64,000 bases of DNA, taken from assembly GCA_010015585.1 (NCBI GenBank), contig ML975152.1, one strand, 5' to 3'. This DNA comes from Eremomyces bilateralis CBS 781.70. Its lineage: Eukaryota. The notes beneath the pieces are model-generated. The model did not search any database. It was not told the DNA's origin and saw only the letters and a list, made by a program, of their open reading frames with translations. Below, one piece after another: positions 1 to 64,000 of the stretch. A program made the translations under genes and the position numbers. Position 1 is the first letter of the stretch. Each line of letters begins with the position of its first letter.

Positions 1-1528
1 CAGGAAGAAGATCTCGCTGCCAGAGCCCCCTCCCATGCAAGAGTACGCCAAATGGCTGAGGCAATTGCACGAGAAAATGGGGATACTACCCCTTGCGGTA
101 TCGATTGGACTCAGGGATTTCTACGAAGCAATCCGGAGGTAAATACAGTGGTGGGATGATCAATCGAAGCCGCCCGCGTCAATGAAGCTTCAAAAGAGAG
201 GATCCAAGCGTTCTTTGATACATATCTGCGTGTCTGCGCGGAGTACAACATCAAGATCTCAAACCAGTGGAATTTCGACGAGCCCGGCCTCTCCCTTGGC
301 TGTAGAACCAACGGGAGAGTAATTGCTTTTGTTCAGACTTCTTCTAAAAGGCGAAAGTAGAGCCATACATGCGTCAAGTCCCCAGAAAATCGAGAATGGG
401 TCTCAGTGATCGAAGCTGTATCAGCAGACGGCCGAGCAATCTCTCCCTTGGTTGTCTTCAAAGGAAAAACGGTCCAGTCTCCCTAATTCCCTCCTAAGCA
501 GACAGACATACCAAATTGGCACTATACGAGTTCAGAAAATGCCTGGACTTCGAACGAAATCGGTCCTCAGTGGCTCAAGAAGAAGTTTTTGCCAGAAAGC
601 AAGCCCATGAACTCCCCGGCAGCGAACGGCGAGCAGGAATGGCGCCTATTAATATGCGACGGGCACGGCTCCCACGCCACGGTCGAGTTCATGAAGTTGG
701 CCAAGGACAACCGCGTATTCTTGTTGTTTTTGCCCCCCCATTGTTCCTACCTCCTCCAGCCCCTTGACGTCGCGTGTTTCTCGCCCCTAAAGTCCAAATA
801 TCATAAAGAGCTCTCCCAATTAGCATCATTAGATGATTCCGCACCTGTAAAAAGCATAATTTTATATATATATATATACTCTAAATCCCGAAAAGAAGCT
901 TTGAATTCGTACAATATTCGTGCCGGCTTCCGTGGAACTGGAATGGTTCCGTTCAACCCAGACAAAGTATTAAATAGCACCCAATTAAACGAGGACCATC
1001 AAATACAACGTCATGTGGCTCCAGAACCCCAATATACTTATGCATTCCGTACGCCTAAAGGCCCCAAAGATATATACGATGCCAAATTAGACGAAATGGG
1101 GGCCCGGGATTTCAGGAGGTTTCAGGGGAAGGTCGCAAAGGCGCTGGCAAAGAAGAACACGGAAATCGCCCGACTCAAAGCCGAACTTCAAAGGGCTGAA
1201 AATACAGTTGCAGACTTAGGAGGGCCTGCTGGCAAGAAAAGGAAACGGGTTCAGCCCAATCTGAACGAACGATTTGTTCAGATTGACCAGATTGTTGCGG
1301 CTCAGGAGGCAGCTAGGGAGAGGGAACAAAAGGCTGCAAAACGCCTTCAAATTAACCCGGAGGAAACGTCTTGATAATTGCAGAAGGCAATGTTTAAGTC
1401 ACTCTATCAACAATTTCAATTACAGCTATAGAAAAATATATGGTGGTGGTTACATTCCGCAAAATCCATTCGTCTTTGTGTCCTATTGGTGTTGTGGTGG
1501 GGGTGCACGGAAACTGGGTCCGTTGACT
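1..1528 (+). mobile_element. Fot1/pogo-like DNA transposon (DDE_1 transposase), 5' part outside the window, inactivated
   Basis: One reading frame gives WNFDEPG (268), ENREWVSVIEAVSADG, SENAWTSNE, LLICDGHGSH and LPPHCSYLLQPLDVACFSPLK, all pogo/Fot1 DDE motifs. In-frame stops at 358 (TAG) and 484 (TAA). ORF ends at 1374. The element appears to end ...GTTGACT (1528) followed by TA (1529-1530); the reverse complement AGTCAA resembles a Fot1-type TIR start. Confidence 0.88.
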
Positions 1529-1824
1529 TAGAGCTACTCAAGTTACACAAACCCAAGCTGCTGGAATTAATTATGCACGCGTATCCGGTCTTCTGGGACA
1601 AGGGATCACGTGGAACATGAATAATTGTTTCATATTTTCTTCCCCGAGTTTGAATGATATCAGTTTGAATGATATCAGAAAGTCAAAGGCTTGTGCTTTC
1701 GTTCATTATTGCTGAATGCTGATACTAGTCCCTATCGGCTATCGCGATGCTCAGGTCGCGGACATAGGAACCCTACCTCCGTACCCCTGAATGACAATGA
1801 AGGCCATCCCTAACGTTTCTAGAA

Positions 1825-3378
1825 TCAGAGCTTGGAGAACGCGGTCGGTACCTGACCACTCATATCGACCAACGTACTCTTCCCTCTCGTCCACGCCTCG
1901 ATCCCTTTCCGACCGTTCTCCACGCCAACACCACTCATCTTCCACCCACCAACTGCCATCTCAGCCGGTGACTCGCCCCAAGTGTTGATCCAGATGATCC
2001 CAGCTTCGAGCTGTCCGGCGATCTTGTGAGCGCGATTGACGTCCTTGGTGAACACGCCCCCGGCGAGACCCAGCTCGGTGTCGTTGGCTCTGCGGATCGC
2101 TTCGTCTGTGGTATCGTAGAGGAGGATGGACATGACCGGGCCGAAGATCTCCTCGCGGACGATTTTCATGCTGTCGGTGCAGTTGGTGAACACCGTTGGC
2201 TTCACCCAGTAGCCCCCCTTGAACTTATCGTCGATTTGAGGTGTCTCGAGGCCACCGTAGAGGAGCTTGGCCTTATCCACCTCAATGCCATGCTTGATGT
2301 ATCCTATCACCTTTTCGAAATGCTCTTTGCTGACTAAGGGCCCCATGTTCGATTTCTCGTCCATGACATCGCCGAAGCGGATATGTTCCATCTTCTGCAG
2401 AAGAATCTCTTCGAATCTCTTCGCAATACTTCTGTGCACGTAGACTCTCGTCCCATTCGTGCAGACTTGCCCGGTGCTGTAGAAATTCGCCATCATGGCT
2501 CCATCAACGGCTGTTTCAATGTCCACATCGTCACAGATAATTAAAGGGCTCTTTCCGCCCAGCTCTGCCGTCACGTATTTCATCCCCTCTCCTGCGGCCT
2601 TGGCTACTTTCCTTCCCGTAGCCACTTGCCCAGTGAAGCTGACCTTCCCAATCCCAGGGTGTGAAGTCAGCTGTGCTCCAACCGCCCCAGCACCATAGAC
2701 GACATTAAAAACGCCCGAAGGGACTCCTGCTGCCGAATAAATGCTCGCAAGCAGCGCCGCGTGCAACGACGTCACCTCCGAAGGCTTATAAACCATAGCA
2801 TTCCCCGCCGCCAAGCACGGCGCGGATTTCCAAATCGCAATCTGCAGCGGATAGTTCCAAGCTCCGATGCCAGCACACACGCCGATCGGGTCCTTCGTCT
2901 CGTAGACCCACGCATCTTCTCGAAGCTTCACAGTGCGTCCATCCAGTCCGCCTCCAGCCACGAACGAAGCGCAGTACTCCATGACCTCCACGCCTGAAGG
3001 GACGTCGACGGCGCTGGTTTCTGAGAAGGCGCGGCCAGTGTCACGGGTCTCTACTTCCGCGAGGACGTCATTGAGCTCGCGGAGGAGCGCTGCTGCGCGC
3101 ATGAGGATGGCTGCTCGATGGGAAGGCGTGGTGGATTTCCATTCCGGAAAGGCGGCCTCTGCGGAGGAGACGGCTGCGGCGACGTCTTTTGGAGAGGAGG
3201 TGAAGATGCGGCATGGATGTTCAATTCCCGTTGCTGGATCTACCGAACGGAACTCTGATGAAGTGTCGGTTTCTAGTGGGGTTTGGAGAGAGCCATTGTA
3301 GATCGCGTATCGATCGTGAGAAAGAAGGGCAGGTTTGTCGCTCGTCCAAGTGGATGGATGAGCAAGTGACTCTGGCAT
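1825..3378 (-). CDS. NAD-dependent aldehyde dehydrogenase, betaine aldehyde dehydrogenase type (intronless)
   Basis: GIGAWNYPLQIA, KPSE, SFTGQVATG, ELGGKSP (catalytic Glu), FYSTGQVCTNGTRV (catalytic Cys, BetB-like context), EEIFGPV. First ATG at 3378; the ORF-track start at 3393 is GTG. Confidence 0.9.
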   Translation of the reverse strand: MPESLAHPSTWTSDKPALLSHDRYAIYNGSLQTPLETDTSSEFRSVDPATGIEHPCRIFTSSPKDVAAAVSSAEAAFPEWKSTTPSHRAAILMRAAALLRELNDVLAEVETRDTGRAFSETSAVDVPSGVEVMEYCASFVAGGGLDGRTVKLREDAWVYETKDPIGVCAGIGAWNYPLQIAIWKSAPCLAAGNAMVYKPSEVTSLHAALLASIYSAAGVPSGVFNVVYGAGAVGAQLTSHPGIGKVSFTGQVATGRKVAKAAGEGMKYVTAELGGKSPLIICDDVDIETAVDGAMMANFYSTGQVCTNGTRVYVHRSIAKRFEEILLQKMEHIRFGDVMDEKSNMGPLVSKEHFEKVIGYIKHGIEVDKAKLLYGGLETPQIDDKFKGGYWVKPTVFTNCTDSMKIVREEIFGPVMSILLYDTTDEAIRRANDTELGLAGGVFTKDVNRAHKIAGQLEAGIIWINTWGESPAEMAVGGWKMSGVGVENGRKGIEAWTRGKSTLVDMSGQVPTAFSKL

Positions 3379-4171
3379 TTTTGCTGTCGCCACCGAGATT
3401 ATTTTATCAAGATATTAAGACAACGTAGACCAAGGAGCCCAGCAATTTAAAATTCTAAACCTTGGTCGACAGTGGTGAACTGGTGATAGATGCTTTTGGG
3501 ATGACTTTGAATAAGAAGACAGTAGAACAATGGGAAGGTACAAGTATTGCACTTGTGTCGGTTCAATCACAGCTCTCTTAATAATTTGAGGCCAGTACAA
3601 GTTGACAATTATCAATTTAACAGCAGTTTAGTTTGATTGGATATAAGTATCCTTTCGAAATGTTGTGATGGAGGAGGGAAAATGAAGATTTTGGACCCAT
3701 CCGTGCCATCTAACTTGGGTGGCAAAATCATCATCAAAAGCTCCGAATATCGTCATCAGCCTCTCAACCTAATATTTAATAAATGGTAATCTAAAAATCC
3801 TCCGAAACACGTTTAGCTCATGTTGAATTGCTCATATTTTTAAACAACGCCTTCACAATTCACAGATTAAGTCTCCGCGATTATTGTCCTCCATGTCTAG
3901 CTAATCGCCATGTGGTTCCCTCGGCGACGGTCAACATCAAACTGATGATTGACAATCAGTGTCGTTTCTAGCCGCTCAGTTGTACAGATATGAGATAGGA
4001 CTTCAAAATAATTGGAGATGCATTATCGATAGGTATCTCTAAACTAACATAAAACTCTAGATCCCAATACTTCGATCATTGGAATCATAACATGCAAACC
4101 CTCGATGAACGCCTCGCTATACTTCTAGTTGAAGACACGTTCAGACACAACCACAAGAACGCCAGGCACGT

Positions 4172-5878
4172 TCATGCAGATGCCCGAGACCAGACCCCTC
4201 GCGCCCGGATACGCTTGCCAAAAACAAAGAACATAAACGGAATAGGAATAAGCGCCACTGCGAAGAACCCAAACACGCTGATGCCCCAATTCACTCCCAT
4301 ATTATGCAGCATTGGGCCCATGAACAGCGGGAACGCACCGCCAACCGCGCTTCGGAGGAACGTGTTTGCCGCGACCGCGCTCGCTCCATACTGCGTGAAC
4401 GTGTCGATGAGGTAGTTTAGACATGCCTGGAAGATCGTGAAGAATCCGATGCCGCTGAACGCGGCTCCGACGACCGGGACGATCCAGTGGAAGCGCGGGT
4501 CGGCGGTCCAGCCGAAGAGGAACAGGCCGGTTGCGAAGAGGACGGAACCGAGCATCATCGGTGGGAGGCGAGCTTCGGGGACGGCGCGGCCGCCGTTCTT
4601 TTTTAGGCACTTGGTGTAATACGTGTTGTTGACGATGTTGATGACCGCACCAAGAAGAACTCCGATCAGTAGCCCCAGGAACGGCAACGATCCGACTAAT
4701 ACATTCCACCCTCGAATCTCCTGAAAGACGATTGGGAATGCGGCGAGGTTTCCGTAGAGAATCCCGTAGACGAAGGACGCATATAGCGCCACGAGGAAGC
4801 AGATCGGTGTTAACAGCATTTGGAACGGCCGCACCAAATATCTATTTCCCAGCTCCTTCAGCGTGACATCCCACTCTTCATGTCTGGCGTGCAGTGCCCA
4901 ATTCCCGGTTTCAAACCTCAGTCGCCGAGCTTTGTAAACCAACAGCACGGGAGGGAATGATTCGTCCAGGAATATTATATCCAGAACGAGGAAGATCATC
5001 ATCAGGATGGCCGCCGTGAACTCCGTCCATCTCCATGACCCGCCACTGATAATGATCGCTCCCCCGACGATTGGACCGAATATCGGCCCAACGATGACCG
5101 CCATGGCGTATCCCACCATGGCCGCAGCCCGCTGCTGCGCGGGCCAGATATCGGCCAGGACACCGCCGGTGTTCGTGATCGGCGCGGAGGCGAAGAAGCC
5201 GGCGAAGAACCGAGTGATCATCAGAGTCTGGATATCTTTCGCGGCACCGGACCCGAAAACAAACATCGTCGCGATAAAATATGGCAGAATGACGGCGTTC
5301 TTTCTGCCATACACTTCGGAAATGGGGGCCCAGAGAAGCGGCCCCACGCCGAATCCGAAAAGAAGAAGGGCCAGACCTAGCTGGCCGACTATCCGCCCGA
5401 CCTCGAACTGATCGGTGACCTGTTGAACGGCAGGAGTATAGACGGACGAGAGGAACGTGGCGCCCATCGTAGTTAGGCCATATAGCGCCGTCGTCCATAT
5501 TTTCTTGCCCACTTTCCAGTTCATGGGGTGGTAAGGGTCATCAAGCCCATCAAACTCTACAATGACATCTTGTGCGGTTTTCTCTCTGGCCAGGGGATGA
5601 GTGAATGGGGGCACTGGGCGTCGCGATCGGATGGTGGAGAGGGTGGTGTTAGCCACCGCGGGGGCTCGATCCGACGCGGTGGTAGCGTGCGATTGCAACG
5701 GAGCACCGGAAGAATACCTCTCATCCTTCTGGTAACCGGACCGGTTTCGAATTGGGCCAACGACGCTGCTGTTCCTGGTGTCCGACGGAGGAGAATTGGG
5801 GGGTATCGATACGCGTGACGTCAGGGAGTCTGCTCTTCCAGGCTCCTTCTTCTCTTTCAAGCTGTCTTCGGAATCCAT
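4172..5878 (-). CDS. MFS drug:H+ antiporter (DHA1 family), ~12 TM
   Basis: DDPYHPMNW...KK, GPLLWAPISEVYGRK, WRWT, PEARLPPMM, NYLIDTF...ASAVAANTFLRS; hydrophilic N-terminus; 568-aa intronless ORF. Confidence 0.93.
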   Translation of the reverse strand: MDSEDSLKEKKEPGRADSLTSRVSIPPNSPPSDTRNSSVVGPIRNRSGYQKDERYSSGAPLQSHATTASDRAPAVANTTLSTIRSRRPVPPFTHPLAREKTAQDVIVEFDGLDDPYHPMNWKVGKKIWTTALYGLTTMGATFLSSVYTPAVQQVTDQFEVGRIVGQLGLALLLFGFGVGPLLWAPISEVYGRKNAVILPYFIATMFVFGSGAAKDIQTLMITRFFAGFFASAPITNTGGVLADIWPAQQRAAAMVGYAMAVIVGPIFGPIVGGAIIISGGSWRWTEFTAAILMMIFLVLDIIFLDESFPPVLLVYKARRLRFETGNWALHARHEEWDVTLKELGNRYLVRPFQMLLTPICFLVALYASFVYGILYGNLAAFPIVFQEIRGWNVLVGSLPFLGLLIGVLLGAVINIVNNTYYTKCLKKNGGRAVPEARLPPMMLGSVLFATGLFLFGWTADPRFHWIVPVVGAAFSGIGFFTIFQACLNYLIDTFTQYGASAVAANTFLRSAVGGAFPLFMGPMLHNMGVNWGISVFGFFAVALIPIPFMFFVFGKRIRARGVWSRASA

Positions 5879-6763
5879 GATCGAAGTCGCACGACGATCT
5901 GTTACGAGAGTACGTACATGTATAGAACGAATGTCGGGTTATCTGGGGGTATATGAAGTGGCCTCAAGAACTGGCTTCGGTGTCCATGAGCCATATTTAA
6001 GGACTTTATCAGAGTCTTGGAGTGGATTGTACTATTGCTTTGCTCCATGGATTAACAAGTTGGTTTAGAGAAGTTGGATGGCAAATTCAAACAGCACCAA
6101 TAACAATGACATTTCATGACGTCGAAACTCTGGGTTGGCGTGTTCAAGTGTCCACCAACCGTCAGGGTCCTCCAGTCGGCAGTCTAACCCGGACGATTGT
6201 AGGGAGACTAGGGACGCACCCCTTGATCATACGTGGATGCTGCACGTGTATATTCCTATTGGTTGTAGAAAGCATGACCATTGAGTAGATAAATTTATAG
6301 ACTATAGATAAGATATTGCGAGCGTGATAACTTTATTTAGTAACCGATAGAATGACTTGTAAGGTGCAAACGATCAACAGCGCCGTTTTAAATGGTCTCA
6401 ACAGAGTAATCAGCCAGTACCGAAGTATAGAATGAGGTATATTCACTTCTGGCGCCGTTGAGATATCCAATCTACCTGATGCGCTGCATTCGTACACGTG
6501 GATGCTGAAGAGATCCTTCGATGTGCAGTTCCACATCGTCAAATCATTTCTCCCGAAAAAGCCCCAGATTACCCGATAGCAACAATCCAAGTACCGGACA
6601 GGGCCCATCAGCTATCATACCATGTCTCCCTAGAGAGAGAAAATCATGAATTCGCCGTGCACCCGAGGGTTGGACAATCAACCAAACGCCCAAAATGCGG
6701 AATTGCAAGCCATCCAAGCCTGTCACCTGCAATACCGCTAATCAACAGTCCACGGTGCGGTAA

Positions 6764-7584
6764 TTATGTTAGAATCAATACCGAAAATGCCGCTCCCAGG
6801 AGCAAGCAACCGCTGATAGAATAGCTTGCCGCCTCTCCCTCGAACGGTTTCACGGTGGGCTTTCTCGGGAGTCCGGTGCCGCTCGAGTTGCCGCTCTTTG
6901 TCGGGGTAATCGCTTTGGAGTACATGGTCGAATGAGTGGTGCTGGGGGGCACCGAGGGGGTGTGCTTCACCAACGTGGCGGGGACAACTCTCAATGTTTG
7001 GGAGGATAGGGTGTAGGAGAATTGTAGTGGCGCAGGCATAATTGGCGTCTTAGTATTGGGCAGATTGTGGTTGTGATTGTGATTACACTAATAATGATTT
7101 CGCCGGCTGGCTTCGCCGACTAGACACTACGATGGTTGGGGCATAGCTGGCGAGGGGTAGGTCGTTGTCGATAGCATCGTCGAGGTCGTTGTCTTTGGCG
7201 TCTTCGTGGGTGCTAGCTTAAACGGAACAGAGGACTTTTCTTCTGGCGGTTCTGTAATGCTGCTGAGATTTAATGCCGAAGAGTATCCCCAGTTTCTTCG
7301 ATATGGAGGACTTGGATGGATCGTAACGTGGCAGGCTTCTGAAGTACTCCGGGTTGACGGAGTTGGCCCACGTAGGGTTGACCCAAAGATCGGACGATTT
7401 AGTATCAAGTTGTACTGTGACTGGCTGTAGATTTCCGCGGTACGGAAATAGGAAGCTTTACGATACCGGGACTGGTCACAATATTATGGGCGTTTGGAAA
7501 ATTCAGTCCCGACTGACAATGGACTAAAAGAAGCAAAGCAAACGAAGACAATGATAATGCAACAAGAGAACGAATGGTCCACAT
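6764..7584 (-). pseudogene. Degenerate GPI-anchored A1 aspartic protease (yapsin-like) relic
   Basis: Signal peptide and propeptide-like stretch MWTIRSLVALSLSSFALLLLVHC...PGIVKLPIS from ATG 7584. A different frame reads QPVTVQLDTKSSDLWVNP...PRYDPSKSS (D codon 7406-7404; canonical DTGSSDLWV). Ser/Thr-rich stalk and hydrophobic tail FEGEAAS...CLLLGAAFSVLILT* at 6764. Broken by stops and frameshifts; far too short for a bilobed pepsin. Confidence 0.7.
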
Positions 7585-8511
7585 GGCTCTAGGGGAGTGA
7601 GTGACTGAGAACCAAATCTTGTTATACAAAAGGAATGGTATGATGGGACTGTAACAGATAATCAAAGTGAACCAGTGAAGGTTATGAAGTCTTAAGTACA
7701 CTTTCTTTGTCCAGTTACAAGCCTGAAGAAGCCTCATAATATGGAGTACCCATATTCTGGTAGTGACGGCTTCGTGTGGAGAAACGAGTCTCCCCAAGCA
7801 TAGCGAGTAGCTCATTTCCTGAGCCTAGAAACGAATATCCTTAGTCGAAATGACAGCGAGAAGTCCAACTCTTTGCTGGTAGCATAGGGGCTCCAACTCC
7901 TTAGATTTGGCCCTGAATGTGGCGCATTTACTTCCAGTTTTAGATTCTAGGAGGCTGTTTTGGCTCAACTGTATCATTTCTATTTATTCATTGACCCATT
8001 GTGGTAGAATCAAAAGCCAGAGGCTCAAACACGAGGCAGCAGACGCGACTTCGGTCCTGGTATTCGTGATGGATTAGGGAGTTAAGAGCAAGACGACGTC
8101 AATATCTGGACTATTAAGAGAAGTGCCTCGAGACATCAGGCTAGAGACTTGTAATTTCAGGACTCTCTTTGTGTAGTGCGGTAATGAATGCCCACAGGGT
8201 GCCTTCTGAGGTATGATGAGTCCCCTGAGTAGAGTACCTATGTCAGTTCAAATGGTTCATGGTTTGGAAGGACTCGAAGGCGAGGGTGAGCTGCACCTTG
8301 TCGAAAATTTGAGGTTCTATTGCTAAAATGAATTAAGACATCTAAGTAGGCATTAGATACGGATATTATGCTGGTTGGGAATCGTGTAGGAGTGAATGGA
8401 TGGAGGGTGGAGTTTGTAGGTTTGCTCTATCGCCCGGAATGATTTTCAACCATGATGTTACAGTCCCTTTCCGGGACCCCATGTTTAATAATAGGTACCC
8501 TCCTGGCACGC

Positions 8512-8658
8512 AAGTCCCTTTTTAACCCACATTTTCCCACCAAAACCGATAATTTTATAAGCCATCTACCTTTACAACTTAGGCGGTCCTAATATGTTTT
8601 AAATAAATAAAATAAAACCATCAGTTTTGGTGGGAAAATGGGAGTTGAACGGAGACTT
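8512..8658. repeat. Imperfect ~47-bp inverted repeat around an AT-rich spacer (MITE-like)
   Basis: Left arm 8512-8558 AAGTCCCTTTTTAACCCACATTTTCCCACCAAAACCGATAATTTTAT; right arm 8612-8658 reverse-complements to AAGTCTCCGTTCAACTCCCATTTTCCCACCAAAACTGATGGTTTTAT. Identical core CATTTTCCCACCAAAAC. Confidence 0.75.
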
Positions 8659-9367
8659 TTGCGGAGGAATGATTTGACCTAATACTAACTAGATACATAC
8701 TATGGTATGCGCCACGCTATCCATCCCGGTCCACGGTCGAAGACCCAACGCGGCCCAGGTCAAACCTCCAACCAGGAAGCTAAATATTACGTAGTAGTGA
8801 GCCGCAAGGAATGAGCCAGTGAGGACGTCCCAGGCACCTGGTCCTGCCGATCATATGCACTGCCCTACGACATGCAGTGGCTGGGAGGAACTAGTGTGTG
8901 ATCTCAGATCTAACTAACAATCTTCCTCTCTTCTACTCGTCCAACTCGCCAGCTACATTGTGCGAATCAGCGAATGCCAACGTTCAAGCTTTTGAAAGTT
9001 CGGTGGGTTTATGTTTAGCACCGAATTCTCTCTAAGGACCTGCGAAGACTAGTAAGGCTCAGTAAGGTAGCTGGGGGGCATCAGTAAGAAGTGACCAGTT
9101 CAGTCGGGGCACTTTTCCGGAGGAAAGCGTGCATGCGGACCGACTTCCGTGCCGACGCAAACGGCACTGCCACATGCAGTCTGCCTTGCTCTTCGTTTTG
9201 TCGTATAAGGACAAGCCCATCGCATAAAAAGAATCCAGAAGCCATTTAATTTGCGTTCATCGTATTCCATAGCCAGTTTCGATTTCCTTTATACCTATCC
9301 GAAGTCGTGGTTACGCAGTTTCATCTCGTTCGATCCCTTGCCTATCCATTTCTAAGTCGTGTTCAGC

Positions 9368-10334
9368 ATGTTCGACCAAAAGACCCCATTTCAAGATCCA
9401 CCGCCCTTCGGTGATAAGAAGCCGGATGCATCCAGAGGGGACCCGCTGCCTTCATATGCGCCTCCCCAACAGCAGTATCCTCCGCCATTTCCCCAATCGG
9501 CTCCGTTCCGAACCGTGTTCGCGTCGCTGTCGCTGCATATGACCGACCGGCTTCGGTTCCTGCAGTTTCCGCAGGAGATCATCACGGCGGTTCAGAATAT
9601 CATTACGAACGTCTGGAGTCGTGGGATCCAGGATACGAGGCTATATCATGGTTCTTATGAGATCAAACTCCGCGGTAATCCATGTAAGCGTTGACCGTCC
9701 CACTGCTCCAATGCCATCCCATTCATATTGCTGTTTGTAGGGAGCGGATATTCGGATGACGCCGTTCACTCTCGGCGGCTGATGAACCATATCCTTGCGA
9801 CGCTGTATCAGCACGGCTGGATCCTGTCCCTGTCGACGGACATCAGCAAGAAGGCGATGGACAAGGACACTTTGATCTTCCGCAAGCAGGATCCGCCTCC
9901 TCGACCAGCGGAGTGGTTTAGCATCTCGTTCTCGAAAACCGATCGGATCCGGTTCATCGATGCACCGCAGCAGTTGGTCTCGAACATGATCGCGCTCTTC
10001 CAGAAGGAGACCCAATCTCATGCGTCGTTCCGGTTGCCGCATGTTTATGAGTTGAAGATGAACGGTTACCCATGTTAGTGGAACTCTTATATTTCCCCTC
10101 CCTCGTCATTGAGCTTACAGTTATGTAGGGATGGCTAGCGGATCAGACACCATGTATGCACGGAGCTTGATCCTGAAGCTGATTGAGGGACTGGAATCAC
10201 ATGGCTTCACGGTGTATGCGAGTATCGACCAGAAGACTGGAACGAGTTCAGATAACCATAGGGGCGAGACGGACACGTTTCACTGTTGCAGGCAGATTGG
10301 CTGGCAGCCGGGGCTTCCAGTATTCCATACTTGA
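9368..10334 (+). CDS. Conserved-looking hypothetical protein with an internally duplicated domain, 3 exons
   Basis: Pro-rich N-terminus, then two similar units (FASLSLHMTDRLRF...YEIKLRGNPW...LSLSTDI and WFSISFSKTDRIRF...YELKMNGYPW...VYASIDQ). GT-AG introns at ~9684-9740 and ~10074-10128 both interrupt the corresponding PW motif. Confidence 0.75.
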
Positions 10335-10600
10335 AATGATCGATAATCGTTCATAACGATGAGACGTCATGACGGAGTTTCTTTTCCCACTTGTTTTCCG
10401 AGGGTTCAGCGAATACCCCCAATCTTATCAGGATGCTCTGGTTCAAATTTGACCAACCAAGTTTGGGAAATTGTACGAGCAGGCTAGCGGAAAGTTGAAA
10501 TTTGATAGCTGAAGTATTATCTTGAGGAATACGAGTCAAGTCAGGCTGCCATTCTTGCTAGGCGAATCTGTTTCATCCATCCATCGTGTTAGGAAATCCG

Positions 10601-11512
10601 TCAGTGCCACCCCCACCAATCGTCAATCCCCATAGCTGCGGCTCTGTGTGTGGTCCTAGCAGCGTTGTCATCAACTTGACAACCATCACTCTCTGGACGC
10701 TTGCAAGAGATAGCCTCCTCGCGAGTAACATTGCGCATGCAAGGAGTGCTTTCCGGAATCTCAGCAAGCAGCTTCCACGCATGGATGTCATCGTTGTCAT
10801 AATCAGAAGATTCTGAGACATCGTGAACAGAAAGCCATGGCGAGGAAAGGAGGTCAGAGCATAGGTCGAGGAAATCGAACTCAGATTCGGATCGGGCAGG
10901 GTGGCCACGCTTCGTTTCCAGATACTCTGCAAGTAGCTCGTCGGAAATGTAAGGCTCAACGGGGTGATCGGATTCGGACTCCTTTTTCACGAACTCGGCA
11001 AGGAGCTCGTCAGAGACGTATGGCTCGATGCTCGGAGTCTCCGGACCCGTTCGCATAATCACACTGCTTGCTTGACTTTCCAGCCGAGCCATTTTCTCCA
11101 TCTTCCGTTCGAAGTGCTTGTAGACCCGAATGCAGCGACGCGCTTGCCAATCTTGTCGCTGCCCGGGGAACCATGGCATTGGAGATCGACGATCCGAGCC
11201 ATGCAACAATGCGATAACCTCCCTTAGGTGATGAGCTGGCTCTGTGCAGAGATTGGGCCCGCCTGGGTATCGTGATAGTGGCAGGGGTGCTTGGTAGTCA
11301 CTGCAGAGGATGCGGTCATTCTGCTCTGTCTGAGTGGAGACGTCGACACCGCCCAGTTGGTGATCCTGTCGAGCCTGATGGAAAATGTGTCGATTACGCT
11401 TCCTTGCTGCCCGGCTTCGCTTCGTCATATGTGGATTGACAGGCTTCTCAGTGTCAGTTAGCATCGGTTGACCACCACGGGGAACGTCCACAGCTCCAGC
11501 TCTGGGACTCAC
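10601..11512 (-). CDS. Hypothetical ORF, no recognised domain; start uncertain, may be degenerate
   Basis: 303-codon open frame with a duplicated EPY(V/I)SDELLAE motif. The GTG 'start' looks like a GTGAGT splice donor, and the upstream frame contains stops. Confidence 0.3.
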   Translation of the reverse strand: MSPRAGAVDVPRGGQPMLTDTEKPVNPHMTKRSRAARKRNRHIFHQARQDHQLGGVDVSTQTEQNDRILCSDYQAPLPLSRYPGGPNLCTEPAHHLREVIALLHGSDRRSPMPWFPGQRQDWQARRCIRVYKHFERKMEKMARLESQASSVIMRTGPETPSIEPYVSDELLAEFVKKESESDHPVEPYISDELLAEYLETKRGHPARSESEFDFLDLCSDLLSSPWLSVHDVSESSDYDNDDIHAWKLLAEIPESTPCMRNVTREEAISCKRPESDGCQVDDNAARTTHRAAAMGIDDWWGWH

Positions 11513-12417
11513 GATTGGCTTGAATTACTCCAAGACGACTGAGGATGTCTTCAGATACAGGAACCCCTCACCCCGTCCTCAAGTGCTCCACGAACACGTC
11601 CTAGGTGGCGGCGGGGGTAGGTTCGGTAGTGGTCTTGTTGGGCCTCCTGAAGAGATTGACAAATTTCCTGAGGGAGGCTCTCGCTCGAGAACGAAGTCTT
11701 CGAAACATGTGGAATATCAATAAACTGAAAAATAAGGACCAAGGAACGGACGGAATATGTGGGTTTGGATGAGCTGAGATGGAAGATGTTGGAGTTTGAA
11801 GAGCGAAAACAATGGAAGACAGCAATAGATCCTGGTTGATATAGTAGCGACTGGTATGCATATCCAAACGAGAAACAGCCATCGTATCTATTGCGGTAAG
11901 TACGATACCGAGTCATACCCTTCCCACTTGCCCATAAGTATAGATACTCTTTTGTCTATCGTCTGACGGGCTGCAAAGAATGACGAGTGGTTAGGAGATG
12001 TCACCGGCTTGATCATATGCGTAGGTTTCTGAATGCGTCTCAATTCATCAGCAAGACATTACTTAGTACACATACAGTAACTATAACTGTCGCTAAACTG
12101 AAGTCGGCACTTCATTGTAGAACATCATAGGACTACAGAAGTAACATCTGATCTGGTTGGAAGGTGTGTTGTAACTTGTAAGTCGTAACTAGTAACTAAC
12201 TTAAGGTGGTTGGGAAATTTGGGATTGCTCACTCAGCCCCTGCCAGCAGAGCAGAGGTTACTGTAGTTCAGGTTGATGCCCCAGGCCATAAGGCGACAAC
12301 GTGTATCACCGAGCTGACTGACTAGCGCATTTCCAAGTCTCCAGATTGCTTCATACACGAGTATTGTTATACGGGAAGTCTAACTAAAGGATACCGCTAT
12401 TCTTGTTTACTGACAAT

Positions 12418-13156
12418 ATGCCACCAGTAAGTACCTTCAACCTTATTTCCAGTACATATGCTAATCCTTATACCAGCGCTTCCAGACTAATCCTGCTCCT
12501 TTGGTAAGCTACCGCTCCTGGTGTCTGGGTCGACGATATTGACCAAGTAATACAGACCGAGAGCGCAAAGGAGGCAAGAAAATCATTCTTCTGTCAGTTC
12601 ACGCTCGCTTCTTCTGTGATTTATGGCTTCTTCTAACAATGGGCAGGCGAGCTATGTCAGAAAGGTTACAGTCGAATGAATGAATTTGAAGCTCATGAAT
12701 CATCCTATGACCACCAGCACAAACGAGTAAGAATTCCTCGCTCAACTGACGGACCTAGATTTCTACTGTTCAATCCAAGGCTGGAGGCCCCGTGCTAACA
12801 TGTCGAAGCGACTGAAAGAAATGAAGCAGATGCAGAAGGACCCCAACGCGCTCGACCGAGCGCGACGAGCGGAACGGAAAGCGGACGAGAAATCGGGACT
12901 GATCTCCATTAAGCCGATGGCGGAAGGCACAGGCGGAAGCCGAGGAGGGTTCAAAAAAGGGGGATTCAAAAGCGCGTTTGGCTCCGCGGATCCCACACCA
13001 GCGGAATCAAAGCCTTCGGGCGGGTTCAAGAAAGTCTTTCCTGAAGACGAACCGAAATCGAAGCCGGACGAAGACGAATATGATTCGGATGATGTGGGCT
13101 ACGAATATTATGACCCCGCGAGGCCGACGGGCTGTGATGAGCATTGTGCGGCGTGA
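12418..13156 (+). CDS. Small C2H2 zinc-finger protein (ZNF804/GPATCH8-like finger), 5 exons
   Basis: Spliced read MPP|RFQTNPAPL|TESAKEARKSFFC|ELCQKGYSRMNEFEAHESSYDHQHKR|RLKEMKQM...GGFKKGGFKSAF. Donors GTAAGT, GTAAGC, GTCAGT, GTAAGA; most introns have a CTAAC/CTAAT branch point. Confidence 0.82.
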
Positions 13157-14801
13157 CATTGAGATGGCTCCATTCTATCATTTGGTCGGACTCCAGTTTC
13201 TTACACTCTGGAGGGGGAGAAGTCTTCTTATTCTCACCATCGGTGCACCTGTTGCAGAAGGGAACCGCCCCAGCAACACCCAATTCCCTAAGTGGTGTAC
13301 CAAAGAACGCAGCATCGAGCTTCTGAAGTGATGCCGCATTCGTCGGCTGCGAGTCAATGCCAGCCATGAGGTCGCGACCGGGTGAACGACTCATATTGCA
13401 TCGGATACAGCGCGCAGACCGGTCGGCAAGTCCTATCGAGAAATCATTCATGATTGATAGATGATTATTACATGGACCAGTGGGGACATTTGCAGGATAG
13501 CGATCGGTAAATGAATGGATGGCAGGGGCAATAAAGAATGTGTCTGAGCACCAAGATGGCGAAGATCCCGAGGGAGGACCTCACCATTGTGAGAGTTCCA
13601 TTCCTGGTGCATCACCGGATTTGGTAGTGCATTCAAGGCCAATAGACACGAGGTGGAACATGCTTACTGAGACCTCTTAAGGCCGATATTTAAGCAGCAT
13701 AAGCAGCATTTTAAGGCTGCATGGATTGATTTCGACGGACAGATGGCAGTCGGCATCGTGTCTCACCATCATAGAGCAGCTGGCCTGCGGTAAGCAAGGT
13801 CAAGCTCCAGGGTCGCATACCTGTAATTTGATTGAGCCCAGCGGTCCTTTGGGAGTTGGGACCAACCGACCAAATGGCAAACAAAGCACATACATTAGCA
13901 TTGTGCAGCCAAGAGCGAATGTCTAGACTCCTCTCTCACAAGTCATAGTCTGGTGAATAGAAGGTTGCTACGCAGATCAAGACTTATTAGTTATTGTGGA
14001 CGCATACTGCCATGTCATGCTCCTTGCTGCTCCGCGGCTAGTAATTACCGTACAAAAAGTACGGATACCTGACAGGTACGTACCGAACTACCGCAGCAAT
14101 TGATAGGAAATACGGAATAGGATGGGCCGGGTGGCCCAGCAGACCAGCACATGGAGCACACCACGTATTGATTCACGTAATTACTGTGGTAGCATGGTGG
14201 TAGCGCAAACTAGTGTAGCAGTAAGAGTGTAAGACTGACTGGTTGTTCCACACATCTGATCCCAGATGTCGTCTTTCAACTGCTTTGAATCCTAACAACA
14301 ACCTTCTTTCCATTCATCCATTCTCCTCCTCCTGAGCGCTGCTATTCCCCAAACCTAGCGCAGTCGTGAAATCTCACGGCTTGCCTCCTCCTCTTCAGCT
14401 ACTGCATCGGGCTGACGGCTGTTGAGTTGCTTGCATCAAGTCCGCTCCCACTATTGTCCATTGGCGCAGCAGCCCCTCAGTACGATTCATCGTCAGACAT
14501 TCACCAGACCTTTCTCCTGTTCTGCCCGCTATTTATCACTTTCGCACGCGATTCCTCAACTTGACTCACCTCAGTTCCTGCTCCCAGTCGGTTTGCCTGC
14601 GAGCTGTCACTACTCATGATCGAGCCGCTGAGCAACGTTCCTGGGCGCTGTTAGGCGCTTCTTGCAAGAAAGCCACCGCTTGCTGCGCAACCGGAATGCG
14701 ATATAGCGTGACCGTGGAACTGTGACAACCGGCTCCTTGACCATCAGAAATTCGCGACCGCCTCCTTCCCCATTTCTCCTACGGGTATCGGCGCATCAGC
14801 C

Positions 14802-17800
14802 ATGGATCATCAGCAATGGAATTCGTACGCCGAGAGCCCGTTGACGACCCGCTCACGATACGCTCCACAGACCGTCCCGTCACAACAGCCTCCACCGTCG
14901 ACTGCGAACCATAGCCACAACAGCAGCACTGGCCTAAACGACGCCTTAGCGGCGCCGCAGATGGGCCCGCGAGCGCCAACAATGCCGCTATCTGCTCCAC
15001 CACAGCAAGCGGCTCATCGACCGGAATACAACGGCCAGGGCGATGGAGACGGGGATGTGCAGATGGAGGACGCAGATCTGTATAAGCTCAAGCAAGCGTC
15101 TCAGACCGGAGGCCATCGTCGGATGCATTCGTCCCAGCTTGTCCAGCAGGAAGAATCCTCGGCTGCACGACGATATTCTCCCATGAATCTATCACCCGCC
15201 TCTCCATACGCGTCGATGCCTCCCCCACAATCCAACACGACCGCTTCTTATACAAGCTACACGCCACAAGTCCAATCGCGCCAGTCTCCCACTCGCCCGA
15301 ACTCCTACATGTCACCTTCTCAGACGTACTATTCTCCGCCTGGTACAGACCCCGACTACTTTGGACGGGATCTCGGACTGACCGATACTTCAGCTACTCG
15401 ACCGCATGCACCGCAACTCCCGCCGATCCAGTCGAATATGGGTCCAGAAGCCCATTTTCAGCCAAGTCAGATGGCGCAGCTTAATGCTGTGTACAGCAGA
15501 GAGCCAAGATCTCCACGGCCGATCCAGACACCGGTTGTTCAATCCGTCGCTGGCCCACCACTTCCGGTGCCAAAATTCCAGAAATGCACGACCGTCTCGT
15601 CGCTTGTGCCGAGCATCAATGAGCAACCGCCATTCCGTCGCGCAAACCCAGAGGGTGGTTTCATAAGCGTAAGCTTCTTACCGAGATGTTCTGTGCGGAT
15701 TACTGACAGTCCAAGCCCCTCCAAGCGTTGACATCGCATCTTCCTGCGACATATCGGATATGTAACCCTGGGTTCAAATACGAATCGTCGAGAAATCCGC
15801 GCCGAGTGCTCACGAAACCGAGCAAAGGTGTCAAGAATGACGGATATGACAATGAAGATAGCGATTATATTCTTTACGTCAATGACATCCTCGGGTCAGA
15901 AGATGCTGGTCACAAGTAAGGCGATCCAGAAGCAGTCGGCGCGAATCTGTACTTACTGGCGCTAAACAGGAACCGCTACCTGATCTTGGACGTTCTCGGG
16001 CAAGGTACATTCGGCCAGGTCGTGAAATGCCAGAACCTGCGAACACAAGAAGTCATTGCCGTCAAGGTGGTCAAAAACAGAACCGCATACTTCAACCAAA
16101 GCATGATGGAAGTGTCTGTCCTGGACTTGGTACGTGGATTCTTTGATTGAACGGTGGACATGGTCTGACTTTCAGAACAGATCAACAAGCAAATGGACAA
16201 GAACGACGATCACCACCTCCTTCGACTCAAAGATACCTTCATCCACCGCCAGCATCTGTGTCTAGTCTTTGAGCTCCTGAGCGTGAACCTCTACGAGCTG
16301 ATCAAACAGAACCAATTCCGTGGTCTAAGCACGACTCTGGTCCGAGTATTTGCGCAGCAGTTACTCCAGGGTCTGGCTCTGCTCGGAAAGGCCAAACTCA
16401 TCCATTGCGATCTTAAACCCGAAAATATCCTTCTCAAAAAGTGCGTGAGCAGGTGTCCAGTCTATTGACTATGCTAACCTGGGAAAAGCCTCGAGAGTCC
16501 TATTATCAAAATCATTGATTTTGGTTCAGCGTGCGACGAACGGCAAACCGTCTATACATACATCCAGTCTCGATTTTACCGTTCTCCTGAAGTCCTTCTT
16601 GGCTTGCCCTACTCCGCCGCAATCGACATGTGGTCATTAGGTTGCATTGTCGTCGAGTTGTTCCTTGGTCTGCCTCTCTTCCCCGGATCGTCGGAGTACA
16701 ACCAGGTCGCTCGAATTACCGAAATGCTGGGACTGCCGCCGAAATGGATGTTGGAAGTGGGGAAACAATCGGGAGAATTCTACGAGAAGGTCCAGGATGA
16801 GTTTGGGAGAAGAACGTACCGACTGAAGAGTATGGAGCAGTACTCGCGTGAGCACGGGACGAAAGAGCAGCCCAGCAAGAAATACTTCTCTGCTACGACA
16901 TTGCCGGAGATTATCAAGAATTACCCGATGCCACGGAAGAACATGAAACCAGCGGAGATTGAGAGAGGTAGAGTCACTATCCACACCCTTTGATGTATTT
17001 CGCTAACAGCAATAGAAATGGCCAATCGAACAGCATTCATCGATTTTGCCCAAGGGTTACTGAATCTGAACCCACTCGAACGATGGACGCCACAACAAGC
17101 CAAATTGCACCCATTCATTACCCAGACTAAGTTCACTGGTCCGTTTGTGCCTCCGATGCAATATCGAGCCGGAACGAGTAAGTCCCCGGCACCGGGCGTT
17201 CAAGAGCAGCAGCGTGCAGAAATGATGAGCCGACAACGAGAGGCTCAGCAAGCCGCTCAAGTTCAAGCGCAAGCACAAGCTCAGGCCCAGGCCCAGGCAC
17301 AAGCCCAGGCACAACAGAACGCCGCGTACGCACAAATGGCCATGAACCAATACCCCCCCACCCCGCACTCTCAACAGCCAACCCCTATGTACAGCCCCAT
17401 GTACAGCCCGCAAGGCGCACCCCCTCCCTATCAGACCCCCCACCAGACCCCTCAAGCCTACAACCCGCCTCTGAGCATGATGCCGGCCCACAGCCAGCCA
17501 CGCCACTACCAGCAACAGCCCCCGAACCTCTACGCCCAAGCGACCACCCGTGCCGGCCGCCAGCGGTCCTCCACTCTCGACCAACAAGGCAGCGGCGTCC
17601 CCCTGCAGATCCAGCGCGTCATGAGCCACCTCGATCCGAACGCGCCGATCCGGCTGCAGCCCAGCCCGGCATATTACCCGCCGCCTCCGGACGGCATACC
17701 CGAATCCAACAGCTCGCGGCGCCGCGGCAGCCGCACGGGCAACGCGCGGGGCAATCAGAATTTCATCCAGACGTTGGAGGATCGCACGCTCGAGGAGGGG

Positions 17801-17830
17801 TTTATGAACAATACGAATGGGCAGTGGTGA
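14802..17830 (+). CDS. YAK1: DYRK-family protein kinase Yak1, multi-exon
   Basis: [77 protein letters not shown] (DYRK YxY loop), [10 protein letters not shown]-rich C-terminus. Confidence 0.95.
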
Positions 17831-18722
17831 GGGAGGAACGGGCGGTCCCATGGATGGATGGGATTGGGATTAAAAGTGTTGGTTTCACTCCACGGTTTCA
17901 CGGGTTCGGGTCGCACCGTCTGAGGGTCGTGCGGGTGGGATCCTGCGTCGGGCGGTCGTCCGATGTGCTCGAATTCTGTAGCACGCACGAAATGACCTGG
18001 AGAACATGCTCCTCGGATTGCGGGGTCGACCGCGTCTTTCCCATTGCGCAGAGATTGTCGCACCGGACCCCGAAAAGACATGGGTTAGTCTCATTGCGAT
18101 GGGTTTGCGTTTCCTATGAAGGATGTCTAGAGTCGCATGGCGATATTCAGCTAGGATGGTACACAAGGGGACTCAGGAGATGACTATATTATACTTGATT
18201 TGATGATGGTGGAGGTGTGTTCGGAATTCTGGCGACGGCTGTATCGAACGAATGCAGTATGAAATATTCCGATTGTATCTTTTATATTGTGTGCAACTTG
18301 CTTGATTGATTGATTCCTACACCCGTTCGAGCCAACATCTGTCGGCCCACATAGGGAAAGTTGCAACTTGCAAGGAGCCTGAAGTGTGGTGTATTCCGTA
18401 CTTTACAATAAATTGGAGGAATTGGAGCTTTATGCCTTATTGCCTCAATTTGTCTCAGGCACCAAATAAATTATGTAACGTACCAAGGATCAAAGTTAAT
18501 CCGTTCGCTTGAACCCAAAAGCAACTGACCAACCACGTGAATGCCACCGCCCAGCGCAAACTGAGGTGAAACTTGACAGTGAGAGAGGAATACCCTGACG
18601 CCCCTCCACTACCGCGTCCTCCAAATAATTTCACCTCACACCCGAATTTCCATTTCCCTCTCCTGCACCGTCACTGCACCCAACCCAAGTGAACAAGCGG
18701 ACCAGCGGTCAGACCACCCATC

Positions 18723-21404
18723 ATGTCTCGCTTTTTCCACAGCAGCGACAGCTCGAGCGACAGCTCCTCCGGCGAGGAAGAACTCTACAAGTCCGACGCC
18801 GAATCGTCCTCCGGCGATGAATCCGAAGAATCGTCGGAAGAGGAATCCGAAGAATCGTCGGAGGAGGGGTCGGAAGAGTCCTCCAGTGATGAAGAAGATG
18901 GCGAGACCGGGTTAAACCGGTTCTTGAAGGATAAAGAAGAGAGCGAGGAGGAGAGTAGCGATGAGGAAGGGAAAATCACCATTGTCAAGAGCCAGAAGGA
19001 CAAGCGGTACGATGAGTTGGAGGCGACCATCCGACTCATCGAGAATGCGGAGAAGATTAATGACTGGGCGGTGATCTCTTCTGGTGAGCAGCCACAACCC
19101 GATTTGATGGCGACTGGCAACTCTAACATTGATTGTCTCTAGAATTTGACAAGCTGAATCGCATGATCCCCAATCTCATCAAGCAAAATGACGGAAAAGT
19201 CCCGAAAGTCTACGTCAAGGCGATCGCCGACCTGGAGACGACCATGCTCGAGACGATCGAGAAGCAGAAGGTTTCCCCGAAGAAGATGAACGCTATCAAC
19301 ACTCGAGGACTGAACGCCGTTCGTCAGAAAGTCAAGAAAAATAACAAGGACTACGCCAAAGATGTCGAGGCATACCGAGAGGACAAAGATGGCTTCATGG
19401 AGGAGACAGAAGTGGAGCAGATCGTTCAACCGACCCGGAAACCAAAGCGGACGCCCTTGAACGTTGCGGAAGACATGGTCGCTGGCGCAGACGACTCGGG
19501 CTTCACCATGGTGGGTGCCGGTGGCCGAGCGGTGCAATTCACACCCGAGAGCATCTTGAAACACCTGCGGACCATCGTGGAGGCGCGAGGCAAGAAGAAC
19601 ACGGATCGCACCGAGCAGATTCGCGTCATGGAGAAGCTGCTGGAGGTGGCGGTCAACGACTACCAGCGGATCCGGGTTCTGCTCACCGTGATTTCCACTC
19701 GTTTTGACTTGACGTCAGGAGCGGGGAACCATATGCCGGTGGATCAGTGGAAATTGTATGGCGGCTAAACGCAACTTTATGGACCGTGCTAACTATGATT
19801 CCAGGGCCGAGCAAGATTTCGGTAACCTCCTGACCATCCTCGAGACTAACCGCGACATTGTGGTTATCGAAGGCGCAGAGGAGTGGGAAGACGATGATAA
19901 GCAGCCAGTGTTCGTCGAGGGCGAACTCTTCAAAATTCCCGGCAGCATGGTCTCGTTCATTGAGCGGTTAGACGACGAGCTCACGAGGTCGCTCCAGCAT
20001 ATTGACCCGCACACTGCAGAATATGTTGAGCGACTGGCTGATGAGGGCGCTCTCTACAACAACATCGTCCGCGCGCTTCTGTATGTCGAGGTTTTGAAGA
20101 ACAACCCCAAGCTCGAGGCGTCTCAAGATTCCATCAACCGAGTAGTCATGCGCCGACTTGAGCATGTCTACTTCAAGGTATGTTGGTCGTGATCTACACT
20201 TTGAACCCTGCTAACTCCGGGCTAGCCCTCGCAAGTCGTCATCATGCTCGAGGACAATTGCTGGAAGGCAATCCCTGCGGAGCTGGACTCGAAGATCACC
20301 CCACGGGGCGAATCATCCGACACTGCTGCACTCGTCCGAACGCTCTGCACCTATCTCTTCTCGAACAGCGAAGGCATCATTAGGGCGCGCGCCATGCTAT
20401 GCCAGATTTACTTCCTTGCCCTACACGACCAGTACTACAAGGCTCGAGACATGATGCTCATGTCGCATTTGCAAGAGGGCATCAACAACTTCGACGTCAA
20501 CACCCAGATCCTCTACAACCGAACCCTCGTCCAGGTCGGTCTCTGTGCCTTCCGCGCAGGCCTGGTCTGGGAATCTCAAACCGCCCTTCAGGAGATCTGC
20601 GGCAGCAACCGACAGAAGGAGTTGCTTGCACAAGGTCTCCAACTGCAGCGATATTCGCAAATCTCCCCGGAGCAAGAGCGTCTCGAACGCCAACGCCAAC
20701 TCCCATTCCACCTGCACATCAATCTCGAACTCCTCGAATGCGTCTATCTCACCTGCAGCATGCTTCTCGAAATCCCTCTTCTCGCGCAACTCGGCTCCTC
20801 TCCCGAAATCAGGAAGCGCATCATCTCCAAGACCTTCCGTCGTCTCCTCGAGTACTACGAGCGACAGATCTTCACCGGGCCACCGGAGAATACCCGCGAC
20901 CACGTCATGCAGGCGTCAAAAGCCCTGGCCGCCGGCGAATGGAAGCGATCATCCGAGCTTATCAACGCCATCAAGATCTGGGACCTGATGCCGCAGTCGG
21001 CCAAGATCAAGGCCAGCCTCGCCGAGCAGATCCAGCAGGAAGGTCTGCGGACGTACCTCTTCACCTACGCGCCCTACTACGACACCCTCTCCGTCTCCAC
21101 CATCGCCAGCATGTTCGAGCTGAGCGAGAAGAACGTTGCCGCGGTCATCAGCCGCATGATCTCGCACGAGGAGCTGCGCGCTGCGCTCGACCAGGTCACC
21201 GGTACTATCATCTTCCGCAAGGGCGTGGAGATCTCGCGGCTGCAGAGCTTGGCGATCACGCTGAGCGACAAGGCGAGCATGCTGATCGAGTCGAACGAGA
21301 AGGTGCTGGAGCAGAGAACAGGGAACCGGACGAATCAGCCGAGGGGGCGGGGCCAGGGGAAGGGTCGAGGAGGAGGGGGAGATCGTGGGGGAGATCGCAA
21401 TTGA
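18723..21404 (+). CDS. NIP1: Translation initiation factor eIF3 subunit C, ~4 exons
   Basis: MSRFF plus acidic Ser-rich N-terminus, [60 protein letters not shown] domain; introns near 19084-19142, 19756-19804 and 20178-20226. Confidence 0.95.
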
Positions 21405-21971
21405 GTGGTTTGAAAGCAGTGTCATAGGCACAAGGCGTTTTGAACTCGTTTTAATAGCATAACATGAGCATGAACGCGATGCATCGTAAGGTTCATAGTA
21501 TGGTGCTCAAAAGGTTAGCTAGCTTCATAGGTAGCCATCATTCGACTTTGACGTATACAATCCGTTGTCCCATACCACGTGATCAAAGGCGGTAGCGGAA
21601 TGGGGTTGGGTCGCATCAATTCCAAGTCGCCCTGTTGCGATCCCACTTTGGAACGCTGGCGCTAGTTATCATGACAGCTATTCCGTCTCGCAGTCGTTCT
21701 GCCCTTCCTCCTCGGTCTGCGTCAAGACCTATTCTCGACTGATATCAGCCCATTATGGCCGATAACTTCGGGGCGTCTCCATCTTTGCTGCCAATCGGAT
21801 AGCACCTCCTCAATCCTGGTGGGAGCGCGTGCTTCCAGACATATTCTTGGTCGCGGCGCGGCCACGGCATGAATTTCGATATACTCGTACGCCTCCGGAA
21901 AGTTTGATCGCTTCCATGTCATCTTCTCCTTCACGTGGTGATATTCTGAGAGACCGATATCTTCTTGCTCA

Positions 21972-22833
21972 TCACCCGCCCGCGGCCTCGGTGATAAAGG
22001 TTGGAGACCAGTACTCAGCCTCGTCGCATTGCATATCCACCCAGACCAGGCCGTCTGCTAGGAGGTCTTCGATAACCGCCTTCGCTCGTGCCCGTTCCCA
22101 ACGGAGGTTTAACTGCAGCATCGAGACGGTGATATAGCCAAGGACTTGGATGACCTCCAGCACGGTGGATTGGTCAGTGTTGAGCTCTTTGGGGATGGAT
22201 CGTATCATCTGTTTGGTCCCCAGTTTCATGATCGTGAAACCGGATCCTAGAGGTTCGAGCGATTTGACGGCGCGGAGGATATCGTCGCTGTCTACAGTTA
22301 GCACCATATCTGCAATTCAGTCTGTAGAGGCCCACATACTCAGTCACCTCCATGCCGCCTCCGATCGCCTTCCCCTTCTGCACTCTTCGTCGCACCTCAC
22401 CTACGCTCATCATCCCCCCATTCTCCGCTCTTGTATCCCGACACACCTCCACGACCCTCACCCCCAACTCAAAGTAAAAATCATTCACACTTCCCCCCAA
22501 CATCTGACTCCACAGGTTCCCAATCCCCCCTGCCGCCCCCTCCACCACCTTCGCCGTTCCCGTTGGCGGCTTCCGCGCCGACGCCGCCAGCGGATCAACA
22601 CCGATGGCGTTGCACATGCGCGCGAACTCCGCGCGGAAGGTCGGATTCGAGCGGATGTCCTTGCCGTGCGTGATGCTGAACTGGTGAAGGAGCTGTTGGA
22701 AGACGGAGATTTGGGTCTGGAGGGAGTCAACGTGGGCGGCGCGGATGTTGGTGCCGTGGGTGGCGTATTGGGCGGAAGCGACGCTATTGTTGGAGAAGGC
22801 GGCGAGGCCTACGCCGCGGCGGGATGTCGACAT
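21972..22833 (-). CDS. SNF8: ESCRT-II subunit Vps22/Snf8 (EAP30), 2 exons
   Basis: RRGVGLAAF, FRAEFARMCNAIGVDPL, DFYFELGVRVVEVC, ENGG; after an intron near 22290-22337: DDILRAVKSLEPLGSGF, SIPKELNTDQ, GLVWVD...EYW. Confidence 0.93.
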
Positions 22834-23427
22834 TGCGAGGCGGTTTACATGTCATGGGGTTCAAGTACGTTCATCCGTATGGAGAAGAGTGGAATACCCG
22901 TGTCGTTGTAGTTAATGCTTTGCAAGTTGGCTAAGGAGTAGATCTGATGGTGTTTGGTGCATGTTTATCATCACGTGTGAGAACCACAATAATTACAGGC
23001 AGAATATGCGGAACTGTAAAATTGCTGCCGAAAAGGGTGGTATGTGACGCGGTTTTTGGGCGGGATTTCCACACGACCTGGTCACGAAAACCTTCTCTTC
23101 TCCCTTCCAAACACCCTGTAATGTCAAGCGCACGTGACTCTGTCTATCAGTTTCTGGGAGAAGAGTGTCAAGGCTCGAAGTACAAACGTAGCGTTATGTC
23201 ACGAAGATATCAATCTACAACTAGGGCCAAAGAAACTCTGATGAGTTGAACGCAAGGTCAAAGGAGTGTAGACCATGCTTGTTTATATACAATAAGTAGA
23301 TATGTGTCTGTGCACACCCCCGAAAATCACCAAATCTGATCGCCATACACCGTATCTTGAGATACGCTGAAAAACACATACAAATGCAAATTCAGTCTAC
23401 TTTTTTGGTTTCTTAATTGGGAAATAT

Positions 23428-24502
23428 CTAATATTTCGTATGCCACCCTTTTGCCTTGATTACCGCCTGTAGACGTCGCGGAATTGAGTCGATCAGCTCT
23501 CGGATCGTCTCCTGCGGGATCGCCCACCACGCCTCCTTTAACGCCGGATTCATGGCCTCCCGTGCCTCCTCCGAGGCGCCCATCGTCTTCAAATTTAGGG
23601 TGGAGCTCTAGGACCATGGTTTTCAACAGATGCCACATGTGTTCGATGGGGTTGATGTCTGGGGAATTGGCCGGCCAATCGATGACCCAAATGCCGTGCG
23701 TCTCCAGCCATTCTTGGGTGATTTTGGCCGTATGGATCCTTGCGTTATCCTGGATAACAACATCCCCGGGTTCATACGTAGGGAGAAGTCCCTCCTCTAA
23801 CGTAGCGATGTAGGATTTCGCGGAATAGCCCTGTCTTGCGGAGGTTTCGTCGCGGTCCATGATCACCAGGTCTGACCTCCCATCACGCGAGATTGAGCCC
23901 CCTATCATCTGTGAAATGGCCTTACCAGAGGTCTTAGGCTCTACCATTTGCGGATCATATGCCTCGTGGTACAGGCGCCATACCCATACCTGCTTACCGC
24001 CCGCCCCCTTCTCATACGAGCACTCGTCCGTGGAGTGGGTCCGGGAGAAGTCGAATTTAAGGAATTCGTGGGCAAACCGAAGGCGGTCTTTTGCGTGGTA
24101 AGGCTTCAGGTAAGGCCTCTTCCTCGCTCGCCATTTCGTAAGGTGATATTTCTTAAGGGTTCGGTAGATGGTCTTCCTAGGAACGCGGAGGTACGAAATA
24201 CCTGCGAGGAGCTCTCCGTACTCCATTTGAGGAAATCGACGCGCGATTTGAACGATATGCCGTTCGTCAGAGCGTGATAGCTTATGGGGACCCCCTTCAC
24301 GGGGTAAGGATACGGTGGTTTTGTGTTCTTCCCACCTCTCCATAGTCCCATACACCGCGCGTCGAGAGACGCGAAAGTTGCGCGCGATTTCAGTCTTTGG
24401 TTTCCCATCTTCAACAGCCTGAATAATCCCAGCTCTTTGAGAGACTGATAACTCCTTATTAGACCTTCGATTACCACTAATTTCTGTGCCAAAAGACCTC
24501 AT
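23428..24502 (-). mobile_element. Tc1-family (DD34E) transposase with a C-terminal frameshift
   Basis: HTH N-terminus (EIARNFRVSRRAVY), TDECS, QDNARIH-x-WPANSPDINPIE with exactly 34 residues between D and E. The canonical end (LIDSIPRRLQAVIKAKGWHTKY*, stop at 23428) lies in another frame, entered by a 1-nt shift near 23590-23596. Confidence 0.92.
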
Positions 24503-24772
24503 TTTGGTAAAGTTATTGATTGTCCAAGTAAGTGGTGGGTGTAGAGATATCAGCTGAGACTGGGGTCTGTGCGCAGACTCTTGGCTTAGTAGTTAGTGCT
24601 TTACATGGCGGTTAGACCTGTATTGTCAAGTAAAAATAACAAGTCCTACACTCCCAACCAAGGGGCCCCTATTGGCGCAGTGGACTTTCAACATGTATCC
24701 TCCTGGCTCACCGTTCCTCACGGTGACCCTGGTTCCTCCTGTGGCTCCGCCAATTGTTGAGCTTCCTTATAA

Positions 24773-27214
24773 TTATATTTTTGTGTCCACACCAACGACT
24801 GTCGGACTCGGCAAGCTCGCAGTATACCTTGAAACCGTCTCCACAGCACATTCCAGCTCTTTCGTAAAGTTGTCTTTCTTTTGTTTCTGCAAGATTCCCC
24901 GCTTCCTTTTCCCTTTCGGACTCTGGGCATTAGGAAATATCAAGCCTAGGGGCCGGCGATCGTAGAACTCTGCACGCTCGAAATCCACAAGCATGAGCTT
25001 GCCGCTATTTGTATTGTATAGAATGTTGCGGGGCTCTGCATCACGGTGAAGAACACCCAATTTGTGCACTGCTTTGAGCATTGTGCTGACGGCGTCGTTG
25101 ATGCCCGGTTTAAGGTCCTGGTCCACACAGTCAAACAGGGGTTGTCCAGCCCAGCTGAGAAACATGAAATGCACGTAAACACCGCAGTCATAGTAGTATG
25201 GCCGGACCAAGTCTATACGGTCGAGACATACGGGAACGTGTTTTCCCTGGATAGGCCGGAGTCGGTTGTACATCTCGTTCTCGTGCTGTAAGAGGGCACG
25301 ATCGAGTCCCTCCACACCCTTGGCAACGAGCGTATAGCCGTGGGATGACAGCCGAACCTTGAAGAGTGATCCCCGCGCCCCCGATAGATAGAGTGGTGTG
25401 CAATCCGCATCGCTGCCGCGGTCCGTGGCAAGCTGGTCTCGGATGAGTCGGAGGAACTCGAGCCGGCTGATGTGCTCCTGCCCGTGATAGTCTGCGTTAA
25501 GGCAGTTCTCGTCCGTAGGCCCGCCATATGCTAATCCCAGGAGACAATTTTGTGAACAGAATGGCCGGCTTTGTATGTCCGACTTCGTCGCTGGGCCCGA
25601 CTGCTGCTGATTGCCTCGGTGTTGTCCTTGGTTCCCACCACCATGCGAGCTTGTTCCTCTCGACGGCGCCGCTTTCCCATCAGTGCGAGAGGGATTGGGG
25701 GTAGGGGAAGGAGGGTCGTCGTCTTCCTCTGACGGTCCAGCACTAGGGTTCGGCTGCTGGCAGCGAGACCGGGTCCGAACTGGCGACCTCTTGAAGCCTT
25801 TCCAGCGCTGCGGCTTATATGGAGAAGCACGGGGTTCCTTACGTTTTCGTTCTGTGGCGGGGATATCTTTCAGAATATCATCGTACTCCACAGCCCAAAG
25901 ACCAAGGGTCTCGGTCTCGTCTTGCCATGACTGGGTTGGTGGACTTGCGCGAAGAGCTTGGAGAATAAAGGCTAAAACCTGTGCGACGGCTGTTCGATGG
26001 AGTCTCGTCTCATCGTCATCCATTACGTCTTGGTCCGGTAAGCATACCGAGTAGTAGACTATTGACGGATCGTCTGGAATGTGGAGGAAGACGAGTGCCT
26101 GTCCAGTGCACACGTAACCGTACCGGATGCTCTTGCCGATCATATAGGAGAAGAGCTGGGTGATGACGGCAGCGGTGAGCCGCTTGGCTGTGAAGTCAAA
26201 ACCTCGGCCATCATGGTTGATCACATCACGTTCCGGCTGAATTTCTGACTCAAGGCCTGTGATGATCTCATCCACTGTCAGCTTGTGCGGTGCCTTGTAT
26301 TCAATAGCGAGCGCTGGGACTTTTTGGCCACCCGTAGTCCTGTATATACAAAACTGGTCCGCCCGATTGCCCCTGCCCCTCGCTTTGCGACGAGTATTGG
26401 AAGCCGTCGGTCGCTCCGGGATAAACGCTGACGCCACTACATCAGAGCTTCCCCCACCAAGAGGCATGTGCTCCATGGGCTGAGATATGGGATCGTCGGT
26501 TGTACCGAGATTCGTGTGACTTTCGAATGTCACGGACCCTTGGAGGTCAAGATTTCTTCGTAGTAGTGGATCCGTGTATGCCCTGTCCATTAAATTTTGA
26601 ACGGCGTTTTCGACGACAACATGCTCGAAGTATCGGAGCCCAATCTCACTGCTAATAGGCTTGAGCATCGACTTCACGTAATCCATCTGATGCTTAGATG
26701 GAAATGCGGGCGTGGAGAACAAGTCGCCGACCGAAAGGGCGTTCCAGATCTCCTCCTGTCTCATTGCAAAGTCATCCCAGGGTATAATTTGTCGAGGGAA
26801 AATTCGGCCGGTCGGATTGGTAGTCTCGCCTTGCGTAGTCAAAGATCGGTTAGTTACAACCTGAATAGCAAGATAGACTGAATGGCAGGTCTCGAGGTAT
26901 TGCTGAAGGGTCTGCGGCTGCGATGTAGTGGCAAGTTCTTCGGCTGCTTTGCGTCCGCGTTGCTCCTCTTCACGTTGTCGCTGCGATGTAGCGGCAAGTT
27001 CTTCGGCTGCTTCGCGTCCGCGTTGCTCCTCTTCGCGTCCGCGTTGCTCCTCTTCGCGTTGTCGCTGCGATGTAGCGGCAAGTTCTTCGGCTGCTTCGCG
27101 TCGGCGTTGCTCCTCTTCGCGTTGTCGCTGCGATGTAGCGGCAAGTTCTTCGGCTGCTTCGCGTCGACGTTGCTCCTCTAGGAGCCTTCGTCGCAGGTCT
27201 TCGATATCGTCCAT
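24773..27214 (-). CDS. Spok-like protein (coiled coil + PD-(D/E)xK nuclease + Cys cluster + kinase), 813 aa, intronless
   Basis: N-terminal heptad repeats; RADQFCIY...AIEYKAPHKL (K307); QLFSYM...YGYVCTG; C553-x3-C557-x13-C571-x5-H577; GARGSLFKV, LVAKG, LHRD(725)AEPRNIL, LVDFER. Confidence 0.85.
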   Translation of the reverse strand: MDDIEDLRRRLLEEQRRREAAEELAATSQRQREEEQRRREAAEELAATSQRQREEEQRGREEEQRGREAAEELAATSQRQREEEQRGRKAAEELATTSQPQTLQQYLETCHSVYLAIQVVTNRSLTTQGETTNPTGRIFPRQIIPWDDFAMRQEEIWNALSVGDLFSTPAFPSKHQMDYVKSMLKPISSEIGLRYFEHVVVENAVQNLMDRAYTDPLLRRNLDLQGSVTFESHTNLGTTDDPISQPMEHMPLGGGSSDVVASAFIPERPTASNTRRKARGRGNRADQFCIYRTTGGQKVPALAIEYKAPHKLTVDEIITGLESEIQPERDVINHDGRGFDFTAKRLTAAVITQLFSYMIGKSIRYGYVCTGQALVFLHIPDDPSIVYYSVCLPDQDVMDDDETRLHRTAVAQVLAFILQALRASPPTQSWQDETETLGLWAVEYDDILKDIPATERKRKEPRASPYKPQRWKGFKRSPVRTRSRCQQPNPSAGPSEEDDDPPSPTPNPSRTDGKAAPSRGTSSHGGGNQGQHRGNQQQSGPATKSDIQSRPFCSQNCLLGLAYGGPTDENCLNADYHGQEHISRLEFLRLIRDQLATDRGSDADCTPLYLSGARGSLFKVRLSSHGYTLVAKGVEGLDRALLQHENEMYNRLRPIQGKHVPVCLDRIDLVRPYYYDCGVYVHFMFLSWAGQPLFDCVDQDLKPGINDAVSTMLKAVHKLGVLHRDAEPRNILYNTNSGKLMLVDFERAEFYDRRPLGLIFPNAQSPKGKRKRGILQKQKKDNFTKELECAVETVSRYTASLPSPTVVGVDTKI
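26918..27178 (-). repeat. Coding tandem repeat: 63-bp (21-aa) unit x~3.8 plus one extra 21-bp (7-aa) unit
   Basis: EEQRRREAAEELAATSQRQRE x2, EEQRGRE, EEQRGREAAEELAATSQRQRE, EEQRGRKAAEELATTSQ; copies nearly identical at DNA level. Confidence 0.95.
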
Positions 27215-28359
27215 TATGATGGTAGCGTAGGCAAAAGGTTCGTTCGCTCAGAAGACTATACTAGAGGCTAGAGCTCATTTGATCAATCTGGACGATCCTG
27301 GCAGGGACCTGATATGAAGGGAGACTGGATCTGGATAAGCTAGGTGATTGCCGTTGGTTAATGATGTTGGGTGCAAATACGTTGGCTGCGGGTTGTTGGT
27401 GGTTAGGAGCGAGGGGGGGTAAGTCGCGGCAAGACGATGTAAACACAGGGCGCGTTTGGAACCCCTCGCCCCATGATAGAGGGATTTACTACAGCTGCGT
27501 AATTACGTCGTAGATTGGAAAGTTTTGGGAGTGTTAGGATTTGGAATGTCTGCAGATGCTCAATGTATAACGCAGAGGTAGAGAGACGATCAAGATCGAC
27601 AAGGGCAAAAATGTTATAATAGGAAACTGTTCCCGAGGGACTGTCCAAAGGTCTGTAGAACTTCTGTTGTATTGTAATTGAAACCAAAATAACAGTGCAG
27701 AACCGCTCCTTATATAATCCTCCTGCCTATCCGTTTGCAGCACATTCCTTAACTTCGCCATAGGGGAATGTTCTTCCCTTTATTCCATATCTCTTTGTCT
27801 AACTCATACAAAGGAAAGCCCAAACCGGAAGGCTAATCCCAACACGTCAGTCACAGGCCTTCAGATTACATCCTACCATCGTAGAACCAAAGGGGTGGGG
27901 TGGTAATAGTAAATACCATAAACATAGCTTATCAACATTATCAACTTAAGAAATTACATTCATGTCCTTTAACTATCCGCAGAGTATCTATTCCAGGTTT
28001 CCGCTATGATGGTGGATAATACGGCTGTTCTTTGCCGGCTGCCTACAACCCAGGAAATTCAAATCCGCCTCAGCCCAGAATGCAAGCATATTCAACATTC
28101 CTCCATGTTCTGTGAAGCCCCGTTCTCGTCTGGTCTGTCTCCATCTCATCGCACTTGTTGCATCTTCAAATCGGTTTGTGCAATTTTGGTTTTTTTCTGT
28201 CAAGTCCTTCGTTACAAAATGCCGGCCGAGCGCATAGCCTCGCAAACTCCCGACATCTTCGTGACACGAGACACCTCTTAGGGAAAGATTGGAGTGCCAT
28301 TGAATTTCGTCATATCTGTATCGTTACCGCCCATCTGTATCTCATGGTGCGGACTAAGA

Positions 28360-30669
28360 CTACACGATGCGGATGGTCACCCTAGGACTCTCTTCCAGCT
28401 CATCTCCGGCGACCATTGGCATCCATGCTTCATCCACAAGGACATGTTCACCACCTCCCACATGTCTTAGAACGATTGGGAGCGGTGCCCCTACCACCAA
28501 GGCAATGCTATCCCCTTCTTGCACATCCGCAGGGAAAAGCCCGATGAAACCCTGCGTTGACAGTCCAAGTCGACGACCGGTTCCATAGCGAACCAGATTC
28601 TTCCGTATCAGGTCGTGCCCATACGGGTCATACTTGAAGGCGGGGTCCACGAGTTGCGATCGGACGGCCTTGAGATCCAGCATGTTATGGTACTCATCCA
28701 CTTCTTTTGCCGTCTTCGGCGGGTCCCCGTAACGATTTGCCTGGATCCTATCCAGGGAGAGAAACTCTTTCCATCCTTCTGTGGGGTACTCGTACTCGCT
28801 CGCCAGATTGTTCTGAAGATACTCGATGGCATAACTCTGGAGATCCTCTCTTTCTGCGGCTTCATCAACAAACTGTTGCCAAGCCTCCATCACAGCGTCT
28901 AGCTGGCCGGTGGTGGAATCGTTGGGAACGACCGTATCACAGACCAGGTCAACGGTCTCCCAGAAGATTCCTTCCGTAAGGAGTGTTTCGCCCTCGACTT
29001 TCATTCGTGGCGTTCCACTGATATGTCCGCCGGTATTGAAAAGCCGAAAAGGCTGGGCTTTCCACTCCTCCAACAGATTTGGCGCCCAAGAAGGAACATC
29101 GTGGTCCCGTTCTGGGTTTTGACAGAGCCCGAATGTGACCGGGCATTCCTCTTCCTTGAAGATTGCGAGCACCGCGTTCGTCATCACCTTTTCAAAAGGC
29201 AGACGATAGTCGACAGGCACGTCATAAATCTCATGATCGGCGAGTCCAAGTATAGCGTACACTTTGTCCCTGGGATCAGTCGCTTTTCGCGCTCTCATGT
29301 GATCCAAAAGGAAGGATAGTTCAAGGAACTGAGTCCCATGTTTATTCTTCTCCTTCAGATCCAATATCTCGCTTGCACTCTCGTAGAAGGGGACCACCTC
29401 CTGTATTGGGTTCGGCTCCATGAGGGTTTCGGGATGAAACCCAATGTCTTCAACGTATGCTACAGCCGAGAAGAAATCACCCAGTTCATAGAAGTCCAAC
29501 GTTTTCCCGCCGTAACATATGGAGGCGTCCCGTGTTAACGCTATCGGAAGGGTGAGTTGAGGTCACGCTGAATAGAACGGAACGTAGTTTACTAACCAAC
29601 CTCCTGACGTACCCAGCACCGCGACCACCAAGGCATTTGGAAAAACCGCCGCAATTCTTCCCAGTTTTTCTGGACCACCTCTATTGTGGACTTCTTATGT
29701 TGTCGCTCCCTACGCCCGGGTTGACGGTCATTGTGCAGGATGGCGCCCTTAATCACATCGATGGCATTATAACTGGGGTCCACAGGCTCTCCGAGCCAGA
29801 TAGTAACACCGCGCGACAATTTGTATATCTCGCGCATCAAACCTACCTGCGCGTTGCGTTCTTCGACGTCGGATTGGTTGATACCTGTTTGATATACTTT
29901 AGCCTCGTCCTGGTGCCTCATATATATTCAGAAAGAAGACACTACACGTACAAACCTGGTCAATCCACCATTTTCCTTGCGTTAGATTTTCGATCTTACT
30001 CAGCTCCACCAACGCGTTCTTGAGACTAGTGGTGATACTCGCTCGCTGACCATCAATGATTATGCTCGCATCAAACACGGAATCTCCCCAGGTATAAGAC
30101 AACGCCGTGTACTCCTTTGGCTGCGACTCCGCCATGACCTCGGCAAACCAATTGGGGTCTTTTCTCATCTTCGCCAGGTTCTCTGGATCGGACATGTCTG
30201 GGATTTCTGGCATTGTCCACGAATCACTGTCGAAGGAGTCCAAGCTGACATGGTGGAGTTTTCCCTTGAGAGTCTCGGGGTCGGATCTGTCTTTCACGAG
30301 TTCCAGGACCCGGATCTGTCGCTGAGAGGAGTCGAGTGGCTTGTATTCAAATTCCTTTGGCTCTTCGACTTCATCTTGCTCCTCGAATAGGCCGCCGAAC
30401 CTTACTTCGTCTGTTGGGTCTTCTGCATCGTCTGTTGGCTTTCGTTCCCCGTCTGTTGGTCCCTCAGCAGAGGGGACCATAGGAAGAGCGGGTTGCGGAT
30501 TGCCAGGCACCTCCCACCATTTCGGGTTTCTGAAGCTATCGAGCTCGCCTAGTCCTAGCTTTTCCAATACGGCGCCGAGAGCATTCTGCACTGTGTCAAA
30601 CTTCGTATACATGTTGTCCCTGTAGTATGGTTCCAGCGCCGGATCGAGATCGGGGTATGGGTGTGACAT
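28360..30669 (-). CDS. HET-domain (heterokaryon incompatibility, het-6-like) protein, 3 exons
   Basis: YKPLDS...QIRVL, YTALSYTWG, WWIDQVCINQSD (restored by intron 29951-29885, GTACGT...CAG), ERNAQVGLMREIY, WWSRCWVRQEVAL (intron 29596-29541), ATDPRDKVYAILGL, VPSWAP. Confidence 0.92.
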
Positions 30670-31005
30670 CTTTGGAATTTATTTCGAAAATTGCACAGGA
30701 TTTCAGTTGATTGGGGACACCTGCAACTGTAGAGGCCAAAAGAAAGCAAATTTAGGGACTCTAATAACTCCAAGCTTTTCTACTATGTTTTCATGAAAAC
30801 ATCGGGGAAGGATAGCAGCAATTACAGGAAAGGAGACATTTTGTTGGGGATTTTATTTCTTAAGGGCTAAATTGTACCGGTCAAGGTCCTCCGCAACCGA
30901 AGGACGCCGTCTCGTATGAATACGAGAGACCCCTGTAATTATATCACTGCACACCAAGACTGACGGTCGGAAATTTCAGAAAACATTAAAGCAACAGGCG
31001 TCAAG

Positions 31006-32875
31006 TCACACCGAAGATAGGTTCGAATAAGCTCGAACTATCGCATTGGCTTCCTCGTCCACGCGGCTTCTGGGGGCCCTATCCGTGCTCATTCTACCCA
31101 CCACTTCTTCCTCCTCCTTGTCACGTAGCATCCTCTCCAAGGTACCAGCCCTACGCCGCCTGACACCGTCTCGTATGTCTGAATTACCGTTGCTTGACAG
31201 GGTGCCGGGCCTACCCTCGAGCGCTGCAGCGGCTCGGACGGCAGTCATCGTCTCTTCCTCAACCCGACCGCGAGCAAAACCACCTTCATCACGGTCCTCC
31301 TGCATCTGAGGCCACAGAACCTGACGAGTGATGACGGCGCGGATCGTCATACAGAACACGAAGGCCCAGGTAAGGAGAACCATGCATGCAAGCACGCATC
31401 CGAAGATTTGGATCGGGCGACTTGGGCCTAATACCTTTGCCACGGTAAACGTCGCGGACACAAGTGCGGTGTTCGGGAAGACGAAGGAATACCACGTCAT
31501 CGCAAACTCCATATGTCCTTTGGCGGCACTGCTATAGTGTGCTCCGATGGAAATAAGAAAGAACCAGAGAGCCAGTCCCCACATCCAGATTCCAGTCCAG
31601 TTAGCGATGACCATGGATATCGCCCCAGCTAATTTTCCATCTATTCCCATGAACTCTTCGTGTGACTCTAAGATAGCAGGAAGTAGATTGCCCATGTTCA
31701 TTATGCCGTTGATGGTGAAGCCAGAAGGGCCGACTGATATGAACATCCCGGGTCGGACTGATTCCCTAGGCAGCTTTTCTGTCATCAGGCGATAGATGAA
31801 TGAAGCATAGATCATGAATGCCACCATGAAACCTGTTGCCTGTAGGACGTAACCCCCAATAATCACCTGAAGCGCCCGATGGTTCGGGAGTTTGCCAGCG
31901 AGATTGCCAGCGTACGGTCCAGCAAGAAGCAGTGGATACGCAGGAAAGATCCAAGTAGGTGTCATACGGGATATGGTAAAGGTTTGGGTGGACCACCTGC
32001 AAGGGCATTAATAAATTGTCGACAGGAAAGACTGAACTGGACCAGGCATACATGACCAAATAAATGCCACACGAGAAGATTATCGCTAACGCACAATAAA
32101 TCCAGAAGAGTACCATCATTGCTTCTGTCAACCATGTATCCACTTGAAGCCCATGTCCCCTGTCGACCGTACTCCGTGTCCCATATTGTGTGATGTTGAT
32201 CAAGATAGTCCCGAAACTTATGATAGCAGCCGGCGCGAAAAGGGATTCGGTAGGATGTATAAACGAAGCCCTGAATGTGACAGGATATAGGTAAAATCGA
32301 GTGGATATCATTGCGATGTTGAAAGCGAACAGAACTATATTGAATAGAAAAAAGAAGCATCCGATTTCATACAGCCCTGGGAATCGAAGGGGGACTGAGT
32401 AGGCCTATTAGTGACATCCATCTAAGCCGGCATGTATGGGATACTTACTAGAATGTATCATATTCGCAAGACCGCCAGTTGCCATGGTCATCGCAAACCA
32501 TGTCCAAGTAAAATGCTTTATCCGCTGTTTAAACCCCAGACTCGGCGCCCGTTGACCATCCCAATACGAATACTGTCTAGAACTCGGGCCGGCGGCCCCT
32601 GGAGGTCTTCCATTCCAGTCCTCCATTTTAGGCACGAATCCCTTGTGTTGCCTGGGTCCCATATCCTCCTCCCTGAAGACTTCTGGCCGAGCTTTTGGAT
32701 GGTCTCGGAATGGGTCTTCAGCGACACTCCGTAAAGAAGGTCTTCCAGCGAAGTCGATCCGGGAAGTCCTACTGGTAGAAGGCGTATGGGTCCTCCAAGC
32801 AACGGAATCTTGACTCCGGGGTTGAATATCTTCGTAGACGGGGCCGGATGGCTGAGTCATTCTGGCCGGGAGCAT
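31006..32875 (-). CDS. C4-dicarboxylate/malic acid transporter (SLAC1/TDT family, Mae1-like), 3 exons
   Basis: RIKHFTWTWFAMTMATGGLA, SFIHPTESLF, MTPTWIFPAYP, RPGMFISVGPSGFT, FAMTWYSFVFPNTA. Start is ATG 32875 or 32860. Confidence 0.9.
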
Positions 32876-34264
32876 GCGGCCTGGAGCTGATATCGAGCAA
32901 GCCGACGACGGCAAGACCCCCTAGCTTTTTATATCTCCGATGTGTTCGGTATGATTCTAGGCTTCTAGCATATTGACCTGCAATGGAAACATTGCAAGAG
33001 AGGCGAATTGGTGCCGAATGAGGTCAGGATTCCGGCCCACCTGTTCAAGGCTCCTTATCAGTTGTAAGCTGCTAAGGAAATGTTCTTGAATGGCGAATCG
33101 AAGGTAGAACATTTATGATTAGGAGGTGAACCGGCCGTATAATTTGTCAAAACTCCAATTGGAGACCGATACTGTCTCCTAGGTGCGGAATTCGTGGGTG
33201 TGAGGCATCTGACGAAACGTCCCAAGGGAATATGTCTCTGTATAACCTGAAGCCATCCGACCGGCTCCCTCGTGCTCTGCGCCGTTGCGGAGACGTCCCC
33301 ATGAATTATGAACCCCACTAGAAGCAGCGCAGATCAAGCTCAAGTGCTGCATTGGTGACTGATCGTGCCTCGTTTGTACATGATATCCGTGGGCTCCGTA
33401 ATGGTGCCTCCATAGCCGTAGACGTCATTGGTTGGCTAGAAGGATGCAAGCATCAGCGCCGGGTTGATGTGCAGAATTCATGACAGGCCTAGCTTGCCCC
33501 TGCTGGGCACCGCGGGGTGACTCGAAGTGCAATTGGTATCCTATCTACAGGTGTCAGGTAGTCGTACAGCTGATGATGAATGTATGAAATTCTTTTGGAT
33601 GGTTGCACAAGCGTGGCGACGGAGATTATGTCACGATGCCCATGGTGAATATCTTGGGGAAGCTAGCCATGCCAGCCATGCTCTAACCCGATGAGAAGCA
33701 AAGTATATGCTTGTTTGAGCAGTAGATATTAACCGTTGTCGAAACTCGTGATCGACACACTGATCGATGCACGAAGATACGAATGGGGCATACCCGTGAC
33801 ATCAACACATGGCTGCATTTGTGGAACCGAGGATGCGAAGGCTGACCATCATCCCTTATCCTAGCACCTTATCGAGCGCTCCTGAGGTTAAGATGATTGC
33901 TTGTATCTAAACTATGCTACGGTAACAGTATACTATATCGCTTCCTCTTGGGGTATCGTACAAAATCACCCGACCCTTGGGATAAATAGTCCTGTTTACG
34001 TTCCGTATAACACCAAGCCGTACTCAGCGTCATTCCCTTATAGACGCCGTGCGACCCTGGTTTCCGCCTGAAGGTGCTAGAATGAGCACTCGCAAGACAC
34101 GGCAGACTGCAGCTATTGATGTCTCGAACCCTCGCTCATGCTACATTCGGCTGGAACGACCAGCAACCGTCGTCTTAAAACGCCTCGATATGATCAAATG
34201 GGCAGACGAAAAAATAGAGAGATCCATCATACCGGACTCTGCCCTCTCTTACAACGCTTCCTGC

Positions 34265-37200
34265 TCACCAGAACGAGCACCATCCAATGTAATGCTGACA
34301 CAAGTTCTCCAGATTCGTCGCCTCGCGAATCAGCCGATCCACCTGCATATCCACCCCCAGTTCCGGTGTCGGCTTGAAGTCACGACCCGTCACCTTCTCC
34401 CTGACGCGGCCGAGCACCTGCAGCGCCCTCGCGTTCTGCACTTCCTTGGCTTCGGTGTCGTTGACCGCGTTCTGCTGCGCGTAGGTGGACGAGCGGGCGC
34501 GGGGCCGGTAGGAGGAGTCGCGGCGGGTGTGGGAGGGGAGGGGGTGGTCGGGGATGCTGGAGGCGGCGCCGGTGGCGGCGGGCTCGACGCCGATGATGGA
34601 GGCGCGGCGTTCGGAGGTGAAGGAGGTTTCGCCGGGAGATTCGCGGTTGTTGAGACGCCAGGTGAGGAGCGGGTCGTGGATGAACTAAGGGAGACGAAAA
34701 GTCAGTACAGGATAAATAGAAGAAATCGATCGAAGGACGTACCGCTTCCAACACCGCCATCACGCTCTCCTTGTTATCCCGGAGAACCCGCATCACATGT
34801 TCGCAGGTGGTTCGATAGCTTCCCTCGATGTTGCTGACTTCCATCGCGTACGTCAACATGCGAGTGAGGCGGAACGGCACGCGCTCCGGATATTTCTCTC
34901 GGTGCATGGCAACCTCGAAGCAGTCGCCAAAGTCGATGTGCACGATCTTGCCGGTTATGCGATCCAACATCAAGTTGGAAGGGTGTCGATCGCCCAATCC
35001 AAGAATGTAGCCAACCATGCTCATGACCGCCAAGCTGCGCGTGTAGTTTGTTCGTCGCGCAAGCCATTGCTCAGACGACTTGCTCTTGAGCCAGAGGACA
35101 CGGTACAGGTCCTGGCCGGTGGTGTTGTCCAACGCGTACCCGAACACCTCAACTTTCTGCATCAGCGTCAGGCTGTCGTAATCGGGTGCCATCTGCAGCA
35201 TGATTCGGTGCTCAATGTTGAGAAGAATCTTGCGACTCTCGCGATACTCGCGAATGAGAACGTGAAGGGTGTCGCTATTAGGCACAAAACTCAAAAGACC
35301 GGACTGCGTCGAAAGCGGAATGGCGGAATATCGCTGGACGTCGAGATGCCGCTTGCGGCATTCGGCATCGTTGGCCAAAAGCGTGTTGCAGAGCCCAAAC
35401 AGCTGCATGACTCGTTCATCTTGACGAATATCCTCGTGCCCTTTGAGAATATACTGGTAATTGTTCCCGTCGCTTCCGCGCAGGATCAGTCTCCTCGGGC
35501 GCTGCTTCGACTGAATGACATGGCTGATCGAGTCGAACGACGCAATGCGAACAACCGGTTTCCTGGGATAGTAGGTGCCCGGAATTGCCACGTCCAAGTC
35601 TTTCGCGTCTCTGAGTTTGGGAGACACGTACTGCATCTCGAGGGTCAAAAGCGTCGGAAGTTGCCGGGCGATCTTCCGGAAGACCTGATAGTAAAGGTCC
35701 CATGCTTGGTTGATGTCACCCTCTTCACGGGTCTGTTTGAAGGTATTGCACCAGTCTCTCGCCTCCCCAAGCTCGCGCCCAAACGACTGGATGAAGGAAA
35801 TCTCGCGAAGAGTCTGCGGCCCATCGTCGACCATGTCGTGCAGCGGCTTGAGAACCGAAAACATCCCCGGGATATTCCGATCGCCGAAGTACAGTCGCGA
35901 TGCTTCTTCGAGGCCCTCGTGCCATTGCTCATGCCAAAGGACGGCGATTCGGATGAGCTCCGTGCTGACGAGCTCCGCTTGCTCGACTAGCTTGGGGGAG
36001 TGCTGACGCATGACTTCCATGAGCTCCTTGGCGTGCGACTTCGGCTGGTGCGCATCCGACTTGACGGACACGGTGAATGGAAACACCAGGGCCTGAGGGT
36101 GCGCCCGCCCAAGCATGATGAGCAAATTGTGGATGGATTCTCGGACGATCCGGTTCGGTTGGTTGATCCGAGCCAGCAATTGCGGGATGACTTCAAGCCA
36201 AGTGTCCACGCTCACGAGCTCAATGCCTTCCCGAACCGCCTTTCGCACATCCGGGTGGCCTCCGTGAGCAAACCACATGGTGAGCAGACGTAGCGTGTCC
36301 TGCAACGAGCTGCTCAATGAGAGAGAAATCGACTGGAAGAACCCCTCGATGGCGGGCACGACGTGATCTTTGATCGCACTCGAAGGGAAGTCGGTAGTTT
36401 CGCGATCGCTCGACGAATTGTAGGAGTTGATGACCTCGAAATTGGCCAATGCCCATGCGTGCCATGCCTTGTACCACGACTTGTTGTGCTCCGTAGCGGC
36501 TTTGTACGCAGCCAGAATATGGTGAACCCTTTCGCCCTCCCACTTACTTTCCAGAAGCTGTTCCTGCCACTCTCCGAGTCTTAGATAACATTTGGCCAAA
36601 AGGGTGCGGTCTTCTTTGAGCGCTTCGTCAATGATGACGTGGGTTGGCTTGGTATCGTGGTCTCGACTGGATTGTCCAGTAAGGAGATGGGGATTGACCT
36701 GCGGATTGCCTTGATGTTGCGGGAATGTGCGATGTCCCTCCTCCCGCTTCTTCGCATCCTCGATCGTTCGGGCAATGTGTCGAGCACGGTGAGAAATATC
36801 CTCCGACACCTTGGTGCTGAATCCTTTCAGCAAATCCAAGGCATACCCTTGTTGGCCCTTGCCCCACATGTACTTGAATGCGGTGTATGCGACTTTGTAG
36901 CTGACAACCTCGGTGTTGTGCATGTTGGCCTGGATGTAGTGGGCGATCGGCTGGCTGGTGTTCAGCATCGAATGTAACGACTTCTCCGCCAGGCCCAGAC
37001 GATTGTTCTTGCGGCACAGATTGGTATACTTGATCCAGATGGCGATATTCTCGCTCGGCCCGATCACCAAGGAGCGGACCTTCATCATGCGTTGCCATAC
37101 TTCCGGATTCGGCTGGCAGCCCTTGAGGCGTTTGGCCCACGTGAGTCTCATCATTTGCATCTTGTCGTCGTCATCTTCGGCCTGGAATTTCTTGTACGCC

Positions 37201-40200
37201 ATAACTTCTTCAAGCTCGGACAGCATTTGCACACGGAGAACCTGGAGGTATGCTCGATCATATGATTCGCTCAACAGAGCCGTCAGCTCGGTCTCGATCA
37301 ACCCGCGAGCTCGTTCGATGAGAGTCAACGCATCGTCGAATTGATTGCGATGAATGCAAAGGATCGCGCCAAAGAAGGATCGGTCCGGAGAGGTGTTCTT
37401 CATCGTCTTAAGATACTGATCCATGAGGTCCCATTTTCCAAGACCCCATGCCGCCGCCGCCGCAAGAGGAGCCATATGGCGACGCCAATCCGAGGTTGCC
37501 CCGACCCATTTTTCCTCAGCGAGCGCCGACAGAACATCCCACTCTCCCAAAGCGTGCAAACAACGCATCTTGCCCATCGTGGTTTCGGGCTTCTCGCCTT
37601 CTGCGTCTTCTTTGCGCTGATAGGCTATCAGAGCTTCATCCCATCGCGAGAGTTTCTCGTACCAGAACTCGCGAAGATCAACATCGTGGTAGTTTTGCGC
37701 TTTGCGAAGGATACCAAACGCCGCATCGTATTGCTGCAAATGGTTGTTGATGCCGATGAGCGCCTCGACCGCATTGGGGTTTTGCTCCGCGTTGAACTCC
37801 AGCTCCTTGTAGTGTAAGGCTTTCGCATATGCATGGCATTTCATGGCGTAGGCACCCAGTAAACGCACGTCGATTGGCAGAGCCTTGTCGTCATGTTCCA
37901 TGAACTCCGCAAGGTTCAACAGCATCTGCAAAATGTCCGGGGGGATCTCGGTCGATGTCAGAGCTGTTTCGATGGAATGGACCAGATCTTCCTGATACTG
38001 ATCATAGAGCTTGGTCCAGCAAGACACGAAAGCGGAGTTGAACAGCTGGCGTGCGATGGGGTTGTAGATGCTTGCCAGAGGAGTACATGCTCGCAACGCT
38101 TGCTGGGGAGACTCGCGCAATAACTCGACGCTAAGACGACGCATCCATTCGATCCAATCCTCCTTGGTCGATTTCTGGGAAGCCTCCCACGCACTCTTCA
38201 GATGCTGTTGGTTGACTTGCAGCTCCTTCAGCGCAGCTTCCGCGATGATATGGTCATCGTCGTCGTCTCCATATCGGTGGTCCGGACTCAGATCCTGAGG
38301 TAAGGACTCTCCTCGAGCGAGCTTGTTGACCAGCTGAGCGTAGTTCGCATGGGTGATCTTGCTGTTTTGAAGGATCTTGTTCATGGTCGAAATGAAGGGA
38401 ATGTAATCTTGCCCGATTTGATAGACAAGGGCGCAAAGCGTGTCCATAACTGTCTGTCGGATCAACGTGTCTGCCGTTGAAAGGATTCTACCCAACGGAA
38501 GGATCATTTGCGGCGCATAATCAGCAAGATTGACCTTCCGTGACAAACGTCCGAGGGTCTCGATGGCCTGCTTGCGGATGCTTTGTGGTTGGCCCGTCTT
38601 CTCGAACATTCGAACAATGACGGGGATGATGAGATGTAAGTAGTCTTCAGCACCATTGCCGAATATGAGGAAGGCGTGGAGCACTCGCTCAGACGGTAGC
38701 CGAGAGGGGGATGCGTCCGTGTCAAGGACTGAAAGCATCTTAGGAAGCAGTGGAGCGAGATATCGTTTGAACTCTCCCTCCAATGACCTGGAGATAGACT
38801 CGATGAGAGACAGAATGGTGGCCTGGAGGAGCGGTTGTCCATTCCAGTATTCGTCGATCAATTGAATGATCGTGGGCAAAAATTGCCGGATATGCTGCTT
38901 CACGATCCGCACCAATTGAGAAAGTTGGTTGAAGTAACCTTCGACGCGACCAGGAGGAGCCGACTGGATGACGGTCACAAAACCAGGTATGACCAATCCA
39001 AGGAAAGGCACGCATTTGAGGCCCATTGTTGCGTAGATGTTCATGACTGCGTCGATGACAGCCGAATGGTACTGCGCGAGCGAATTGTCTTTCAACAATC
39101 CCATCAACGTGTGGATGACGACAGTCGGATAATATTCTTCATTGGACGGAGTAGTGCCGTTCATGACGAGAGTAACGTCCGTGACCGGCTGGGTGTCCGA
39201 GATGAGATGCTGCTCAGGCAATTTCTCTGCCAGCTTGGCTTCGACGTCAGGATCGACAGCACCAAGGATCCCCATGACTTTAACCGCTTCACCTCTCAAA
39301 GCAGTAGGGCCCTCATGCTTCACGATATTGTGAAGGATCTCGGTAAGTTCGGGGTGGTGTTTGTATGGATCGATGACATAGCCGCAACTGGTCGCGATTT
39401 GGCCGAGCGCATGCAGGGCGGCAATTCGTTTGGTCTCGGAGCTCAAGTCCTGCAAATTTTCAATGATCGCTCCCATTAGCTGCGGGATGAACTTTTGCAC
39501 GTTGCGGCCACCGACCGCAGCGCAGTTTCCAAGAGCTTCGAGGGTTGTTGAAGCCAGTTCCGGGTTCGCGTCGCGAGCCTTGGGAAGCATGATCGTGACC
39601 ATAGGATCGGCAAACGCTTTCATCAGTTTCGGTCCAGCAGTCACCAAGTGGCTAAGGAGTCGAGCACTCTCTTCCTTGCTCCTTGCACTGCTGGAATACT
39701 GGATTTGCGTGAGCTGTTGGATCATCGCTTTCCGAAGGGAGGGGAAGATGTAAGCAGGGTTGATGTCGCTGATACGACCGATGATTTCCATTGCGGCTTC
39801 ACGATTGGCGAAGAATTCATCATTGAGGGCGAGGAAGAGACTCCGAACATTGTCTGCTTTCCCCAAGTGATTGTCGAACCGAGTGTCGAGCGACTTAAGG
39901 ACCACACGACGGATTTCCGGGTCGGGGTCAGCAACACCAACGGTCAGTAGTTTCTGGATGACATCTCCGACAACACGGATCGCATGTCGGCTCGTCTGGT
40001 GGACGATAGGATCTCTAAGGAACAGTTGGCAGGCGGTCAGTGATGCCGCCTTTCGGATATCGGGATTGTCGGCATTGACATATTGAATGGCCACATCCCG
40101 AACAAACTCGTTCAACACATGCCCAGAGAAATCGAAGCTTCCCAGTGTTTGAAGTGAAAGAGCAATTTCGGATTCCCGCTGCTCAATGGTTTGAGGATCT

Positions 40201-41690
40201 TTGTGATCTCGAGTCCAGATCTGAATCGGGCCATGCGTGTGATGGGGGGCGCCTAGCGGAACGAATTGACGTCCGCAGAGGATTTGGCTAAGGAGGTTGA
40301 GGAGTCTTTGTTGAATGGTGGCTTTGGCAGGCGGGATATAATGAGCCATGTCCACAAGTGCCTGTGTGAGCGCCTCCGACAGGCCGCAAGCAAACATTGG
40401 ATCCAGAAGCGTGGGGACGTGTTTGCTCATTGCCTGTCCTACAGCAATAGAGATCATGCTGAGGCATTCGAAGATCTGTGCTTCACACGGGACCTTCGTC
40501 CGATTCCGGGGTAGAAGACCCTCTCGAACGAAGCCGATGATTGAGTCGAGGTACGGAGCAATGTTGCTGCCAACAGCACCTGCAATCTGGCCGACTGCAA
40601 GAAAAGATATGCCCTTCTCCTTGTCTCTGCGCATGAGGCCTTGCAGGTGAACCATGCATGGATGGAGATAGCTCGTAGCAAAATCGTTGGGGGTGTAGTT
40701 CGCAAGAACGGGAATTGTTTGAACCACCTCTTTGCGAATGGCCAATTCCTTGTGATCCTTGTACTTCAGAACAATTTCACAAGCCTCGCGGTATCTATTG
40801 CCTTCCATGAACATGGCGCCCTTATCGAACAGCTCTCGGACCGTAAGCAAGGATCCATGGACCGCTTCATTTGTTGCGATCCCAAAACCATGTAGAGCCT
40901 CCTCATAGACTCGGTTAAGCCATTGATCGCGTGTCTTCGCATCACGGGTGCTCATGATCGTAATGCATTGCCGAACCATCTCGGCGGCCTTCTCGCGGAT
41001 GAAAAGTTTCTGATCGCGCAGGGCGGACCAGATCACTTCAAAGATCTGAGGGATCCAGGAATAGATGAGGGTGGGTGAGTTCCGAGCCAGTTCCTTGAGG
41101 ACAAGAACGGCCGAATAGCGGCGGAGCTCTTGTTCTTTCCTTTCACTTTGAAGTGACTCTAGGGCACCCTTGACTTCCGCTTCGACGAGCTCCGCAGTGA
41201 GGGTTCCGCCCGGTATTGCGAGCCTCCCGAGCGCGCGTGCAGCGAAGACCATCGCAGTTGTGTCATTGCCGCGGAGGACGGATTGTAGATAGCCGGAGAA
41301 GCGAGAAGTTTTGACTCCAGCATCATCGCCCTTGAAGTCAATGAGGGCATCAAGGGCAAGAATTCCTCCGATTCGGTCATATGTGTCGAGGCTTTGAACG
41401 ACGAGGGTTGAGATTCTCGAGATGACACTGGCGTAGTATCCGGAAAACTGGCCGGGCGGGAGTTCTGCTATTCATGAGCAATATATTCCACTTCCAAGTC
41501 ATGGTGAGTACGGACCTCGATGTGCGGTGTCGACGGTCTGTCGCAAGACACCAGCAGCTCGAAAGCGGACATCGTCGTTCCTAGTCGCGCATTAGCAAAT
41601 ACGGATGAGTTTCCAAGGCGAGAGGTGTTGAACTCACTTGGATTTCAATTCCTGGAATACGCGATCCAGGTCTCGCGAAGAGTGCGCCAT
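34265..41690 (-). CDS. TOR: TOR serine/threonine kinase (PIKK family), ~4 exons
   Basis: HEAT repeats, FAT, FRB (LWHEQWHEGLEEASRLYF), kinase (LKGHEDIRQDERVMQLF, LGLGDRHPSN, HIDFGD), FATC ENLCQHYIGWCSFW* at 34265 after an intron near 34686-34743. ATG at 41690 with two short 5' introns. Confidence 0.97.
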
Positions 41691-42424
41691 CTCTTGTTCC
41701 TCTTTTAAGGTTCGCGGGTTCTCATGAAGCCTCTTGAGCTTGGCTATGTAGAGGACGACAAAGAGGCTCCGAGAAGATGAAGGACATCCATTTAGTGAAG
41801 GAGGTTGCGGTCGTACAAGATGGGGTAGGCCGCTAGAAGTTGAATGTCAATGTCAGGCGGTGGTGCCCCTCTCATAGGGCGAAAGTGTTGAGATAGATGA
41901 GAGAGAGGGCAGTAGGTGGTTGATAGTGGTTGATAGTTCGCTCACTCCGTCGCCCGCTGCATCATCCTGTTGATGTTCCAAAGCCGAGCGTTGGCCTGGC
42001 CTTGCACCACCGGTCGCTTTCGTCCGCTGTACAGCATTACTGTAGTCTGTAGCGGTGCACGCAGTGTCAGGTGAATTGCAAGGATATTTGGGTCGCTATC
42101 GCCCGCTGGAGAAAGGAATGATGATTGTGGCTCGTTTCGTCCACTGTAATCAAGCAAGGGAAATCAGCCAATCAGACCCTTCATTCTTGCAGCCATCCGT
42201 GCACGGATCACCTCCCTCACGATTGCGATTTGCGCTTCTGCTAACTATCAACAACCACGAAGCCAGGAGGACGTATGTGCTGATGTGGGATGGTGATGGT
42301 TGACAAAGATTCGTGAAATCAATTTCGGGTTACAGTCATCGCAAAGAAAAATCATTGTGTATCCGCAGGTACTCTGTTCACCCGCAAGGACCACCCGCAA
42401 GCATCGCCAGTCCTTACTGCCAAA

Positions 42425-44146
42425 ATGGCCCGCCGCTCAGGGCGACGCAGCGCGATCGCTAATGGCTCGATATCAAGTATGTACAGTCTGTCCTACGGCC
42501 AACAGCATCCTTCCACTAGAATACTTCCTCTATCGGATCTAACATACCTTAGCAACATCCACGCCAGTCAAGCCCGTCTCCGAGGAGGAGCCCGAACCCG
42601 AGCGGATGGACGAAGATGTCAACGAACCTGCCCCCGAAACGCCGGTCGTTGAAGAAGATGTTCAGTCGCAAGCCCCCGAATCCGAGATAGAACTCCCTCG
42701 ATCGGAACCTGATACACCTCCACAAATCCAACAATTCCCTCCGCGTCGGAAGCGACTTGGTCGCCCTCCCAAGAACCGCCCTCCGGACTGGGATCTAGGC
42801 GTCGAAGATACCGAGCCACCCGTCAAGCGCAAACGAGGCCGACCCCCTGGAGGCGGTCGTGGACGAGGTCGAGGCGGTTATACGCCTCTCAGCAATCGTG
42901 TCCCCATCGACAAAGAGGGGAATACGGCGGAGGTGGTCGCGGATGAAATCGTATTGCCTGAAGATCCCGAGGGCGAGACCAAGGTCGACAAGCTTGGAAA
43001 CCTTCTCGAGGGGCGCGAGTACCGTGTCCGCACCTTTACCATCAGTGGACGGTCGGGGAGGCTCTACATGCTTTCCACCGAGCCGGCGCGATGTACCGGG
43101 TTCCGAGACAGCTATCTGTTCTTCACGAAACACCTGCGTCTCCACAAAGTCATCACCACCGACGAAGAGAAACGGGACCTCATCAGCCGAGATGTCATCC
43201 CTCATTCCTACAAAGGTCGCGCCATTGGCGTGGTCACCGCACGATCCGTATTCCGAGAGTTTGGCTCGAGGATCGTTGTAGGCGGTCGAAGAATCATCGA
43301 CGACTACAAGGTCGCGGAATACAAGGCATCTGGTGTTACCGAGGGCGAACTTGCCGATCCCAACGACCGACTTCCGCCACCAGGCGAACCCTACAATAAA
43401 AACCAATATGTCGCATGGCACGGAGCCAGCGCCGTCTACCACACATCGGGACCGACCGTTCCACTCCAGCCAGGACAGAGGCCGCAGGGAAAGCGAAAGA
43501 TTCAGATCACTCATGCAAACTGGATGGTGGAACACGCTCTCGCTACAAGGTAAGGAACGCGTTCGAATCACTCAAGACCTCCCTAACATCCGCCAGCCGC
43601 TACAACTCCCAATTAACCGAGATGCGCCGCCAAGTCCTAGGCGGCATCTACGATCCCCACACGAACATCATGATGAGGCCTCAGAACACCCAACCGACCC
43701 ACGTCCGATGGCAGCAAGTCAACACCGACGCCGCCGAACTGGACGCCATTGCTGGAGTGACGAACGGAGTCAACGGAGCACACAATGGCGACGGCCATGA
43801 GATGGAGATCGACGGCGAGGTTCGTCGGGACCTCGTCGCCTCCCGCTTCCCGCCCCCGACTCAGAAGATCGCCCGGAACTTCATCGTCGTCGACACGGAG
43901 ATGCGCTCACCGCTCATGGCTGGCTTCGGACCCCCCGGGTCGGACACCGTGCAGGGCCACCCGGACTACGCGAAGAGTCTCTCTGCGGTACCCGACGACG
44001 TGCTCGCCGAGCTACCACCTGATTGCCGCCAAGCGTTCGATGAAGCGAAGTCCAAGGAACGGGACTGGATGAGGCAGTGGGGGAGGGAGAAGGATGACGG
44101 GATGCGCGGGCACCTCCGAATCGGTTACACAGGTTTTCCCGTCTAA
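42425..44146 (+). CDS. Chromatin remodelling complex subunit, Rsc7/Npl6/Swp82-like, 3 exons
   Basis: AT-hook-like RLGRPPK and KRGRPP; GETKVDKLGNLLEGREYRVRTF, YMLSTEPARCTGFRDSYLFF, VTARSVFREFG, YDPHTN...QPTH; introns at ~42476-42552 and ~43550-43596. Confidence 0.87.
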
Positions 44147-44619
44147 TCGAAACCCAGTGCGGGTGGCGTAATGTTTTGAAATACTGACATACGGTCATGA
44201 AGACGGTTTAGGGTATATGCGCATTCCGCGCTTTGTCCCGCTGAATTGAGTTTATTGACGATGTGAGGCGCCAAAGGGGAAAGGTTTTTAATATCAGGGC
44301 GCATTAAGGTCCTGTGGTTCATTGTTGCTGGCGTCCTGTGCTGGATGTACGAGTAGTACTGTTTCGATGGGATGAGGAGGTATCATGCAAGGGAGAACAG
44401 ACTGGCGGAACAAACATCATTGAGCCTTTTGCCGCTCAATGACACCGCATCAGGGATTTCGGAATCGCCGGGTTTTTTCAAACATGTACTATACCCGCGG
44501 GTACACAATCAGGTTTCCAAAACACCTCCAATGCTTCTCTCTCAGTCATGTCGTGCCATCTTTCGCTTTGTTACGTTGAACTTCCTTGCAGCTACCCGCG
44601 ACCGTGCCTTAAGAGAATC

Positions 44620-45043
44620 TATATCTAGTGCATTCCTTTATCCCTTCACGCAATGCGCCCGCACATGGTTCCCGCAAGGACGAATAAAGAAAAGGAATGG
44701 TGTAAGCTGCTGTCTCTAGGCGACCAGCCCGGGTGTGGTCTATCAGACCATGATTCGGACAAGTGATTTTCCTCCTGGCCATCAATATCGCGGTCTCGGG
44801 ATTTTCCTACCGGTTCGGGCCAACCTGCCTCCCGAGCCCATACAAGCCCACCGCGACGTTTCGGGTGTGGGTGCTCGTGTTCGCGTCGCCGAACCTCGCC
44901 ATCCTTCTGACCACCCTAACATGGTCCTTCGTGACCTTCATCTGATACCGCACATCGCCTCGCAGCCGGCTCTCCCACTCGTTGCCTTCCCCCACCTGTC
45001 CAGAGAGCCCGGACGCCGCCCGGATAGCACCAACTCGCCTTGA
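44620..45043 (+). pseudogene. Degenerate fragment resembling a fungal GprM/MG00532-like GPCR
   Basis: YPF...WFPQG...NGVSCCL* followed by VWSIRP*F...IFLLAINIAVSGFSYRFGPTCLP...TFRVWVLVFA. Resembles the SCCLPCP and G(V/F)S(F/Y)RFGxTC motifs I recall for this family. Stops present; most helices missing. Confidence 0.42.
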
Positions 45044-47135
45044 TGACCACAACTGTGCCGGCGCCGCGGGCGCCGGAGAAAGGAAAGGAGGGGGTCGGGA
45101 ATGCGATGGGGGGATGACACCGGAGATGGTGAGGGCGATTAGGCGGGGATTGGCGATGAATCCGGTGGAGGATAAGGGGGGAAAGGGAGGGGATGAGGTG
45201 GAGGCGGAAATGAGGGGGAAGGGGAGTGGTGGGAAGGAGAATGGTTCGACGAGGGGAGTAAGGAGGATCTGTCGATTTTGTGATATCGGTAGATTCAGTG
45301 TATAAAGGGAATCTTCAATCTTGGGCTATTAATAATGGAACTCGGTGCCCTGGTATCACCAGTCATATAGAATGCCATCTACAATCAATATGTTTATTGT
45401 TTTCGTCACGATTTCACCTACGGTCTAGCCATGTCATGTTGTGCAAGCGAAGATATTCATATTTCCGTCATCCCCACCTAACAACCATGTGCACTGTCCG
45501 GTCCGACGCGACAATCCGGTCGGATTCAACGAAAGTCATGAGAAAAATCGCTTGCTCGCTCGGTTTTGCGTTTCGGACGCCGCAGCCGACTTGATGCTGG
45601 ACTCCTCTGATCGTGTTTGTTTGGATAATCGTATGTATGTATCAGTATTTACATGGGTTTGTTGTGTTTGTGTGCATAAACAGGAAAGGAAACATGAATT
45701 TTTGGGAATCGCCCGGCCGATGATGGATGCTGAATGCGTTGATGAAACGATCGTTGATGTAAGTCACGTGTCTTTGGGGTGTTTGTTGGGTGATAGGAGA
45801 GTGATGGAGGTTCTTGGATGGGAAGGAGCGACGAAGCATGCCTTTCAATATTGGCAGGTAGAAACTTTTCCCCGCGTATCGTCTCCCATCCAAGGAACGA
45901 ACCTTGATCCATTACCTCCACCCCCATCGCCACCCGCCTGAACGACGTACAACACCATGAAACCCCCAGATCCTTTTTGCGCAACTCTAGCGAATGAGGC
46001 CAGCACCTCCCAAAGCGCCTATTACCGGGGTCGTAGAAATGCCTCCGTGAAAAAAACCCCTCCCGTCGCGAGTTGGGTTTACCCCAACCCGGATGATGTG
46101 TGATAAAAGAAAAAAGAGGAAAACCCGGAAAACCATAACCCAGACAAATCTATTGGTGTGCGCTCCAGCACACCCCTGCCGTGGCATCGGGAGTAATCAA
46201 GGGAAAAGCGTAACGCGACGATTACAATCAGGTGAATCGTGAGAGAAGGAAAGGGACGTGAAAGCCGCCGATCCCTGTGAGCGTGTTTGAAGTATGCGGC
46301 AAGAAGCGGAAAACGATCATGCCCGTCATGAAACAGAGATTCTTCCACTGGTCAGCGAACTGACGGCCGCCTGAGAGAGCGGTGCGAGACGTGAAATTGA
46401 TCGGCTTCAGTCCGGCCAGCTAACGTCCCGCCCATCATCTCAGTGTCCAACCAATCAGCCGAGACACTCGGAGGTCGTTTGAAGTAATCAGATCGTAAAG
46501 CAGTACACTGCAAAAGTCTAGTGGCGGTATGCGATGCAATGCTGCGCGAAGTCAAAAATGGAAACAAATTCAAGGAGCAACTCCTTCGCTCATGTCATGT
46601 CATGGAACATTTTGAACACCAGCATTTAGGGGCCGGGGGGGAGGACATGAAAACGCAGCGGCAAGTGAATGGAATGTTATGGGAACATCACACGCACGAA
46701 AATCAACGCAAAGCAAAGCAATAGAACGCAAGCAGAACAAATGAGCACAGTAGCTAAACAGGAATGGCGAAATCGCCAAAGCAAAATAAAGCAAAGATGA
46801 TTGGAAACACGCGGTAGCCACTCTGCTTTTGAAGGGAGTCCGCCGCCTCGTGTATTAAACATCGGTCATGAATGATCTGCCACGACTCCCACGCGGTCGA
46901 GCGCGATGCGGAAATTGGCATCATCGATCCGCAGCCAAATCGTTCCAAAGTTTAGATCGGGTCGGACGCAACGGTTGGAAGCTGCACACTAGTGGAAGTG
47001 AAGGAAACCAAATAGGGAAAAAGGTTCGTGGGGTATCAAAAGTGCAAACAATGATTGATGGTCCGTTGTAGGGAATTTATCGACGATGTGAGCCGCGGCG
47101 GCAAGTGTAGTGGCCCGTTCGAAAGATGCAGGTAT

Positions 47136-48695
47136 CTAGCCTACCACGGTCTGCGGCACATACCCCATCATATACGGAGGCTGCTGAGTCGGCGCATATT
47201 GCTCGCGCCAATACGCTCCACTGACAGTTCCATTGCCGGTCCACACTCCATAGGCATGATGCGGATAATGCGGCGCGCCGTAGGCTTGCGGGGTATATGG
47301 AGCCGCGGACGGCGCCATCCCATACATACCCGGGGCGGGTGCAGGGGTCGACGCGAGGCGTCCTTGCGATTGAGGCGGAGGGCCCTGAGGAGGGAAGCCG
47401 AACATCGTGCGTCGAGAGTAGCCTTCCGTAGGGGTCCAGACGCCGGGTGTGCCGTAGTACTCGGGGGTGTTTGGCCCGGTGTGAGGCGCCGATATGGGGG
47501 ACGAATCGGTGCGTGAGTTGGCCCATGGGTCGTACTGGGAGTACGGTGGAGGTGCGGGGTTGGAGTAGCTGGCAGGGGCTTGTTGGGACGGAGCTGGATA
47601 CGTGGTCGAGTGCGGGTGCGCAGAAAGTGGTGTAAGAGTTGGATCGACGCCATCGTGATGAGAACGCGGTGTAAGTAGTCCATTGGTTTCGACGGTCAGG
47701 TGAGTTTGCTTGTTGCGAGACGAGCGGGCGACCGATTGGAACTCGTATTCCTCCCAGTGCGCCAGCCAGTTGTTGAAGCCGTTCGGTTCCGCGGGATCGC
47801 GGTGGAGGGTGTAGACCATGTCGCCGAGCCACTCGCGTTCGAGCCGATTCAAGGTTTTCACATTGATGCTGCTCACTTCGGACCAGGAACGGTTGATGAA
47901 AGTGTTGTCGTCCGCAAACTTGCTACCCAAGATCAGTGCAGTGGTCAGCATCTCAAGAACATCGCCACGGTCGTCCTGGCGGCGCTGGGGGGTGCGAGAC
48001 GAGATGATTTGCATCCGGATGGACAGGTAGTGCAAGCTGAGCAAGATGGTCGCCTTCGGGAGTCGGGTCGCGGTGAGGACGGAATTCACCCATTTGCGAT
48101 AGGTCGGTGCGATGAGCTGTCCGGGTCGTTGAATGCTGGATCCAATGTCAATATCGGCCAGGCAAATGGCGGATGATAAGAATGCATACATTCCCTGTGC
48201 CATTTCGGCCACAAAGTCTGTCATCATCTCCATGTCATAGTCGAGCTTTGCCGACACTCCTCCGGTGGCCTTCTCATCCTGGGCATTATGACGAGCATGA
48301 TTCTGAGACTGGCCACGGTCTGCGACCTGGCGATTTCGTGATGGATCGCTGATCGCCTGTGATTGTTCGTAGGGTCGCATCGGAGGGAGTGTGGATCCAT
48401 TTACTGGATCATAGTAGTGATTGACGGGTGCGAGGCCCACATGGGGATGAGGATAGGCCGGAACGTTAGGGTGATAAACCATCGGCTGATGCGCCGCTGC
48501 GGGAACTTGAGATTGATCGCAGCGAGCAGAGTAGTCGTAGCCGGCCTCCTCATGACGCCCAACGTTTGGATGGTTCGGGTAGCAGCTCTGAGGATACTGC
48601 ATGACAGAGGGATTAGCAGAGTAGCTCGGTACGTACTCTGGAGGCGTCAGAGGCAGATGGCCTCGAGGCAGTGAACGAGGATAGAAAGCCGGCAT
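47136..48695 (-). CDS. Pcl-family cyclin, Clg1/Mug80-like
   Basis: LPLTPP N-terminus, GGVSAKLDYDMEMMTDFV, YRKWVNSVLTATRLPKATILLSLHYL, ALILGSKFADDNTFINRSWSEVS, LNRLEREWL. First in-frame ATG at 48695; the ORF-track start at 48908 is TTG. Confidence 0.9.
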   Translation of the reverse strand: MPAFYPRSLPRGHLPLTPPEYVPSYSANPSVMQYPQSCYPNHPNVGRHEEAGYDYSARCDQSQVPAAAHQPMVYHPNVPAYPHPHVGLAPVNHYYDPVNGSTLPPMRPYEQSQAISDPSRNRQVADRGQSQNHARHNAQDEKATGGVSAKLDYDMEMMTDFVAEMAQGMYAFLSSAICLADIDIGSSIQRPGQLIAPTYRKWVNSVLTATRLPKATILLSLHYLSIRMQIISSRTPQRRQDDRGDVLEMLTTALILGSKFADDNTFINRSWSEVSSINVKTLNRLEREWLGDMVYTLHRDPAEPNGFNNWLAHWEEYEFQSVARSSRNKQTHLTVETNGLLTPRSHHDGVDPTLTPLSAHPHSTTYPAPSQQAPASYSNPAPPPYSQYDPWANSRTDSSPISAPHTGPNTPEYYGTPGVWTPTEGYSRRTMFGFPPQGPPPQSQGRLASTPAPAPGMYGMAPSAAPYTPQAYGAPHYPHHAYGVWTGNGTVSGAYWREQYAPTQQPPYMMGYVPQTVVG

Positions 48696-49723
48696 GGTCG
48701 ACACGGATTTGCGGAGAAAGCAAGAAACGGGTGTGGAGGCACACGCTGCGAAAAGAATATCAGTACCGAGAATTTTGAATTGGAGTATTGGCCGAAGAAA
48801 GCCATTGTTATGACGTACCGGTCCTTTGCTTTCCACCAACAAGGAGGGAGGGAGCGAAAGCTCGAAAGCGAACAACGAAAACTCTTTTAGGTAAGGCTCT
48901 TCATGCAATGTCCAATGTCGGATGTTTGTTCAATAGTGGTAGGATGAATTGAAGGAAAGAAAAGGTAGGTGAGACAGTCGACGACCGGTGTTTTACCGGT
49001 AAACGGTTGATTCCCAGCGTCGGGTCGATTAAGACGACATTTGTGTTGATGAAAATATTGCTCGATTCGGTCGCACGACTCAAGATGCCGCGTTGAGGAT
49101 GATGTCGAAGTGTCGAGACGGTAGAGGAATATGGCTGGTGGTTGGTTGTGCGGTTCAAAGTGCGAGGGCAACTCGAACGAAGATATTGAGGTAATACCAC
49201 AGTCGGACGACGCTAAATCAATAGGTCGTCAATAGACCCAAGAATCCTCTCGATGGTTCAAGTGAGGAATCAAGTCGGTTGAGTATGTTCGAGAACTGAT
49301 GTGAGGCGACTTGGAGGATATGCCAAAGGGATATGCCGTGACCAACTCTTCCCGAAAGAATGCCAGAGGGAAAACCGCCGAAGAATGATGATATCCCAAG
49401 GAAGACTTTTGTTCGAAGAGCGATGCGAGGGGAATGAAATGCAATGGGGTTTCGTGTAGAAAAGTCGTCAGGTTCGTGTCGTCGGAGTCCGCTCTAGGAA
49501 TGCCACAGAGCTCCAGGCAATCGCACACAAACTGGACCTTGCGACCACTCTTGTGGGAGGTTTCAGACTTGCACCGGACAGTAGCGGATACAAGAATAGC
49601 AGCCACGTAGGATTTCAGTAAAGAGTGGAAGGAGGAGCGAGGTAGGCGGCGATGATGACGGAAAGGAGGGAGAAGGGGAGTCTGTCTGTGTGAGAGAGAA
49701 CAGAGAGCCAGGAGTGGACTATG

Positions 49724-49760
49724 GTGTGTGTGTGTGTGTGTGTGTGTGGGTGTGTGTGTG
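49724..49760. repeat. (GT)n/(CA)n microsatellite
   Basis: GTGTGT run of ~37 bp with one GGG interruption, upstream of the cyclin gene. Confidence 0.95.
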
Positions 49761-52700
49761 GACTGTGGGCTGTGGACTGTGCGGAGGGAGAGGAAAAACC
49801 GGCAGGCTGAGTTTGCACCTTTTTTCAGCAACCAGAGCGGGCGGCGGATTGGAACGGGATCGGGGGCCACGGAGCGCCTGTTCGTCAGTGGTCAGACTGC
49901 GCTAAACACTAGTCACTTTAGGGTGGTTCTGCCCGTCCAGGTGTCCACGGATCTCCCATAGGAAGGATCGTGCCGCAAGGGAAGAATTGGCCGGTTGCGT
50001 GGGCTGTTGGTGTCTTGGTGATGGTGAGTCGTGGTTGTGTGACTGTGTCAGGCCTAAGTGAATACGGGAATGAGAGGTGGAGGGGGTGAAAAGGAGCTGA
50101 AGATTGATCGAATGGGGCAAGATGGAAAAATTCAAAGAAAAAGCGATGAAGTGAAATTTGGTTGGAGTGAAAAAGATGGATGGGCGAATTGAATAATGAG
50201 CACTCATGAGTCCTTTGCCGGCTTATTCGACCATTTCCGCATTCAGTCCTTCAGTAATTCCATTGAATAATCCACCCGCGATTCAACATAATAATAGTAT
50301 TAGCCCGTGTCTCCAGAAGCGGAGCGGATGGGGGCAATAATGGGCATGAGGGCATCAAAGGCCTGGGTTAAGGCTCGCAAGTTGCAGCAGCACACACAGG
50401 CGCACGCATCACACACACCAAACAACATGAACACACCACTGGGCCACTCATCCGACCGCCGACGCCCGCACGGTACAACTGACAAGTGACAACCCTAACA
50501 CCCCATCGAGCATCCACACAACCAGTGACCAGCCAAACCGTATGATGGGCATGCACCAGCCAAATTTGGACCCTGTGCAAATTGCTAAGAGTAAAGGCCT
50601 CCTGAAGTCCTGATGGACCACTGAAGTGCATCCGGATGAATCCCTTTCATCAATCATCATTCATGATCCTGTTCACATAATCTTATCCCAATCAAACAAA
50701 CACACCACCCGGAAGCTTTGAAAAGGCCTTCTGGTCTTCCATTCCCTGTCGGTTGTCAGACAAAGCCAACTGATCCAACTACAACCCTACTCCGTACTGT
50801 GCCTCACGGAAAATCCTGTTAACAAAAATAACTAATAAGAAGTAAAAGCAATCGGCAAGCACATGCGAGGACAGGGTCTTGGTTGCCAAACGGCTGTAAT
50901 TAACTTGGTAAAATTGCACGTTTCTCCGTATCCCGGGGGAGTTGCCTTATTGCCTACGCTCTCCCCTGCATTTCACCTGAAATGCCAGGTAACATTCAAC
51001 TCGTATCCGGCCTAGCTCGAGTCCCAATGGAGGAATGACCGTGCTCCCTCCCCTCCTGATTGGTCCATGATCATCATATTGTCACCGATGGATCCAGTCT
51101 GCACCTCTGACAAAGCCGCCATCGGACTCCCATCCTCGCATCCTACTTGCATCCCCCCTCCCTCATTTCTCGGCGGTTCTGTGGTGGCAGCAGGTCTGGC
51201 AAGCAGCGAAACTCAAATGGCTTGATTCCCAAATCAAAATGCAAGTGCGAACCGCGACGAGGAGGGAAAAAAGCCACCGTTCTCATCACCTGCCCAATGA
51301 TACCGGACAATACGAACTTGCCCGTGCGAGACCCCCTCCGCATTCCTCCGTGGGTCGGTTCCGGCGAGGAAATTCATCTGCCTACAGCCTACAGGAGAGT
51401 CAGTATTGTCGATGTGTGGAGAGTCGGGAGATATCCCATTCGCTCGATTGGACGCAGTGGATTTATGCACTGGTGACTGGTGAAAGTGGCATGGGGTTTG
51501 CCAGGTTGCCGACTCTATCACGTTCTTTAGCCACTGTCGATGATCCAGAATATTCGACGGATAATAATGAAAGCTCGAATCAAAGGTCGATGCACCAGGA
51601 GATGATTACGACTCACTCACTCTACAGGGCGGTGATCGTGGTCCTTCATAGCAGGGCGGTGGAGCCAAGTTTAACATATTTGATGGGACAGGCAGATGTC
51701 AATCCATGGACCATGATCGATGGACACCATACGCGTTGCCTAGCCCATCCTCCTGAAATTTCGACCGTCGTCTGGAATATTTGCCTGCAGCCTACAGTTC
51801 AAGGATCTTTTGTCAATATTCTGTGACGGGAATCAAGTCGACTCAGACGGAGTAGGTAATACTGCAGGTTCGAGGACTGTCGTCATACATTCGATGGCTT
51901 TTTTCTCCTGCACTTCTCACAGCCAGATCTTTCCTGGTCGGTGGCGATGGGATCTCCCTACCCCCCTCCGTCAGACCTTGATGATATGTATCAGGTTTCG
52001 GTACGGAATAATACATGTTTCGCCATCTAAACGTGCGCAAGTCAGGCGGCCCAAATGGATTCATCAAACGACTTAGGGCACCGAGCAGCGATTTCAGCTT
52101 CCAGATTCATATTGGGCTCGCAGGCGCCATATACAAAAATGGTCACACGTTTTGGCCGCACAGGGGCATCGCGTGGAGGGTTATTGCACCTATATTATCT
52201 CCACTATTGAGCATCTGTCCCCGCGTCCTCCGCATTTCTGTGGAGGGTTGTTCATGTGTCGAAGGCGTGGGAATTCCGATCGACTTCAATATCGGGGGGC
52301 CCTTAATATGATTTGAGCCGCGGAACGGATTGAGGGATCATGGGATGTAATGGCATATTAGCATTTGGCATACCTTTCACAATCTCTGACTCCGATTTTC
52401 GACAAGAGTAACTAATATGGTCCTTCGTCGTCCAGACGAGATGCAACATAACCGGCACCCAACAGCCGTCTCATCCACCTCGTGCCCAACCATGTCCACG
52501 TCAGGAACCGTCGTCTGTACTCACAGCAGATGGGCAGCGCGACCGACATGGTCCACGCAAAAACCCTTCATCCGGTTGCAGCGTTAGTTTCGTTCAAGTT
52601 TGTCGCCGACCGTTGCAGCTCATCGTATCATGGGGCCGGATCGCCTCCCGCCAATGCAAGACACTTCGACACCATCTCCAATTACCCACGCCATGGTTTG

Positions 52701-54091
52701 CCCCGAGGTAAAGGGTTCACGCTTCACTGCAACTTGTTCGTCCATGCAGCGCAGCTATCTCGTTTTCGGCGGCGGATGCGTGGGTGCGACCATCGTGGTC
52801 ATTGGTCTGTTGGGTCGGCTACCACCGGGCGGGAGGGGGACTTCATTCTAGTTTTTGTATAACGCGTTTTCTAGGCTCGCCCACGCGGGTGGCGCCAACC
52901 GCGGCTTTTGCAAATGGATGTCACCATTTCCAAGGAGCCTATATCGGAGAAAACGAAGTAGGGTTCGGCAGACGCAAACTTTGGGTTCAGACTCTTCAGA
53001 GTCTCTGGATTTGAATCTCCTTCGGGTTAGGGGTTGGGCTTCAATGGCTTCAGGCTTGCGGGTTCGCCCGTGAGCAGGTGCCAGTAACCGAGTAGGTACA
53101 TCACGGCAATTAGCAGCCCGGCAAGTGTTGAATCGACTACAAAGGTCAAAGCACGTATAAACTAGTAGAGGTACGTACTTGGACTTAGCTCTAATGAATC
53201 ATGATGGACCTGATGTCAGAATCTACGCCAGCGTGCGATCCAGGCCGTTCTCTGATCATCATTGTGACTTGATGTCGTCCATCCGGACACTCGCAGAGTC
53301 GCAGTTCGTCTGACTGATCGTGATCATGCTCCGCGCCACGCATGCTCCTCCTCGTTTACGGACAGTACCGCCGAGAGGCGTCAAGTGTCATCATCCTCAA
53401 CACGAACTGCGAGACCGATTTAGAACGTCCCATGCCAGGCAGCTGCTAAACGAGGAGCCCAGCTACTGGAGCTAGATCCATCGGTTGGTTGGTTGGGTGT
53501 GTAAGAACTATCGTTAGCTGTCTTATTAGGCAGCTCGAAATATCTCTGCAGTCAGATTGTCTGCCGCGAATTGGGCAGCGATACCCTATGCCGCCTATAT
53601 TGTTTCTAGGAGCGATTATCAAATCTGAGGGAATGTTTTTTGGATCATGGCTGGTTCTTGCAGAACAACAACAGAACCTTCAGTTGAGTTCGAATGTTCA
53701 GTTGTGCTCATGAATTTTGGTGGGTATGATGTAAGGCTCCATGGCCATAAGGCTTATGAATATATCAGATTGGGAGGCTGGCCAGGCTCCATCAGATGTC
53801 TATCCGATGATTCATAATATTTCGAACCATATCTTCAGGGTCGAAAACTCCGAATCACCAATTACCGCATTTCAGATTTGCCGAAAGACTACTTTCAGAT
53901 AGGCATGATAGGTCAATACAATACTCTGGTTCTGTAGGCTGGGGTACACCAAGAGCGAACTGTCATCAATTTCACCTACTGCCATATATTCCGAGTCAAT
54001 CCCGTTGTTTTACGAAAAAGTTCGGAGATATCTCTTGCCAATTATTTCTTGATGCAAGGACAGCTATAGAAGTAAATCAATCTAGATAAAC

Positions 54092-54597
54092 ATGAAGGAA
54101 CTGCTCTCCCAGAGATACAATGGCGATCAAATCACCGAGGAGATGCTCGAAGAGGCCTCGAAGCTGTTCTCCGAGAACTACGGGATGTGGAGCGAGCACG
54201 CGCCACGGCTGATGGGGAAGTCCATGAAGGCGGGTAAGTCGAAGCATATAAAACACGGCCATCCGAATCGGATGCCCTGTGCGCCAGCGAACCAACTGAC
54301 CATGGTAGGTCGACCCGTTCGACTCAGTAGCGAGCGACAGCGACAGGAGTGTATCCCCAACCACAACTCATCATACGCACGAGACACTGTCAACGGTCAA
54401 CCGGCCGGGCACGCCTTCGCCTGTCGGTGGACGGTGGGAGGAATGACGGTGTGCTGGATCACCCAGCTGGTGGTCCATGGGTGCGGGAATCGAGGGAATG
54501 GCCCTTGAGAGAGCTGATAGACGGGCATGAATTCGTCCTTGTCATGAAAGCGAGACATCGTGCGAGGGGCGAAGCGTCATATAACCACTCGGGGTAA
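54092..54597 (+). pseudogene. Internally deleted, putative GNAT-like fungal hypothetical gene
   Basis: ITEEMLEEASKLFSENYGMWS; an intron-like GTAAGT...CTGAC...TAG at ~54234-54308; RPVRLS, GHAFACRW, VCWITQLVVH; then a shift into WPLRELIDGHEFVLVM, which looks like a C-terminal motif. Confidence 0.5.
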
Positions 54598-55225
54598 CAT
54601 GGTAGAGCAGTGAAAGGTTAGCGATGTCGAGGATCGGGATTCGGGGCGTATGACTTCAGGGCGTCCAAACTCTCAACCGATACCTTCTTTTCGCCTTACA
54701 TTACTATTAGGAGATTGGAAATACCGTCTGATACCCCTTATAGAGGTAACTCGGTAATTACGAGTCGGCTTTCACGTCGGATGGAGGACGTCGAAAGTGA
54801 GGGACGGTCCATTTCTTGCGCACTAGGTCGCCCAAACCCTAAAACGAAAAGTAGGGAAAGAGTTCCGTTTAGTTCGGATCACGTCTTCCACGACAACCAC
54901 AAGTGTGGTTAGTTGTAGCCTGTGGGATGGGTGGCTGGAGTGGATGACAGATAGGTCTCATTGATTCGATTTTGGATGGTGGGTTAGCCTGTGTTTACCG
55001 AGCGTCACAGTGAGTTCACACTCAACGAGATAGTGGATCTTGATCAGGCCGCTGTTGAGATAGGTACAGAGGCACATAGCGTGATTTTGGACTTTTCATT
55101 GAGCCATTAAACCTAACACCATATAAAGATGTTCCATTTTCCCGGCCAAAGGGACACGCCTATGCTCCAGAGCTTCCCATGATATCGTTGCAAGGAAGTC
55201 ACATCCGTACCGTCACTTCACACGC

Positions 55226-56661
55226 CTAGTTCATCTGCCTGATCAGGGCGTTGATGTGCTCCTCCCGGTTACCCAAGTCACCACCCTCAATGAAGTGCTT
55301 GAATTTCCTGGTGCGGAACCCTCCGGTAGGGTTGGAGAGCTTGAACGGCCAGAGGAAGTTGGAGGCCTGCTTGAAGTTGGGGCCGACGGTGTAGATCTCG
55401 TGGATCAGATCCTCCATGCACACAATGCCGTACTTGCCGACGTGCTCCTCGATGAGGGCGTTGTCGGTGAGCGGGATGCGCTGCTTGTTGATCTTGCCAT
55501 ATCCGCGCTTGTAGATCAGCTCACGGACGGACTTGAGGTTGGGGTAGCCGTAGGCGACGAAGGGCTCGACGATCTTCAACATCTCAAGAGTGGCCTTGGT
55601 GAGACGGACGAAGATGCCGTTGTTGATCTGGAGGAGACGGAGGAGTTGGAGGGTCTTTCGCTTCTTGGGGTCAATCTTGTTGATACTGGATGCAGGTTAG
55701 ATGGTGTTCAATAAGCGAAGATTGATGATGACATACCCCTTGATACGAACGACGAAGACGAGCTTGTGCTCTTCAGGGACATAGTAGGAGCCCTCTTGCT
55801 TTGCAAGACGGGAGAGTCTGATCTTCTCCCGCTCTGCGTCCCGGTATTCCTTGATGTATGACTCGGCACGCTTGAAGATGGTCTTGCGCTTCTCCTTGTT
55901 GGCCTAGAGATCGGTTGTCAGCCAACCGCTCATTGATTCGCATGAAGAAAATGTAGAGGCAAAATAAGATCAGTCCCGAAAGATGGTTAACAAAGCGACA
56001 ACATCGACCGTAGTCTAGTCGCAGATTGCGTATTTATCATCACCAAAGTGCATGGTTAAAACAGAGAATAAGAACTTACATCACGCTTCTTCTGCAACTC
56101 GGCGGCACGAGTTTCGCGCTCCTTCTCCTGGCTCTTGCGCTTCTTCAGGAGAGTCTCAGGCACCAGAATCTGGTCCTTGGTAGGGACGGACCTGTTACCC
56201 GATGAAATGTCAGAAATGGTTGCGTTTTACCAAATATGAGAGCTCTTAGAAGAGAAGTGCAGCGATGCGGCATTCTCAACTGGAGGATAGACTCGACAGA
56301 ACGACTTTAGTCGATGAGGGATGGAGTTGTCGTTCTAGCTGTTACGCCAGGGACTATGTTCTCTCATCCTGGCCTCAAACGACAAAACCTCGAATTTTCA
56401 TTCGAGAACTTTGCTAGCAGTGCGGAAGCACGTAGCAGACAAATTTAAGAGAGAAGAAGACCTTCAACCCCAAAACCTCGCTCCGAGACATCCATTAGCA
56501 ATCGAGTGACTGCCGATGGCGCTCATTGCAAGACGTGATCGAGCTGGGACTGCGAGGCAGTCATCCAGCGAGTAATAGCCGCGAACCATTCTGCATTCTT
56601 TCTTCGGGCATCAGTAGATCTAGGATATAGGTGGTACATACGTCGTCTTCTGAGGAGCCAT
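55226..56661 (-). CDS. RPL7: 60S ribosomal protein L7 (uL30), 4 exons
   Basis: MAPQKT|...[95 protein letters not shown]. Confidence 0.97.
55970..56043 (-). ncRNA. Intronic box C/D snoRNA, snR39B/SNORD2-like guide
   Basis: In RPL7 intron 2: box C GTGATGA (56043-56037), box D CTGA (55973-55970), preceded by ACCATCTTTCGGG, complementary to conserved LSU rRNA CCCGAAAGAUGGU. Confidence 0.9.
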
Positions 56662-57594
56662 CTTGTCGGTATGGAAGGGAACTCCGGGTTGTGGAATGAA
56701 GAAGCTGGAGATGTGCGGTGGAAGATTTGGCGAAGAAAATAGAGATTTTGTGGTGCGTGGGAGCTTGGACCACTACCGAAATGTGAGTGTTGATGCCCCA
56801 GGCCACAACCCTTTTTAATTTAAACTTGATGCCTCAGGCTATAAATTTGACTAACTCAAACTCTTGTCACGTGCCAATCAACCTTAAATACTTATCACTG
56901 TTGATGAAATCAACACACGTCTGATGCTATTCAGTGAAGAGGGCTATACAGCTAGTCCTTCATATCTATAATGCAGTCCTTCATATGTAGTAATAAATCA
57001 AATCATTCGGGTTACCCATAGCGTGCCACAGCGGTTTCATTGGTGTATGAAAGAATGACAAGTCCGCAAGACAGTGAACCCGAAAATAGCACGGGCTGTT
57101 GCTACGCGGACCATTGCCCCAACGCCCACATCTCACTCAGCAGGGGGCTCGCCCGAGAACTAACCCTAAACAAGTTGGCTCGTTGTCGAAGACGATGCCG
57201 GATGCCCAAGTTTTGCCTCCTTGTCCCAACATCACTATTGATGCCCCCATACCGTCCAATTTTTCCATTTCATCTCACGTTCGACCCCTTTACTCTCGCT
57301 CAGAGCCTTATATTCGACTATTCATTCGTTGGGAACACCCTCACTCGCTCGGGTGTGCGACCATCACCGTGAAGTCTTGACAGGTTCGCTTCCACGTACT
57401 TCTTCATTCAGGCGGACTCGACTCGTTCCATCACCCTTGGAGTCGACGATAATACGCATCCGAATCCGAACCCGACCCTTTTGGAATCTATTCTCAGAGA
57501 CATCGACGACGTTACTTTGGGGAAAACAGGGGCGCGTATCGACAGATACTTGAGACACGGTGGTTTGGGACAGTGACGACATCAAAACCTCAAA

Positions 57595-58617
57595 ATGAGG
57601 ACAACACAACTTCTTGTGGCCCTGGTGTCGGTGTCATCAATAGCGTCGGCATGGCCGTGGCCAAACAAAGCGATCGAGGCGCATGTCAAGAGGGGGGTGG
57701 AGAATCTAATATACGGGAGACAAGATGAGAGTATGTTCCATTACTATTATCGGACGAGATGAAAATCTCTTTGAATTCCTTGAAACATCTCACTGACATC
57801 CATCTCCTCTTAGGCACCTCACAAACCCGGTCGGCCTCAGATGCCCAAGAAACAACATCGCCATCGGCATCTGGATCCGCAGCGGCCTCGAAATCCGCCC
57901 CGGACTCCAAGACTGCCTCAATTACTAGCTCCCCATCCGGCAGCTCTCGCCCATCCGGCTCTGCCAGCGATAGCGGGAGCGCCAGCAAAACTGATTCAGA
58001 CGCCAGCCAAACCACCGAATACGACCCCCGTCTGCCAGCCGGCGGCATCGAAATGGTGAAGCCTGGACGCTTCGACGGGCAGCAATACTACAAAATCGGC
58101 GAATACGTGACCTTCAAGTGGAACTACACGTCGCTCTCGGCCACCCCGACCGCCATCGATGTGCTGGCGTCGTGTTCGCTGAACCAGGCGACCTACACGC
58201 TGACGTCCAATATGACCACGGGGCCCACCGGCGAGGTGGTCTGGGACACGAAGCAGTATGAGAACACGGGGACGCAGGAGCTGATCACCGAGAAGTACAC
58301 TCTGATCATCTACGATGCGGCGAGTGCGATTACCGCGATCCCGAAACCCGGGTATTTGGGACTGTTCAGCTCTTTCACCTTTGGGATGTATCAAAAGCAG
58401 GATTACAAAGACTTGGATGGTAAGTCGTTTCGCTTCGGTTGACAATCGGGTGTCCGCTGACGTTTCTATCTGCACAGAGTTCCAATGCGCAACCTGCTTG
58501 AATTCCGGTGCGCTCACGGCCATGGAACGACAAACTCTTACCACGATGCTTACGGTGGCGTTCGTCACCATGTTGTCGTTCACCTTCTTCGCTACCGGCC
58601 GTTTCGGCATCTTCTAA
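57595..58617 (+). CDS. Secreted/membrane-anchored Ser/Thr-rich fungal protein, 3 exons
   Basis: Signal peptide MRTTQLLVALVSVSSIASAWPWP; S/T stalk; DPRLPAGGIEMVKP, YYKIGEYVTFKWNYTSL, WDT, YTLIIYD, FGMY; FQCATC and a hydrophobic C-terminus. Confidence 0.82.
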
Positions 58618-59090
58618 GTGGTTGGATGAGATGGTAAGGAGGTGGAAGGGATCATCCTGCGTTGGACCCTCACTTTTGCATTCGGGGCGTCATTTGGTGC
58701 GTTTCATTTACGGGAAAGTAGCGCCATCTTATGAACATTTCATTGTGCATATTATATCACGCTCATTACACGACCACAAGACAGGCAGGAAAGCGATCAG
58801 GGTTATGGGCTAGTCATTCGCGGCGTTGGAGCCGTTCTTTCATTGCGAGCACTGGTTGTGGAGAGTCTGGTCTGCGAAATTTATTGAGTTTGCTGTCGAG
58901 CACTGGAGCGATAATAATCTATGCCAAGGTCGCCTTTGAGGGTGGCCTTGGTAGGAGATAGTTAATGCCATAATTCTTCTTGATATCATTCAGTCGTATG
59001 TCTTATGCGTCGTGAGGTTGCTTGTCGGCCTCTCATTGAAAAAGGTTACAAGGACGTCGGTCGAACCTGAACCTGATCTCCTACGAACTA

Positions 59091-62000
59091 CTACCTCCAC
59101 TCCTCCTTCAACACCCATTTCCCTCTACCCCCCCTCGCTCCCCGTTCCAACGTCGCAATCTCCCGCAACAACTCCTTAAACTCCGCCGTCTTCTCCTCCG
59201 TCCGACAAAACCGATTAAAGTGATCCACCAACATCTGACTATACGCCGCCCCGCCATGCGCCTTCAAAAACCCCTGAATCATCCCCAGCAGATCCGTCCC
59301 GCCCGGCTGTTCACTCCCCCCTCGCGACCCCCCCTCGCCCCCTCCGCTCCGATTTCCCACCGGCGTCGACGTCCCCGACCGACTCACATTATGCAACGCC
59401 AGCAGCGCCGCCCCGCTCATCGGCGCCTGCCCTCTCCCCCGTCCACGCATCCCCACGCCCGTCCGCGGCACGGGCACCGGGCTGCGCGTCTGCGCGCGCT
59501 CTTCCGGCCGGCCTGCGGTGCCGAACTGTCCCGTCCAAGTGACAGTGCCGGGCGTCACGGTGCGGGCCACCTCGCCGGCACGCTGGAGCTGGACGGCGGC
59601 GGAGGCGGCGATGCGCTTGGCTTCGGCGGCGATGATATGGGGGTCCGGGGCGACTTTGCGGGAGCGGTAAGGGGTGTTTGAGGCGAGGACGGCGTCGTGG
59701 GAGACGGTGGAGTGGAGATGAGATCGGGGGAAAAGAGCAGTCATGAGAGGGTCTGCTTGGGCTGTAGAGGGTTCTTCGGGCTTGGCTCCTAGGGTGGTTG
59801 GGGTGGGTTCTTCGGTTTGGAAATCTTCTTGATGAGCTATGCCTTTGACGTTGGCGAGGTCGTCGGTTGTTGTCGCCGTGGTGGTAGCTTTCCCGGACTC
59901 GAACTCTGTTGGTGGAGTAGGCATCCCAGCTCCAGTCTGCTTCGGATCACTAGAACGCAGCTTGACTTCGCTTCCTCGGAAGAGAGAGCTCGTCTCGGTC
60001 TGACTCTCATCCTCACCGCCAAGGGTGAATAGGTCGTGCAAATCGCTGAAATGGAACGTTCGTTGTTGCTTCGGGTCTTTTAGGATCTTATTTGTCAGAA
60101 ACTGCTTGAAGATCTGACGGTGGTAGATTTTCTCTTCGATGGTCCCAGCGGTCATGAGTCGGTATATTTCAACCTCTCGTTTCTGACCGAGGCGCCATGC
60201 TCGTTCTCGGGCTTGAACATCCGTCGAAGGATTCCAGTCGGGGTCATAAATGATCACGCGATCGGCTCCCACAAGGTTTACCCCTAACCCACCGACTTTC
60301 GTCGTGAGCAGGAATACATGCAAGTCAGGGTCGCGATTAAATTCATCCACGAGGGACTGGCGGTCCTTGATGGATGTATTACCGTCCATACGCACGTATC
60401 GAAGACCTTCCATCTTCTTCATGAACTTCTCAAGAATATCGAGCATGATGCGGTGCTGCGCGAAGAGCAATGTTTTGTGACCGTTCCGTCGCCAGATATC
60501 GACAAGAGATTTGACCACTTGCATCTTGCCTGACTTCGAACCAATGCCATAGTTGTAGTCCGATTTGATAGAAAGCCGCTTGTGGTCCACAAGGTCTGGG
60601 TGATTGCAGATCTTCCTCAAGATATCGATGCCGTAGAGCGACTGGCGTCTGCCAGCCAAGATTGACTTCATCTCTTCCGAACCGAGGAACTCCTCGTATG
60701 CGTTCCTTTGCAGCATCGTGAGTTTGCAGAAGAGCACGCGTTCAGTCTTCTTCGGAAGGTCTGCGGCAACATCAATTTTGAACCGTTGCAGAAGATACGG
60801 ACTAATGGTCTCCTTCAAGGTTTCAGCGCATCTAATCGCCGTCTCGACTTGCAGGTTCGACGCATTCGCGTAACCTCCCTGCTTGATCGGAAACTCGAAC
60901 TGATTTCTGAAGTTTACCAATGTGCCCAAGCGCATTGGGAAGACAAAGTCGAACAACGACCATAGCTCCGTGAGGTTGTTCTGCATGGGTGTGCCGGACA
61001 AAATGATTCGGTTCGGAGTAACCAGTTCTTTGCAGAAAATCGTAATCTGTGCGTTTGGGTTTCGGATTTTATGACCTTCGTCAAGAACGGCGTATTCCCA
61101 GTCCACAGGTATAAGAAGCCCGGCATACGTCTGCAACCCTGAATATGTCGTGACAAGCACGTGGCCCTCTTTTACCACTCGATCAACGATCTTCTTAGCG
61201 GCTTTTTGAGGTCCAGTGAGACGTCTGTTTGACGAAAAAGGCTGTCGCTCAAGGTCATCCTCAAGCTCCCGCTCCCTTTTGACATCCATCATTCCACTTC
61301 CGGAGGTGTGCAAGATAGACACACGGAACGGTGGCCACCAGCGATGGAACTCATTGACCCACTGCTTCATCACGGTAGCTGGCGTGACTACCACGATTGG
61401 CTTCGTCAATTTCTTCGAATAATGAAGACCAGCTAGAAACGATATGGTTTGGATCGTTTTCCCCAGGCCCATCTCGTCCCCGACGATACCGCCAACCTGT
61501 TGGGAATAGAGCTCCCAAAGCCATTGCACTCCAGTCTTCTGGTAGTCGAATAATGATGGGTAGATATCTCCGGGAATACGGAACCCGCCATCGAATCGGG
61601 CATCGGCACGAGTGGGATGCGGTTGGTACCATTCTTCCATGTCTGTGCTGTCTTCCATTGCTGTGTCTGCTTCGGCCGCTCCAGCACGAGCTTTCCGCCT
61701 TGCCGCGCTCCGCCTCTTAACCCAACTACTCAATCGAGATTGGTATAGGCTCTCGTTACCATCATCAAGGCCCGCTAGATCCCCTTCCTCTTCCTCAACA
61801 TCTTGTTTAGCTTTTAACGATTGTGCTGTCGACTTTCGAATTCGCTTAGGAGCGGGAGTATCCAGAACAAAGTCTTCATCTTCGCCATCAACTTCCTCCT
61901 CACTCTCCTCAGACTCTCCAAGAGTAGCCAGACCCTTATCATCCATCCCCGGCGAATACTCGTCTTCCGACACCTCGACTTCATCCGTAAACGACGCGGA

Positions 62001-62783
62001 TTCGTCTCCGATAGCTTCGCGGTGCGTTTGGACTCTCCGCCTTTTCGAAGGACGTTCTGGCGTATCCAAGGCCGAGCTGGCTTCGCTGGTCTCGTCTTCG
62101 AAAAAACCTGGACGCATAAGATGCTGATGTGATACAGGCCCGTCGGTATCCACCGCAGCCTTCTCCTTCTCCAAATCAGCCTGCTCTACCTCTGCATCCA
62201 ACATGACGTCCTGCAAGTTGGAAGACATTCGAGGGACTTGCGCCATTTTCGAAAAAGGAGTGATCTTCCCCGTACGTATGAGAAAATCTCGCCGACTCTC
62301 ATTGGAGAGCGGCAGTTGTGTGTCCCCTTCAGTCCCGCCATATTGTTCCTTGTGCCTCTCTTCGATTCGCTGAGCTATCTGTTCTAGCTCTTCGTCAAGA
62401 CTCTTGAGCTGCTCCTCAAGCTGAGTAATATCTACGCGGGCTTTGGCTCTGGCGGAGGCGCCAATCGGCAGGCTGAGGCGTTGTCGTAGTAGCTTCAATT
62501 GAGACTCGCACCGTCGGCGGTTGGTCTCGGTTTTCTCGATTCGCTTATTATCGCGTTCATCCGATTGCTTGGTGAGAATCTCATCGGCTTGTCTCCCTAT
62601 GTCGCGCACCAGATCATCTTGGTTGCGAGCTGCAGCAAGGAATCCTAGTTGTTCCTCGTCATTCATTTCAGGCTCCTTAGGCGCAGTGTGTGCCTCTGAA
62701 TCCTCTGCCATGACACTTTCTGCCCGGGTATCCGTCGCTCTCTCATAAGCATTATCGCTCGGGGCTCCTTGGGGACCTTCCAT
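59091..62783 (-). CDS. RAD26: Snf2-family ATPase Rad26/Rhp26 (CSB/ERCC6), transcription-coupled repair
   Basis: LIRTGKITPF, DDGNE, LFDYQKTGVQWLWEL, GDEMGLGKT, DEGH, LSGTPMQN, LLTTKVGGLGVNL, QARERAWRLGQ, C-terminal winged-helix-like end (WVLKEEW). Likely ATG at 62783. Confidence 0.95.
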   Translation of the reverse strand: MEGPQGAPSDNAYERATDTRAESVMAEDSEAHTAPKEPEMNDEEQLGFLAAARNQDDLVRDIGRQADEILTKQSDERDNKRIEKTETNRRRCESQLKLLRQRLSLPIGASARAKARVDITQLEEQLKSLDEELEQIAQRIEERHKEQYGGTEGDTQLPLSNESRRDFLIRTGKITPFSKMAQVPRMSSNLQDVMLDAEVEQADLEKEKAAVDTDGPVSHQHLMRPGFFEDETSEASSALDTPERPSKRRRVQTHREAIGDESASFTDEVEVSEDEYSPGMDDKGLATLGESEESEEEVDGEDEDFVLDTPAPKRIRKSTAQSLKAKQDVEEEEGDLAGLDDGNESLYQSRLSSWVKRRSAARRKARAGAAEADTAMEDSTDMEEWYQPHPTRADARFDGGFRIPGDIYPSLFDYQKTGVQWLWELYSQQVGGIVGDEMGLGKTIQTISFLAGLHYSKKLTKPIVVVTPATVMKQWVNEFHRWWPPFRVSILHTSGSGMMDVKRERELEDDLERQPFSSNRRLTGPQKAAKKIVDRVVKEGHVLVTTYSGLQTYAGLLIPVDWEYAVLDEGHKIRNPNAQITIFCKELVTPNRIILSGTPMQNNLTELWSLFDFVFPMRLGTLVNFRNQFEFPIKQGGYANASNLQVETAIRCAETLKETISPYLLQRFKIDVAADLPKKTERVLFCKLTMLQRNAYEEFLGSEEMKSILAGRRQSLYGIDILRKICNHPDLVDHKRLSIKSDYNYGIGSKSGKMQVVKSLVDIWRRNGHKTLLFAQHRIMLDILEKFMKKMEGLRYVRMDGNTSIKDRQSLVDEFNRDPDLHVFLLTTKVGGLGVNLVGADRVIIYDPDWNPSTDVQARERAWRLGQKREVEIYRLMTAGTIEEKIYHRQIFKQFLTNKILKDPKQQRTFHFSDLHDLFTLGGEDESQTETSSLFRGSEVKLRSSDPKQTGAGMPTPPTEFESGKATTTATTTDDLANVKGIAHQEDFQTEEPTPTTLGAKPEEPSTAQADPLMTALFPRSHLHSTVSHDAVLASNTPYRSRKVAPDPHIIAAEAKRIAASAAVQLQRAGEVARTVTPGTVTWTGQFGTAGRPEERAQTRSPVPVPRTGVGMRGRGRGQAPMSGAALLALHNVSRSGTSTPVGNRSGGGEGGSRGGSEQPGGTDLLGMIQGFLKAHGGAAYSQMLVDHFNRFCRTEEKTAEFKELLREIATLERGARGGRGKWVLKEEWR

Positions 62784-63347
62784 GCTTCCGCTGCTTGTTC
62801 TGACCGAGTAGATATTCCTCGACACCAGAGGGCAAAGTGGCGGAAGTACGAAGGCGAATTGAAAAGTCCCGTACGCCTGGAGACTTAAATACCCTGGTGT
62901 AGTAAAATAGCGAAGGACATGTGAATGAACGGGTATAAAGCGATTCACTTCCACTTCGCCTCAATGATCGCGCTCCTCAAACGGCAAAGGTGCGAGATTG
63001 TCGCGAAGTCACAAGACGATGCGTCATAAGCAACAGTGCAATTGCAGGATATGAATTTAAGGCAATGAGGCGTAAATTTGACAATCACCAACCCGTGCAC
63101 GTGATTAGGCTGAAAGTGTGAGGGCGATATGATTGGTCAACTGCCAAAATTTCTAGACATCGCGATATTGAGGGACTTGAATCAACGAGATTCGCAGCGT
63201 CCTACGTCTATTTCCTCGCGCCTGAAGACGGACCCGTAAGGCTTGTCTCATAAAATGCCAACTAGAACGCTTTCCCGACCGTAGCCCATTCCTACCACCT
63301 CAAGACGCAGGGTTTGATTACCTCCAAGTCCCCTCCGCTCATCCAGC

Positions 63348-64000
63348 ATGGCTACTAAAGACACCACCACCACCACCGAGCAAGAGCTCGCTCAGCTCCG
63401 GCAACAACAATTTGAATCCGTCAAATCCGGGCTCGCGAAGGCGCTCATCATCGTATGCCCGGTCCTTCTCCTCGCCCCGCCTCGAAAACTCAACGTGTTC
63501 ACACTTGGCCTTTCGTCAGTATGGTCCGCCAGCTTGGACCATCAGATTCAGGAGTACACGGGTCGGTCGATGTTCCAGCATCTCGCGCCAATAGTGTTTA
63601 GTACACAGGCCTCGGACGGCTTGCCGACGGAAAAAGCTCGAGAGATTCAGAGGTTGCTGAGAGAGCAGAGAGAGAGCGGCCGTACGAACAAAGCGGAGCA
63701 GGACAGGTTGCAGGCTACGGCGTCCAGAGGTGCCGTGGCTATGCCGGCAACGCTGGTACGCTCTGAGACCGGGAGCCAGTTGGAGGAACCGCAGCAGCCA
63801 GATAAACGGAGCGTACTGCAAAAGATGTGGATGGGAGACGAAAAGGAGGGCTGGAAGGAGAGAAGACTACAGGAGGAGAGGGAGAAACTGGCTGAAGGAA
63901 AAGGCTATTGGGATATGATGATCGAGCAGATTTGGGAAGTTTGGAGCTGGGAGAAACAAGATGAAAAGAATACTCCTGCAGATGATGGGAGCAAGGAACT
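63348..64000 (+). CDS. Hypothetical fungal membrane-associated protein, runs off the window end
   Basis: ATG at 63348 opens a frame to the edge: ALIIVCPVLLLAPPRKLNVFT, EYTGRS, GLPTEKARE, KMWMGDEKEGWKERRL, GKGYWDMMIEQIWEVW. Confidence 0.75.
   Translation, partial: MATKDTTTTTEQELAQLRQQQFESVKSGLAKALIIVCPVLLLAPPRKLNVFTLGLSSVWSASLDHQIQEYTGRSMFQHLAPIVFSTQASDGLPTEKAREIQRLLREQRESGRTNKAEQDRLQATASRGAVAMPATLVRSETGSQLEEPQQPDKRSVLQKMWMGDEKEGWKERRLQEEREKLAEGKGYWDMMIEQIWEVWSWEKQDEKNTPADDGSKE

Follow-up and report, generated by a model that had tools for sequence, protein, structure and literature searches.

A transcribed Spok-family gene in the dothideomycete Eremomyces bilateralis: a candidate single-protein toxin–antidote of probable Hypocreales-like origin

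Introduction

Does Eremomyces bilateralis, a coprophilous (dung) fungus, carry a working spore killer? The question is raised by a long open reading frame in a 64,000-nucleotide stretch of strain CBS 781.70 (hereafter the window), for which the original prediction proposed a Spok-like poison–antidote gene. No single-protein meiotic drivers are better understood than the Spok genes, whose transfer between species has been proposed. The SPOK spore killers of Podospora reportedly go back to Grognet in 2014, as citing papers have it. The wtf genes of Schizosaccharomyces pombe follow the same logic, being single-gene poison–antidote meiotic drivers; they are unrelated to Spok genes in sequence and mechanism, with two transcripts giving membrane proteins and no nuclease–kinase enzyme.

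Mutants have tied the two activities of SPOK proteins to single residues: SPOK3 K240A loses killing and SPOK3 D667A is toxic (PMC6660238), and SPOK1 D680A causes DNA damage in E. coli and yeast (PMC9972908). FuSpok1 and FuSpok2 of Fusarium poae and a Starship-borne spok of F. oxysporum are fellow members of the family; these genes are toxic on mutation of the kinase Asp, or stabilise a dispensable chromosome and bring a fitness gain via hyphal fusion, and they show the family to be capable of acting outside meiosis too (PMC12693581; bioRxiv 10.64898/2026.10.04.756499).

The gene and its model

The ORF (P0001, Table 1) lies on the minus strand and is, as had been claimed, uninterrupted from its ATG to its stop; the stop-to-stop open frame around it has 824 codons. 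It matches NCBI XP_033536437/KAF1814806 with 100% identity across 91% of its length; that entry, from the Dothideomycete E. bilateralis CBS 781.70, is labelled as a hypothetical protein or protein kinase. The gene had been called undescribed. This does not apply to the sequence, which is already in NCBI, or to its kind, as Spok homologs are spread across Pezizomycotina (PMC12693581); it still applies to the link between Spok and Eremomyces, for which the literature searched gave no paper. The NCBI gene model excises 27001–27168 from the ORF as an in-frame GT..AG ‘intron’. No RNA joint at these positions is reported among the contigs of RNA run X1, which may fail to assemble across the repeat.

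Table 1. Features of the Spok-family locus in the window.
Feature	Position	Strand	Basis or remarks
Spok-family ORF P0001, 813 aa counting the stop	24773..27214	(-)	ATG 27214 to stop 24773
N-terminal tandem DNA repeat, 63/21 bp	26917..27203	(-)	TRF rows, periods 21, 63, 84, 147; repeat family D1
Domain 1 and predicted PD-(D/E)XK nuclease domain, residues 100–470	25805..26917	(-)	structure model and conservation
Putative nuclease codons	D286 26357–26359; E305 26300–26302; K307 26294–26296	(-)	QxxxY at residues 353–357
Cys/His cluster C553-x3-C557-x13-C571-x5-H577-x3-H581	25472..25558	(-)	motif position and conservation
Predicted kinase domain, about residues 601–760	24935..25414	(-)	catalytic-loop H723/D725/N730, D744-F-E; D725 codon 25040–25042
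56-nt GT..AG intron, 5′ leader	27325..27380	(-)	110 nt upstream of ATG; joint 27324→27381, one X1 contig

Domain architecture

The N-terminal 100 residues of the protein are built from 21-residue units, each of three heptads, encoded by the 63/21-bp repeats. The length of this repeat varies among homologs and between both Eremomyces copies, and a variable N-terminal tandem repeat is likewise part of the Spok description (PMC6660238). The heptads of the heptad-repeat coiled coil originally predicted here are present as 21-residue units; the coiled-coil state itself is suggested by the repeats.

Residues 100–470 are predicted to have a restriction-endonuclease-like fold. The model of this region has a pLDDT of 81.1 and a pTM of 0.83, and VIA-align places it closest to the nuclease domains of BpuSI (Z 10.2, rmsd 3.5, 149 residues aligned), DrdV (Z 8.2) and HsdR 3h1t (Z 7.1); Foldseek with the same model gave 0 matches at E ≤ 0.001. 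The EYK motif with K307 is found exactly where it had been placed and, since D286 stands 21 residues ahead of K307, it forms part of a D...ExK signature. In the numbering of the aligned piece, D187, K208, Q254 and Y258 are invariant in 60/60 sequences and E206 is conserved in at least 90%.

The C553/C557/C571/H577 cluster also lies precisely at the positions predicted. Its residues (C14, C18, C32 and H38 of the piece) do not vary among the 60 homologs, and H42 of the piece is found in at least 90%. The published motif continues to a trailing His (...H-x7-H). Here H581 is present, whereas the His at 589 of the Podospora proteins is replaced by Arg, as it is in Hirsutella rhossiliensis.

The C-terminal fold is predicted to be that of a protein kinase. 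Its model has a pLDDT of 89.7 and matches at least 500 PDB kinases at E ≤ 0.001, the top match having E = 5.1e-8. Pfam matches at residues 700–753 comprise Kdo, above cutoff, and Pkinase, below cutoff (9.5e-6), and in a sequence search of solved structures the kinase catalytic loop alone was matched (residues 712–752, best E 3.3e-4). The HRD (D725) and DFE (744) motifs had been located exactly, but the Arg of HRD is not a conserved feature: the Podospora proteins have HCD or HGD, with H723 and D725 invariant. H723, D725, N730 and D744 (H184, D186, N191 and D205 of the piece) are the same in 60/60 homologs.

Membership in the Spok family

Of 7998 candidates scored in the homolog search, 498 proteins reached E ≤ 0.001, the top E being 0; in sequence, the family resemblance is far beyond chance. 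Podospora proteins annotated ‘spok spore killer’ are 57–58% identical to the Eremomyces protein, end to end and colinearly. With P0123 of P. comata (‘Putative spok spore killer’), 774 of the 813 residues align and 453/774 are identical; with P0088 (Podospora), 792 residues align. The full-length alignment on which the original prediction was to be checked is obtained, with K307 and D725 matching, against these annotated proteins rather than the reference SPOK1–4 sequences. Reading P0123 as SPOK1 itself is not supported by the numbering, since its catalytic Asp is residue 725 and the published one is 680.

The motif positions named in PMC6660238 are conserved: QxxxY, C-x3-C-x13-C-x5-H, the catalytic-loop Asp and a D-to-K distance of 21, equal to that of SPOK3 219–240. 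The domain order is also that of Podospora SPOK1–SPOK4 (PMC6660238), namely repeat, domain 1, PD-(D/E)XK nuclease, Cys/His cluster and kinase. Like the Podospora SPOKs, the Eremomyces gene is apparently a single intron-free coding frame and, as with Spok1 and Spok2, no Spok block surrounds it. It differs from the Podospora SPOKs in its dothideomycete host, in the degree of identity given above and, apparently, in Arg589 in place of the last His. The colinear full-length alignment, the conserved motif positions, the predicted folds and the N-terminal repeat together give strong support for placing the protein in the Spok family.

Transcription and the second copy

The Spok gene is transcribed and represented in RNA contigs. 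Contigs of run X1 span the ORF and contain letters from both Eremomyces copies; X1 was taken as RNA on the strength of 9 GT..AG intron joints, none of which occurs in DNA runs X2 or X3. The joint of the leader intron (Table 1) is missing from X2 and X3 and has at least 188 letters on its shorter side, so the spliced contig extends into the ORF. Runs X4 and X5, which bear the same species label, contain next to none of the sequence words looked for and do not bear on absence or polymorphism.

The genome of E. bilateralis has a second Spok copy, protein P0003 (XP_033539119), with 88% identity, which is known solely as this protein and as variant letters in the contigs. Catalytic and motif residues are retained in both copies. 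All 28 of the 28 listed differences in the ORF match the paralog, 15 of them synonymous and 13 non-synonymous. Between the copies, omega is about 0.3 (binomial p 0.001–0.007; differences taken only from stretches at least 95% alike), which suggests purifying selection and is equally compatible with a host function. RIP indices of 0.70 and 1.10 give no RIP signature by the customary thresholds. An attempt to set the bounds of a duplicated unit from contig breaks was given up: the contigs mix sequence from the two copies, and the Tc1 end and a short low-copy repeat can account for the breaks near 24629 and 27713–27750.

Possible function

We lean slightly towards reading the ORF as an intact, transcribed Spok-family toxin–antidote gene of a single protein, of Hypocreales-like origin, which would bias its own inheritance in E. 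bilateralis. By analogy with SPOK1 and SPOK3, nuclei or spores without the gene would suffer DNA damage from the PD-(D/E)XK nuclease (D286/E305/K307), and the C-terminal kinase of the same protein (D725, D744 and the upstream Cys/His cluster) would shield carriers. The outcome would be biased inheritance, either via spore killing in crosses of carrier with non-carrier or via killing that follows loss or hyphal fusion. All three properties, toxin and antidote activity as well as drive, are ascribed to the protein on this analogy. E. bilateralis produces asci, and no asexual morph is known for it (PMC4150071; PMC7082219).

The claim of a Spok-like poison–antidote thus holds as far as family membership goes, in alignment, residues, folds and repeat. 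Activity does not follow from it: in a yeast assay, 2/6 comparably intact Fusarium homologs were toxic and 4/6 had no effect (PMC12693581), so intact motifs are no guarantee. The same assay lends weight to a different reading, to which we give a real though smaller chance, that the homolog is not, or is no longer, a toxin–antidote but a conserved nuclease–kinase with a host function, for instance in non-self recognition or the signalling of DNA damage, or else the weak remnant of a once selfish element that has become fixed. A native, non-selfish function was raised by the authors of that study (PMC12693581). The low omega, the core-genome site between housekeeping genes and the presence of the gene in RNA contigs of X1 (culture conditions unrecorded) would all suit a host gene. 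So would the divergence of the two Eremomyces copies, which are 12% apart in protein, whereas near-identical copies are the pattern linked to active drive by Vogan et al. (PMC6660238). Against a non-driver, the residues known as necessary for killing and resistance are all kept in both copies, and the clade is multi-copy, patchy and incongruent with phylogeny, which is typical of selfish Spoks; the yeast negatives may also stem from assay sensitivity (PMC12693581). With every nuclease and kinase residue retained, the toxin–antidote reading lends itself directly to the assays already published for yeast and E. coli.

Phylogenetic origin

The nearest sequences are homologs from Hirsutella rhossiliensis and H. 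minnesotensis, which have several copies per genome and take the sister position in trees; Hirsutella differs from Eremomyces in class, belonging to Sordariomycetes (Hypocreales). The two Eremomyces copies are sisters (support 100/100) and adjoin H. rhossiliensis (91/98), whose protein P0004 is 80% identical over 756 aligned residues. The disordered linker follows the same pattern, with 60/75 residues identical to H. rhossiliensis versus 31/64 to Podospora. The clades that enclose the pair (support 96/98 and 97/97) have Hypocreales as their only other named members; the tree root is arbitrary, and FastTree agrees. An AU test rejects a grouping of 20 Hypocreales sequences without Eremomyces (delta lnL 66.8, p 0.0028; the group was chosen after seeing the tree). 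Dothideomycetes make up 3/120 of the matches listed, two being the Eremomyces copies and the remaining one 64% identical. The Eremomyces gene falls in a clade of 19 sequences with two near-identical H. minnesotensis copies; clade I marker sequences were not identified in these trees. Multiple near-identical copies in H. minnesotensis are placed under clade II, the one with the Podospora genes, in the Vogan 2019 preprint (10.1101/562892); by this indirect evidence the Eremomyces gene may belong there rather than in the single-copy clade I.

With the nearest relatives in a distant fungal class, horizontal arrival is probable, and we infer that the gene was acquired across classes from a donor of Hypocreales-like kind and duplicated afterwards. 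Vertical descent from ancient times, coupled with hidden paralogy and many losses, would produce the Hypocreales likeness with no transfer; this alternative is kept open for part of clade II by Vogan et al. (PMC6660238), and families with many paralogs can imitate transfer, the more so in a tree with an arbitrary root. We consider it improbable here, in view of the nesting among named Hypocreales and the AU result, the identity to H. rhossiliensis, in the linker as well, set against that to the sole other Dothideomycete among the 120 matches listed, and the scarcity of that class among those matches. Contamination of the assembly can practically be discarded as the source of the gene: its nearest relatives do belong to another class, but X2 contig depth over the ORF (143–230) equals that of the flanks (about 160), ordinary housekeeping genes surround the ORF over 64 kb, on a contig whose stated length is 1.59 Mb, and identity to Hypocreales proteins is at most 80%.

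Genomic neighbourhood and significance

The Spok gene lies in the Vps22–SLAC1 interval, among housekeeping genes (eIF3c, Vps22 and TOR), and is not in an accessory region. Starship cargo would be expected to have a DUF3435 tyrosine-recombinase captain and element ends around it. The scan for a captain took in the Spok frame, 60 others among the window's 102 stop-to-stop frames of 120 aa or more, and two shorter ones, and gave no DUF3435 match. The Fusarium genes, in contrast, are on accessory chromosomes or Starships (PMC12693581; bioRxiv 10.64898/2026.10.04.756499), and the Eremomyces gene is between core genes with no captain in those 61/102 frames. A decayed or captain-less element may nevertheless surround it.

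A bolder scenario, which we regard as unlikely, is that a Spok gene of Hypocreales lineage entered a dung Dothideomycete without a recognisable Starship and was then duplicated, the two transcribed, 88% identical copies being distinct and active spore or fusion killers. The donor lineage in this scenario comprises nematode and insect pathogens. If true, Spok drive would for the first time be found at work outside Sordariomycetes, and in a species reproducing solely via asci. Knowledge of the Spok mechanism is unchanged by the Eremomyces gene; what it offers is a new host for the question of Spok drive outside Sordariomycetes. The Eremomyces pair, intact, transcribed and placed among Hypocreales genes in trees, makes a concrete and testable case of putative class-level transfer into a coprophilous Dothideomycete with obligate sexual reproduction.

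Two neighbours were considered as having been transferred together with the Spok gene, and both were rejected. The best match of the adjacent Tc1/mariner transposase is 46% identical (Aspergillus tanneri), with Hypocreales absent from the 67 matches listed, and that of the neighbouring HET gene is 33% identical (14 matches, longer proteins only). The transposase is indeed broken, as had been noted: its C-terminus resumes in another frame. An RNA contig of the same Tc1/mariner element family has one base missing at 23591.

Domain architecture of the Spok protein

The gene for the 813 aa protein P0001 is a further member of the large, already known Spok family and a good candidate for functional tests. 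It lies on the minus strand, with its ATG at 27214 and its stop at 24773, within a frame of 824 open codons from stop to stop, which bears out the uninterrupted ORF of the original prediction; the motifs named there were all found by script at exactly the same positions (EYK with K307, C553-x3-C557-x13-C571-x5-H577, HRD with D725 and DFE at 744). D286 and K307 are spaced 21 residues apart. Residues 1–100 consist of 21 aa units, and their coding DNA of 63/21-bp tandem repeats (26917–27203). In the NCBI model, the sole departure from the ORF is that 27001–27168 (−), a 168-nt segment coding for 56 aa of the putative coiled-coil repeat, is cut out in frame as a GT..AG intron. Across this segment the ORF stays open, and the alignment of homologs runs through the repeat; no RNA joint at 27001–27168 was reported in the contigs of the RNA-derived run X1, which may fail inside repeats. 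For another Spok homolog, the NCBI model contains a false intron (PMC12693581, Table 1 footnote).

SPOK3 begins with a coiled coil, a variable-length repeat at the DNA level, followed by a domain of unknown function, a PD-(D/E)XK nuclease (219–240) with QxxxY, a C-x3-C-x13-C-x5-H cluster and a kinase; the K240A mutant loses killing and keeps resistance, and the toxic kinase allele is D667A (PMC6660238). The Eremomyces ORF is colinear with P0123 of P. comata (453/774 aligned residues identical) and P0088 of P. aff. communis (455/792), both annotated ‘spok spore killer’; the Podospora comparison covers these two proteins. Fourteen motif residues (D286, E305, K307, Q353, Y357, C553, C557, C571, H577, H581, H723, D725, N730 and D744) do not differ among the seven sequences aligned and are invariant or at least 90% conserved in two 60-sequence alignments, and all 14 are retained in P0003, a paralog from the same strain. 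The match of K307 and D725 sought in the original prediction holds in 7/7 sequences, P0123 and P0088 among them. The Eremomyces protein carries Arg589, whereas the Podospora proteins carry His. Identification of P0123 as SPOK1 was not adopted: its catalytic Asp is at 725, against the published 680 in SPOK1.

Pfam recognised only the kinase catalytic core, residues 681–753, with Kdo at 24.6 bits (above the cutoff of 21.3) and Pkinase at 25.6 bits (below the cutoff of 31.7). A sequence search of solved structures gave a match confined to the catalytic loop, 712–752. With the model of residues 540–813 (pLDDT 89.7), kinase chains matching at E ≤ 0.001 numbered at least 500, with a lowest E of 5.1e-8. 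For the model of residues 100–470 (pLDDT 81.1, pTM 0.83), Foldseek returned no PDB match at E ≤ 0.001; in a structure search independent of Foldseek, restriction-endonuclease nuclease domains ranked top, namely BpuSI (Z 10.2, rmsd 3.5, 149 aligned), DrdV (Z 8.2) and the Vibrio vulnificus HsdR fragment 3h1t (Z 7.1), and PD-(D/E)XK enzymes made up the majority of the list. In Vogan et al., 3h1t was the best HHpred match (PMC6660238).

Family size and previous records

Of 7998 candidates scored in a protein search with the Spok query, 498 had E ≤ 0.001; the best 120 were listed, each assigned to the precomputed family PF27653.1. The Spok family comprises 760 representative clusters at E ≤ 1e-30. 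The top match is ‘hypothetical protein P152DRAFT_430801 [Eremomyces bilateralis CBS 781.70]’ (757 aa; 100% identity over 91% of the query); a second CBS 781.70 protein, P152DRAFT_454075 (743 aa), encoded on a different contig, is 88% identical. Spok homologs are known across Pezizomycotina (PMC12693581). None of the papers searched joins ‘Spok’ and ‘Eremomyces’; supplementary tables of the Spok papers may list the protein. The name Eremomyces is absent from Vogan et al. 2019 (PMC6660238), and among the papers listed for Dothideomycetes and Spok, no title refers to a Spok driver from this class.

Expression and the second copy

Contigs of the runs X1, X2 and X3 were compared over 18500–33000. 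Nine GT..AG joints, located in eIF3c, Vps22, the HET gene and the SLAC1 gene and at 27324→27381, occur in X1 and are absent from X2 and X3, the DNA runs; X1 is therefore RNA-derived. Its contigs span the Spok ORF, and the shorter side of joint 27324→27381 is at least 188 letters long, so a spliced 5′ leader is connected to the ORF start. These contigs show presence in RNA; levels, transcript starts and ends cannot be read from them.

Contigs differed from the window at 41 places; of the 40 listed, 12 fall within the transposon and 28 within the ORF, and each of the latter yields the residue of P0003. Depending on the place, X1 shows window letters only, paralog letters only or both; therefore, both copies are represented in RNA. 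Fifteen of the 28 are synonymous and 13 non-synonymous, which gives an omega of about 0.3 (p 0.001–0.007; neutral expectation ~70–75% non-synonymous) for a partial sample limited to stretches of 95% similarity or more. Transitions number 19 and transversions nine, and the ORF has RIP indices of 0.70 and 1.10, which do not indicate RIP by the thresholds for these indices.

Function in relatives

In Podospora, killing depends on the nuclease Lys and self-protection on the kinase Asp (PMC6660238), and SPOK1 D680A damages DNA in both yeast and E. coli (PMC9972908). Members of the family are also vegetatively active, stabilising dispensable chromosomes and conferring a fitness gain via hyphal fusion (bioRxiv 10.64898/2026.10.04.756499; PMC12693581). 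By analogy, the Eremomyces gene would kill through its nuclease, protect its carrier through its kinase and may act vegetatively. Of six Fusarium homologs that retain the conserved residues, only two proved toxic in yeast (PMC12693581). E. bilateralis was isolated from pack-rat dung and forms cleistothecia with asci, and no asexual morph is known (PMC4150071; PMC7082219), so a meiotic arena exists.

Phylogeny and probable horizontal transfer

E. bilateralis is a Dothideomycete, and its nearest non-Eremomyces proteins among the matches listed are from Hirsutella rhossiliensis (Sordariomycetes, Hypocreales; 604/756 identical, 80%). Only one other Dothideomycete, Lineolata (64%), occurs among the 120 matches. 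The FastTree alignment had 122 rows: the query and two cluster members were added to the 120 matches, from which P0002 was removed. In this tree, the Eremomyces copies form a sister pair (100) adjoining H. rhossiliensis (96), within a 19-row clade (99) that otherwise holds 15 Hypocreales and two unnamed rows. IQ-TREE (LG+G4), run on 39 chosen rows of the 122 (a 27-row subtree and 12 others), supported the Eremomyces pair at 100/100, the sister position of Hirsutella at 91/98, the 19-row clade at 96/98 and a 22-row clade at 97/97.

Forcing together the 20 non-Eremomyces rows of the 22-row clade, a group defined post hoc once the tree was known, cost 66.8 lnL (p-AU 0.0028). The disordered linker is also closer to that of Hirsutella (60/75 identical) than to that of Podospora (31/64). 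Ancient paralogy followed by loss would likewise give the Eremomyces gene a Hypocreales affinity, and we consider it improbable. Transfer from a Hypocreales-like lineage, then duplication, is the most economical reading, and the case for cross-class transfer is well supported. Incongruent Spok trees and cross-species transfer have been published and proposed before (PMC6660238; PMC12693581). Clade II of the Vogan 2019 preprint (10.1101/562892) includes H. minnesotensis with multiple near-identical copies; two such copies share a clade with the Eremomyces genes, which indirectly supports a possible placement in clade II.

Genomic neighbourhood

Pfam was run on the Spok frame, on 60 others from the 102 stop-to-stop frames that reach at least 120 aa, and on two shorter ones; the neighbours are ordinary core genes, and no DUF3435 captain was found in these frames.

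Features of the window around the Spok gene
Feature	Position	Strand	Remarks
eIF3c	18.7–21.4 kb		Pfam
Vps22/EAP30 gene	21972–22851		Pfam
Tc1/mariner element	23263–24654	−	~120 bp downstream of Spok stop
Tc1/mariner inverted ends, 22 nt	23263–23284 and 24633–24654		73% complementary
HET-domain gene	28360–30678	−	Pfam; directly upstream of Spok gene
TOR gene	34383–41471		Pfam
Aldehyde dehydrogenase, MFS transporter and protein kinase genes	in window		Pfam
SLAC1-type transporter, Rsc7, ribosomal protein L7 and SNF2 ATPase genes	in window		Pfam

The neighbouring Tc1/mariner transposase (HTH_Tnp_Tc3_2 and DDE_3), previously described as broken, is indeed frameshifted near its C-terminus in this copy; the family is represented in RNA, and one of its RNA contigs is one base short at 23591. 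Over the element, DNA depth is 2000–21000 against 160–230, or 10–100 times that of the flanks, and the family is therefore high-copy. Among the matches listed, the closest transposase is from Aspergillus tanneri (46% identity), and none is an annotated E. bilateralis copy. Two HET gene introns are spliced in X1 (29540→29597 and 29881→29949); for the C-terminal 393 aa, no relative above 33% identity was found among the longer proteins searched. For both the element and the HET gene, close Hypocreales relatives are absent among the matches listed (best matches 46% and 33%), so co-transfer beyond the Spok gene is not apparent.

Over 27713–28177, which separates the Spok promoter region from the 3′ end of the HET gene, summed depth is ~2–3 times that of the flanks (365 against 160 in X2, 699 against 232 in X3). 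DNA contigs end at 27713–27750, and one diverges past 27750; together, these features suggest a short repeat of low copy number. At 487–1371 (+) lies a DDE_1 (pogo/Fot-type) transposase fragment, isolated and covering profile positions 37–177 only.
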